DNA of 64,000 nt from Amphiscolops sp. MND2022 (Eukaryota): contig OZ076409.1 of NCBI GenBank assembly GCA_964187785.1, forward strand, positions 80,538,001-80,602,000, read 5' to 3'. Made by a program: the position numbers and the translations under genes. The notes under the pieces are model-generated. The model saw only the letters and a program-made list of their open reading frames with translations. It was not told the DNA's origin and did no database searches. Positions 1 to 64,000 of the stretch are shown in pieces (the stretch's first letter is position 1; the number at the start of each line of letters is the position of its first letter).

Positions 1-2456
1 CGCGTGTTTCAAAGGGTGACTGATTTGAAATTATGAAAGTCAGCTCTGAAACTCGGATACAGGAATGAGAATGTACTGGTATTTATTTGTGGATGGTGGG
101 AAACAATTTGGCTGTTGGATAAAATGTTTTAGGCTTCAGATTTAAAAAAAAACAGTATGGCCCGAATGTGGATAGCGCATATCAAAGTACCGAAAACTGC
201 GGTATTTTTTGCTGTCATCTGTGTAACCAAGATAAAATGATGGAAGCGCACCCAATGGTAATTTCAATCCAATTTTAGTCTTGATATCGCGACTAGTCAC
301 TCATAAATTTTACGTACTCCGTATACATCATATGGTCATATTGAAGAAGAAACAGCTGAAAAACAAAGCGTTTGAAGTCTGAAAAAAATATGGGAAATGA
401 AAATTAATTCATTGAAAAATTCGTATTGCGATATTGGAACGAGCTGCTGAATGGACGCGGATGAATGAAAGCTGACACCCCTATTTGGCGGACCTTCACG
501 TGAATAATTCGGTGCTAGGAGAGGTTGCATTGTTTAATGAAGGCACCACTCGTTCACACGCATGTCAGTCCCACGTGTGGCGGCATTATTGGACATCAAA
601 GGCTACGAGTAGAAGGGAATGGAGGATGAATTACCGGGAGACAAGTAGAAGCATAGTCATGTCCCTAGAAAGACTTGAAAAAGGAACATTAAAGGGCCCC
701 GCTTCGCGTTATGAGCTGCTTTGCGTCCGGCGTAATAACATCTTCAGTCAAACACTTGTCAGACTGGTCAGGTCACGTGATCGCGTAACTACTCCTTCTG
801 GCGATGGGAGGGGAAATGTTGCGAACGTAGGAGAAAAACGGCGGGAGTAATGTTGCCAAAATGAAGGAGAAAAAACATGCTGTCTTGTTTCATCTGCAAA
901 CATCACAGCCGCCGCCGGCCGCATCCACAAATCAATTATTCACGCAAATGCACAAGATTAACTTTCATTTGTATCCATCTAAAATAACATCTAACGGCAG
1001 ACCATTGTGTGCTTTTTGTTCACACTTTGTATCATGTGTTAATATGGTCGGATCAGTAATGCATGTTTTTCAAGGTTATTTACCGAAAATTAATGTTTTT
1101 GGACATTTCTTGGCGTTTTCGAATTTTTGGTACAAAACTGGCTTTGCCAAATTATCAGTGGAAATTTGAAAAATTGTAAATAAATGATAACTTCATTTCA
1201 TCAAATCATGTGAAATAGAAGTCATGTTTGAAACGAAGCTTTGAGATTTAACCATGAAGCTTTGTTATACCGTTATGCAGAAATGGAAGTTTAGCTTATA
1301 AAATGGCGTTCACAAATTTAAAACGTTTTCAGAAATTCTTTTGTCAATCTTCGCATCAAAATTAGTTTTTGGAACTGTTGGTGGTTTGAGCATTTTTCGG
1401 TGTTGTAATTTCTATCGGTTAAGAATTATATCTAAAAACAAAACTGTTTTGCATTAAAAGGGGAACATGAAAAATATAATCATATATTGATTTCTACATG
1501 CAATACGTACGCAAAAAGATCATAGTTAATCTTCCATAATGCGCTTTACTCTAAAATAGGAAGAGCTAATTGATAATTATCGACATTCCTTTGGATGCTC
1601 AAAACCTAACACTTTCCAGTCGAGTTTTCCTCTTATTCCAATGGCAAATAATGCATATGGGAAAACACTTTCTGGCTTTTTCCCACTAAAATCAGTCAAG
1701 ATCGAATTTCACAATCAGAAAATAGTTCACACCAAACTGAAGAAAAAATTCAAAAAAAATTTCACACTGCCGAAAACCTAAAGGGGTCCCTTTACGCTCT
1801 TATTTATTGTACGTAATGTCTCAATTGAAATCATGGAAAATTAACCGTGACGGCCCACGTTTGCTTAAGGTTCCAAAAAGTAACGATTTTTATTTATGCA
1901 AAACAATTTAACAATTTAACCATTTTTTCAGTTCCAAAAAAAACACCCCAAGGGATACGCATACGACTCAGCTGGGTGACAACAAAACCAACCTATTTTG
2001 CTCCACATAAAACCTCTAACAACAAAAAAATGAGGAAAAAATTCGATTTTTTTAAATAGTACCGATAACCCCAGGGAATTCTCCAAGCTCGCGAAACGTT
2101 TGGTTTCTAGTCAACACAGAATGGGGTTCCGATAAAAACTAAATTTAGAAACAAAATACTTTCAATGGAAAAGTCAGCTTGGGTTACTTCGAATAAGTTT
2201 CCGAAGTCGGTGAAGCAATTAATGCATTTTTGACTTTGCACTTATTCTGTTTCGTAAAGACATAACTCATAAAGTAAACATAAAGTAACTTTGATACTCT
2301 AAACAGTGACAGTACCAATCAACTTAGCTGTATAGATTGCGGGGAGCGTCGTTGATCTGCTAAACGAAACGATAAGTCCAAATCCTTGCATCCACGATAC
2401 CTTTCTCAAGCGAAAATATCGCAATTATATGCAACATAAAAAATTGAAAAAATTGA

Positions 2457-3178
2457 CGTTGGAATTTCGAAACAATTTAAAATCACTTGTCCAACTGTAA
2501 AAATGCTCTTTAATACCCAGAGTTACCTGAATTGTTTTTACGAGACACTTCCAAGCTTTCATTTTCTTCAATACTTGGGTAGCAAAGTCCACTGATTTGG
2601 ATCTCTACTTGGTTGCGTCTTGGTAGGAGTTAAAACTGGTTATATTTAGCATACAGGAGATGTTTATAGTTAAGTTCACAACCACAATACAAGCGCCGTG
2701 ATATATAGAACAAGCTGAAACAAACTATTTAACTGAGTTGCAGGTATACGCCAAAATATGTAAAAGTAAATATGAAAAGCATACATTTAAGCAAGAATAA
2801 AGCATAGATTTACACGTGTTATTTGCTGTTCAACAATCAGCTAACTTCACAAATAGTTCTTTGGGTGTTACGGACACACACATAGCCCAAATATAGAAAT
2901 CATAAGACTTTAAATTAAATAAACAAAGAATAAAGTCCAAATAAAAACTGACTTTCAAAAAAGGAAACAAAAATGGGGCGTAGAACACAGAAAGAATTTT
3001 TTCCCTTCGATTTGCTTTGTTTTGATTTGGACAGTGTCTAGAGGTCGCATAATTGAGATTGGGTAAAAACTAGCGCTCAAATACACTTATACACATTTTA
3101 CAACACTTTTAGTTAAGCTTTTTTGAGCTAATAATTTTTTTGCGCTAAGGTTTTTGAATCTCGTTTGAGGAGCCAACA
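2457..3178 (-). repeat. Candidate 3' LTR of a BEL/Pao remnant
   Basis: On the minus strand TGTTGG begins at 3178, right after the end of the Pao integrase tail (GAGAACCGCGCCAGCAA|TGTTGG). A near-inverse end CCAACG (one mismatch from CCAACA) lies at about 2457-2462. Positions 2770-3016 of this stretch recur upstream of the integrase fragment. The left boundary is inferred. Confidence 0.45.
2770..3016. repeat. Direct repeat copy 1 of 2 (about 247 bp, about 90% identical to 3695-3941)
   Basis: ATATGAAAAG[C/A]ATACATTTAAGCAAG...TTCCCTTCGATTTGCT occurs at 2770-3016 and 3695-3941, with about 24 differences counted by eye. Confidence 0.9.
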
Positions 3179-3199
3179 TTGCTGGCGCGGTTCTCAGAT

Positions 3200-3694
3200 T
3201 GAAAACGCTTATCGAAAACTGGCGCCAATCTTACTAAGAACGTTTAAAAGTACCATCATGAGATTTGATTAGCACTGATCACACTACACCATCTTTTCCT
3301 GGGTACACTTCTTTGATTCGTGCCATCTTGTAATGAGATCTTTTCACATCAACCAACCACGCCAAGTCACCAACTTGAACATTGGCCACTGCTTTGTTCA
3401 ACTGGGTTCTGACACCTGACACTGTTTTGTGTAAGATATTATGTAATCTTTCTTTTCCAAATAATATCGGCACAAGCTTGACATGATCGCATCATTTTCC
3501 GAATATTGGAATATATTTCAGCATCAGGAATAATGGGTATACAAACATTCACACGTCCCAAAATAAAAAGAGGCGTAAGTGCCTCTAAATTTGAGGGATC
3601 ATCTTTTGATGGAGTAATACCACGAGCGTTCAGTGTTTCCTCAACCAAGCACATTGTTGTAGTCAAAAACTCAACTGTCATTGAAGGACCTAAT
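3200..3694 (-). pseudogene. pol: BEL/Pao integrase C-terminus and downstream (DUF5641-like) domain fragment
   Basis: Minus-strand pieces read FLTTTMCLVEETLNARGITPSKDDPSNLEALTP..ILGR...QACADIIWKR and VQVGDLAWLVD....YKMARIKEVYPGKDGVV. These match the LNxRPLT..DP.D.EALTP..FLLGR / GDLV / GRI.EV.PG.DGVVR motifs at the end of Pao pol. Frameshifts and stops are present. Confidence 0.85.
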
Positions 3695-3941
3695 ATATGA
3701 AAAGAATACATTTAAGCAAGGATAAGGCAAAGATTTACACGTGTTATTTGCTGTTAAACAATCAGCGAAGTTCACAAAAAACTCTCTTGGGTGTTACAGA
3801 CACCGACATAGCCCAAATATAGAAATCATAAGACTTTACATTCAATAAACAAAAATTAATGTCCAAATAAACATTGACTTTCAAAAAAGGAAACAAAAAT
3901 AGGGCGTAGATCACAGAAAGAACTTTTCCCTTCGATTTGCT
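3695..3941. repeat. Direct repeat copy 2 (probable LTR fragment) joining the Gypsy env remnant to the Pao fragment
   Basis: About 90% identical to 2770-3016; abuts the env-like reading frame at 3942 and the Pao IN fragment at 3694. Confidence 0.85.
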
Positions 3942-4665
3942 CCAAGCACGCACTTATCGGGTTCTGCCCATATGTAGGCGTAAGGGTCCAATGACGTTGT
4001 TCCGCAGCCAAGTTGTTCAAAAGGGCAAGGAAGAACCATTTGAAACGGGGTGAGAATTTTGCCGTCATGGGTTTTGACTGATAACTTTGCGTCATAAATA
4101 TGAGATTCGAAGGTTTCGCGTTTGATCCATCCACCAGTCTTGCACTCATTGCGGGTATCTACATCGAGTGCTCCGTCCCAACTTTTTCCATAATTTGCGT
4201 TTCTTGTCTGTACTTGTTTCGTGCCTTTCGTAAATTTGAGGGATGGGTTAGGACTTCTCAGCCTCCACCCATAACTTTACAACTTTCAGGTGACAGGGAA
4301 AGATCGCTAGTGATTCCGTTGTGTAGAATTAATATACTGGCGTGGTCATGATGACAACAATGCCGTTCTTTACACTGATGTTTTACAAAGCACATAGTGG
4401 CGTTTATAGTGCGGAGGAAATGTTCAGTGTATAACGTCACGCTCGAACGACTTGCTTCTAAGTTTTCTGGTGCCACATTGCATTGCTCTACTTGATTCAA
4501 CGCGTAGAGCTTATTTTGGGTCATTTCGCCGCAGTCGAAATAAGTAACTCGCAGTTGTTTAGCAACGCTAGTGAGATTTGGCACTGGACGTAGTGATATT
4601 ACAACGGGATCCTAATAGACACATAGGAGAAAGAAGAACAATATTTTCTTTTTGGAAATCTTCAT
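3942..4665 (-). pseudogene. env: Envelope-like glycoprotein N-terminal half of Gypsy element A (Cys-rich, chuvirus-G-like pattern); truncated
   Basis: ATG at 4665 gives MKISKKKILFFFLLCVY*DPVVISLRPVPNLTSVAKQLRVTYFDCGEMTQNKLYALNQVEQC...ATMCFVKHQCKERHCCHHDH...SPESCK. After a frameshift it reads TRNECKTGGWIKRETFESH...LPCPFEQLGCGTTSLDPYAYIWAEPDKCVL. It has a signal-peptide-like start, many Cys, and sits downstream of pol on the same strand. Confidence 0.7.
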
Positions 4666-7600
4666 TCTGTTCCCGTCAAATCAAGCACAATGTTTTGTTT
4701 AGAGATGCGGACACGTTGTGAGGCCGTAAAACGGCAAGCCGTTATAACAAAGCAGCAACTTAGTGGGCACTGCACTAAGCAGAGGTTTAAGTTTTATAGT
4801 AGTAACCTCACTATTGTTCAATCGTGCCGAAATAGAATTGTGAAAAAGACTTACTTGAACCATTTGTGAAGGTTCTATTGTGATTATCGCGGATTGATGG
4901 TGAATGTGATGGAGGTATGCAACTTGTCGGTATTCGGTCAAAGCGTGGACGAGAACTGCAGCGTTTTGTGAGTCAGTATCAGTTAGACAGTGTCCAGGGT
5001 GGTGAGGTCAGAGGCTGTGGTTTTCTATTTGGATCGTGGAAGCTGGTTCTCTCCAGGCAATGGAAAGGGTTTCAAGAAGCGTGATTGTTTCCGGGTGACG
5101 CCAGAAAAAATTTAAGTGGATTTTAAACATCGTAGGTGTCGACAAGGGGATGTATATTTTTGATGCGGACTTCTTCTTTGAATGTGTTGGCTACAAGCGT
5201 TATATCCATAAAATAAACTAGGTCGTCGAAAGCTTCGTCTTTGAGGTCATCTGGGTGTTGAAGTTTGTGCTGTTTGAAAGTGAAGAAGAGATGAGCGTAT
5301 TCCTTCGATCCAAAGTGGATGGTAAAAGAACTAAAGCCTCCGTATTTTCCGCGGTTTGTATGCTAACTTGTATAGCTGTTGTTGTGATCTCGTAAAAGAG
5401 TGACTGTATTTTCTAGTTACCTTTGAGTTGAATGAGGTTCCAAGGGATTGGAGGTTGAAAGTGAGACTGGAAGTAGGTTTTGTCGTCACAGGAGATGGTA
5501 ACGTTAGGAGGTGACATCAAATGACTGACTTGGCCCGTGTGAAGACTTCAGTAGGTGTGTTATTGTAGAGTAAACTTTCCAGGAGGCGGTAGATTGGCGA
5601 TGAAGGTTAATAGGTGTAAATTTCACTTTCTTCCTCTGCAATGGCCTAAGCGTGAACGATGATGTTCTGCGTTGAGGGCTCGTTCTGCATATTGGTGACT
5701 TGTGAATGGCGGTTGTCGATGTTGAAGATAATGATCATCAGTGCCGTCTGGAGTCAATCACTGGCCTTCATATATCATAGCAACGCTGAGAGTGTAGCCA
5801 TTAGTTATTTCATTGCTTTCGGGAATCAGATAAATTTTGAACTTGCACTCGCGATGGGTAGCTTTTGAGGTCTAATTACCTTGTGGTGGCCCAAACGGAG
5901 TGCGTAAAAAAACGAAATTGTTTCTTGAGTGTTTGAATTTAGTCAAGTTAGAGACATTACATGAAAAATATTAGATTCATTTAGATATAGATTTACTGCA
6001 CTATGTGTTCGGTTTCTGGCTTGAGGGTCGATAGGCCAAAGGCTCTGCGTGTGCTTGGTGAACTTCGGGTTGGAAAATGTAGGCATTTATTCTATCCGTA
6101 CCAGCTGCTAGTAAGGGTTGTGTTCTAACATGATAGGCCTGAGGAGAGTCCTCGGCTTTCTAAACATGTCTAATTTGTTTCTCTGTTGTAGTATCGAAGG
6201 AAAATGGGGAATCAAATTAACTTCGGCGAAAGCCAAGCTCAAGAGGATGTCACCCTTGAGGGGCGTGCGTCGTCCTCGCGGTTTGCTAATAGCGGGGGAG
6301 ATAGAAAACCCAGACAATGAGACCTTCGTCCGCTGATTGGAAGATTGTGTGCAGAGGACTCGGTGGACGAGAGGTTTCCGCAATTTCGTGGTGGTTGCTG
6401 CGCCGAAATCGGATAGATTTGTGTCTTTCTTGATGCAATAACTCGGGGGCCAGTGAGAGGCACGACTCCTAGCCCAGCAGGGAGAAGTACTGCTGTTTCG
6501 GCTCAAGAGTTTCATTCGTGGATATTCCCGGCTGACTACATTCAAGCGGGGGCAATTTCGTCCTTCATGTTATGGCCCGTCTGCCTGGACCAACGCTGAG
6601 CGGTTCCAGCAGTTAAAAACGATCGTGGAATTGTAAAGATTCTTAGAAGTGGAGTGGGTCCGTTAGGCCTCTTCACTCTAGTTGTTTTTCAAGTTTCTAC
6701 CTGCTTCAGTCTTGTGTGGCCTTTTAGTAAAGCCTTTGCGGGATTGCACAAATACTTCCCCTGTAAAAATCTGATAAAGCATATTTCTATTAAGAGAATA
6801 TAGCAGACTAGGAGCTGGGCGAGAAGATAGTAGAGCATCAGAATAGGTCTTTCTGAGTATTAGGTAGGGAAGCTTGTAGGTCAGGTAGTAGGATAGGCAT
6901 ATAGCATAGGAGTTCTTCTAGGATAGGGTCGTGGTGTGTGACCGCGTAGGAGGCTAAGTGTTGGTATAAATGGGTGAAACACCTGAATTCTGGATGCAGA
7001 CGAAGAATTGATTTTCTGAGCTTGTGTTTTTTGTGTTGACATGTGTCTGGGCCCTTGGAATGAAATCAAGTTCTAACTATATTGTTCTAGTATGTTCAGC
7101 AGAATTTTGTAAAGGTAATTTGTAGGATCCCCAAGGATTGGAGTTCTCTGTAAATTTAGATCAACTTTATTACATGGCATGACGAGGGTTACGCCTTGTA
7201 ACCAACTCAAGTTTTTCCGCGAAGTATGCACTGTGGCGTTGGTTAATTTGGTTGCCGGGGTTTCTTTCAATGTGTCAGGCTACCCCCCCTCTTCTTAGTT
7301 CTTATAAGGGAGTAGTCAACGTGAACGAAGACGTCGGAGTATTGGTTTACGCAACCGGTGTCGATCGTTTCTGCGTTAATGTTAGGATAGGGGTTGTTGA
7401 ACCTGGGGGACGAGATATAGAGGGTTGATCAGGAGTCGTTGGTGTTACCAACAATTGATTTTCCGGAGAATTGATGCCAGAGTCCATGCTCTGTGAAGTT
7501 CTTACTCGTTTACGGCGGAGCGTCTGGCTTTGTCGGTTTTGAACTGGTATTTTGCAGTGATCCCCGTGGTTTTGTGGTTCGGAAACATTAGGCTTTTCGA

Positions 7601-7744
7601 TTCTATTTTTGACCAGTTTATTATAAAAGAGTGTGTCTCCACGGTGAGGGGTTGTGTACTCTTCGATAAGAGGCAAAGTGTTTCCTCTTTGGAGAAAAAC
7701 TCTATTAAATGATTTCTTTGGACTGTTCGAAAGTTGTTGTGATT

Positions 7745-8832
7745 TTAGTCGTTCTTTAATCGGTAGGTTGTGTTGGTAATTCGTTTTGGAACTGTAAAAT
7801 GTCCCAGGCGCAAATGTTGTAGTTTCTGATTTATGGAGCGATCCCCTTGGTTGTTTTCTAGCAGACTTTTTTTCCGACGTTGAGAGGACTTCCGAGTTTG
7901 ACACTGTTTCTCTAGGCGTGTGATCGAGCAGATTTTTTCTGATCTGCTTTTTTCGTATGTGGATGTGTAGACCTTCTTGAAGGCTGTTTTTATTTCCAGC
8001 AAGCTTTGTGATAGTTGTGGTCGTAATATGCCGTTCAGTAGTTGGTGTTTGACTTGGTTCTCGCTATGGCATTGGGGAGCTGTTCCTTTACAAAATAGCT
8101 TCAGACTCATAAGTATCTGTGATTTGTTGCAGTAGACAATTTGGTATGGAGTCTTTTCCGTTGTGTAGTTGACACTAGTACTATGGGCAAAAACAAATTT
8201 AGCTGTGAAGGGAGCGCAGTTGTTGCCAGACTTGTTTAGGAAGGTTCTCCAGTATCGTGCAATATGTTGATTTTGGGTTTCTATCTTGTCGTTTGTCCTA
8301 GGCGAGTTTGCCGTTCTTGGTCTGAGGGCAATGCCGAAAATTTTAGTCCAATTAACGAACTCGTGTGTGTTCACGAAGGCTGTTCCTCTCTCGTGTATGA
8401 TGGATTGTGGGATACCATAGTGCATGATCTCTTTTAACATCCCGTGGATTGTAGATTGGGCTCCGGTGTCTGTAACTGGGTATGCAATCAAGTTGCGTGA
8501 AAAGGCGTCAATGATTAGAAGGCAATGCGAGTATCCATGACTAGGTGGATTGAGTAGTCCCTTGTTATGAAAGTGAACGGTCCTGAATAATTGAGTTTCT
8601 GTCTCGCAGTTTTCAAGCGGAACTTCGTTGTTCCGGCGTTGCTTGGACTTGATTGATTGGTAACTAACGCAATCTTGTGCGAGGGCGCAAATCCAGTCAT
8701 GCATCCCTGCCAGTAGTAAAATCGTTTTGCGTTTAGAAAAGTTCTCTCTGCACCTATGTGGCCTTCGAGGTCACTGTTATGTCCCATTTTGAAACAAGCT
8801 AGAATTAGTGAGAGAGGTAAGCAGACTCTCAT
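7745..8832 (-). pseudogene. pol: Gypsy integrase (HHCC zinc-binding region plus core), inactivated
   Basis: GHNSDLEGHIGAERTFLNAKRFYYW (8515-8832), then after a frameshift DCVSYQ..K...FRTVHFHNKG...LLIIDAFSR...YGIPQSIIHERGTAF...SPRTNDKIETQNQHI. The first two DDE acidic positions are altered (expected HID reads HFH, expected HDRG reads HERG). Confidence 0.9.
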
Positions 8833-9649
8833 ATTTGTTTCTGCCGGATCGTCCGCTGGCTCATTATTACAAAGAAGATTTTGGTGTTCTTTTATAGTTA
8901 GTCTGTCGAACTCTTAAAGGAACGCATGAGGCCTTCGAGTGTTGTAACTATGGTGAGTTTGGTATAGGCTTGTTTCCCATTTTATCTGAAATTGAACCAC
9001 ACTGAGCACTTGGTCATTTATTTGTTTCTGTAAAATCGTTGTAACATTGAGTTCTAGTTCTTTAGATATTTTATTGAGTTGGCAAACAAGTTCTAGTGCT
9101 GAAGTTTTGTGCTTTTCTGTAATGATTTTATGGAGATCGAGATTTTCTATCTTCTATTGCTTTATCTTTTTCAGAGGTACGTTGGTTAGGTTCTGCGAAG
9201 TCTTCTGTAATCAGCTCATAGTTGGTTTCGTTCACATCTTGACGTTCATCTTCTTTGAGAGCTTCTTCGTCCGCGTCGCTGCTGATAGAGCTGTAAGTAT
9301 TTTCTGATAAATCTGAAGTGCTATACCGTGTGCCGTATCCGTCTCTCAATTCTTCGTACTTTCGTAGTTGCTTTCCAGCATCGAATAATTTTTGTGCAGA
9401 TTCTAATTTTGGCAGATTAGGTTCCTCGTAAACATTGTTGACCGTGAAGTTATTTTCATCTTTGTGGAGATGAGGTAATTTCCGTTTTTAACCTTTCTCG
9501 TACAAGATTGAGTAGAAGTTGTTCCTTGGGTGTCTCGTCGTTTTCTTTATGTTTTATTCTGTAAAGTACTGAGGTACTATGTTCGTCGAACAAGTGTATG
9601 TAGTGAGGTAGGATTTTGAGGCTGAGTTGTTGCTTTTTATGTTCTTCGA

Positions 9650-10900
9650 TGGAGACATTGCGGCTGAGTTTTTTCAGGAAAAACAGCGTTGCTACGAGGG
9701 TCCATCTAATTTTCAGATTTGGGAATTTGGATATGATTACTTAGTACCTGAAGAAACGTGGCGAATCCTTTCCTTTTGCCCCCAGAGACATAAAGGATTG
9801 GCTTGTGGTCACAGTATAAGTAAATTGGGAAGCGAGATCCGATGGTGTAGTGTTCGTACGTTTGAAGTGCGGAAACTATGCCACGTAGTTCTCTGTGTAG
9901 TGTGGACACCTTTTGTTCTTCTTATACAAAAACTCTTGAATTAAAGGAAATGATCCGCTTCCCTTGTGGAAATTGCTGTAACAGGATACATCCGGCTCCT
10001 GCGTTAGACGAATCGGCGTGTATGTGGAAGAGGAACTTTGTTGAGGGTACCGTAAGGACTGTGTCTTCGCCGATTCTCTTCTTTGTTTCTTAGAAGAGGG
10101 CTTCGTGTTCTTGGTTCCAACAAAAATTTGTGTCCTCCTTGGTGAGTTCGTAAAATGGTCTGCTATTGACATGGAGATTCTTGATGTAGCAGTTGTAAAA
10201 TCCCAGAGCCCCAAGGAAACTTTTCACCTCAGTTTTTGGTTTTGGCGATTTTAGGTTATGTAGGTGTCTGACTCGTTTAGCTACAGGTTGCATTCCTTCT
10301 GCTGCTATCACGTGCCCAGGAACTTTACTTTCCGAAAGAAAAAGTGAGTTTTGTCGGGTGTGGCCTTTGATCCGGCTTTTCGCAGTAAGTTATGATAATT
10401 TTGGGCTACCGTGAACGTTTATTGTTTGGTTTTGGCTTACAACAACGTGTCGTCAGTGTAGGTAATCGCTTGTTTCTTCTTGATTAGGGGTTCGAAGTGA
10501 ATAGTCATCATACGGCTGGAAAAACTTGGCAGTTTTTTCAATCCAAAGAATCCTTCTGTAAATGTATTCTGTTTCCCTCGTACAATGAAGATGGTGAGTT
10601 TCCGAGTAGGCTCGTTTCATGGGACTTCATGGAAGGCGCTAGAGAGATCACTTATTGAGAAGATTTTCCAGTTGATGAGTGTCGTTATGGTTTGTATTGG
10701 ATCCAAAGGCCAGAAGTAGTCCGTCAGGTCTATTACTGAATTTAGATATCTTGCGTCTATGATCAGCTTAACATAGTCGTGGCTTGGTTGTAGGATAATG
10801 GAATTTACGAATAGTGATCCCATTTCGTCACAATCGCCCATTTCCCAGAGTATGTCTGCATTTTTAAGCTGTGTAGGTAATTTTTCTAGCTTTTATCGTT
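9650..10900 (-). pseudogene. pol: Gypsy reverse transcriptase and RNase H, fragmented
   Basis: VKLIIDARYLNSVID...WPLDPIQ...FSISDLSSAFHEVP; YTDD (YxDD) at 10449-10460; LKSPKPKTEVKSFLGALGFYNCYIKNLH; STLHRELRGIVSALQTYEHY...YCDHKPI. Confidence 0.9.
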
Positions 10901-11352
10901 GTTGTAGAGGTACTTTGCTGGTCTTTGTCTTTCTAGAATTGCTCCAGGTTCCAGGTGAAAGTTGAATCTATGCCTAGTTCTCCCAACGTCGAATTTGTGT
11001 TGAGAGTATACATCTCTTGCACCCATTAGTAGGTCTATTAAGAGAACAAGTTCATCGTCAGTAAGGTCAGAGTAGCAAAAATCGAATTCTTTGATGTATC
11101 ACACTAAGTCTTTGTTCTGGTATTGTAGGTAGGACTCGATCAGTCGTTCGTTGTCTCCTTTAGGCCTGAAGTTTTCTAATGCTCGTCGCAAGGTGGTTGA
11201 CAGGACTTTGCGTCTCTTGTGAAATCTGTCTCCAGTTCTCCGTGTTTGGGAGTGATCTCCTAGGAAAATTGTTGTGTCTCATTTTCTAGTGCATTTTCGG
11301 GGTCTCTTCTCGTAGTCATAGCATTTACATCTAGTTCATTCCTTGTGTTTGT

Positions 11353-11676
11353 TTGTAGTTGTATTTCTGAGTAGGCAAATACGTCCTGGATGAGTTGAGT
11401 TCCATTGGAAGTCTTCTAGCTCGGAGGCTTCATGTAACATGGATATCGTCCTGAAACCGTTCATTTTGGCGTGCGCTTTCAGCGTTTCCAGAGGTTAAAC
11501 TGGTATTTGTGGGTCAGTTTCGTCTTTGGATTTAGCCAGTAGGGTATGGCCTCTCCTTTATGTGGTTTATATTTGGAGCAATTGTACTTTAGTAGGGGTA
11601 CGTTTCTAAGAATTTCTTTAGAAAAGCCTTTTGCTGGTTTTAAATCCGCAGGGACAAAGATGATGATAGGGTCTGG
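11353..11676 (-). pseudogene. TARG1/Poa1p-like macrodomain remnant between protease and RT
   Basis: PDPIIIFVPADLKPAKGFSKEILRNVPLLKYNCSKYKPHKGEAIPYW, then after frameshifts LETLKAHAKMNGFRTISMLHEASELEDFQW and QLIQDVFAYSEIQLQ. This follows the AHCISxDxxMGAGIA...LEAMKxH...ISMPxIGCGLDxLxW...IxEVF layout of TARG1-type macrodomains. Confidence 0.55.
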
Positions 11677-12299
11677 TCTGCTGAGGGTTTTAGTTGAGTT
11701 TTCTCCTTCGATTCTAAGGCAATCGTTCATATCTTGAAAAGGGATCGTAGACTGTAGTAGAAAACAGATGTTGTATTCCTCGCTTTCGTTGAGGATGGCG
11801 TGTGCGAGCTCTGTCGGTTTTCTAATTTGATATTTTGGGATTTCTATGGCTAGGACGTCTATCGTTGAGTAACCAATTGAACCTTTTACTAGGGTGATTG
11901 TATGGTTTTTCTTGTTTTCCTTTAGAATTGGCAAAGTCTCTTCAAATCTTGTGCAGAGATCTTTTATAAAATTGAGTCCTGTAGAAACTGCTTCAGTTGG
12001 GTAGAAACGTAGATCCGGGAGGAAAGGAATTCTTAGCGTTTTCAGGAGCACATTTATAGCATCTTGTTGGCTTCAGTTCGATGTACATGGAGTGAAAGGT
12101 TAAAATTTGGAGTGTTAAAAACTGGAAATACAAATGGATAAAAATTGTTTAATTGACGACTAGTGTAGCAGAAAGTATTTAGAGGTCTCTTGAGCTCTCT
12201 ACCGGGAAAGTCGAAGTGTTTTTTGTGGATCTGTTCTTCGCAGAAATTCATTCCAAGTAAGTTTTGTGTTTTGAGGTAAGTTATGTTGACCATCCTAGT

Positions 12300-12500
12300 C
12301 GTTATAGAGTTTAGGAGATATGTATCCCATCATAGGGATGATTTGTCTGGAGTAGTTCAGCGTAGTGTTATTACTCTGGCTGCGTTCGAGGTCTTGTTGA
12401 AATTGGCATAGTTCTCTGAAGGTCTTATAGTTGATAATTGAAGAACTTTCCCCAATGTCTAATAGAAATTTGATTTCTAAGCCACTATCGTTTTGCGAGT
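12300..12500 (-). pseudogene. pol: Gypsy aspartic protease remnant
   Basis: LEIKFLLDIGESSSIIN; the catalytic DTG has decayed to DIG at 12451-12459. Confidence 0.7.
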
Positions 12501-12649
12501 CCCCGGCAGCAAAGTTGTAAAGATCCAGACTAAATTTTAGAGGGGCAGTGCTGCTGTTTCTGTTTTTGGAGGCCTTAGTGGTTTAAAGGGCGAACTTCGC
12601 CTACATAAATCACTGAGTAGTCGGTTTCGAGAAACTGCACTGTGTTAGA

Positions 12650-13870
12650 TCTTCCCATGTCATTTGTATCGGGGAACCGTTATTTTTATGTCTGGGTGGG
12701 TGTGTTTTCTTGGGAATCTCTGGTTACCAGAGCCGAATCTTGTACTTATAGGTCTGCGTTCTTGGTTAAAGTTTTTGGGTGGAGGCCAATCATATCGCTT
12801 CATTCCATGTAGGGTTTGACTGCATAGCTCCAGCCAGTGTGAGTTGGTGTGCCACAGCCATTTGTTTTTGAGTCTCAAAGTTAGGTAGTCTTGGGTGAAA
12901 TCCTGAGATATGTCCAGGTCCAGTTCCTTTGTTGCAATCGTTGGTGATTGGTATTCTTCTTTCTGGATTTACTTCGTTCTGAACCTTCTTGACTTCCTCG
13001 TCTCTCATCTTCTTTCTGCACCAGTTAGGCCTATGTCCGTTTTTTCTGCAGTAGTTGCAAAACCGGGTGTCCATCTTTCGTCCGGTAGCAGTTTGGTCAA
13101 CAGTTTACTCCATTGTGTTGATTTTGTTAGTCGTCTGTTCTTCAATTTGTAGTTTGATTCCTTTGATGTCGTCTCGCATTTCCTGCATCAGTGGGTCTGC
13201 GTGTGATTCTCCACCAGTGAGGGCGCTAGTTACTTCGTAGGACAGGTCCTTGTTTATTAAAGCTTGAGAGAATTGCTCCCAAGTTGCGTTCGGATGATCG
13301 AATATATATTCGTGTGCCTTTTCTCTTAGCTTTGGTGGTCAAAGCCCTCTTAGTGAGTAATCGATACATCTTTGACTTCTTTGTCGGTCCTGTGCTATTG
13401 TTTCTGCGTTTCGGTCGTTTTGTGCTACTTTAGCTAAGTCATTTGGCCATCCTTTCTCGACTACTATCATAATTCTGTGTAGAAAATTCTTTTATTTCTT
13501 CTCCATCCATCTCGTGTGGTGACATGTTCGGCTTCCATTCTCTGTCTGAATTTGTTTCTACCATCTGCAAATTTTGTGACGAACCGTTCTCTGATTTCTT
13601 CCCAAGTGTTACCATCCGTGATGCCTGTTTCGAACCACTCCGCTGCTGGTCTTCTTAGCAGTGTGGCGGGAGAAGATTTTCTCATGAAAGTGTAATCGTC
13701 AAGAGCTACACCGTTCGCTGGGGTATTGCCATGAGAGATTCAAAATTTTTTCTCTATCAGCAGAATGATATGCTCATGATCTTGATCTAGGTATGTTCCA
13801 GTGAATTGGTCTCTGCGGAACTCTGGTATGTTCCAGTGAGGTCTGGATAAGCCAAGTGATTTTGAGCAGT
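12650..13870 (-). pseudogene. gag: Gypsy gag, fragmented, with CX2CX4HX4C zinc knuckle
   Basis: LLRRPAAEWFETGITDGNTWEEIRERFVTKFADGRNKFRQRME (retrotransposon gag-like) and CNYCRKNGHRPNWC. Confidence 0.85.
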
Positions 13871-14889
13871 CATTGTGAGCTACTGAAATTATGAGAGGAA
13901 GAAAATGAAGAAAAGAGTAATAAATTAAAGATACGATGACGAACGATACTCCAGGTCTCAGGGAGTGATCACAAAGAACTAACGTAAAAACTTTGCTCTT
14001 GCACGAGTTCTGAAGATGATAAGTTTTAGGCAGGAGTGGCTTAGCATCTACTCCGTAGTATGCCCTTAACAGAAATAAAAATCGCACCCCTCAAACTAGA
14101 AGTACTATCCCCGGGTTAAAAACTTCATTCCCAAAAGTAAAGGTATACTTACAAGTCCCGCTATTGTAAAGATAGTTGTTGAAAAGGTAGTTCGGTATAC
14201 AAATCCTCCAAATTTACCAAAAAAAACTATGTAGAGTACAGTCAGCCCGGTAGGTAATTTATCCACAGGTTGAGCCTATCCGTAGCTTTTGGAAGAGAGA
14301 TTCAACAAACTAATAGAACGAATCACTCTCGTCCTTAGGATTAATTGCGCGGGGCCCAGATCACTATCATGCAAAAACACTCGGGGTATTTTCACTAGAA
14401 CTCTAGGATTCCACCCGGTATGCTACATATGTTCCAGGATACCCACTGGGCCCACGGCCTTCAATCAGTTCCGAGAAAACCTAGACGGGCTTTTACTTAA
14501 TGTGTGTCCGTCTGGACTCGAGTGAATTTCCCATTGCAGGTTTAAATACAGCGTTAATTCTCAGTTTCACTCTTGTTTAGGAGTGAATGTAATCTCCTAG
14601 CCCTTTCGTGGAAGTCAATTGTCTCTAACAATTGTTTTGGGGATGAGAGGACTAAGTTGAGTAGTGCATAAACTCTCCCGCAAGCTGTTAAGCTGAAGAG
14701 AATTTGTTGGAGTATAAACTAGTAGTTTTATGAATAATATAAAACAATGAAGCCAATTATTGCAGCAGTGGGAGAAAGGAGAATGTTAGAAATAATATCA
14801 TGAGTATTAGGTAGATAACCATAACTTCGGTAGTAGGGATTCTCAGTAACAGATTGCTCATTTACTTCCCTATAAAAAGAGAAAAAGTG

Positions 14890-14906
14890 CCTCACTGGGC
14901 GCACCA
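14890..14906 (-). promoter_or_regulatory. Candidate primer-binding site of element A (second copy at 24388-24404)
   Basis: The minus strand reads ...GCGACA-AAC-TGGTGCGCCCAGTGAGG: TGG 3 nt after a CA end. GTGAGG resembles the complement of the 3' T-stem strand (CCTCAC) of tRNA-Met(elongator) or tRNA-Ile(UAU). It lies about 1 kb upstream of gag. Confidence 0.55.
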
Positions 14907-15566
14907 GTTTGTCGCACGCATAGGGAAATTTGAATTTACTGATTTCTGGTTGTCTTTTATCAAGTGACTGTTTCGTTCCTGTTAGTATTATTCAACTCAG
15001 CTGCTTTTGCCTTTTGCAAAGTGATTCCAGGCGACCGTTCTATCATTGATTAGAAGTGAGGGAGAAAGTCTCAATAGGTTACTCTGAATAATAACAAAAA
15101 AAGTGCCTCGCTTGTACGTGCGAAAAAAAAAGGAAATTGCGTGAGTAAGTGCAAGGCAGTGTATATAAGTGAGCCGTTCGTATACAAAAAAGGCTTAAGA
15201 ACCAAATATGTGGAATAATTACAAAACTGATTTTGGGACAAACAGTTTTTTCTAGACGAAGCAGTAACTATTCTATTCTATTCGTCTACAATTCGGTCTT
15301 ACTCTGAATTTCTACAGAAATCACAAGCAAAGTATACTTGAATTTAAATTTTGTTGGAGGATTTACAAAAGATAATCTTTCATGAAACTTTCCATTTTCG
15401 TTCGGAAACGAAATTTACAGACATTAACTTACAAGCTGTATTAACATAAATAGCGCACTCTAGTGCCGTCATTCAGCCAGACTTGAAGGGTTTTTTCGAC
15501 TTTAATTTGATTGATTCTAGAAAATAAAATGTAACGTCAGTCTGTTACCCCTTTTCTAGTATGAGA

Positions 15567-16630
15567 GAATTATTTCTAAGGTAAAATTTAAGCCACCGCA
15601 GACTGCAATCAGCGGAAATGATCTCAAGGAGAATTTTAACAACTGCAGAATAGTATCAGCGGAATTTCTCTAAGGTAGAATTTAAAACAAAAGCAGAGTG
15701 GAATCAGCGGAATTTTTTATAAAAATTAGAATTTAAACAACCGCAGAATGAAATCAGCGGAATTATTCTGAGATTGAATTCAAACAACCGCAAAATAGAA
15801 CCAGCGGAATTTGTTCTAAGTTAAAATTTAGACAAACGCAGAATAAAATCAGCGGAAATATTCTAAGATAAAGTTTAAAACAGATTGGAATCAGCGGAAT
15901 TATTCGATGTTGAAATTTAAACAACCGCAGAATGAAATCAACGGAATAATACTAAGATAGAATTTGAACAACGGCAGAGTGAAATCAGCAGAATGTTTCT
16001 GAATTAGAATTTTAACAGCCGCAGAGTGAAATCAGCAGAATTATTCTCAGCTAAATTTCAGACAAACGCAGAATGAAATCAGCGGAAGTACACTAAAAAA
16101 GACTTTTAACAAATGCAGAATGAAATCTGCGGAAAAATTCTAAGTTAGAAATTAAAACAACCGCGGAGTTGAAACAGCCGAATTATTGTAATAGAACTTA
16201 ATCAACCGCAGAACAAAATCAGCGGAATTAATTTCAGTTGAAATTAAGACAAACGCAGAATGATATCAGCGAAATTTTTCTAAGATAGAATTTTAACAAC
16301 CGCAGAACGATATCAGCGGAATTATTCTGGGACAGAATTTAAAACAACCTTAGAGCGGAATCAGCGGAATTATTTTGAGTTAAAAACAGACAACTGCAGA
16401 ATGTAATCAGCGTAATGATTCTAAGATATAATTTAAACAACCGCAGAGTAGAATCAGTGGAATTATTCTAAGTTGAGGCTCAGAAAACCGCAGAATGAAA
16501 TCATCGAATTCATTCTACGATAAAATTTAAAACGAACGCAGAGTGGAATCAGCGGAAATTATTTTAAGTTAGAACTTAGGATAACCGCGGAGCGAAATCT
16601 GCGGAAAAAATTCGAAGTTAGAATTAAATA
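15567..16630. repeat. 47-bp satellite, about 22 diverged units, consensus GGAATTATTCTAAGATAGAATTTAAACAACCGCAGAATGAAATCAGC
   Basis: The ATCAGCGG core recurs at 15608, 15655, 15703, 15753, 15800, 15848, 15890, 15937, 15984, 16031 ... 16596, with spacing mostly 47-48 bp. Confidence 0.95.
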
Positions 16631-16966
16631 GAAAGGGGGAGGATGAAATATCTCCACTGAGAACAATCTAAGAAATTTTCGACTTAGCAAACCGAGACAG
16701 AGAAGTTTTGAATAAACTTTGCTGAGATAGAAAAATTTGTTGAGGGAATTAGGAATTTGAAAAGATAAAATTTGCTTGAGAGAGAGGAAAAAGAAGTGAT
16801 TTGAGAGCAAGAGAAGTTTGGCTAAGATAAGAGCCAAAAAGGGAAAAGAAGAGAGAGGGAGATAGACGTTTTAAGTCTAGAATAAACTCAAGCAAAGAAA
16901 AGCGAAGGGAAGTCAGAGGAAGGGGAAAAAGAGTGAAGAGAGAAAAGATAGTAAGAGTATGGGAGG
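16630..16966 (+). repeat. Purine-rich (A/G) low-complexity tract; continues to about 26490 in unit 2
   Basis: GAGAGAGAGGAAAAAGAAG...AAAGGGAAAAGAAGAGAGAGGGAG...GAGGAAGGGGAAAAAGAGTGAAGAGAGAAAAG; strongly strand-biased. Confidence 0.85.
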
Positions 16967-19900
16967 AATTGATGCCAGAGTCCGTGCTCTGTGAAGTTCT
17001 TACTCGTTTACGGCGGAGCGTCTGGCTTTGTCGGTTTTGAACTGGTATTTTGCAGTGATCCCCGTGGTTTTGTGGTTCGGAAACATTAGGCTTTTCGATT
17101 CTATTTTTGACCAGTTTATTATAAAAGAGTGTGTCTCCACGGTGAGGGGTTGTGTACTCTTCGATAAGAGGCAAAGTGTTTCCTCTTTGGAGAAAAACTC
17201 TATTAAATGATTTCTTTGGACTGTTCGAAAGTTGTTGTGATTTTAGTCGTTCTTTAATCGGTAGGTTGTGTTGGTAATTCGTTTTGGAACTGTAAAATGT
17301 CCCAGGCGCAAATGTTGTAGTTTCTGATTTATGGAGCGATCCCCTTGGTTGTTTTCTAGCAGACTTTTTTTCCGACGTTGAGAGGACTTCCGAGTTTGAC
17401 ACTGTTTCTCTAGGCGTGTGATCGAGCAGATTTTTTCTGATCTGCTTTTTTCGTATGTGGATGTGTAGACCTTCTTGAAGGCTGTTTTTATTTCCAGCAA
17501 GCTTTGTGATAGTTGTGGTCGTAATATGCCGTTCAGTAGTTGGTGTTTGACTTGGTTCTCGCTATGGCATTGGGGAGCTGTTCCTTTACAAAATAGCTTC
17601 AGACTCATAAGTATCTGTGATTTGTTGCAGTAGACAATTTGGTATGGAGTCTTTTCCGTTGTGTAGTTGACACTAGTACTATGGGCAAAAACAAATTTAG
17701 CTGTGAAGGGAGCGCAGTTGTTGCCAGACTTGTTTAGGAAGGTTCTCCAGTATCGTGCAATATGTTGATTTTGGGTTTCTATCTTGTCGTTTGTCCTAGG
17801 CGAGTTTGCCGTTCTTGGTCTGAGGGCAATGCCGAAAATTTTAGTCCAATTAACGAACTCGTGTGTGTTCACGAAGGCTGTTCCTCTCTCGTGTATGATG
17901 GATTGTGGGATACCATAGTGCATGATCTCTTTTAACATCCCGTGGATTGTAGATTGGGCTCCGGTGTCTGTAACTGGGTATGCAATCAAGTTGCGTGAAA
18001 AGGCGTCAATGATTAGAAGGCAATGCGAGTATCCATGACTAGGTGGATTGAGTAGTCCCTTGTTATGAAAGTGAACGGTCCTGAATAATTGAGTTTCTGT
18101 CTCGCAGTTTTCAAGCGGAACTTCGTTGTTCCGGCGTTGCTTGGACTTGATTGATTGGTAACTAACGCAATCTTGTGCGAGGGCGCAAATCCAGTCATGC
18201 ATCCCTGCCAGTAGTAAAATCGTTTTGCGTTTAGAAAAGTTCTCTCTGCACCTATGTGGCCTTCGAGGTCACTGTTATGTCCCATTTTGAAACAAGCTAG
18301 AATTAGTGAGAGAGGTAAGCAGACTCTCATATTTGTTTCTGCCGGATCGTCCGCTGGCTCATTATTACAAAGAAGATTTTGGTGTTCTTTTATAGTTAGT
18401 CTGTCGAACTCTTAAAGGAACGCATGAGGCCTTCGAGTGTTGTAACTATGGTGAGTTTGGTATAGGCTTGTTTCCCTTTTTATCTGAAATTGAACCACAC
18501 TGAGCACTTGGTCATTTATTTGTTTCTGTAAAATCGTTGTAACATTGAGTTCTAGTTCTTTAGATATTTTATTGAGTTGGCAAACAAGTTCTAGTGCTGA
18601 AGTTTTGTGCTTTTCTGTAATGATTTTATGGAGATCGAGATTTTCTATCTTCTATTGCTTTATCTTTTTCAGAGGTACGTTGGTTAGGTTCTGCGAAGTC
18701 TTCTGTAATCAGCTCATAGTTGGTTTCGTTCACATCTTGACGTTCATCTTCTTTGAGAGCTTCTTCGTCCGCGTCGCTGCTGATAGAGCTGTAAGTATTT
18801 TCTGATAAATCTGAAGTGCTATACCGTGTGCCGTATCCGGCTCTCAATTCTTCGTACTTTCGTAGTTGCTTTCCAGCATCGAATAATTTTTGTGCAGATT
18901 CTAATTTTGGCAGATTAGGTTCCTCGTAAACATTGTTGACCGTGAAGTTATTTTCATCTTTGTGGAGATGAGGTAATTTCCGTTTTTAACCTTTCTCGTA
19001 CAAGATTGAGTAGAAGTTGTTCCTTGGGTGTCTCGTCGTTTTCTTTATGTTTTATTCTGTAAAGTACTGAGGTACTATGTTCGTCGAACAAGTGTATGTA
19101 GTGAGGTAGGATTTTGAGGCTGAGTTGTTGCTTTTTATGTTCTTCGATGGAGACATTGCGGCTGAGTTTTTTCAGGAAAAACAGCGTTGCTACGAGGGTC
19201 CATCTAATTTTCAGATTTGGGAATTTGGATATGATTACTTAGTACCTGAAGAAACGTGGCGAATCCTTTCCTTTTGCCCCCAGAGACATAAAGGATTGGC
19301 TTGTGGTCACAGTATAAGTAAATTGGGAAGCGAGATCCGATGGTGTAGTGTTCGTACGTTTGAAGTGCGGAAACTATGCCACGTAGTTCTCTGTGTAGTG
19401 TGGACACCTTTTGTTCTTCTTATACAAAAACTCTTGAATTAAAGGAAATGATCCGCTTCCCTTGTGGAAATTGCTGTAACAGGATACATCCGGCTCCTGC
19501 GTTAGACGAATCGGCGTGTATGTGGAAGAGGAACTTTGTTGAGGGTACCGTAAGGACTGTGTCTTCGCCGATTCTCTTCTTTGTTTCTTAGAAGAGGGCT
19601 TCGTGTTCTTGGTTCCAACAAAAATTTGTGTCCTCCTTGGTGAGTTCGTAAAATGGTCTGCTATTGACATGGAGATTCTTGATGTAGCAGTTGTAAAATC
19701 CCAGAGCCCCAAGGAAACTTTTCACCTCAGTTTTTGGTTTTGGCGATTTTAGGTTATGTAGGTGTCTGACTCGTTTAGCTACAGGTTGCATTCCTTCTGC
19801 TGCTATCACGTGCCCAGGAACTTTACTTTCCGAAAGAAAAAGTGAGTTTTGTCGGGTGTGGCCTTTGATCCGGCTTTTCGCAGTAAGTTATGATAATTTT

Positions 19901-22900
19901 GGGCTACCGTGAACGTTTATTGTTTGGTTTTGGCTTACAACAACGTGTCGTCAGTGTAGGTAATCGCTTGTTTCTTCTTGATTAGGGGTTCGAAGTGAAT
20001 AGTCATCATACGGCTGGAAAAACTTGGCAGTTTTTTCAATCCAAAGAATCCTTCTGTAAATGTATTCTGTTTCCCTCGTACAATGAAGATGGTGAGTTTC
20101 CGAGTAGGCTCGTTTCATGGGACTTCATGGAAGGCGCTAGAGAGATCACTTATTGAGAAGATTTTCCAGTTGATGAGTGTCGTTATGGTTTGTATTGGAT
20201 CCAAAGGCCAGAAGTAGTCCGTCAGGTCTATTACTGAATTTAGATATCTTGCGTCTATGATCAGCTTAACATAGTCGTGGCTTGGTTGTAGGATAATGGA
20301 ATTTACGAATAGTGATCCCATTTCGTCACAATCGCCCATTTCCCAGAGTATGTCTGCATTTTTAAGCTGTGTAGGTAATTTTTCTAGCTTTTATCGTTGT
20401 TGTAGAGGTACTTTGCTGGTCTTTGTCTTTCTAGAATTGCTCCAGGTTCCAGGTGAAAGTTGAATCTATGCCTAGTTCTCCCAACGTCGAATTTGTGTTG
20501 AGAGTATACATCTCTTGCACCCATTAGTAGGTCTATTAAGAGAACAAGTTCATCGTCAGTAAGGTCAGAGTAGCAAAAATCGAATTCTTTGATGTATCAC
20601 ACTAAGTCTTTGTTCTGGTATTGTAGGTAGGACTCGATCAGTCGTTCGTTGTCTCCTTTAGGCCTGAAGTTTTCTAATGCTCGTCGCAAGGTGGTTGACA
20701 GGACTTTGCGTCTCTTGTGAAATCTGTCTCCAGTTCTCCGTGTTTGGGAGTGATCTCCTAGGAAAATTGTTGTGTCTCATTTTCTAGTGCATTTTCGGGG
20801 TCTCTTCTCGTAGTCATAGCATTTACATCTAGTTCATTCCTTGTGTTTGTTTGTAGTTGTATTTCTGAGTAGGCAAATACGTCCTGGATGAGTTGAGTTC
20901 CATTGGAAGTCTTCTAGCTCGGAGGCTTCATGTAACATGGATATCGTCCTGAAACCGTTCATTTTGGCGTGCGCTTTCAGCGTTTCCAGAGGTTAAACTG
21001 GTATTTGTGGGTCAGTTTCGTCTTTGGATTTAGCCAGTAGGGTATGGCCTCTCCTTTATGTGGTTTATATTTGGAGCAATTGTACTTTAGTAGGGGTACG
21101 TTTCTAAGAATTTCTTTAGAAAAGCCTTTTGCTGGTTTTAAATCCGCAGGGACAAAGATGATGATAGGGTCTGGTCTGCTGAGGGTTTTAGTTGAGTTTT
21201 CTCCTTCGATTCTAAGGCAATCGTTCATATCTTGAAAAGGGATCGTAGACTGTAGTAGAAAACAGATGTTGTATTCCTCGCTTTCGTTGAGGATGGCGTG
21301 TGCGAGCTCTGTCGGTTTTCTAATTTGATATTTTGGGATTTCTATGGCTAGGACGTCTATCGTTGAGTAACCAATTGAACCTTTTACTAGGGTGATTGTA
21401 TGGTTTTTCTTGTTTTCCTTTAGAATTGGCAAAGTCTCTTCAAATCTTGTGCAGAGATCTTTTATAAAATTGAGTCCTGTAGAAACTGCTTCAGTTGGGT
21501 AGAAACGTAGATCCGGGAGGAAAGGAATTCTTAGCGTTTTCAGGAGCACATTTATAGCATCTTGTTGGCTTCAGTTCGATGTACATGGAGTGAAAGGTTA
21601 AAATTTGGAGTGTTAAAAACTGGAAATACAAATGGATAAAAATTGTTTAATTGACAACTAGTGTAGCAGAAAGTATTTAGAGGTCTCTTGAGCTCTCTAC
21701 CGGGAAAGTCGAAGTGTTTTTTGTGGATCTGTTCTTCGCAGAAATTCATTCCAAGTAAGTTTTGTGTTTTGAGGTAAGTTATGTTGACCATCCTAGTCGT
21801 TATAGAGTTTAGGAGATATGTATCCCATCATAGGGATGATTTGTCTGGAGTAGTTCAGCGTAGTGTTATTACTCTGGCTGCGTTCGAGGTCTTGTTGAAA
21901 TTGGCATAGTTCTCTGAAGGTCTTATAGTTGATAATTGAAGAACTTTCCCCAATGTCTAATAGAAATTTGATTTCTAAGCCACTATCGTTTTGCGAGTCC
22001 CCGGCAGCAAAGTTGTAAAGATCCAGACTAAATTTTAGAGGGGCAGTGCTGCTGTTTCTGTTTTTGGAGGCCTTAGTGGTTTAAAGGGCGAACTTCGCCT
22101 ACATAAATCACTGAGTAGTCGGTTTCGAGAAACTGCACTGTGTTAGATCTTCCCATGTCATTTGTATCGGGGAACCGTTATTTTTATGTCTGGGTGGGTG
22201 TGTTTTCTTGGGAATCTCTGGTTACCAGAGCCGAATCTTGTACTTATAGGTCTGCGTTCTTGGTTAAAGTTTTTGGGTGGAGGCCAATCATATCGCTTCA
22301 TTCCATGTAGGGTTTGACTGCATAGCTCCAGCCAGTGTGAGTTGGTGTGCCACAGCCATTTGTTTTTGAGTCTCAAAGTTAGGTAGTCTTGGGTGAAATC
22401 CTGAGATATGTCCAGGTCCAGTTCCTTTGTTGCAATCGTTGGTGATTGGTATTCTTCTTTCTGGATTTACTTCGTTCTGAACCTTCTTGACTTCCTCGTC
22501 TCTCATCTTCTTTCTGCACCAGTTAGGCCTATGTCCGTTTTTTCTGCAGTAGTTGCAAAACCGGGTGTCCATCTTTCGTCCGGTAGCAGTTTGGTCAACA
22601 GTTTACTCCATTGTGTTGATTTTGTTAGTCGTCTGTTCTTCAATTTGTAGTTTGATTCCTTTGATGTCGTCTCGCATTTCCTGCATCAGTGGGTCTGCGT
22701 GTGATTCTCCACCAGTGAGGGCGCTAGTTACTTCGTAGGACAGGTCCTTGTTTATTAAAGCTTGAGAGAATTGCTCCCAAGTTGCGTTCGGATGATCGAA
22801 TATATATTCGTGTGCTTTTTCTCTTAGCTTTGGTGGTCAAAGCCCTCTTAGTGAGTAATCGATACATCTTTGACTTCTTTGTCGGTCCTGTGCTATTGTT

Positions 22901-24790
22901 TCTGCGTTTCGGTCGTTTTGTGCTACTTTAGCTAAGTCATTTGGCCATCCTTTCTCGACTACTATCATAATTCTGTGTAGAAAATTCTTTTATTTCTTCT
23001 CCATCCATCTCGTGTGGTGACATGTTCGGCTTCCATTCTCTGTCTGAATTTGTTTCTACCATCTGCAAATTTTGTGACGAACCGTTCTCTGATTTCTTCC
23101 CAAGTGTTACCATCCGTGATGCCTGTTTCGAACCACTCCGCTGCTGGTCTTCTTAGCAGTGTGGCGGGAGAAGATTTTCTCATGAAAGTGTAATCGTCAA
23201 GAGCTACACCGTTCGCTGGGGTATTGCCATGAGAGATTCAAAATTTTTTCTCTATCAGCAGAATGATATGCTCATGATCTTGATCTAGGTATGTTCCAGT
23301 GAATTGGTCTCTGCGGAACTCTGGTATGTTCCAGTGAGGTCTGGATTAGCCAAGTGATTTTGAGCAGTCATTGTGAGCTACTGAAATTATGAGAGGAAGA
23401 AAATGAAGAAAAGAGTAATAAATTAAAGATACGATGACGAACGATACTCCAGGTCTCAGGGAGTGATCACAAAGAACTAACGTAAAAACTTTGCTCTTGC
23501 ACGAGTTCTGAAGATGATAAGTTTTAGGCAGGAGTGGCTTAGCATCTACTCCGTAGTATGCCCTTAACAGAAATAAAAATCGCACCCCTCAAACTAGAAG
23601 TACTATCCCCGGGTTAAAAACTTCATTCCCAAAAGTAAAGGTATACTTACAAGTCCCGCTATTGTAAAGATAGTTGTTGAAAAGGTAGTTCGGTATACAA
23701 ATCCTCCAAATTTACCAAAAAAAACTATGTAGAGTACAGTCAGCCCGGTAGGTAATTTATCCACAGGTTGAGCCTATCCGTAGCTTTTGGAAGAGAGATT
23801 CAACAAACTAATAGAACGAATCACTCTCGTCCTTAGGATTAATTGCGCGGGGCCCAGATCACTATCATGCAAAAACACTCGGGGTATTTTCACTAGAACT
23901 CTAGGATTCCACCCGGTATGCTACATATGTTCCAGGATACCCACTGGGCCCACGGCCTTCAATCAGTTCCGAGAAAACCTAGACGGGCTTTTACTTAATG
24001 TGTGTCCGTCTGGACTCGAGTGAATTTCCCATTGCAGGTTTAAATACAGCGTTAATTCTCAGTTTCACTCTTGTTTAGGAGTGAATGTAATCTCCTAGCC
24101 CTTTCGTGGAAGTCAATTGTCTCTAACAATTGTTTTGGGGATGAGAGGACTAAGTTGAGTAGTGCATAAACTCTCCCGCAAGCTGTTAAGCTGAAGAGAA
24201 TTTGTTGGAGTATAAACTAGTAGTTTTATGAATAATATAAAACAATGAAGCCAATTATTGCAGCAGTGGGAGAAAGGAGAATGTTAGAAATAATATCATG
24301 AGTATTAGGTAGATAACCATAACTTCGGTAGTAGGGATTCTCAGTAACAGATTGCTCATTTACTTCCCTATAAAAAGAGAAAAAGTGCCTCACTGGGCGC
24401 ACCAGTTTGTCGCACGCATAGGGAAATTTGAATTTACTGATTTCTGGTTGTCTTTTATCAAGTGACTGTTTCGTTCCTGTTAGTATTATTCAACTCAGCT
24501 GCTTTTGCCTTTTGCAAAGTGATTCCAGGCGACCGTTCTATCATTGATTAGAAGTGAGGGAGAAAGTCTCAATAGGTTACTCTGAATAATAACAAAAAAA
24601 GTGCCTCGCTTGTACGTGCGAAAAAAAAAGGAAATTGCGTGAGTAAGTGCAAGGCAGTGTATATAAGTGAGCCGTTCGTATACAAAAAAGGCTTAAGAAC
24701 CAAATATGTGGAATAATTACAAAACTGATTTTGGGACAAACAGTTTTTTCTAGACGAAGCAGTAACTATTCTATTCTATTCGTCTACAAT
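16967..24790 (-). mobile_element. Duplicated partial copy of Gypsy element A (IN 17243-18330, RT/RH about 19150-20400, macrodomain 20851-21174, PR about 21950, gag about 22150-23370); lacks accessory region and env
   Basis: Same ORF fragments and same inactivating lesions as 7468-15290, at offset 9498. Confidence 0.92.
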
Positions 24791-25065
24791 TCGGTCTTAC
24801 TCTGAATTTCTACAGAAATCACAAGCAAAGTATACTTGAATTTAAATTTTGTTGGAGGATTTACAAAAGATAATCTTTCATGAAACTTTCCATTTTCGTT
24901 CGGAAACGAAATTTACAGACATTAACTTACAAGCTGTATTAACATAAATAGCGCACTCTAGTGCCGTCATTCAGCCAGACTTGAAGGGTTTTTTTCGACT
25001 TTAATTTGATTGATTCTAGAAAACAAAATGTAACGTCAGTCTGTTACCCCTTTTCTAGTATGAGA

Positions 25066-26129
25066 GAATTATTTCTAAGGTAAAATTTAAGCCACCGCAG
25101 ACTGCAATCAGCGGAAATGATCTCAAGGAGAATTTTAACAACTGCAGAATAGTATCAGCGGAATTTCTCTAAGGTAGAATTTAAAACAAAAGCAGAGTGG
25201 AATCAGCGGAATTTTTTATAAAAATTAGAATTTAAACAACCGCAGAATGAAATCAGCGGAATTATTCTGAGATTGAATTCAAACAACCGCAAAATAGAAC
25301 CAGCGGAATTTGTTCTAAGTTAAAATTTAGACAAACGCAGAATAAAATCAGCGGAAATATTCTAAGATAAAGTTTAAAACAGATTGGAATCAGCGGAATT
25401 ATTCGATGTTGAAATTTAAACAACCGCAGAATGAAATCAACGGAATAATACTAAGATAGAATTTGAACAACGGCAGAGTGAAATCAGCAAAATGTTTCTG
25501 AATTAGAATTTTAACAGCCGCAGAGTGAAATCAGCAGAATTATTCTCAGCTAAATTTCAGACAAACGCAGAATGAAATCAGCGGAAGTACACTAAAAAAG
25601 ACTTTTAACAAATGCAGAATGAAATCTGCGGAAAAATTCTAAGTTAGAAATTAAAACAACCGCGGAGTTGAAACAGCCGAATTATTGTAATAGAACTTAA
25701 TCAACCGCAGAACAAAATCAGCGGAATTAATTTCAGTTGAAATTAAGACAAACGCAGAATGATATCAGCGAAATTTTTCTAAGATAGAATTTTAACAACC
25801 GCAGAACGATATCAGCGGAATTATTCTGGGACAGAATTTAAAACAACCTTAGAGCGGAATCAGCGGAATTATTTTGAGTTAAAAACAGACAACTGCAGAA
25901 TGTAATCAGCGTAATGATTCTAAGATATAATTTAAACAACCGCAGAGTAGAATCAGTGGAATTATTCTAAGTTGAGGCTCAGAAAACCGCAGAATGAAAT
26001 CATCGAATTCATTCTACGATAAAATTTAAAACGAACGCAGAGTGGAATCAGCGGAAATTATTTTAAGTTAGAACTTAGGATAACCGCGGAGCGAAATCTG
26101 CGGAAAAAATTCGAAGTTAGAATTAAATA
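25066..26129. repeat. 47-bp satellite, duplicated array
   Basis: Copy of 15567-16630 at offset 9499. Confidence 0.95.
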
Positions 26130-26546
26130 GAAAGGGGGAGGATGAAATATCTCCACTGAGAACAATCTAAGAAACTTTCGACTTAGCAAACCGAGACAGA
26201 GAAGTTTTGAATAAACTTTGCTGAGATAGAAAAATTTGTTGAGGGAATTAGGAATTTGAAAAGATAAAATTTGCTTGAGAGAGAGGAAAAAGAAGTGATT
26301 TGAGAGCAAGAGAAGTTTGGCTAAGATAAGAGCCAAAAAGGGAAAAGAAGAGAGAGGGAGATAGACGTTTTAAGTCTAGAATAAACTCAAGCAAAGAAAA
26401 GCGAAGGGAAGTCAGAGGAAGGGGAAAAAGAGTGAAGAGAGAAAAGATAGTAAGAGTATGGGAGGCGAAGAGGAGGAGGGAAGGGAGCTGTTAAGTTGAG
26501 CTCTGGCGTTCGGCGGGAAAAATGAAGCTCCAGCCTGTGGGCCCGG

Positions 26547-26554
26547 TATAAAAA
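26547..26554 (+). promoter_or_regulatory. TATA-box-like TATAAAAA in a GC-richer island just beyond the purine tract
   Basis: GGGCCCGG-TATAAAAA-CAGTTTAGCGC. Motif only; no downstream ORF was identified. Confidence 0.25.
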
Positions 26555-27399
26555 CAGTTTAGCGCTTCTGCTGAAGTGCCTGGACGGCATGTCTTGCAAG
26601 CAGCAAGAGCGGCTTCGCTAGATTTTTAATACTTCGCGGAAAATTTTAGAAAAATTCACTTGTGCAATCCCTTTCCCGTAGTACTTCCTCATAACTATTA
26701 CTCTTCGCAGCTGCCACTTCTTTGCCGCGCCATTGATATTTTCCACCTGTGTTTCTTATACTTCACTCAACGTTAGTTCCATTTCCTTTTTCTTTATGCA
26801 CGTGTCATTTTATCATAAACAGCACTATTACTCAAACAAGAATCGTTAGAGCGTTAGTCATAGCCCGATATTTTATTGTTTTTCTGCACCAGTAATTTAT
26901 TCCAATTTTTTTGCAATTTTCAACAACATTAATTCTTACCCGCTGCACAACATTACGTACAACTATTTGTCTTCTTCACAATTTCTTCATGAATTTTTAG
27001 CAGCTTTTCTCGTTGCCAAAAAGTGTTGCTCTTAGCATATTGTTTCCCATCTTTTGGGGAAACTAAAATCTTTTCCGAATGAAGAAAACTATTATCATCT
27101 GAGCAAAACGTGTTAAACGTTTCTCTCCATGGATATGGAAAACAAGCAATTTGCGCCGAATCCCTGTAAAGGATCAGTTTTACTTTTTTTGAAGATGTCG
27201 AACTTTCATAAGGTTGGCTTGTTTCATGATTTACTTATACGTGATTCACTTCTTTTTGCACGATTACTATTTTCCGCCCACATATTTCGGGGAGGAAAAT
27301 CATGATCTTTGACGCGTTTTTTATATTTTTTACGAATACTGCCGAAATTCCACTTTGTCTCCACTCCATGGAGTGAAGTTCACTTCACTTATTGCTTTC

Positions 27400-27510
27400 C
27401 CAGTCAGTAAGTCGTGGGTTCGAACCCGGGCTGGCGCTTGAACTTTTTTCGCGTTTCACAGCCAGTAGGTTGTTGGTTCGATCCTCTCCTTCGCCATATT
27501 TTTTTTTGCA
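27400..27510 (+). ncRNA. Two tandem tRNA 3'-half-like fragments (B box plus oligo-T), probably SINE or pseudo-tRNA debris
   Basis: GTCGTGGGTTCGAACCCGGGCTGGCGC..TTTTTT (B box 27417-27426) and GGTTGTTGGTTCGATCCTCTCCTTCGCCA-TATTTTTTTTT (B box 27475-27484). No D arm, A box or full cloverleaf was found. Confidence 0.55.
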
Positions 27511-27769
27511 TTAAGCGTGTGGCGGAAAAAATTCCGGTGCATAGCGTGTGTTTTGTTGGCCACGCATACTAAACAGTTACCTTAATTTTTTTGTCACACT
27601 TAACGCTAATCTCGCTTTGTCACCTGCTGGCGTTTCCATTTATCACAATCAATACGCGTTTTTTCACCTTTTGGTGTAATTGCCTAATTTGAATCATTTG
27701 AAAATTCCTTGACTACCTTTATGGTGAATCAATCATTGAACCAACGTTCTGAATTTAATACTGAACATT

Positions 27770-30250
27770 CCGTATCTGGCATGATCTCGATATAAAGTAT
27801 GCTTTTCCCAGTGTTCCTCCCGGTTCGTGGAATACTAAAAATTCAAATGGTAAAAGCATGTCCACCCATCTAGTTAAACCACTAGAAAACGTTTCATTTG
27901 ACTTATTGGCTTTTAATCGCTTTTTAGTGCTGTTTGATCAGAGGTTATTCCAAATTACGTTTCGTCACATAGTTTTTAAAATGTTCTTTTGATTAACAAC
28001 TGGTAAGAACTATTTCGTTCGTCGAGTTCTTCGCTGCGAACTCTCTTACAATTCTCGACGCATACGCAAGCAGTTTCCAGCAACATTTTTCTTACTGTTG
28101 AACACGAACCTAGTTTCGTTGTATAGCATCAAAGAATATTCTCAGTGGCCTGTTTTTTGTGTTAACTCCTCAGTTGTTTTCACTTTACTGTTAGGTTTTT
28201 CTAAAGCTTTCGCAAGTTCGTCCATTCCCATTTGCTTCTTTTTTCAAGGTATTAAGGAATGGAAGCAATTCGCCTGCTGAACCGATATTAATTGGTTCAC
28301 TAGTTTACCGCTCCTAAAAACAATTTCCATTCTTTCAAATTGGTCAATCTTAGCCTTCGAGTATTTCCTTATTTTCTATCGATTATTGGCGGAACTCCTG
28401 AATCAGTTAAATTTAAGCCCAGCTACCCTAACTTTTTTTTTTTGCGATCGCGCTTTTCTGCATTCAAAAACAAGTTCGACAGATCGGGTGTATTAGGTAT
28501 TTCCGGCTGTTTGTCATATGTTGTTGCTTGGATCTTTAGTTACTACTGAAACCCCATCGATAAAAAAAAAACTTTTAATATGAGCTCATGAATAGTCCAA
28601 TACTTTTTGAAATTCTGTGGGCATGACGGTCAGAATTGAAAATGCAGCTACATAACTTTACGTTCCCGTTGCTTCCTTGTCAGTTGTTTGAAATCGACAT
28701 TTTTCGCAGTTAGAATTTGTAAAGGAATCTGTCCGGACGCATATGTCAAAGCTAGTGACGATTATTATACTTCGCTATCTTTGTTATCGATCTCTGATAG
28801 ATTTCTCATTTACTTATTTAGATTTGGGATCTGACACTTGTTTTCATCTCCAGCGTTATTGAAAGCTTTTGTTTATGAAATAATTTTAACTGAACGATCT
28901 TTCTATACTGTAATGACCGTTGGCTGTATACGAAGGTCATCCTTTGTCTCATCCATCCTTCCAATATGTCTATCTTTCAAAAACCTTTTAATTTCTTTTT
29001 CAATGGTCTGTTGCGTTTTAACTGGGATAATTCTCTTTTTTTTGTGTTATTTTAGCATCTTTTTGTGTTCGAAAGCTTACTGTGTGATTTTTTGCCTTGC
29101 CATATTTTAACATGTTAGAGATTTTTCCATAAACATCTTTGTCATTTGACTCAACTTCTCCTCCCATTCCCCAATTCCATTCATTTCCGACTCACCCACA
29201 CTGTCGATTGGACTATGGTTCAGCGTTGCTAGCCGTTCTTCCTGAAGAGTTGATTTTGTTTTTTTCGCAAAGAGGAATCTTGCCTTTAGGGTGTGAGTGT
29301 CGCCCATCTGTGACTCACAAAACACATATCCCACTAGATCTTCATACTTTTTTTTCAATAAATCTTCTCACTTGTGTGTCTTGTTGCATTATGCTCTTTA
29401 TCTCGTCTAACAAAAATTGGAACCGTGGAGCTTGTATCAAGCATGGTCTTGATTATGCAACCATTTATTAGGGCTTCCATTGTACGGTTTTGTGCTGCTG
29501 TTTCCACAGTTTTCATCGTTCAGCACTGTCGTTTCTTCCTTGTTGCCTTGATCTCCCTCGTACTAATTCACCATGTGTTTTATTCTGCCAGTTTGTTCTC
29601 ATGTCACTTTGTCTGTTATTACTTTTTTCTCCAATGGTTTTTTACCTTGGAATTACCGCTTTTTCTCAACATGATCTTTTCTGTCACAATAGTTGTAGAT
29701 GGTGCCTGGTCCTTTATAGTTGTTCAAATTTGCGTTTGCATATACTTTTATTTTTGATGTTGCCCTGACTGCCCGGTTGTTCTTTGTCGTCGAAGACTTT
29801 CTCGCAAGTCTATTTCGCTTTGTAATGCGCCACATACTCAGCCTCCTTATGTCAAATGAGAGCATTAGCCTAGTTTGCCATGTTTAGGATAATTACGTCA
29901 TAAATTAGTCCCTGAGTTTGGTCCCCGAAATCGCTCATTGCAACCAGCCCTTTCAACACATTCCAGAACTGGTGAGGGATTCCGATGGTAGCTCAGAGTA
30001 ATTTATTGGCAGTCAGAGTAATTCATTCAGCTCTATTGTGAAGATCTTCCTCGTAATGTTAGTATTCATTAGCATTTTTCTGCCGGATTTCTCGATTGCT
30101 ATATACAACAGGATATCGTCTTTGTAGCGGTTTCTTTTGACTTCTTTCCGCGGCTGTTTCTTGCGGATCTTGTTCTGTTGGAGTTTTTCTAAGTTCCGAA
30201 ATCACCATAAAATGTTTTGCTGACGCCGCTAAGTACAATAAAACCATCCA
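27770..30250 (-). mobile_element. Heavily decayed Ty3/Gypsy remnant C (gag-PR-RT-RNase H)
   Basis: Minus-strand pieces: YNYCDRKDHVEKK (knuckle remnant), KTMLDTSSTVPIF (PR, 29422-29444), IEKEIKRFLKDRHIGRMDETKDDLRIQPTVITV*KDRSVKI (RT N-terminus), VMPTEFQKVLD, and TSDQTALK...FSSGLTRWVDMLLPFEF...HEPGGTLGKAYFISR (RNase H end). Confidence 0.75.
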
Positions 30251-31059
30251 CTGGCTCTTTTCGTTAGAGTTGGAGTTTTCGGCGTCCTGTAAGGAATAGT
30301 GTCTTCCAGGAAGAGGAGCTGAAGTCTAATCTCCATGTTTATTAGCGCGCAGCACCATGGTAAAGACTTGTGAAATATATTTGAAGACGGAAGTGGCAAT
30401 AATACTTCAATTGGCCATATGCTATGAATGTGCGAACTCAATGTGAACGGCTTTCTTGTTAATTGGTATTCTAATTGATTGTATTTATTATTTCACAACA
30501 CTATCACAGACAGATTAAAAACTTTCAAAAAAGGAAAAAGGCCTAAATTAAGTGTGAGGACTTTTTGAATCGTTTCCAGCATTCACCACGAAATAATCAC
30601 TTCGACCGGATTGACAGGTTGACAAAGGAAAAAACACGGCAGTGAAAGTACATTCTCAGATGTAAAACTTTCTCTTTCGAAATTGTGAAATTATTCCCCT
30701 GGATTTCTACTGTACATAATTTTATAGAACTGGAGTATATATATATATACTAAAATACTGAGCGTTCTAGTTCCGGTGTTCGCACAAAATGATCATGACC
30801 ATAGCAATAATGTGAATCATTAGATATTTGTTTGTCACGACATGGGAAAGGAGTTTTCCGGTCAGACTGGGAGGAAGGACAGAAAAGAGATGAATTTTGT
30901 TACTTCCGGAAGAACCCGCCTCAGAGCGACAGTTGTGAAAATACAAACTCTCAGTGTTACTAGTGCTAGTTTATGCAACCATACCGGAGGAAAGCTCATC
31001 CTCTTCTCATCCACAAGAATCTTTGCTACTAGTCACACATAAACTGGCGCTTACAGTGC

Positions 31060-31300
31060 AATTCAACTCAAATACATCAGCGGATTTGGCGGTGGATTCA
31101 TTTATTGGTGCAATACATCTCAAATCCATCAGCGGATTTGTTCAGCGCTATTTCTTTCAAAATTCATCATAAATTCATCCTCAAGTTTGCGAGTGAATTG
31201 AATATGGAACCATTTACTTAAAATTCATCACTAATCCATCAGCGGATTTCATGGGACTTTAATACTTGTTAAACTCATCTCAAATTCATCGTTAGAGTGT
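31060..31300. repeat. Degenerate short tandem repeat (about 52-55 bp; CATCAGCGGATTT and AATTCATC motifs)
   Basis: CATCAGCGGATTT at about 31075, 31127 and 31237; (A/T)TTCATC motifs recur, weakly, to about 31720. Confidence 0.55.
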
Positions 31301-32501
31301 GTTTCAATAACTTCCATTCCAATATGCTTCACACTTTCTCGAAACGTAAAACTCATCGTTTAGACATCGCATGCCAGGAGAGACTGAGAAAATGTGAAGT
31401 TACATCATTAATTCATCTTAAAAGAGCGATTGTGCTGGATTTTACCTATTTAAATGGAAAATACATCCTCAATTCATCGTCGATCCAATATGGTGCTGGA
31501 AATAGCAAATGAGAGGGATGGTCCATCTCTTTTTTATCGCAATCTTTATTAGTGATAATTTTAGATAGAAATAACTTGGAACTCATCACATTTACATCCT
31601 ACACTTCTTTAGAGTTCGGAATTAGTGAATATCTCCATGTTTTTCATCGCTAATTCATCCTTGTGCACAAATGATGTCTAATATTGCAGGTAACGCCTGG
31701 AAAACATCGCATTCTCATCGCTTGATATATTTTACTTTAATTCGGAATGAAATTAGTGCAATTATGATTACTTTCATCATGTTCATATCCCCATAGCAAC
31801 AGTTGTTATGTGCAGGTAATTTGCAACGCTGTAAAGCCGATGTTTCACTACCATTTTATATATATGCAGATTTAACATATGAGGTAGCCATCCTGCGGCA
31901 ATTCGCACCACTGGTAGTCCCGTGACTTACCAATTAACACCAGCTGATACAGCCAATGAAAAACGGAGGTTGGTAAGAATTGAGTCCTACCAACCAGAAA
32001 ACGCGCGGTTTGCTGTGTTTGAACCGCCATAATTGATTAATCAGAAAAGAATTGTGACTAGCTACAGTACAGATGGTACCTTACACTCGTTTACCTCTGA
32101 TTTCCATCCATATTTTCAGATTGGTTAATCAGTTTCTACCTCGACTTGAACTTGCGATGAAATTTAGATGACCTCCATTCATTGTTGCTCCGAACTGAAT
32201 TATACTACCGTGAAGCTTTGATTTCATAACTTTCATCGAAAACGCATCTCAGTTCAAAAGAGTGAATTCGAGATATTCACAATTAACAATTAAAATACAT
32301 CCAACAAACATCTCAGAATAATCCAGTCTTCGCTCATAATTCTTTTTCACCCTTCGTATGAGTTCAGAACAAGGAACTTTACTCAGGAACGGCAAAATCA
32401 TCAGTCTAATGTCGGAAGAAAATACCTCCTCGAACAACGCAATGGCAGAGTAAAGTATTACTGAATCTGAAGTTAATGATGGTTCTGACATTTCTTCCCA
32501 A

Positions 32502-32753
32502 TTGTCTGGAATGAAGGAAAATTACGAGAGGAAAATTGGGGAACTCCAATCTGAATTTAGCCAACTGAAAGACCTATTGATGGCTATTATCAATAAATCG
32601 AATCGCGACAGCCCTTCGACGAGTTTTCAGGGTCTTTCTAAGCGGCCCCAAATGGGGGAAGACATTCGGCTTTCGAGGAAAAATCATCAACTTACTTGTA
32701 GACTGTCTAAGCAATTTAAACAAAATGTGACTAATCAGGGACCAACATGGTGA
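32502..32753 (+). CDS. Short ORF with coiled-coil-like segment, function unknown; possibly retroelement leader ORF debris
   Basis: MKENYERKIGELQSEFSQLKDLLMAII shows a heptad-like pattern; the ORF is cut off by the non-LTR RT fragment. Confidence 0.25.
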   Translation: MSGMKENYERKIGELQSEFSQLKDLLMAIINKSNRDSPSTSFQGLSKRPQMGEDIRLSRKNHQLTCRLSKQFKQNVTNQGPTW

Positions 32754-32764
32754 AAAAAGGAACA

Positions 32765-33440
32765 TAACAACCGTGGTACCACAGGGATTGATTTTGGGGC
32801 CCTTTCTTTTTTAAATATACATTAATGATCTACACAAACAAACTGAACATTCTGAAATAAACCTTTTTGCAGACGACACCTCCGTTTATAAATTAGAACG
32901 AAATCTTTGCCATGTTAATATCAGTGATATCGAGGGTGTTAAAACTTGGCTTAACAGAAACAAACTAACAATCAATGAAGACAAGTGTGAAGTCTTATCA
33001 ATCGGCAATACGAAACCATTGCCAAAGTCTTATGTTTGCTAATGAAACAACTGAGCCTAGTTATTGTAAATACTTAGGCTTTTACATTTACAAAAAGTTG
33101 AACTTCAAAGAACATATTTCGTTCCTAACAAAAAAGTTGAAGAAGTTTTGTGGTCTGATGTATAATGTCAGATATTTGTATCATCAAAACTTTCTTCCAA
33201 AGGTTTCTACTTCTTTTGCAAAATCGTTATTAGAATACGGTATCCTAACTTATGATGCAGCCAGCCAGACAAACTTGAAAACAATTGACTCAGCACAAAG
33301 AAAAACGCTAAGAGCTATTTACTGTGAGAAACGATCGGCTTTTTCGCAACAAATACAATCTGATAAAATTATTTTGAACATTTACGAATCTTATGTCAAT
33401 CTCATGACAATGCCAATCCTGTCGGACTCAGGCCGAATTT
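32765..33440 (+). pseudogene. Non-LTR retrotransposon (LINE) reverse transcriptase C-terminal fragment
   Basis: VPQGLILGPFLF...NDL...INLFADDTSVY (FADD at 32866-32877), WLNRNKLTIN..K, CKYLGFYIYKKLNFKEHISFLTKKL...GLMYNVR...KSLLEYGILTY...IDSAQRKTLRAIY. These are typical LINE RT and thumb motifs; frameshifted. Confidence 0.85.
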
Positions 33441-34099
33441 GAAAACCAAAATAACGAAATACTTCACTCCAAATTTATGCACGAGGAATGCGGAACCTTA
33501 TTACGCAGAAGGAATTGTTACAGATTGATAATTTAAATGAATCAACGGACTGGGTTTTTACGACGCGATACTCGAAACAAAAACATGGCCAGAACCAACA
33601 ACATTAGATCAAAAATTCTTGAAATATCGTTAAGGTGAACGATTGGAGCTCCATTTTGATGATCGTCGCCATGTCCAGAAGGGTGTGATGTTTGATTATA
33701 TTTGACTCTGGAGTCAGAGGTTACCAGAGCAGTAGCCATGAGTTTGCGTAACCTAAAATTCAGATCAACATCATTTTTAGAATACGAGAGTAACTCCAAT
33801 CGGTGCCGCTTGCGATATTTGATCGGAGAAAATGAAAATAGCAATCTTTTTGTCAAAAACAAAGTGAAGGGAATGTTGAAAAGCGATCTCGACAGTCTTG
33901 AGCTTCACACCATAAACGATGAGCATTTGATAAACACTGGTAGGAGCAGTCCCAAAAATTGCGTCTGCATAAACTTCCGTCGCGTTAGTCAACATATTTA
34001 ATCCTTCATCTGAGGCGAAGAGAAAAACAAAAACTTGTCAATTTCAAACATTTCCCCAGTAAATCGTTTCTGGACCAAGAGCAGCTTGAAATTCTTCGG

Positions 34100-35300
34100 C
34101 CTTGGTCGAAATCGGTTGTTGAACAAGCTTACATTATTTTGCAATTAGAGGCCGAGTTTCTCTAATTGGCCTTTCCACCTTCTTTAATTCATCTGGTATC
34201 TTCTAGAGAGAACAGCATTGCGCGTTTAACGAAAGCTTCGAACAAATTAGGTTTCAGGAAGAAGAGTTTTCTAAAACTTTTAAAAGTACACTTGAAGGAC
34301 CTTGCGTTACAATTTTTCCACACATTAGACGAGAATACAAGGACAGACTTAGAGCAGTCAACGACTGCTTTGAAAAATGATTTTCAACTCAACCTTGAAA
34401 GAAATACACCAGATCAAATTAGAAAGTATAAAATTCTATCACAAAACAGAATCACGAGAAGAGTTCCAAGTGAAACTGCAAAACTTGGCATTCAAAGCAT
34501 ATCCAAAACCGGTTGATTTACCAGTGGCGCCGGTTGACGAAACGGAGCTGTAGCAAATGATCAGGACCGCTTTGATAGAGAAAAAAGTGAAAATGGAAAC
34601 TGACGGAGTTTCGCGAAAGGCATTTAATTCGTATTTTCAAAAACGCAATGCCAAGTTTGTTTTATTCAATTAAAGATTCTTGAGGAACCGGAAAAAACAA
34701 CAATTCAAGAACTGTGCACGAAAGTGAGACAAAAATTGATATTAGGAGAACTATGTCCTGTTGATGATTGGTCTCGAGAAAGATTGAATGAATGGGTTCC
34801 GAAAATTCAGAAAAAGTTTTATTGGTCCTGACAAAAATGTCTGAGAACCATACAACCCTTGAAAACAGAATCGAAGCAATGACGGAAAAACTGCACTCAC
34901 CGCAACAGAGTTCCAATATGATAACTATAACGATAATCGGGAAAAATGGAGAGGAAATTTCAGAGGTATATCTTACCAGATTCGAGGAAAAAGAGGGTAT
35001 CGCTGTAACCAAGGATACTCAAACAAACAAAAGAACGGATGAAACAATCGAAGGAGATGGCCGTACGGGAGTAACTTCAATGGAGGTAACAATTGTGGTG
35101 GAAATAATTTCAGAGGCAACAGCAGGGAAAATTTCACAAATAACTGAAATAATGGCAATAATGATAGTTTCCTAGGCCAAGGTGGAAATGCCAATATCGG
35201 AACGACACTTACTACAGGAAACTTGGACGGTCATTTTGAATCCACTGAGTTCTCTCAAAAAATTTGTTACAACTGCGGCTGCCGTGAAAAGTGTAAAACT
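34100..35300 (+). pseudogene. gag: Gypsy gag, fragmented
   Basis: LKVHLKDLALQFFHTLDENTRTDLEQSTTALKNDF (retrotransposon gag-like), LEEPEKTTIQELCTKVRQKL, an N/G/R-rich low-complexity stretch, and ICYNCG (broken knuckle). Confidence 0.7.
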
Positions 35301-35639
35301 GTAATTATAATAATAGCTCACTGTGATTGGTTATTAATGCAAGTCGCAAGATCTGGGAACTTGCTTACGGTGATATGTATCGTAATGGCCACTCGCACCA
35401 TTCCGCCAGAAATTGTGAAGCGCGAAAGAAAATGTTGTTCTAGGTGTCGACAAATTTCGTTCAACTCGCAATCAAATAACTAATAAAGCCACACACGTCC
35501 AACAGTCAAGACCATAAAACTAACTATATTCAAGGTAATACGAATGCACCTAATGTTTCTGACTTTTCACAAGAGTCAGTTGAGGAACTAAAACATTTTA
35601 TTACAGATGGAAACATTCCTGATATCAGTGCAATTTTTC

Positions 35640-38280
35640 CACTAGAAGGCGAAAACATTGCAAATACGATTGAAGTTTGGAAACCTACAAAGAAAAGCAC
35701 TCACAGATACTGGAGCATGAGCAAACGCCATGCCGGTGAGTTCTACGAAAAACTGAAAAAATGAATACTCTGATTCAATTCCAGAGTTCCAACAAGCTTC
35801 TTTTCCCATCGTAAAAGTCGCTTCCGGACGCACAGCGAAAGGCTTTACGCACATTGGGGTCAACTTTCAGGTTAATCATCATGATCTCCAGGACACCTCT
35901 CGGATACTTCCTTCGATGAACAGGGTTGTTCTCGGCAACCTTTTGTTCAAAAAGTATAACATAGAAATAAGCCCAGCAGACAATCTTCTAAAGTTACCTG
36001 ATCTGACGTATCAGTTAAACGAACTCAAAATACCCGGGAAGGCTGACGAAAAAATCCGTAAACTCGATATTCAGTATCGATGTCTCAGAAAACATTCCTA
36101 AAACAACAAAACCAGGAAATTATCTACACAAAAAAGAAATTTCCCAAAACACAGGCAAACACAGGCGTTATCGTTCCTCGAGATGATTACAAAAACAGAA
36201 CTGAATTGAAAGTGTCTTTTGCAGTTGTTACAGTAGGAAAAGGCAATATGATGACAATTTTAGCTCTCAATTTGAATGATCATTATGTGACTATACCAAA
36301 AAAGAAACAGCAGATTTTCAGTTCCTTTCGCCAGAAGAAGAGGAGATTTAGGTGCAATTGGTCTGGAATTAATAGCACTCAGCAAACAAAAATGGTGACA
36401 TATTGAAAGAAACATCCAATCTTGCGTGTAGGGAAAAACAGACGAGGAAAACAAGCTACACGACCACCGCCTGATTACGAAAAAAATCTGGTTTCCCACG
36501 CCAGAAACATGTGCCAATGCGGAAGATTTTTCTCCATTGCAGCGGAGCATTTTTGATAAGGTTGCGAACTAGAACATCGAGATTTGCTGGATCCAATGAC
36601 CAATGCAAAAGATATTTTCAATCAATAAAACTGGCTCAAATCATCTTTAACAATGGCGCAAATTTCGCAAATGCACGATCATCTAGTTGAATGTTTCGAT
36701 ATAATTGCGAATTATCGTTTCGACGTCGGATAAAACACGGACTTGAAATTAAAATTGACGCCTGCGCATGACCTACTAGTCTATGTACAAAGTCCGCCAG
36801 CGCCTATTCACCTTCGTGGCGGAATAATGATTCAGTTAGCTCTTATGTAGTGTTATGGAATTGTAACACTTCAACCAAATTCTAAATATAGCAGTCCGAT
36901 ATTTGCTCATAGGGGAACCATCAGCCAAATTGAGAATTATGATCGGTTTGAGACGCGTGAACCACTTACTCAGAAATGATTGCAACAATAATAATAATAT
37001 TCCAGTGTCCAACATGACAGATGTCTTGCATCGCTTTGTAGGCAAAACTTTATTCACGAAAGGAGATTGCTCGCGAGCTTATCATTGCGGGCAAATGGCA
37101 GATCCGTTATCAGTTCAACTTCTGCCATTTACTTTTGCTTTGAGAACGTACGACTACCAAAGATTAGCACAAGTAATAACCAAATGTGTGACAGGGTTCA
37201 GTTCACTTGTTAGATCTTTTCTAGACTCCTGTCTTGCAGTGAAATTATGTACACAATTCATAGACGATATCGGATATGGAGTAGAGACATGTGATACAAA
37301 CATTTAGACGAGTATTTGACTGTTCAGGACTACGATTGACACCACATAAATGACAACTCGGCATGAGCTTAATAAAAGTCCTTGGAAGTACAATAACACC
37401 TGAAGGACTGATACCTGAAACAAAGATTGAGAAATTTCTCTTGAAACTATCTAGCTACCAGCCACAGTCAGACAAGTCAAACGACTAATTGTCTGTATCC
37501 CTATTATTTTGTTGCTTTCTCCCAAATCTAGCGAAAAACTTGAAGCTTTGGTACAAGTTACTCCGCAAGGTCGTTGAATTTACTTTTCAAGATGACCAGT
37601 TGAAAAGTTTTGAAACCTTAAAAAGCAAGACCTTTTGAAGCAACAAAAACAACAGTAAGATTAGCGAACTCAGGCCAACAGCATGTATTTCTTTGCGACG
37701 CCAGTTACTACAGCAATGGATTTATAACGACGACAGAAGATTACTTAGCACAACAAAATGAAACTAAAAACAGGCCTATGCTCCAGTTTTTTTTGGTTCG
37801 CAGCTTCCAATACAAGTCAGCTGAAGGTGTCCACATATTGTAAAAAAATCGGCCCTTTTTTTGCTCTCGAAAAACTTTCAAATTATTTTTGGGGCGCAAA
37901 GAAACCAGTCATTGTTTTGACGGATAACAAGAGTTCACCAAGTTTTTTTCAATCGAATGCTCCTCATTCATCACTTTGAAACTTCATGGATAGAGTACTG
38001 CATATAACATCGTGCTAGCACATAAACCGGGTAAAGCAAATGCAGCGGCTGATTTTTTATCAAGAATGCAAACGGATCCTAGTGAGAGCATCGATCTTCA
38101 GTTTTTTGACTCCATTTCCATGAAACAAATCGAAACAGACATGAAAGCAAATACTCCAGATGCATCGATGTTAATGATCGAAGTGAGCAATTCAAACGGA
38201 ACGGATGAACTAAAGTTTCTCACACCCAAAGACTTGATAGAAAACATACAACCAAATGACGCTCTATCAAATCACTAATA
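35640..38280 (+). pseudogene. pol: Gypsy pol: protease, RT and RNase H fragments
   Basis: KALTDTGA (35706-35717); FTKGDCSRAYHCGQMADPLSVQLLPFTFALRTYDYQRLAQ...CTQFIDD (37257-37268); FLCDASY; YFWGAKKPVIVLTDNKS...LAHKPGKANAAADFLSRMQ. Confidence 0.88.
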
Positions 38281-39034
38281 TGATCGAGCTATTATCTTCA
38301 GCTTGTGATCAAAGTTTAGCGGAATTATACGCTGTGAAAAGAGCAACAGAATTAAATTCGATCCAGGAAAATGAGCTGCTGAATTAATTCCACGTACACA
38401 ATTCTAATGCCGAAGCCTTGGATATATCAAACAGAGGCCCAAATGGCCTTTCTTATTGTTTCTTGACTTGTTTACCGGGAACAAACTGAAATAACGGATC
38501 CGATCCAGGTGCCCAGCAGGAGTTTTCAGCTCGAGGTTGCGACCAACCGGAGAGGTAACATCCGAGACGACGAAAACGATACGATCTGCCGCGAAAACCC
38601 TACGTATACGATTACGCCTAGGCCTAGACAATCAAAATTTTTATACCTACAAAAACAACAAAACAGCAACGCCTTCGTTTTGATAACTTTGATCCTTTCC
38701 GGTAAATTCCAACGAGGAGAGCCCTCGCCGATGCAGGATGTTACGAGTGTTTGAACAAAGAAGGTACTGCACCACAACATTCCGAAGAACAAAAAAGAGA
38801 AATTCTGCGAAACGAAGCGCATACTACGCGTTCAGTTTCACAAATGGGTAGTTCGATCCCCAATATCCACAAACAACCATGAAAACCATATCTGAAAAAC
38901 CATTATCCAAACATTCAAACCGAGGAATACCAAGACCTTTATACGATGTTTATCGAGACAATTTTCAGTTGAATTCGTAGGCCCGTTCAAACGATAGTTT
39001 AACTTTGCCCACGAACATTCCTATCAAACCAAGA

Positions 39035-39420
39035 AGATTATTTGAGAACAAAACACTTATTTTTGCGCACTTTGTTTCTTCGAACTTGTCAATGTCAGTA
39101 GGTTTCGCAACACAGTTTTTTGTTCCCTGAAGTAAAAGACGTTCGTGCAATGCAATCAAAACTACAGCCAGGATCGTTCATTGTTAATTTTTCCAGGAAA
39201 CACAACTTCTGGATCTATATTTTGGTGACGAAAGCTAACCATAGAGTAAAACCGACCTGTTCTACTTTACAAACACGTCTATGTCGCATGATAGAAAATG
39301 GGGTTGGAGAAACCAACTTACTATAGATTAGCTGTGGCCTCGATCAACCGGAAAGGAAAACTGTTTTACTATTGCTCCTTAACCTTTTTAGCAGCAGTGG
39401 AATCCAAGTTAATACTTCTC
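39035..39420 (+). pseudogene. TARG1/OARD1 (Poa1p-like) macrodomain, with one frameshift and one stop
   Basis: RLFENKTLIFAHFVSSNLSMSVGFATQF / FPEVKDVRAMQSKLQPGSFIVNFSRKHNFWIYILVTKANHRVKPTCSTLQTRLCRM..NGV...*ISCGLDQPERKTVLLLLLNLFSSSGIQV. This aligns by eye with GDLF..SLAHCISxDxxMGAGIAxxF...IYYLITK....KPTY..L..SL..M......MPRIGCGLD.L.W..V...I..VF. Confidence 0.8.
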
Positions 39421-40655
39421 TGTGCAAGTTACATTCGAATATGCAAATTGTTGATGCGCTCATCGAAGAACACAAGTCGAATGATGAGGAATCTCGAACG
39501 CTCATATACCACAAGGCAACGGCACGTAAATCATTCTTCAGAGCACGCACAGTGATGTTCGAACCAACTGGTCACCGACTGCAGAAAAAAAAACAAAAAA
39601 CAACTGGAACAAAACTTTTCTCGAAAATGACGAGGCAGGTAGTTCAACACGCTGTACGTCATTTGCGGGGGAATGGTTTACAACCGAATTTAGATGCGCC
39701 CGTTTCGCCTTGCCTTTGAGTTACTGAAGCGGTTTCATTTCAATATTTTTTTCTTTTTCACCATTTTTTCATTTCTATTGAAAAATTTGAAATAATCACC
39801 AACGATGGCGCCGTGCTGAAGGGTCAGCACTACTCGAAAAACTCTACTTCGACAACTAGCTCTCAAGTGAGAGAAAAAATACGGCCATTTTCTTGATTTC
39901 CTACTTACTGTAGCATGAAAGTCGAACGACATTTTGATGCAGAAAAGGAAAAAAACGGTCACAGGACGGGCTTTTGCATTTTTCTTTCCTCTGAAAACAG
40001 TCACACTTGGAGGTACTTTCAAACTTCATTAAAGAAAACACTTCCGTTTTTTTGACGTCCTAGTTCACAATTATGTGAACTATTGTTCGCCTCCACTCAC
40101 GGTTTTGGCAATTTTTTTAGCACTAGATGTGCAACAGCTCATTATGAAAGTGCGTGCTGTGATTCCAACACCAGTAGCTGAGCGACGCAATATTTATACA
40201 AAACAATTTCGATGAGACCAGATGCATCAACAACCTGTTTCGCTAGGCGTTCAAAATATCCGCTTTCCACTTGTCAACTCGGGCTACAATGAGATTGAAA
40301 AACTTTCGAATTTTGTGTCTCTGTTTGGTTGAGGCTTCAACAACAGCTTACTAGAATTAAGCAGACTATTTGCCTGCTTGTTCTTTGTTTTTAAACAACC
40401 ATCTTTGTCGGAAGAGTCGCGTAGCAAAAATTTTTGCATTTGCTTCAGCCCTCGCACTTTTGTCATGTCTCTGCGAAAATTTTCACATCCAGCATCGTAC
40501 TGCAAGCATTCCAAGTGTTGCTGCACAGTTGTGTTCCGATAGGAACATTTCTTAATTGTTTCCAACATCTGCCTATCTGAGCAGTACTCAAACAGATTTT
40601 ACGTTTTTTATTCCATTCCAGTAGAATAATATGAATAATATTATAACACTTGATC

Positions 40656-41932
40656 TCATCGTTTCAAGTCCTCTTCATTTTTACCCTCAAAACCGACAAC
40701 CAGTGCGTGCCCTCCGCTCAATGTTATGACGGTATGAACCCATAATGCAGACTGAATCATTAGTGAAATACAATCAGTAAAGAAAAACTTGACGCTCCGC
40801 CGCAATAGTTTCGACGGTGGTTTTGACAGACAGTCCACAAGAGCTTTTTTCGAAGTGAGAATGGACTCTAAGCGGCGCGATGCTCGTCCTCGTCTTGCAA
40901 TGATCATCAGTTTTCCACCGATTGGAACAACCGTTATACTGTCATCGCACCCTGTTTCAACATGTCCTGCAGTGAGCCAAATTCCAAATGATATAATACC
41001 GTCAAACTTTGTCAGAGTCAAACATTTGAGCATCTCCATGTCAACAAGCCCTTCCAAACTGAAGGAATATGCATTCGAGTTCAAATTCTAAGTGATGTCG
41101 GGTTTTTCAATACAGTTGTATAGCTGCTGTTGGAAATCATGAAGTTCTTTCCAATATTGATGACAAAACGTAGTCTTCTTGTGAGTTAGGTTTCTCACAA
41201 AACAATGAATCAACTCTAAAAAACTGTAGTTTTATTGGATAGGATTTTTCTCGTTCAAGACAGACAGACAAACCCGCCGTCACAACTTGCCCTTCATCGT
41301 ATCGCGATTGACTCCCCGTGTTTTCTATATTGTACCCTTCTGGGTAAAGTTTACAGGCATTCTCAAATCATGTCAGCTAGACTGCATTTTCCGCAGCAAA
41401 ATCATTACGACAGATACTGAACATTTTGAGAGGGAGCTGTTTCTCAATTTTAAGCCAGTGTTAGTCCAAATGCCAAATTGATCTTCAATATCATCAACAA
41501 TTTTTGACATCATCAAGCAGATGCTCATAGTTTTACGCGGAGATTTACTCGAAGACAATTGCGATGATCGAAGAAAATTGAATTCGCCTACTACTACTCC
41601 ACTAAAAACAAAATTGAATCAAATTCATTCTTTACATTAACACTGAGCTCTTCGGTAGAACCGCTTGACGATTGGAGCCTTTTTTCCCGAGCACCAGTAG
41701 CATGACCAGTAATATTGGCAGATGCAACATAATCCAGGTATCGTCTTGTTGTACACGAGCTTCCTGTGGTACACCGATTGTCTGTTGACATGCCTTGATG
41801 ACAACATTGATACATGCCTTTCGGAAACAACAGAGAACTATCTCTCCATTGATGCTCTGGTAAAAGCACATATTTCACAAACGATTTCGTGAAAAACTCG
41901 AACATAAATTCCACATCACGTTCCAAAAGCAC
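40656..41932 (-). pseudogene. Antisense accessory ORF remnants inside element B (41594-41932 Cys-rich; 40656-41558 one frame with 5 internal stops)
   Basis: The frame from 41558 to 40656 stays in register (stops at about 41373, 41325, 41280, 41232, 41088) and includes a 142-codon open stretch. ORF 41594-41932 has YQCCHQGMSTDNRCTTGSSCTTRRY. No family recognised. Confidence 0.4.
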
Positions 41933-42129
41933 ACATCAAACGTCAGGAAATGAAAACTTACAAATCATCTAAGTGTTTTCCCCATTCAGGTTTTTCTCTT
42001 TGTCCCGCCCAAAACAAACGAAAGTCATGAATTTATTACCACGTTCTTTTTGAGTCCTTTCAATCCTCGTAGTGTTAGTCTACCCGAATGCCTGAAAATC
42101 CGTCATAGGTGCCGATCAGGACTCCGGAG

Positions 42130-43160
42130 CTAATCTTGCCAATGGTGTTAATTTCAAACGCGTTCCGAAAATCTTGTTATCTGAGAAGTTTTTAAACGTC
42201 TATTTTCTAGTCACCTTTCCAGAAATTTAGATGAACGTGAGTGCCGAAAAGGTCTTCTACATTACCAAACTTGCCCCCTATGGAGCTCTACAAGCTGGCA
42301 GCGTCATCTTGATTGTTCTTCGATTTTTCAGAAATACGATTCCACCTTCGACATCGTTTGGCGCATTCGTCAAGTTGAGAACGATGCCACACTCGCTGAA
42401 AAACAGCTAGAAGCTCTTCGCATCTTCAGGTCTTCATTCTTGAATACAAAAAACGACGCTGCTCAAGCACGAAGACGGAATCCGAGGGCAACGCCACTCG
42501 CCGTGATGGCGCTAGCGTCTGTGGTACTTTCCGGATCTGGAATCATTTGGCGAATGTGGCCTCCAAGGTCGTTTGGGATCATGCCATGACCGCTCCAAAG
42601 CAAATGCTGAAAATTTTTAAAAGCTTGCAGAATTAAAATAGAGCTTAACACAAGATGATTTCAAGTTACGAAAAGAAGTGAATGAGAAATTGTTTATGGT
42701 TACAGCGGAATTAGACGCCCTAAAGTCCTCTCAAGGAAATGGTGGAAGTCCAAAATCGTAACTGGAAGTTTATCGCGGAACGCTTTGAAGTCTTTCAGCA
42801 TAATATTCACGTATTAAAATATTGTGATCAATTTTTGTTCACCATGCATCAGATTAACCTCAAATATGACACAATTTCCTCCTTTCTCGCTTTAACATTT
42901 GCAAACATCTAAAGCTATCGAGGCGCTTTCCTAACCGACAAAAACAATATGATGGATTCAATTCAGCCTACCTTGAATCAATGTTTGCCGTTGTCATTAG
43001 TCCCCAGAGCAGCACTTCTACTTATACTAGACGCCGTTGCTTTGAGCAATGGCGAAACTCCGACAAGCTTTCACTGGCAATCCCAATGGACAATATTTTT
43101 ATTATGAGTCGCGATTGCTTCGCGACGTTCTAGTTGTTGAACAAGGATCATGCGCATTGC
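42130..43160 (+). pseudogene. env: Envelope-like protein with furin-type site, fusion-peptide-like segment and heptad region (class-I-like); decayed and truncated
   Basis: GVNFKRVPKILLSEKFLNVYFLVTFP...AQARRRNPR|ATPLAVMALASVVLSGSGII (42470-42545), GECGLQGRLGSCHDRSKANAENF, LRKEVNEKLFMVTAELDALK, EVQNRNWKFIAERFEVFQHNIHVLKYCDQ...LPLSLVPR...LSLAIPMDNIF/YYESRLLRDVLVVEQG. Confidence 0.7.
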
Positions 43161-43430
43161 ATTTCTGTTTGCTACAAATGTTTCAGCGTTTATTGTCTCA
43201 CGTGCCATTGCAGTGCACATCCCCCAGCCTGAAAAAATTTCAGAAATTATATGGAAGTTGGAGGCGCCGTACCCAGCTAGTAGTGTACGCCTTTGATCTA
43301 ATTGCTTGGGTCTAATGGAATTAGATCTAACTGTTAGGTCTAACTTTCTGATTTAATTTTATCTAAAATACTTAGGTCTAACCCCTTTATGATCTAATAT
43401 GTTTTCTGAAAGCGAAAATTTAATGTGGGG

Positions 43431-43608
43431 CATATGCGATGTATGCACGCTCGCCCTCACCGTCGCAAAGACCAGCTCCCACTACGATCGCTTCGCGATC
43501 TCCGTTCCCGCTAGGTCTTTGCTCCTGTTCGACCTCGCTTAGCCAGATGGGAATATAAGCGGCCCCAAGGGGCAGCGGGGCACAAGAGGAAATGGAGACA
43601 TATCCGAG
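43431..43608 (-). repeat. GC-rich hairpin module, inverted copy (about 90%) of 44255-44432, embedded in an AT-rich TAGATCT/GATCTAA-repeat tract (about 43290-43760)
   Basis: The reverse complement matches 44255-44432. The ORF track shows the paired translations 43420-43611(-) and 44237-44443(+). Confidence 0.9.
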
Positions 43609-44037
43609 CACGTTTTATACGTTGTATCACTTTTTAGTTTTAGATCCTAATTGATTTTTTTTTCTCAAATTAGATCAACTTAGAAGAGATTTTTAGACCT
43701 GAATAATTAGATCAATTTATTTAGATCTCAGTTTTGCCCCCTCTCTTAGATCTATTTCATTAAACCTGATTCTACGTAGCCCTCGTTACCACAGTGGCAC
43801 GTGTGCGCAACACAGATGTTGGCACCGAGACGCAAACCAATTGAATTTCGAAGTTGTTGATCATCAAGTTTCAGGCCTAGGTTCTTGCAAGGAACGACGT
43901 TCAGCCATTGAGACCCGATTTTACCTTGATGAGCGTGAAACGATCATGATTTCTGTTTGGCCACCCTCTTTTTCAAAGAGATCGTAGCGGCACTAAAAGT
44001 TTGCGAAACCGAGCAAGTAGTATTACCAGCGGTAAAT

Positions 44038-44170
44038 GGTCACTTGGCTTAATGCCATTTGGCTTAAAGTCATTTGGCCTAATACATTTGGTCACTTGGC
44101 TTAATTTTTTTAAGCTAAGTGTTTCGGGTATTGGTCACTTGGCTTAAAGTCATTTGACTTAATACCACTT
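44038..44170. repeat. Short tandem repeat (about 15-16 bp, GGTCACTTGGCTTAA variants)
   Basis: GGTCACTTGGCTTAA, GCCATTTGGCTTAA, GTCATTTGGCCTAA, GGTCACTTGGCTTAA (twice more), GTCATTTGACTTAA. Confidence 0.85.
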
Positions 44171-44173
44171 AGT

Positions 44174-44709
44174 TGAAAACACGTGGCAGATTTTGTCGAA
44201 TTTATCTTTATAACGTAGTCAGCGTATTATTATAACATGTCATATCAAGTACCCCTCGGATATGTCCCCTTTTCCTCTAGTGCCCTGCGGCCCCTTGGGG
44301 CCGCTTATATTCCCATCTTGCTAAGCGAGGTCGAACAAGAGCACAGACCTAGCGGGAACGAAGATCGCGAAGCGATCGTAGTGGGAGCTGGTCTTTGCGA
44401 CGGTGAGGGCGAGCGTGCATACCCTGCATATGGGTGGCTGTAAATACGTCGAATTTTTCTGGTCGAAAGGACCAAGGTCGAATCTTTTGATCGAATTACA
44501 GAGATCGAATGGAATGCGGTCGTCTTTTATCGTATTTGTTGTATGGCTCGGTCGCTTCGCTCCCTTCGCCAAGTAGCAACATTGAGGCATGGCCAAATGG
44601 CACGTCGCTCCGCTTCGATTCGCTCCTGCATTTAGGGCACTAGGGGGTATGTGAACATATCTGAATACGTTATAATAATAATTCCGACAAAATCTGACAC
44701 GTGTTTTCA
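44174..44709. mobile_element. MITE-like element with about 50-bp imperfect terminal inverted repeats; TSD not resolved
   Basis: TGAAAACACGTG[G/T]CAGATTTTGTCG(G)AATT..T..TTATAACGTA[G/T]TCAG at 44174-44222 and inverted at 44662-44709. Confidence 0.7.
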
Positions 44710-44962
44710 TCATAGTGAATTCATTTCGATTTGAAATTTCAGCCAATCAGATTGCAGCATAAAGAAATATTCTGCTGAATGGAACCGAATTTTCATTTTC
44801 TGCTGTATGAGACTTCTGCTGTGAGGGAATTCCTCTGTTTGATTACGTACGCTTCTACCGCCTATACGTTGTTTGAATCGGACAGAGTTAACTACTTCTT
44901 CCGGCATTGTGAAATATCCCAGATGTTGTATTTGCATCGTTACACTGAAATGCGGTTAACAA

Positions 44963-46057
44963 TTGTCAGGCTACCATATCATTATCAGATCTGATTTGAG
45001 CACTTGTGAGAAAACTGCGACAGCTAGCAATGAAAATGTTGCCTTGTTATCCAAAGGAACTCTTGCGAAAAGTTCCGCGCGTAAACCTGAAAAGTTTAAT
45101 GGAAAGTGTAGGCGTTGCGGTAAAAGTGGACATGAACAAGCCACTTGTAGAGTATCCCAGTGTAACTTTTGCAGGCGTTTTGGCCATGAAGAGAATAAAT
45201 GTTTCAAGAAAAACCCTCTTTTGAACCCTAAGTCAAGTGCTGAGACAGGAGAGTCAAACCTAGCTGAGGACTTAGTTTTCTTTTGCGATGGTAGTGAGAC
45301 TGCACTCACTAGCCAAAATTGCGAGGTGAAGGAGCACACTTTGGTCATTGACTCTGGTGCTTCCTCGCATATGTTTTTTGACCGTTCCCTGTTCTTCGAC
45401 TTTAGCGAAGAAACACAACGCAAAGTAAAAAATGCGAATGGGATTTTTTCGCAAGTTGAGGGTGTTGGAAACGTTTCTCTTTTACTTTTGGACAAAGAAG
45501 GGATCGAACGCTGTGTGACAGTTTCCGACTGTCTTTTTCTTCCTGATCATTCTCATAACTTGATCAGCGTTAGCAAGTTGAGACAAAACGGGGCTCAAGT
45601 GAATTTCGGAAAGTCTCTGAGCATTTTTGTCAATGAAAGAGCAACTATTCCTTTTGAAGAGCACGCTAATCTTTACGTTTTGAAAGGAAAGACATTTGAT
45701 TTTTGCTCTTTTTCCGGCGAAAACGAAGAAGCGGTGTTGTGGCATCATCGCCTTGGTCACAACAATTTCAAAAATGTGAAACGTTTGGCTCATCATGTTT
45801 CGGGTTTGAGCTTGAAACACAGTGCTTTTGATAAACTTTGTTGTTGTGAAGTTTGCAAAATTTTAAGTCACGACGGCAACCAGTATCGCGAAAAAAGGAG
45901 AAACGAAAATCTTCGAAAATTGATCTCGTCTTCACTGACATTTTGGGACCGATGCCAACTACTTCGCTTGGTGGCAATCGATACGCTATTTCTTTTACGG
46001 ACAACTACAGCAGGTACTCAGCGGTATATTTCCTCAAATCGAAAGAGGAGTGCCTAG
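44963..46057 (+). CDS. gag-pol: Copia gag C-terminus (two CCHC knuckles), protease and pre-integrase region; homology starts at about 44995
   Basis: CRRCGKSGHEQATC, CNFCRRFGHEENKC, LVIDSGASSHM, LWHHRLGH...CEVC. The integrase continues in another frame after ...TGCAAAATTTTAAG. Confidence 0.9.
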   Translation: MSGYHIIIRSDLSTCEKTATASNENVALLSKGTLAKSSARKPEKFNGKCRRCGKSGHEQATCRVSQCNFCRRFGHEENKCFKKNPLLNPKSSAETGESNLAEDLVFFCDGSETALTSQNCEVKEHTLVIDSGASSHMFFDRSLFFDFSEETQRKVKNANGIFSQVEGVGNVSLLLLDKEGIERCVTVSDCLFLPDHSHNLISVSKLRQNGAQVNFGKSLSIFVNERATIPFEEHANLYVLKGKTFDFCSFSGENEEAVLWHHRLGHNNFKNVKRLAHHVSGLSLKHSAFDKLCCCEVCKILSHDGNQYREKRRNENLRKLISSSLTFWDRCQLLRLVAIDTLFLLRTTTAGTQRYISSNRKRSA

Positions 46058-48301
46058 ATAAATTCAAAGTTTTTTGTGCGCAAGTGGGAACGCCCAGAGC
46101 AATCCGTTCTGATAATGGGAAAGAGTACATTTCCAAGTCTTTTCGAAGTTTTTGTATATCAAACCGAATCAAACGTGAGCATACTGCCCCTTATTCGCCT
46201 CATCAAAATGGTGTGAGCGAACGTCGCTGGCGAACAACAGTTGAAATGGCTCGCTGCATGCTAAAAACAGCAAAACTTGGCAATGAATTCTGGGATCGGG
46301 CCTTACACACTGCTTTTTACATTTCAAACCGTTGCCTCACAGTTAGTTTACCAAAAGGTAAAACGCCCTTCGAAATGTTTTTTGGTAAAAAACCAGATCT
46401 TTCCAACTTGAAAGTTTTTGGATGTACTGCTTTCAAACACATTGAAACGCATCAAGACAAACTTTCCAATAAAGCCACCAAAGAAGTTTTCGTTGGTTGT
46501 TCTGAGGATTCCGAAGCAAAAATTTTGTACAATCCTTATTCTAAAAAGACTTCGTTTTCTCGCAACGTCTCCTTTGATGAGACTTCTTTCGACTTTTTTG
46601 CTGCGCACCCAAGTCAAAACATCCGAGCATTTGTAACCGAAAAACCGGCACCGAAACAAGTTTTGACTGAAACACAGAAACATTTTTGCGAAAAGTCTTC
46701 AGTTCCTATTTTACCGACTGAAACATTGAATGATTTCAGGCGTTTTGGCCATGAAGAGAATAAATGTTTCAAGAAAAACCCTCTTTTGAACCCTAAGTCA
46801 AGTGCTGAGACAGGAGAGTCAAACCTAGCTGAGGACTTAGTTTTCTTTTGCGATGGTAGTGAGACTGCACTCACTAGCCAAAATTGCGAGGTGAAGGAGC
46901 ACACTTTGGTCATTGACTCTGGTGCTTCCTCGCATATGTTTTTTGACCGTTCCCTGTTCTTCGACTTTAGCGAAGAAACACAACGCAAAGTAAAAAATGC
47001 GAATGGGATTTTTTCGCAAGTTGAGGGTGTTGGAAACGTTTCTCTTTTACTTTTGGACAAAGAAGGGATCGAACGCTGTGTGACAGTTTCCGACTGTCTT
47101 TTTCTTCCTGATCATTCTCATAACTTGATCAGCGTTAGCAAGTTGAGACAAAACGGGGCTCAAGTGAATTTCGGAAAGTCTCTGAGCATTTTTGTCAATG
47201 AAAGAGCAACTATTCCTTTTGAAGAGCACGCTAATCTTTACGTTTTGAAAGGAAAGACATTTGATTTTTGCTCTTTTTCCGGCGAAAACGAAGAAGCGGT
47301 GTTGTGGCATCATCGCCTTGGTCACAACAATTTCAAAAATGTGAAACGTTTGGCTCATCATGTTTCGGGTTTGAGTTTGAAACACAGTGCTTTTGATAAA
47401 CTTTGTTGTTGTGAAGTTTGCAAAATTTTAAGTCACGACGGCAACCAGTATCGCGAAAAAAGGAGAAACGAAAATCTTCGAAACTTGATCTCGTCTTCAC
47501 TGACATTTTGGGACCGATGCCAACTACTTCGCTTGGTGGCAATCGATACGCTATTTCTTTCACGGACAGCTACAGCAGGTACTCAGCGGTATATTTCCTC
47601 AAATCGAAAGAGGAGTGCCTAGATAAATTCAAAGTTTTTTGTGCGCAAGTGGGAACGCCCAGAGCAATCCGTTCTGATAATGGGAAAGAGTACATTTCCA
47701 AGTCTTTTCGAAGTTTTTGTATATCAAACCGAATCAAACGTGAGCATACTGCCCCTTATTCGCCTCATCAAAATGGTGTGAGCGAACGTCGCTGGCGAAC
47801 AACAGTTGAAATGGCTCGCTGCATGCTAAAAACAGCAAAACTTGGCAATGAATTCTGGGATCGGGCCTTACACACTGCTTTTTACATTTCAAACCGTTGC
47901 CTCACAGTTAGTTTACCAAAAGGTAAAACGCCCTTCGAAATGTTTTTTGGTAAAAAACCCGATCTTTCCAAATTGAAAGTTTTTGGATGTACTGCTTTCA
48001 AACACATTGAAACGCATCAAGACAAACTTTCCAATAAAGCCACCAAAGAAGTTTTCGTTGGTTGTTCTGAGGATTCCGAAGCAAAAATTTTGTACAATCC
48101 TTATTCTAAAAAGACTTCGTTTTCTCGCAACGTCTCTTTTGATGAGACTTCTTTCGACTTTTTTGCTGCGCACCCAAGTCAAAACATCCGAGCATTTGTA
48201 ACCGAAAAACCGGCACCGAAACAAGTTTTGACTGAAACACAGAAACATTTTTGCGAAAAGTCTTCAGTTCCTATTTTACCGACTGAAACATTGAATGATT
48301 T
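45172..48301. repeat. Internal tandem duplication, 2 x 1,565 bp (45172-46736 / 46737-48301)
   Basis: Junction TGAATGATTT|CAGGCGTTTTGG at 46736/46737; ORF offsets of 1565 (45853/47418); 7 substitutions counted between the copies. Confidence 0.97.
45853..47622 (+). CDS. Chimeric ORF created by the duplication: integrase fused in frame back to gag knuckle and protease
   Basis: IN core (FTD, SDNG, VSER) runs into ETLNDF|RRFGHEENKC...IDSGAS...LWHHRLGH. Confidence 0.85.
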   Translation: MQNFKSRRQPVSRKKEKRKSSKIDLVFTDILGPMPTTSLGGNRYAISFTDNYSRYSAVYFLKSKEECLDKFKVFCAQVGTPRAIRSDNGKEYISKSFRSFCISNRIKREHTAPYSPHQNGVSERRWRTTVEMARCMLKTAKLGNEFWDRALHTAFYISNRCLTVSLPKGKTPFEMFFGKKPDLSNLKVFGCTAFKHIETHQDKLSNKATKEVFVGCSEDSEAKILYNPYSKKTSFSRNVSFDETSFDFFAAHPSQNIRAFVTEKPAPKQVLTETQKHFCEKSSVPILPTETLNDFRRFGHEENKCFKKNPLLNPKSSAETGESNLAEDLVFFCDGSETALTSQNCEVKEHTLVIDSGASSHMFFDRSLFFDFSEETQRKVKNANGIFSQVEGVGNVSLLLLDKEGIERCVTVSDCLFLPDHSHNLISVSKLRQNGAQVNFGKSLSIFVNERATIPFEEHANLYVLKGKTFDFCSFSGENEEAVLWHHRLGHNNFKNVKRLAHHVSGLSLKHSAFDKLCCCEVCKILSHDGNQYREKRRNENLRNLISSSLTFWDRCQLLRLVAIDTLFLSRTATAGTQRYISSNRKRSA

Positions 48302-49946
48302 CGAAACTGAAACAATTCCTTTCCCCGTTGATGTTGTTTCATCTGAAAACAATGATGCCAATGAAAGTAGTGCTTTTTTGCGGTCTCGAAGTGGGAGAGT
48401 TATCAAACCGCCTGCGTATCCAGACGATGCGCTTATTGAGAACAAAACCTGGGTGCTTTCTCCGCTTCCCCCGGGCCGAAAAGCAATTGGAAGCCGGTGG
48501 GTTTTCAAAATTAAGCGACACGACGACGGAACTATTGAAAAATTCAAAGCTCGTTTCGTAGCCCAAGGGTTTTCGCAAGTTTTTGGGAACGATTACGATG
48601 AAACTTTTGCGCCTACTGCCAAACTTTGTACCTTGAGGATTTGTTTTGCGCTCGCTGCTTCTTGGTCGACTTTTGTTTTTCAGTTAGACGTCCGTTCAGC
48701 CTTCCTCAATGCGAACTTGAGTCATGAAATTTTTATAGAACAACTAAAAGGCTTCGCGCAAGCGGTGGCTAATGGTGAAACACTTTATTGCAAGCTTCAA
48801 AAATGCCTTTATGGTTTAAAGCAAGCAGGGAGGGAATGGAACAAAACTTTAACCCAGTGGTTTTTGAAGAACGAATTTGTACAGTCTGCCGAGGATCATT
48901 GTCTTTTTCGTTGCGATGGGACTAATGGTTCCCAACTTTTTGTACTAGTTTGGGTCGACGACATTTTGTACTCTTCAAACAACGACAAAATGCTGCATGA
49001 TTTCAAGGCGAAACTCAGCGATGCATTCAGCATCGATGATCGTGGGAAAATGACTTGGTTTTTGGGATGCAATGTTGAACAGTCACGCAGTCGCATTTCT
49101 CTTAGTCAGCGGTCATATATAAAGGACATTTTGCGCAAAAGTCATATGTCTGATTGTAAACCAGTCAGTACTCCAGCTATTCCCCATACGAAACAGTCAA
49201 AATCGGACTGCCCTATCGAAGGTAGTGAAAAGTCACTTGATATTTGCGAACAGAAACAATATCGTAGCTTAGTTGGAAACTTAATGTATTTGTCCAATGT
49301 TAGTCGCCCCGATATTTGCTTTGCTGTCTATAACTTAGCACAATTCGTGTCAAATCCTGGTAAAGCCCATTGGTGTGCATTGAAACACCTTCTCCGTTTT
49401 CTCAAGGGCACCGAGTCTCTATCTCTTGTGTATAACCGCTCTGAGAATCTCGAACTTTTTGGTTTTTCGGATTCCGATTGGGCCACCGACAAGGACGATT
49501 GCAAGTCAACTTTGGGTTTTTGCTTCGAACTAAGTCGTTCTGGTAGTGTTGTCTCTTGGGCGTCCAAAAAGCAAGGGTGTGTGGCACTTAGCTCTTGTGA
49601 AGCCGAGTATGTTTCGTTGGCTTTGGCTGCACAGGAAGCAGTCTATTTGCAAGGCTTGCTCACATTCTTCTGCTTGATGACGGTGAACACGCCTGTTCTG
49701 TTGTGTGGTGACAATCAAGGGGCACTCGCACTGGCCAGCAACCCTGTCGCCCACAAACGTGCTAAACACATAGAAACCCGACACCACTTCATCCGTCAAC
49801 TGGTTGAGGACAAACGCATTCAACTGTCTTATGTACCCACAAAAAACAACTTGGCTGATATCTTCACCAAGAACCTACCCAAGCCTGCCTTCAATGAGCT
49901 CTCATCGCAACTCTTCGTCATTCAGCCACCCCGATCAACAACTTAA
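47418..49946 (+). CDS. pol: Copia pol: integrase - RT - RNase H, 842 aa open
   Basis: LVFTDILGP, IRSDNGKEY, QNGVSERRWRT; SRWVFKIK, KARFVAQGFSQ, LDVRSAFLNA, LYGLKQAGREW, WVDD (48951-48962); GFSDSDWA, SCEAEY, GDNQGAL, KHIETRHHFIR, LADIFTK. Confidence 0.97.
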   Translation: MQNFKSRRQPVSRKKEKRKSSKLDLVFTDILGPMPTTSLGGNRYAISFTDSYSRYSAVYFLKSKEECLDKFKVFCAQVGTPRAIRSDNGKEYISKSFRSFCISNRIKREHTAPYSPHQNGVSERRWRTTVEMARCMLKTAKLGNEFWDRALHTAFYISNRCLTVSLPKGKTPFEMFFGKKPDLSKLKVFGCTAFKHIETHQDKLSNKATKEVFVGCSEDSEAKILYNPYSKKTSFSRNVSFDETSFDFFAAHPSQNIRAFVTEKPAPKQVLTETQKHFCEKSSVPILPTETLNDFETETIPFPVDVVSSENNDANESSAFLRSRSGRVIKPPAYPDDALIENKTWVLSPLPPGRKAIGSRWVFKIKRHDDGTIEKFKARFVAQGFSQVFGNDYDETFAPTAKLCTLRICFALAASWSTFVFQLDVRSAFLNANLSHEIFIEQLKGFAQAVANGETLYCKLQKCLYGLKQAGREWNKTLTQWFLKNEFVQSAEDHCLFRCDGTNGSQLFVLVWVDDILYSSNNDKMLHDFKAKLSDAFSIDDRGKMTWFLGCNVEQSRSRISLSQRSYIKDILRKSHMSDCKPVSTPAIPHTKQSKSDCPIEGSEKSLDICEQKQYRSLVGNLMYLSNVSRPDICFAVYNLAQFVSNPGKAHWCALKHLLRFLKGTESLSLVYNRSENLELFGFSDSDWATDKDDCKSTLGFCFELSRSGSVVSWASKKQGCVALSSCEAEYVSLALAAQEAVYLQGLLTFFCLMTVNTPVLLCGDNQGALALASNPVAHKRAKHIETRHHFIRQLVEDKRIQLSYVPTKNNLADIFTKNLPKPAFNELSSQLFVIQPPRSTT

Positions 49947-50137
49947 CCCTTGCCTCCCTCACAACTCAATTATTTTAAATTACTCATTTTTGTGTTTATG
50001 TTATCACTGGGACTATGACGACTTTCAGCTTCTCTTCAACTGATGGATAGAGCCCTCTCAACCGCTGCCTTGACATGACAGATGGTCAAGCACTGTGGTT
50101 CGCCATCATCAAACAACAACCCTCGGAGTCTCTCATC

Positions 50138-50342
50138 GAGCGGGGGTGTTAGAGATCGATGAAGGTCAAAGGACCATTAAAGGTCAACCATCTCAGACTA
50201 TACCAGACTGAACTAATTTAGTATATTATTGTTGTTTGTAAACATGTACCTGTTATTTTATCTTCACTTGACTGAATCACTTTACCAACTCACAACACAA
50301 AATAAAGTATTGACAGTAACTACTCTTCACCAATCTTCCGAC
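50138..50342 (+). repeat. Copia PPT (50138-50146) and 3' LTR (from 50147; end at about 50342 approximate)
   Basis: GAGCGGGGG|TGTTAGAG...; AATAAA at about 50311; candidate CA end at CTTCCGACA. Confidence 0.6.
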
Positions 50343-50771
50343 AACCCAGCTACGACCAGAAGGAGCTCAGGCCCTAATACAGACATTAACGTGAACGTCA
50401 AACTTCCGGAACCTCTCCAAGAACCTTTGGAGTGAATTCCCAGAACTCGATGAAATGCCCTACTACTCTACTAAGACCGAAGCAGGAGTAGCAATGTTGA
50501 AAGTTCGTCAAACGCTCCTCGCTAGTCCATAAATTCGTGATCCCTGAAAACTCTTTGAAATCGTTCGACATATCACTACTGTTTTTGTTTTTCTGTTAAA
50601 AAGTTATTGACTCACGGTAGAAACTTCATTTTACCAAAAGCTGATGCAGTTGTAGCTTTAAAAAATTCTTTATCAGAACTTTTGTTATGAATTTTGAACA
50701 TTTCCCCTCTGTTACGAACATTTCCCCTCTGTTACAATCGTTTGTGTATTTTCTACAAAATGTTTTGAAAC

Positions 50772-50940
50772 CACTCAACTTTAATAACGATTACGTTTAT
50801 AACGATAATCCGGGCATAGTGATAGTTTCACGGTCCAGGCCACGATGCTAGTGAATAACGATTTTCGTCTATAACGATATTCGGATATAATGATTAAAAA
50901 ACGCCGGTCCCCGGGCAATCGTTATAAGCGGAGTTGAGTG
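50772..50940. mobile_element. Small MITE-like element (possibly Tc1/mariner-type) with imperfect TIRs
   Basis: CACTCAACT----TTAATAACGATT at the left and AATCGTTATAAGCGGAGTTGAGTG followed by TA at the right; internal ATAACGA repeats. Confidence 0.5.
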
Positions 50941-53900
50941 TACCGAGTAGTTCTCTGGAAACCTGAAACGTTTTCGCTGAATTGGTGACATTGAAGTTTC
51001 GCAAAATGCGAGATAATCAGTTTGGATAGCTTTGGACGAAATTAAGTATGCTGGATCTCTTTGCCCTTTAATAACCTCAACTGACTTTTGTTAATTTGTC
51101 TTTTTAATATTTCTGCTTTAGCAGGAATGTTATTGTAACCTCAAAGTTGGTCCTTTTTTTTCAGTCGTCAAATTTCGTCCTACTGAATAATTCAGATATT
51201 TTGTTCGGCAGTGAGTGTAAGCGTGGGAAAGCTGCCGACAACAATTCAATTCTAGTGCGATAGAACGAGCGAGTGGTAATTATCCATTCGTATGCTGACG
51301 TCATTGAGATGAAGCGAATGAGTGTTAATTATTCGTTCGTTGAGAGCTTCGCCTGCATTCAAATGCGAATGCGAAACTTCGTCTACGCTTAGTTATATTT
51401 TCTTTAGTCCGAGAAGAATTAAAGGCGGTGTAAACTTGTACAGTGATTAATTGTGCTCTAAGTAATGATTAAACAGGAGTGTATTGGTATTCCAGATATG
51501 ATTCTTTTATTAATGATTTTTTGTTTTAAAAAAATAAAGATTAAAGCAGAAATAGTACTGAGCCCCGGAGGGGCCTATTTTGTTAATGTCAATCTGGAAG
51601 ACTCAAACTGGGACCAAGATTAGAAAGTAGAGTAGATGTCCCTGTATCAGTCGAAGACAGGTCAAGTCCCTACAAGTAATGGGAATGCCTGCTTTTGTTC
51701 AGCTTCGCCGAGTTCGTTACCGAAATTAGGTTGATCCGGTCGTTAAAATTCTTTTCCAAATTTTTCAGGGCATCATGGCTCAAATCCCAGAGTTAACGCC
51801 TGCGACGGCTGGCTTGGCTGTCAGTGGAACTGCCGCAGCCATGTGGGTTGTTTTGAACTCAATCAATCAAAGGAAACTGAAAGCATTAAAAATGTTAGTG
51901 GAATGCTTTGTATTGATGAGTCTTCCATGTGTATTTCTATTTTTTGAAAATATGAAAGGACCGGGCGTTTCGAAACCATATTTATTCTGTTAGCAATAAG
52001 CGACTTCGTCCATTATCTAATAAGGGGGTCTGTCTAAAAATGAGGACGAAGCGTTATCTCGCTGCAAGCTGCAGAGCTTCGTTGCAGTGTCATTAACTGT
52101 CCAGTAAAATTAAATGGGAAAGACTTTTGAGTTGAAAATTCTGAGATTAATATAAGAAAAACTTAGAAACAGTTTACTACTGATTTCTTTTCTAACTTAG
52201 TTCAAATTGACTGTTGAAAAAAAAATCGTTATTCTTTCAGACGCTTTTACCAAAGCATTTTTACAATCACGGGTCCAATTCATTTATTACAGTATGGTAT
52301 ATTCCCTTAGAATATTGTATACGCTTTCAACAGCACTTTTGTTAAGTTTTTCTTTGAATGCCATAAATAGTTGTTCGAAGTGCATAACATCGTTCAACGT
52401 AAGAAACTGCTTCAGACCTATGCTTGCTTTTAAACGAAATTCCATTTTTCGAAATGACAATTTTACTGATATCAGAATTTTTCTGTGACATGGATTCAAT
52501 TGTGTTGTTCAAATCACTTGTGAACTTCTTCAGAGAACTTGGGTAAGTTTCTGAATATCTGGTTTCGATAAAGGCGTTTGAAACCGTTTATTGGTCAGCT
52601 GCTGATATCAATGTTAGTTTATAAAACGTTTTCATCAAAACTCTCTAAAATCTCATTTGGAAACCAGTTTCCGTATGAACTTGATGTTGAAATCCTTCGC
52701 AAATCGGGAAAATATCTAATGAATACGTTAATAACTTTTAAAGAAATGTTTTTGGTTAAATATAATTTGCTGCACACTCAACATACTGTCTTCATACTAA
52801 TTACAGCTGTCCAGTGGGGTTTATCACTCGAAATTCACATGTCATTTTAATTAAATCTATAAAAAACAATTCTATACGCTACTCTTGTTGAGTATGAGAT
52901 ATGACTCTATATGAAAATTTTACTTTTACAGTGAACTACGCGGACTTCATTTTGATATTGGTTTTCCATGCATCTCATAACGTTTTCAAAGATTTTTGAC
53001 ATCTGTGGATTTCGTACGAATTTCTATCGCTGAAACTTTTCTTTTACATCTACATCTTCCCGTTACAATTAATAAATAAATTTTAATTTAACCTCTGGTT
53101 TTTGCTCCTGCAATCTACATGTTTTCATTTCCTGGCGTTTTCAATCATCAATTGATAGTTTCGACACATGTTTGAATGAAATTTCTTCGCCTTGGTTTTC
53201 CTTTGGAATTTTTTTGAGCAAATTTCGTTGATTGTTAGCTCATACTTTGTCTGTTCCAGGGAAAACAGTCTTGTTGCCGTGTCAGATAAAGTAAGTTCGT
53301 TCAATTTTTGTTTGCTTTCCAAATGAATAAGTATAGCCACGCCTTTTAGTCTATAACATTGTTGACTTTTGAATACAGTGTCCAATATTGCTTTTTTTAT
53401 TCTGTAATTTTTTATGTGCTGTGGTTTTTATGTGGATCCAGAAAAAGTTGAATTGTCAAGAGTTGACCTTGAATTGTCATGTTGGGAAATTGTTAACTAG
53501 TTTCCATTGCCAAATAATGGTCCAAAAGACTGCTTCACTTGTGCACTTGATCCAAATCGGCGCCTCGCATAAGTTCCGTATTCACTGAAATAGTTAAAAT
53601 GCTAAAATGCTGACTTTTCAACGTTAATTCAGTTTCTTGAAGATGTCAATGTGAGATTGAACTGGTTAATTCATTCAAAAATAGGAATGTCTTGCATTCA
53701 AAAAGACCATTGACAGCCTTCGTTACTTCTCTTTATATTTATGTTCTTTTGAATTTTGCACAGCTTCATAGAACTTCATTTTGCTTGATACTGTTCTTTC
53801 TTGAGGTGCTCGTCAGTAAAGTTTATACGCTAGAAGACACTGACATTCAAAAAAGCTTCAACTTTTGTTACCTTCAAAAATCCTAATGACTTATCTTCAA

Positions 53901-56344
53901 AATTTATAACATTGGGATGACCAATTTGGAAGAAAAATGCTAGTTCTTATTTGCAGAAAGATGAGAAAGAAAACAAAGTAGCTGTTGACAAGCAATTCTT
54001 CTGCAGCCTTGTCAAACTGTGCAAAGTGTGCTGTCCTGGAATTTTTACCAAAGAGGTTAGTTGTTGCTATCTTTTTAATAATCTGCGGCAACTAGAATTT
54101 CATTAACCCTAGATGAACGACAGTACGATTTCGTTGTGTTCTGCAATATTCTGAAGGCACCCGCTGACCGTATCGTAATGAAAACTCTTGAATAAGATTT
54201 TCTGACGATTTTGTTTAGCTTTGCACACCTTTTTACTGAATATTGACTTGATGTGTTGAAATCAAGAAAACGGGACCAAAAAGTCAGAAAAATATGCGGA
54301 GATTTTCCGCTTGTTGGGCTTGAATAGTTTTGAAGGTATTGCGGTTTAAAGTTGAAGCACCAGATCCGGAAATTTCCTCGTCCATTTAGGGTTAAAATAG
54401 TAGTTTTTCTCGCTTGTTCTCTTTGCATCTAGTGTAACTCTTATTAGCAATGGGTACATTTTTATTGACAAGTGTTTACTAATATTAGCGAACAAGGGTT
54501 TCTCCGAGAAATGCCTTCAAAGAAGAACAGCACAGTCTATTGCCGTTTACGAGTAATATTTTCACAAGGCTGTTGAAAATTGATTTTTTTCCAAGTTCCA
54601 CGCAGTCTTCTTGTTCGTTAGAAGCAGTGGTGATCAATGATTTTTAAATGGAAAATTTAATATGTGATGAACGAAATTTAATGGACCCAGTATAAGGATT
54701 TTTTGCACAAATGGTTTGCAAAAATCGAGGTATTAATTTCCAAAATATATTCAACTCCATCGCAAGTACAACTAAAGTAATTGATTAGTCTTTTTCGCCA
54801 TAGTCTAAGTACATTTTGTATGCACCAAAAAGATTACAAGGAGTTGCTGTTTGGAAAATCACAAATTGTTGAAAAAAGCGCTTCGTGGTTGGAGGTTCAT
54901 TGTTAATGAATGAGGAAATTAACGGATCCATTAAATTACCGACGGGTATTAGATTCATATATTATATTTGGCATCACTGGTTGGAAGTTGCTTCATTCCC
55001 TATCGTTGAATAATTGGGGTCTTACTACCCGCCTACCGGTCCTGGTGGACATGATTAATTTTTCTCAATTAGATGAAAGTTAATATTTAGCTGCGACAAG
55101 ACCGGTCATAGTTACTATATTCCTGAAGCAACTGTTTTTTTGTAAAATTCAGGTAAAGTGGCTTTGAAAATCTCGTTTGACCACTTAGCGAGAATCATTC
55201 CATCCGCCGATCGAGTTGTCATTTTTAGGAGGTAATTGTGGTAACTGAATAATTGAATGGGGAATTACGAGAAGGTCCATAACTGGATCATTAATTGTTG
55301 TCCATTGGTTTGGAAAGTCTAAACTGGCATGTTAATAAATCAAGCCATGAAATCAGGCGTTAATCGCGCGATTCTCTTTTAATGCGTGTACCATCGTTTA
55401 AATTGAAATCGAATATCTGCGATGTTTCTTATCAAGGTCAAATCCATTCTTTGCTGGTTTCCGAAGTTACTACGGATAATTTGAGATTTTCACTGGGTTC
55501 ACCTGAAAGCAGTCGAATTATATTGAAACATCATTGCTTTGCGTCCATATGTATACCCTAGTCCCGTCATTGCTTTGCGTCCATATGTATACCCTACAGT
55601 TTTCGGTACTTCGGCCACATAATTTTGCAACTCGTTGTCAGTAACACTTTTTTTCTTTTCTGCAGAGCTTTCAAACAAAAATTTTTAACTGATGCTTCCG
55701 AGAAACCACGTTGCTCTCCATATCGGGTTCTCGGCGTTTCGGAAATTCTGGCATAAGTTTCCGTTTCTTGTAATAATGCAATTTAATCTTTCAATTGGTA
55801 AAAAAATACTCATAACTGGCGTCTAACTTTGATAAAAAAAGGTGGTAAATTGGAAAAAGGATAATGGAAATCAGTTTAAGTTGAGATTTATGCAAAAAAT
55901 CGATTTTAAATTATCTGATAGTACACGCATTGAGTTGCCTCTCCAGAGTCAAATTATTTAGAATCGAATTTTACAGGGCACTATGGCAATGGTATAAAAT
56001 GAATGAAATTTTCACTTTCGATCCTAGATAAAATCAAGTCACAATTCGATCCTAAATAATTTAGAACATTTTTCGATTCTAAGTAATTCGACTCTGTACA
56101 GCAATCCATACTGAGCTATACAGTTCTCGTTTTGATTTCAGTTTTAACCATTAGCCTGCATAAAACAAGACTTAATTTTCAGAGAAAAGTATCTGCTTGG
56201 TTGACACATCGTGAATCAAAAGAATCTATACAAAGTTGTTCCATTCATCCTTCGTTTGATCTCGCGAATACCCCGCTACCTTTTTCTCGAAAATTATTGA
56301 TGTAGAACTGACCGATTATATCATAAACTTAACTCTGTGGGTTG

Positions 56345-56400
56345 GGCCGCCGTCGCCTAACGGTGAACACGAGTTCGAATCTTCGCGCGACCAAGGTTTT
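56345..56400 (+). ncRNA. tRNA-derived (SINE-like) head with A-like and B boxes; not a complete tRNA
   Basis: TCGCCTAACGG (56353-56363) and GAGTTCGAATC (56371-56381), ending GCGCGACCA then TTTTTT. Box spacing is too short to include an anticodon arm. Confidence 0.4.
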
Positions 56401-56724
56401 TCCACGTTGGCAACGCTAGACTACAAGGTCAAAAGGTCTCCGTTTGGGCTTTTTCGGCACTATGCCACTTTTCTGGAAAAATTTCACCAATTTGTTCAAG
56501 TTTTCTGATGTTTTCGGAAATCGAAAAGCGTTTTGCGAGCCTTATGGCCACCCCATTTAAGTTTATCGGCACTGTGTGGCTTTTTTGATTTTTTCTCACG
56601 AATTTGGGTTTTTGATGTTTTCAGGAAAGGAAAAAGTTTTCACAGATCCAGAACTCATGACGAAACATTGAAATCGGTACTCCTGGCTAAGTGTGGTACA
56701 TATAATATAAGTGTGGTCCCTGTA

Positions 56725-57475
56725 TAGGGTTGGCAACGCTCCAGTACCGGTACGTACGGTACCGGTATATGTACCGGTACCGATAAAACCGGTACCTGTA
56801 CCAGTGTAGTTACCGCATGTATTAATTATTGCGTCGTCATATATATAACTATCAATTTATACGTTTACTGACTGCCCAATTGGACATAGGCCTAGTAATA
56901 ATTCATAGAAACATAACAGACTTCTGAATGAAAAAGTTCGAACGCTTGTATTCATTTATACTAACTACGCCATGCTTGATCCAAAAGAAGATAATGATTA
57001 CTTGAGTCATGTTTTGGATTCTGACCTTTAATAATACATTCTTGTGAAACAATGACTGGTACTCCTGACTAAGTGTGGTCCCAAGTGATTTCTCCTTATT
57101 AAGTGTGGTCCCTGCATAGTTTGTCGGAAATTTTATATTACGTCGTCAGCTATGTTCACATACCCCTAGTGCCCTAAATGCAGGAGCGAAGCGAAGCGGA
57201 GCGACGTGCCATGTGGCCATGCCTCAATGTTGCTACTTGGCGAAGGGAGCGAAGCGACCGAGGCATACAACAAATATGCTAACCTCTTCTAGGGACCACA
57301 CTTAGTCAGAATTTTTCAGGCCGGCTGCATAAGTTTTATAGGGACCACACTTAGTCAGGAGTACCCAATGACTATTTTGTGCTATCTTTAAACATAGGTA
57401 CCGGCACATGTACCGGTACAGTATTGGTACGTATCAGAACCGACTTTGGCCCGTACCGGTACCTTGCCATCCCTA
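56725..57475. mobile_element. hAT-type non-autonomous element, 751 bp
   Basis: TIRs TAGGGTTGGCAA / TTGCCATCCCTA; perfect 8-bp TSD TCCCTGTA (56717-56724, 57476-57483); subterminal GTACCGGTAC repeats. Confidence 0.9.
57058..57365. mobile_element. Intact 308-bp MITE, 25-bp perfect TIRs, 8-bp TSD (compatible with Merlin; hAT or P not excluded)
   Basis: GGTACTCCTGACTAAGTGTGGTCCC at 57058-57082 and its reverse complement at 57341-57365; TSD CAATGACT at 57050-57057 and 57366-57373. Confidence 0.92.
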
Positions 57476-58484
57476 TCCCTGTATATTTTGTCGGAATTAT
57501 TAAAACGTAGTCAGTTATGTTCACATACCCCTAGTGCCCCAATGCAGAAGCGAAGCGGAGCGACGTGCCATATGACCATGCCTCAATTTGGTACTTGGCG
57601 AAGCCATACAACAAATATGCTAACCTCTTCAAATCAAGTTCGGTACTTCTGACTAAGTGTGATCCCAACAAAATTTATACAGCCGGCCTGGAACAACTTT
57701 GTTTCCTGAAGTTAAACTGTGGGACGCAAAAACTGTTAACAAACTCATTACTAATGTTGACAAGTCGTAATTTGTTGCGTTGTGAATTCAAGTTCAAACC
57801 TCATACTTTTGTTTTTTAAATAACTGCAATTATTGGATATTTATGGTCAAATACTTCCAATAAAATAATTTATTGGAAAAGTGGTACTTTCCTAATAGAC
57901 CGGACAATTATTTGCTAGCCGGACGCGCTATAAAACCAATCCTAATAGACCGGACGCCCCTAAGCTAAGTTTTTATATAATATTGCAATACAGTACGACC
58001 AAATTTCAAAACCCTTGGTCAAGAGTACCTCAAGTTCCATACATATTGGCTGCAACAGCACTAAAAGCTAGTTATTTAATTCTGCTGTCTGAGACTTCGT
58101 AAATTTTTGTACATGTAATTTTTGCTTTAATTTTGCTACATGTAATTTTAGCTTTCCCTCCCCCCTTTTAATTTGCTAGTATTTTGGGTACTCCTGACTA
58201 AGTGTGGTCCCTTCAAAAAGTGTGGGGCCACGTTGTTTCGCCTCGTTTGATATATTCGTATTGAAAAGAAATATTATTCTTCAAAGAGATTAATTTCGGA
58301 ACGGCAGAATAAAAACAACGAGTTCTTTGGTCAAGAATTGCAGAAATCACAACTTGTTTGATAACATTAATGACGGTTGATTAACTGCTAGCAAGCTTTT
58401 CGAAACTCAAGAAAAAGAAAAACTTTTAAACATTTGGACCTTTAAACTTTTTGTAATTCTCACTGTCTTTTTGAATTAATTTGA

Positions 58485-59346
58485 TGTTGTCACTCGTGCA
58501 GTGCGCCTGCTTGAAAAACAAATAATACCAAATTTCGGCAAAGAACCCCTTCAAAAAAAAAATTGTCCCTCCAGGTAATGGTTTTTATTCTTGGCGCGAG
58601 TAATATCGACCGCACGCTAAGGAATCTCGACGTTAACACTAGACGTCGTCTCCGTCTTGACGTACTAGGCGTTCCGAGTTTATCGTTCAACGGAAACAAC
58701 AGCAAACCGGAGACAACAGTTCAATATCAAATAAACAACCTCCCAGTAAGTCGTCGCGAGGACATTGTCATTTGGCACGACGTTATAAATAACTCCCTTA
58801 GTGCCCACAAAAGTAACGGCAATCGCCCATTAACTGTCCAACAGTTACTGAACGAGATCATTCTCATTCGCCACCGTATCGTTGCAATAGTCTACGTGCA
58901 ACGTGACGGAACTCCTTCTGTCTTCCGCCGCCTGATAGCTGAAACTGGCCTGCTAGTCTTGCATATAATTGATGACATTTATTCTACACAGCAACGCAAG
59001 CGAGGACTAGACTTGAATTTGTATCAATTGGTACATCCAGGTTTTTCTGTTGAGTGGAAAACTGTATCACTTGTTCGCTGGTATTCATATAATCTTCGTC
59101 GATTGATTGCACGTCCTCAGCGACCAAGCAACAAAACTCGCAAATCATTGAAGAACAAAGTGGCCATTGCTGAAAATAGAAAAAATCGCCAAGCATCGAA
59201 ACTGCTGGAAAAGAAGCTGAAAGGAAACCGAGCCTGAATCGAAAAAATTCTCGTATTGAATCGTAACGCACCGTTCGGTCCGTAAGCTACCGTGTTCGCG
59301 TCCTCTGCCCCTAGCAAACATTCTATTGCCTAAAACATAATCAACA
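58485..59346 (+). repeat. Candidate 5' LTR of the BEL/Pao element (862 bp)
   Basis: Starts TGTTG (58485-58489) and ends CAACA (59342-59346), a 5-bp terminal inverted repeat. It is followed by GT-TGCGGTCGCAGG (a poor PBS-like match), a structured leader and gag-pol. No second copy is in the window. Confidence 0.45.
58578..59237 (+). CDS. Intact 219-aa ORF, SGNH/GDSL-hydrolase-like fold with basic C-terminal tail
   Basis: ATG in gtaATGg context. MVFILGASNI (block I-like, Ser kept), GVPSLSF (block II-like), IVIWHDVINN (block III-like), LVHPG (block V His; the preceding Asp is absent). K/R-rich tail RPQRPSNKTRKSLKNK...KKLKGNRA. Confidence 0.65.
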   Translation: MVFILGASNIDRTLRNLDVNTRRRLRLDVLGVPSLSFNGNNSKPETTVQYQINNLPVSRREDIVIWHDVINNSLSAHKSNGNRPLTVQQLLNEIILIRHRIVAIVYVQRDGTPSVFRRLIAETGLLVLHIIDDIYSTQQRKRGLDLNLYQLVHPGFSVEWKTVSLVRWYSYNLRRLIARPQRPSNKTRKSLKNKVAIAENRKNRQASKLLEKKLKGNRA

Positions 59347-59376
59347 GTTGCGGTCGCAGGTTGCTACTCTATCAGT

Positions 59377-59605
59377 GAGCTCGAGGACTTCAACCCGAGT
59401 AGCTTGGGTTGTTGGTTGATTTGAGATCTCTGATTTTGCAGTATCACCTTCTTCCTGTTCGTTTCGGTCTTTTTTTGTTTTCATCGAGTTTTTGTTTCTG
59501 GGCACGAGTTGCCGCTCTAATCGGCGAACTCGAGGACTTCGACCCGAGTAGCTTGGGTCGTGGGATGATTTGAGTTGCCACCTAGAGCGGCCACTCGTCT
59601 CCCAG
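59377..59605 (+). promoter_or_regulatory. Structured 5' leader of the Pao element: duplicated 9-bp hairpin plus long enclosing stem
   Basis: CAACCCGAG-TAG-CTTGGGTTG (59391-59411) and CGACCCGAG-TAG-CTTGGGTCG (59540-59560); ACGAGTTGCCGCTCTA (about 59504-59519) pairs with TAGAGCGGCCACTCGT (59583-59598). Confidence 0.7.
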
Positions 59606-59738
59606 ACACGTTAGTTTCCGTTTTTTGAAACCGCATCGTTCTGGCCTGGGAGCACCTCTTCGAGGATTTTTGCAACCCTTCAAAGATTTTATTGATTCAC
59701 CAGAGACTGAATTAAAATTTCAACTTTTCCCTTTGACT

Positions 59739-62700
59739 ATGGAAGACGACACTTTCACTCGAAAAGCCCCCGCTCTTTACCAGTTACGCAAAAAAGCTGA
59801 AGCAGAACTTCTTGAAGTTCATGGCGCACTAAAAGAATCAGTCAGTTCTCAAGATCGTCGTGTACGTGTAAATAAACTAGTTCAAAAAAGTATTGAACGT
59901 ATGCAATCACTATTTGAGCGGAATGACGCATTGCTCAAACTCTCCAAAAACTCCAAGCATCCGGAAAGACTAGCAACAGAGTTGGAAAACTATTTGAGTA
60001 CTGTCACTTCAAAACATGATGATGTTCTGAAAGTTACCAGTAGGTACCTTGAAGCTTTGACCGATGATGGAAAACCTGCAATTGAAGTTGAGCAAGCAGA
60101 AAAGATATCTCAAAAAACGCACTCCGTCCAATCAAAAATCGCGAAATCTCAAAAATCATCGGAAAAAGACTTTTCACGTAAGTCTGCTTCGGTGTCCATG
60201 ACTTCAAGTGAGAAAAAGCGACAGCTGCTTGTGGCTCGTTTAAGACGTGAGGAAATTGAAAAGCAGAACGAGGCAGAGATGCGCCTAGCGACGCAAAGAA
60301 AACAGCAGGAATTAGAAGAGCTTGCCGAAAAGAACCGGCAACGTCTCGTTTTGGCCAAAATTGATGAAGTCGAACTTCTGGATGATGAATTGGCTGTAGA
60401 GGAAGAAAATATTCTCCCTGATGTCTTCTCCGCACATGCCAGCCCTGCACACGAGGAACGCACCGAGTCATGGGTAAACGCCGTACCCACCGGTGGCTTG
60501 ACAGGTTTCGCAACTTTTGACCCGCAAAATGTTTTCTGTTCCCCATTAGATCAAGTTACTGATCATCATCGAACATCTGTTTCTGTTCAGGGGCCATCGT
60601 GTATTAGCTTTGACCGAAATTTCCTATGCGCATCCACTGCGTTCAATCCATCACGTGTTTTCGAACCATCGGCTCAACCCAACGCTGTTGCCGATGCACC
60701 AATAGCTGTGCCAACCGACGATGAGCGTTTTTTGAAAAATACAACGCTAGCTAACTTGAAACCATCACCAACGTCGAACCCACCGACTGGTCGCATTACT
60801 GTTAAGGATCCACCTGGTGGCAGTAAAGAGCCAGTTACTATCAAAGACCTTGCAGAATTGTTCACTTTGAGTCGCAAAGATGCACTGCCCGAATGGAACC
60901 TTTCTGAGTTCGACGGCGACCCTTTGAAATGGCCTGAATGGTTTGGTCAATTCAATAGCACTGTAGATTCCGCTGCAATCTCTGACGATGCAAAGATGAA
61001 TTACTTGAAGACATATGTCAAAGGCGAGGCTGCTTCAGAGATAGCTCATCTAGCGTATTGCGGGACTATGTATAAGGAAGCACTCGAAGCTCTGCAACGA
61101 AAATTCGGTCAACCCCACAGCATTGTAGCTGCCCACCTTGAGAGACTAAATAACTATCCTCAGGTCAAAATGCACAACTCTGAAGCAATCATTGCTTTCA
61201 CTGGAATTGTTGCAAGTTTGGTGGGGGTGTTCCGATCGCTTAAGTACGACTCTGACTTGAAAAGTACTACGCTCTTGAATCAAGTAGTTTCAAAGTTACC
61301 ACCAAACATGAAAGAAGGTTGGTCACTAAATGTAGTTCGAAAGCGTTTTGTCCGTCCTTCTCTGATCGACTTCAAGGATTGGCTACAAGAAAAAGGTGAC
61401 GCTCACTACCGAATGCGCACACTTCATTCTTCAACTCAACCAAAACTGGACTCCAAGAGTCAGGTAGTGAAATCAAAAACCTTCTCGCGTTCGTTTCAAG
61501 CCAGTTCGACCAATCCAGTGCGCAAAAATGCGACCAGTCTCCCAAAATGCGTTGCTTGCAACGAAACGCATTTTCTTTGGCGTTGTACAAAGTTCAAGCA
61601 AAAAACGCCCACTGAACGCGCAAAACTAGTGGCAGAAAGTAAACTTTGTTTCTCGTGCTTACAGCCCGACCATTCCTTTCGAAATTGTAGCAGGTCTCTG
61701 AAGTGTTCGAAAGAAGGATGCAACAGCTCACACAATACACTGTTACACGGTGCGGACAGAGTTTTCCCGATTCGGGAAACAACGCAGGAAACACAGAAGT
61801 CGAAAACGCACCTGAAACAGTCTGTCACAGAAAATGCATCCTTTTCAGCGTCCGCAACTGGCGTCAAAGGTCTTTTACAAATTTCACGACTTTCCGTATC
61901 CGCACAAGAACGAAGTGTAAACACATTAGCACTCTGTGATTCTGCCTGTAGTCACTCCTGGATATCAGCTGACCTTTCGAAAAAGCTGGGTTTGACCGGC
62001 AAACCCCTACGTTTGACCGTCAGTGGCATCAACACACAAGAAATTATCGACACGACACAAGTAAAAATTCGAATTGCGTCATGCGATAAAGAAAATGATT
62101 TCGCCTTAGAAATTGCGCCCTTTGTAAAGAACGACATCAACGTGGGAACAGATACTATTGATGTGAATCAGTTACAGCGGGAGTATCCTCATCTTGCCCC
62201 TCTTTCATTGCAAAACTACACGTATTCCGACGTCCACGTTATCCTAGGTCAAGATGCTTTTGCTGCAATCCGCCCAATCGAATACTTCGATTGTGAACAA
62301 CCGAATACTCCAGTAGCCGTCCGACTCCCGATTGGTTGGGTACTAAGTGGCCCTATGAAATCATCTACTTGTCTGCTATCGTTGTGTTTCAAAGTAAACA
62401 ACAGCGACTTCGATTTGTCCGAGCAAATACGGTCTTGGTATGAAATGGACTCATTCGCTGCTTACAAACAAGTTGACCTGCGTTCACAATCCGACCAACG
62501 CGCGTTGGAAATGTTAAAGTCGTCTACTTTTTTCGACGGTGAGCGGTATTCTGTAGGCATGCTTTGGGCGGAAAACAATTTGACCCTACCAGACAATTAT
62601 TTTTCGTCCCTAGCACAACTGAAATCGCTCGAGAAACGCTTCGAGAGGGATAGCGATTTGCAAAAGCGTTACTCTGAAACAATCAAAGTTGATCTCGAAA

Positions 62701-64000
62701 AAGGTTATATTGTCCAAGTTCCAGCTTACAGAAAAAATAGTCGAACGTCAAAAGAGTGGTATCTACCACACCACCCAGTATTGAACCCCAACAAACCGGG
62801 TAAAGTCCGGAGGGTACTAAATGGAGCGGCTAAGTTTCAGGGACAGTCACTGAACAATAACTTGCTCATTGGACCAGACCTTCTACAAAATCTGGTGTAC
62901 GTTCTGTTACGTTTTCGAGAACATCAATTTGCTGTTTCAGCAGACATTGAGGGTATGTTTTTACAAGTTGGCGTCCCAGCAGAAGATCAACCCTCCCTTC
63001 GTTTTTTGTGGCGGGAGGATCCACGTGATGAGGTGTCAATCTTCCAATATACTCGTCACATCTTTGGGGCAAAGGATTCCCCAACTTGTGCAAATTTTGC
63101 TCTTCAACAGACTGGCCGTGATAATCAGGCACAATTCCCTGAAGTAGCAAATGCCATTGAGGAAAAATTCTATATGGACGACTATCTGGACTCTGCTGAA
63201 TCTGTAGATGTGATTCTTGAACGATGTGAAAGTTTAGTCCGAGTTCTCAAAAAAGGAGGGTTCAAACTAACCAAGTTTGTCAGCAACGTGCCCACTATCG
63301 GCTTGAAACTAAATGATGATGAAAAAGGAGAAGAAGACCCCACCGATTCTAGTCAACTTCTATTGCAAACCGCTGCACCATCTTCCTCTCATGTGCTTGG
63401 TCTCAAATGGGATCATAACGCAGATAGTCTCGTTGTCAGTAGAGGAGTGTGCAAGGCGTATGACAACCACGTTACACAACGCGTAGTGCTGTCTGGTGTT
63501 TCGTCTGTTTTCGACCCACTTGGTCTTGTCGCTCCGTTTACAGTCAAAGCAAGAATACTGCTGAAGGAAATTTGGCGCTCCCAAGGTCAAAACTGGGACA
63601 ACACCCTTCCGCTTAATTTCCAACGTGCCTTCAAAGAATGGTCCTTGGAACTGCCCCAGTTATCCAAAATAACCATCAAACGAAGTTACTTCAGAAACAT
63701 GACTGAAATCCCAGAACTTCATATTTTTGGTGATGCGTCTCAAGATGCCTTTAGCGCAGTGGCATTTCTCCGTTGTAGAGTAGTCCAACCCGGTGGAAAC
63801 CACGAAACCGAATTGTCGTTCGTGTTTGGGAAAGCACGTGTAGCCCCAATGAAAGCACTTTCAATACCAAAACTTGAGCTTCAAGCGGCTTTATTGGCTG
63901 CCAGACTGAAAGAACTGATTTGTAAAGCACTAACTTTTGAAATCTCTTCTATTTTCCTTTGGACAGATAGTACTACAGTTTTACAGTGGTTACAATCAAC
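59739..64000 (+). CDS. gag-pol: BEL/Pao gag-pol polyprotein, apparently open from ATG 59739 to the window edge (about 1,420 codons, incomplete)
   Basis: LPEWNLSEFDGDPLKWPEWFGQF (DUF1759-like gag); three Cys/His motifs CVACNETHFLWRC, CFSCLQPDHSFRNC, CSKEGCNSSHNTLLH; LCDSACSHSWI (protease); WYLPHHPV, ADIEGMFLQV, HIFGAKDSP, YMDD (63171-63182); FDPLG, HIFGDASQ, IPKLELQAA, WTDSTTVLQW. The terminal WTDS codons are in frame with the ATG (63960-59739 = 3 x 1407). Confidence 0.95.
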   Translation, partial: MEDDTFTRKAPALYQLRKKAEAELLEVHGALKESVSSQDRRVRVNKLVQKSIERMQSLFERNDALLKLSKNSKHPERLATELENYLSTVTSKHDDVLKVTSRYLEALTDDGKPAIEVEQAEKISQKTHSVQSKIAKSQKSSEKDFSRKSASVSMTSSEKKRQLLVARLRREEIEKQNEAEMRLATQRKQQELEELAEKNRQRLVLAKIDEVELLDDELAVEEENILPDVFSAHASPAHEERTESWVNAVPTGGLTGFATFDPQNVFCSPLDQVTDHHRTSVSVQGPSCISFDRNFLCASTAFNPSRVFEPSAQPNAVADAPIAVPTDDERFLKNTTLANLKPSPTSNPPTGRITVKDPPGGSKEPVTIKDLAELFTLSRKDALPEWNLSEFDGDPLKWPEWFGQFNSTVDSAAISDDAKMNYLKTYVKGEAASEIAHLAYCGTMYKEALEALQRKFGQPHSIVAAHLERLNNYPQVKMHNSEAIIAFTGIVASLVGVFRSLKYDSDLKSTTLLNQVVSKLPPNMKEGWSLNVVRKRFVRPSLIDFKDWLQEKGDAHYRMRTLHSSTQPKLDSKSQVVKSKTFSRSFQASSTNPVRKNATSLPKCVACNETHFLWRCTKFKQKTPTERAKLVAESKLCFSCLQPDHSFRNCSRSLKCSKEGCNSSHNTLLHGADRVFPIRETTQETQKSKTHLKQSVTENASFSASATGVKGLLQISRLSVSAQERSVNTLALCDSACSHSWISADLSKKLGLTGKPLRLTVSGINTQEIIDTTQVKIRIASCDKENDFALEIAPFVKNDINVGTDTIDVNQLQREYPHLAPLSLQNYTYSDVHVILGQDAFAAIRPIEYFDCEQPNTPVAVRLPIGWVLSGPMKSSTCLLSLCFKVNNSDFDLSEQIRSWYEMDSFAAYKQVDLRSQSDQRALEMLKSSTFFDGERYSVGMLWAENNLTLPDNYFSSLAQLKSLEKRFERDSDLQKRYSETIKVDLEKGYIVQVPAYRKNSRTSKEWYLPHHPVLNPNKPGKVRRVLNGAAKFQGQSLNNNLLIGPDLLQNLVYVLLRFREHQFAVSADIEGMFLQVGVPAEDQPSLRFLWREDPRDEVSIFQYTRHIFGAKDSPTCANFALQQTGRDNQAQFPEVANAIEEKFYMDDYLDSAESVDVILERCESLVRVLKKGGFKLTKFVSNVPTIGLKLNDDEKGEEDPTDSSQLLLQTAAPSSSHVLGLKWDHNADSLVVSRGVCKAYDNHVTQRVVLSGVSSVFDPLGLVAPFTVKARILLKEIWRSQGQNWDNTLPLNFQRAFKEWSLELPQLSKITIKRSYFRNMTEIPELHIFGDASQDAFSAVAFLRCRVVQPGGNHETELSFVFGKARVAPMKALSIPKLELQAALLAARLKELICKALTFEISSIFLWTDSTTVLQWLQS

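Follow-up and report, generated by a model that had tools for sequence, protein, structure and literature searches.

Gypsy retroelements of this genome carry a macrodomain of the TARG1/OARD1 subclass as an in-frame part of their polyproteins, and we put at about 0.5 the probability that this domain travels in the particle and, while dispensable, erases host PARP marks, most likely on element RNA. Decayed copies lie in two elements of the window, the whole stretch of 64,000 nucleotides analysed here. Among RNA viruses and phages, the use of ADP-ribose erasers against host defences is well established. Activity of the element domains would imply that PARPs act on retrotransposons in invertebrates, and would give the newly reported ADP-ribosylation of RNA bases, which TARG1 reverses, a biological setting.

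Decayed copies in the window

The first copy lies near the C-terminus of a broken Pol. Every motif that a sequence-only reading had named is present on the plus strand, spread over two frames with one stop: AHFVS at 39065, SMSVGFA at 39089, IYILVTK at 39213-39233, KPT at 39249, ISCGLD at 39327-39344 and GIQV at 39399. The single frameshift and single stop that it had counted were both found, together with a 4-codon deletion relative to the sisters that it had overlooked. Read as 130 residues with X at both breaks, the domain has human TARG1/C6orf130 as its sole match among 177,635 PDB sequences (5 hits, E 3-4e-8). A Pfam scan of this broken copy gave no Macro match; the macrodomain of an intact sister scores 23.3 bits, above the Macro cut-off of 22. 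A profile built from 11 intact domains likewise points to human TARG1 (E 6e-39), so that the TARG1-type identity first proposed is borne out. The DarG antitoxin (PDB 5M31, 5M3I), whose macrodomain has a related fold and takes ADP-ribose off DNA bases, is matched far more weakly (E 3e-10).

The proposed catalytic lysine and aspartate align with Lys84 and Asp125 of human TARG1. The wider claim that the catalytic motifs are retained stands for these two residues only: the TARG1 pattern TKx(30,35)Px[IL]GxGxD (pattern and residue roles as excerpted from PMC6397177) is not found in the window copy, where the stop falls inside the motif, and the Cys33 and Gly121 positions are altered. Amino-acid identity to a sister is 57-70% for the macrodomain and 59.5% for the neighbouring RT, an equal degree of decay. 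Since the domain has decayed as far as the RT and fails the pattern, we regard this copy as a dead fossil, whose two surviving residues carry little weight by themselves.

The surrounding element is a relic of what we call lineage A. Its DNA is 76-85% identical to that of an intact sister, about 20% diverged from the sisters overall, and carries 28 non-triplet indels in ~4.1 kb of aligned pol; a search of the window copy for LTRs found none. In the sister, 437-bp LTRs of identical sequence enclose gag, a Pol of 1,925 residues, an antisense ORF and an env-like ORF of 783 residues, and its Pol is ordered by Pfam as protease, dUTPase-like region, RT, RNase H, integrase and Macro (1744-1847). The Ty3/Gypsy layout (LTR-gag-pol-LTR, PR-RT-RH-IN) is thus complete in the sister, and the window copy is without its integrase.

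The sister and the mapped env relic also confirm that the element is env-bearing. Insertions separate the relic into pieces at 42099-43284, 43945-44034, 44882-45046 and 50385-50580; one of them, at about 45015-50379, is Copia-like, has long open frames and contains an internal duplication of 1,565 bp. A hydrophobic start and a basic cleavage-like site can be read in the lineage A env sequence, and a homolog matches Baculo_F below the cut-off. An alignment-based model of low confidence (pLDDT 49) resembled baculovirus F (E 8e-11) and pneumo/paramyxovirus F (RSV F, E 6e-4); a single-sequence fold was unusable (pLDDT 35), and the env profile gave spike heptad matches only among PDB sequences (E 0.03-0.3).

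Between pol and env, lineage A elements hold an antisense gene for a JmjC-like oxygenase with its metal ligands kept. The family alignment has the H-x-E/D...H motif, the Atlas assigns the ORF to JmjC clusters at 0.96, one relative passes the Pfam JmjC cut-off, and a profile gave weak KDM7-type matches (best E 0.015). Further along the window, a frame of 240 residues stands open at 58515-59237 (plus strand) with no Pfam match.

The second element of the window, of lineage B, carries the module at a different position, and its env is unrelated to that of the first. To this extent the sequence-only reading of two env-bearing elements, each with the domain, was right; its two catalytically intact cases are not there. 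In the nearest intact family of the second element, a high-copy one with a Pol of 1,854 residues, the macrodomain keeps the lysine; its GxGxD loop has been replaced, and the positions of Gly123 and Asp125 are both Glu, so that the second element is no catalytically intact case. The element and an array of 47-bp repeats are included in a near-identical 9.5-kb tandem duplication (window about 7468-26030), which could be a recent event or an assembly artefact.

Coordinates of the features discussed (window positions unless a locus is given)
Feature	Position	Strand	Basis or remark
Broken TARG1/OARD1-like macrodomain near Pol C-terminus	39035..39427	+	Sequence reading, PDB match, sister alignment
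Lys84-equivalent codon	39231-39233	+	
Asp125-equivalent codon	39342-39344	+	
Frameshift in T-run	about 39113-39125	+	
Stop in macrodomain	39324-39326	+	
gag relic, lineage A	34214..35431	+	tblastn with intact sister's gag; Pfam of that sister
pol relic (protease, dUTPase-like region, RT, RNase H)	35450..38435	+	Many frameshifts and stops
Deletion junction in pol	38435..38479	+	~1.6 kb gone, the entire integrase (sister residues about 1012-1546)
Pol C-terminal part	38470..39530	+	Low-complexity linker, macrodomain, short tail
Relic of antisense JmjC-like gene	40419..41126	-	H-x-E ... H metal motif readable
env-like relic, in pieces	42099..50580	+	Class I, F-type fusion-protein-like
Second Gypsy relic (lineage B), gag and pol	7374..13874	-	
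Broken macrodomain of second element	11330..11694	-	Approximate ends; between dUTPase-like region and RT
Tandem duplicate of second element	17123..23327	-	Offset 9498
env relic of second element	3926..4644	-	Monjiviricetes (chuvirus-type) fusion family
JmjC-like gene copies in lineage A loci	L028:5784-6929; L032:9130-9999; L041:5371-6441; L043:5460-6533		
Host helicase-PARP open frames	L061:2032-7974; L062:2745-8417; L063:1805-8002; L064:1252-7539; L066:2837-8323; L067:1761-7397		

Intact domains, their positions and their origin

The genome was searched with the window macrodomain (150 scored of 495 candidates) and with an intact domain (150 scored of 1,549 candidates). The survey of macrodomain-bearing LTR elements that had been suggested yielded three Gypsy lineages and four domain positions. 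In lineage A the macrodomain follows the integrase and closes Pol; in lineage B, with its chuvirus-type env, it lies between the dUTPase-like region and RT; in lineage C it lies between RNase H and integrase. RT identity between the three lineages is 25-33%, and LTR pairs are 99.2-100% identical at 16 of the 18 loci examined. The fourth position, after the protease, occurs in a Gag-PR-macro frame of 834-845 residues. The element concerned is young, multi-copy, non-autonomous and about 8.5 kb long (L049:3847 to L050:2520 in G000 C1, and four more); its 1.9-kb LTRs are 99.2-99.6% identical, and RT, RNase H and integrase are absent in all five copies examined. Two further loci fetched alongside these copies proved to be ordinary lineage C elements.

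Other captured genes neighbour the macrodomain, namely JmjC, dUTPase-like, TRAF/MATH and DnaJ. The TRAF/MATH-domain ORF follows the chuvirus-type env of lineage B (L030:8384-9535), and the DnaJ-domain ORF follows env in lineage C (L047:1814-2839).

The element domains belong to the same macrodomain subclass as human TARG1/OARD1/C6orf130 (PDB 4J5Q, 4J5R, 2EEE), which differs from them in being a free cellular protein and not part of a retroelement polyprotein. Most intact element domains match His32-Cys33-Ser35, Thr83-Lys84 and Gly121-x-Gly123-x-Asp125 of TARG1, and 15 of 17 fetched domains have the full pattern with Lys84 and Asp125. Lys84 is found in 69 and Asp125 in 66 of 71 domains, counts that are biased upward because an active-type profile had been used to retrieve the set.

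A family survey anchored on the integrase C-terminus, and so independent of the macrodomain, found the domain in 28 of the 30 best loci, the two misses being an assembly gap and a truncation. Fifteen of these loci have the catalytic pattern, 11 a dead pocket, one Asn for Asp and one a frameshift. Ten of the 11 nearest sisters carry the macrodomain (the other is interrupted by an assembly gap), and in sister copies it is an in-frame part of Pol, which refutes a separate insertion absent from them; eight have the TARG1 pattern, and the remaining three show the gap, a frameshift and Asn for Asp. More distant integrase relatives, 20 lower-ranked loci hand-picked out of 120, divide into four with a macrodomain and 16 without; about ten of the latter have Pol tails that end without the domain (roughly three subfamilies), and the rest break early. 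Since 28 of the 30 best loci carry the macrodomain and several relatives do not, it is an integral yet dispensable part of lineage A.

The arrangement of a Gypsy polyprotein with a macrodomain is found beyond this genome. Gypsy proteins with the same domain occur in two sawflies and in further database records: RefSeq polyproteins of Athalia rosae (XP_048515211.1) and of Neodiprion virginianus are ordered RT-RNase H-macrodomain(-integrase zinc finger). The first Athalia domain has the TARG1 motifs, and the sawfly proteins are annotated only as uncharacterized. A homolog search with the whole Pol returned, over the macro region, three unrelated proteins only.

Macro-domain ORFs are recorded in fish epsilon-like endogenous retroviruses (Basta et al. 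2009, as cited in excerpts of PMC4977317). These are likewise env-bearing LTR retroelements; there, as far as those excerpts describe them, the domain occupies additional ORFs in Retroviridae, whereas here a TARG1-type domain stands inside Ty3/Gypsy Gag-Pol frames at four positions. We found no description of a TARG1-type domain in Ty3/Gypsy elements in the open-access literature; subscription papers, Repbase notes or supplements may mention one.

To follow the origin of the domain, two trees were built with IQ-TREE from subsets (55 and 41 rows) of 297 domains, dead-pocket versions excluded. Lineages A, B and C each form one group in both trees, the A and B domains group together (support 94/87 and 86/65), and a single clade of all three is not rejected (p-AU 0.73). 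These results lend no support to the independent, recurrent capture that had been inferred from the two window elements: recurrence is established for the position of the domain and not for its capture. The host has a canonical TARG1 of its own (L137, E 1e-41 to TARG1). Recent capture from this gene finds no support, as the element domains group apart from the host copy in trees whose backbone is without resolution. Fusions of DNA ligase III with a macrodomain were rejected as donors because they form their own group; at three host ligase loci no macrodomain was found within the 3-kb stretches examined. In the fusion proteins (P0108, P0110 and P0111, one cluster including Oithona nana), the TARG1-type macrodomain lies between the ligase core and BRCT.

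Selection and dead-pocket domains

By dN/dS, the macrodomain is under purifying selection: the ratio is 0.14-0.24 in six of six pairs (Fisher p <= 6e-5), and 0.23-0.75 in the adjoining linker. Constraint on RT is far stronger (0.01-0.06 in most unsaturated pairs), and in the window's own subfamily the macrodomain exceeds the linker in constraint only marginally (0.22 vs 0.25). RT and macrodomain divergence disagree in some pairs (for example, RT dS 0.18 and macrodomain dS 0.84), which suggests that modules have been swapped between subfamilies.

Dead-pocket macrodomains persist in frame in intact young elements of lineages A and B. Examples in intact Pol are found at L041/L042, L055/L056, L162:2353-7914 and L110. 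Glu replaces Gly123 in two lineage A families that have also lost Lys84 and Asp125. A dead-pocket pair has a dN/dS as low as active ones (0.16, with synonymous sites near saturation), so that constraint on the fold is no proof that catalysis is selected. That these domains persist in frame speaks most strongly against an exclusively catalytic reading, which is weakened further by their share of the integrase-anchored loci.

The fold could instead serve in the particle as an RNA- or protein-binding module or a decoy, with catalysis optional. The Glu at Gly123, shared by dead-pocket versions of lineages A and B in frame in young elements, fits such a role: excerpts of PMC5928194 describe a G123E mutant of human TARG1 that has lost both catalysis and the binding of ADP-ribose, yet keeps its RNA binding and gains stability. 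On the other side, all three lineages and the RT-less element too preserve the catalytic residues, and the dead-pocket domains of lineage A have a net charge of +1, active ones +8 to +15, the opposite of what specialisation for RNA binding would produce. We consider a non-catalytic function unlikely as the general explanation. The idea that element domains are set apart by a basic surface for docking RNA was rejected; their median net charge of +6 shows no clear difference from the +5 of non-element ones.

For comparison, the genome offers a natural set: families with an active domain, with a dead pocket or with no domain, a carrier that lacks RT, a host TARG1 and candidate writer PARPs.

Possible counter-defence and host ADP-ribosylation

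The intact element domains are very probably ADP-ribose hydrolases, a prediction from their sequences, and would act by the lysyl-ADPr route of Lys84 and Asp125. In the eraser reading, the macrodomain would be packaged with Gag-Pol and carried along with the element RNA, and once packaged would strip host PARP marks from element RNA, cDNA or proteins. Packaging is suggested by the invariable location of the domain in a Gag- or Pol-frame polyprotein. We favour RNA as the substrate for two reasons: an element without RT and integrase keeps the domain, and human TARG1 alone among the tested hydrolases clears base-linked ADP-ribose from RNA. Excerpts of the relevant preprint (bioRxiv 10.64898/2026.03.31.715305) report that TARG1 depends on Lys84 and Asp125 to remove ADP-ribose from uracil N3 and guanine N1 of RNA, and that ARH3, MACROD2 and PARG do not remove such base-linked marks.

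A role in integration would put the same chemistry elsewhere: the domain would clear PARP1/2-type ADP-ribose from DNA ends or insertion-site chromatin, or tether integrase to ADP-ribosylated chromatin. In chromoviruses, a chromodomain tethers integrase to chromatin. The macrodomain follows integrase in lineage A and just precedes it in lineage C, animal DNA ligase III proteins have the same domain type, and TARG1-type enzymes act at nucleic-acid ends and DNA damage (excerpts of PMC8120803 and PMC4695847). In lineage B, however, the macrodomain is far from integrase, and several integrase relatives are without it; its retention, intact, in a multi-copy element lacking both RT and integrase argues against tethering as a general role. 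We judge an integration role rather unlikely.

That the domain is a captured passenger of little effect, which persists only because selection removes polyproteins with a broken frame or a misfolded part, is improbable: its loss or degradation in several subfamilies and its weak constraint relative to RT would fit, yet one stop could remove the C-terminal domain, which persists with fixed pocket residues across subfamilies whose synonymous sites are saturated, and it is kept in an element that has shed RT, integrase and env.

The particle-borne eraser has counterparts in the viral MacroD-type macrodomains of coronaviruses (Mac1) and alphaviruses (nsP3), polyprotein-borne erasers opposing host PARPs. 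The working model is shared; subclass and chemistry differ, and the anti-PARP role has been tested for the viral domains and is predicted here. Counter-defence against host ADP-ribosylation, as the sequence-only reading had proposed, is plausible, with circumstantial support from the PARP repertoire of the host.

That repertoire comprises 32 PARP-domain matches, and may be ordinary for an invertebrate. Fourteen places were fetched and 13 frames scanned, of which six are SF1 helicase-PARP fusions (four with a weak ZNFX1-domain match), five are WWE- or CCCH-linked PARP12/ZAP-like proteins, one is tankyrase-like and one joins ubiquitin to PARP. His-Tyr(-Glu), which we take to be the PARP motif, is readable in most of them. 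ZNFX1 and ZAP have antiviral roles, and the six fusions are candidate RNA-sensing ADP-ribosyltransferases. They have 1,829-2,096 residues, a UPF1/ZNFX1-like SF1 helicase and one or two C-terminal PARP domains, and are mutually 31-84% identical. A search for DarT (PF14487) gave no match in this genome, and none in the control genomes either.

A more elaborate scenario is speculative and doubtful as a whole. A host defence directed at RNA, in which helicase-PARP fusions and ZAP-like PARPs tag element RNA, would be answered by a TARG1-type eraser traded between distant Gypsy lineages, supplied in trans by the Gag-protease-macrodomain element that lacks RT, and repeatedly converted into a decoy with a dead pocket; the JmjC gene would add another eraser, directed at methyl marks.

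Finally, one host protein (L074:3468-4526) joins tandem ubiquitin-like domains to an ADP-ribosyltransferase domain.
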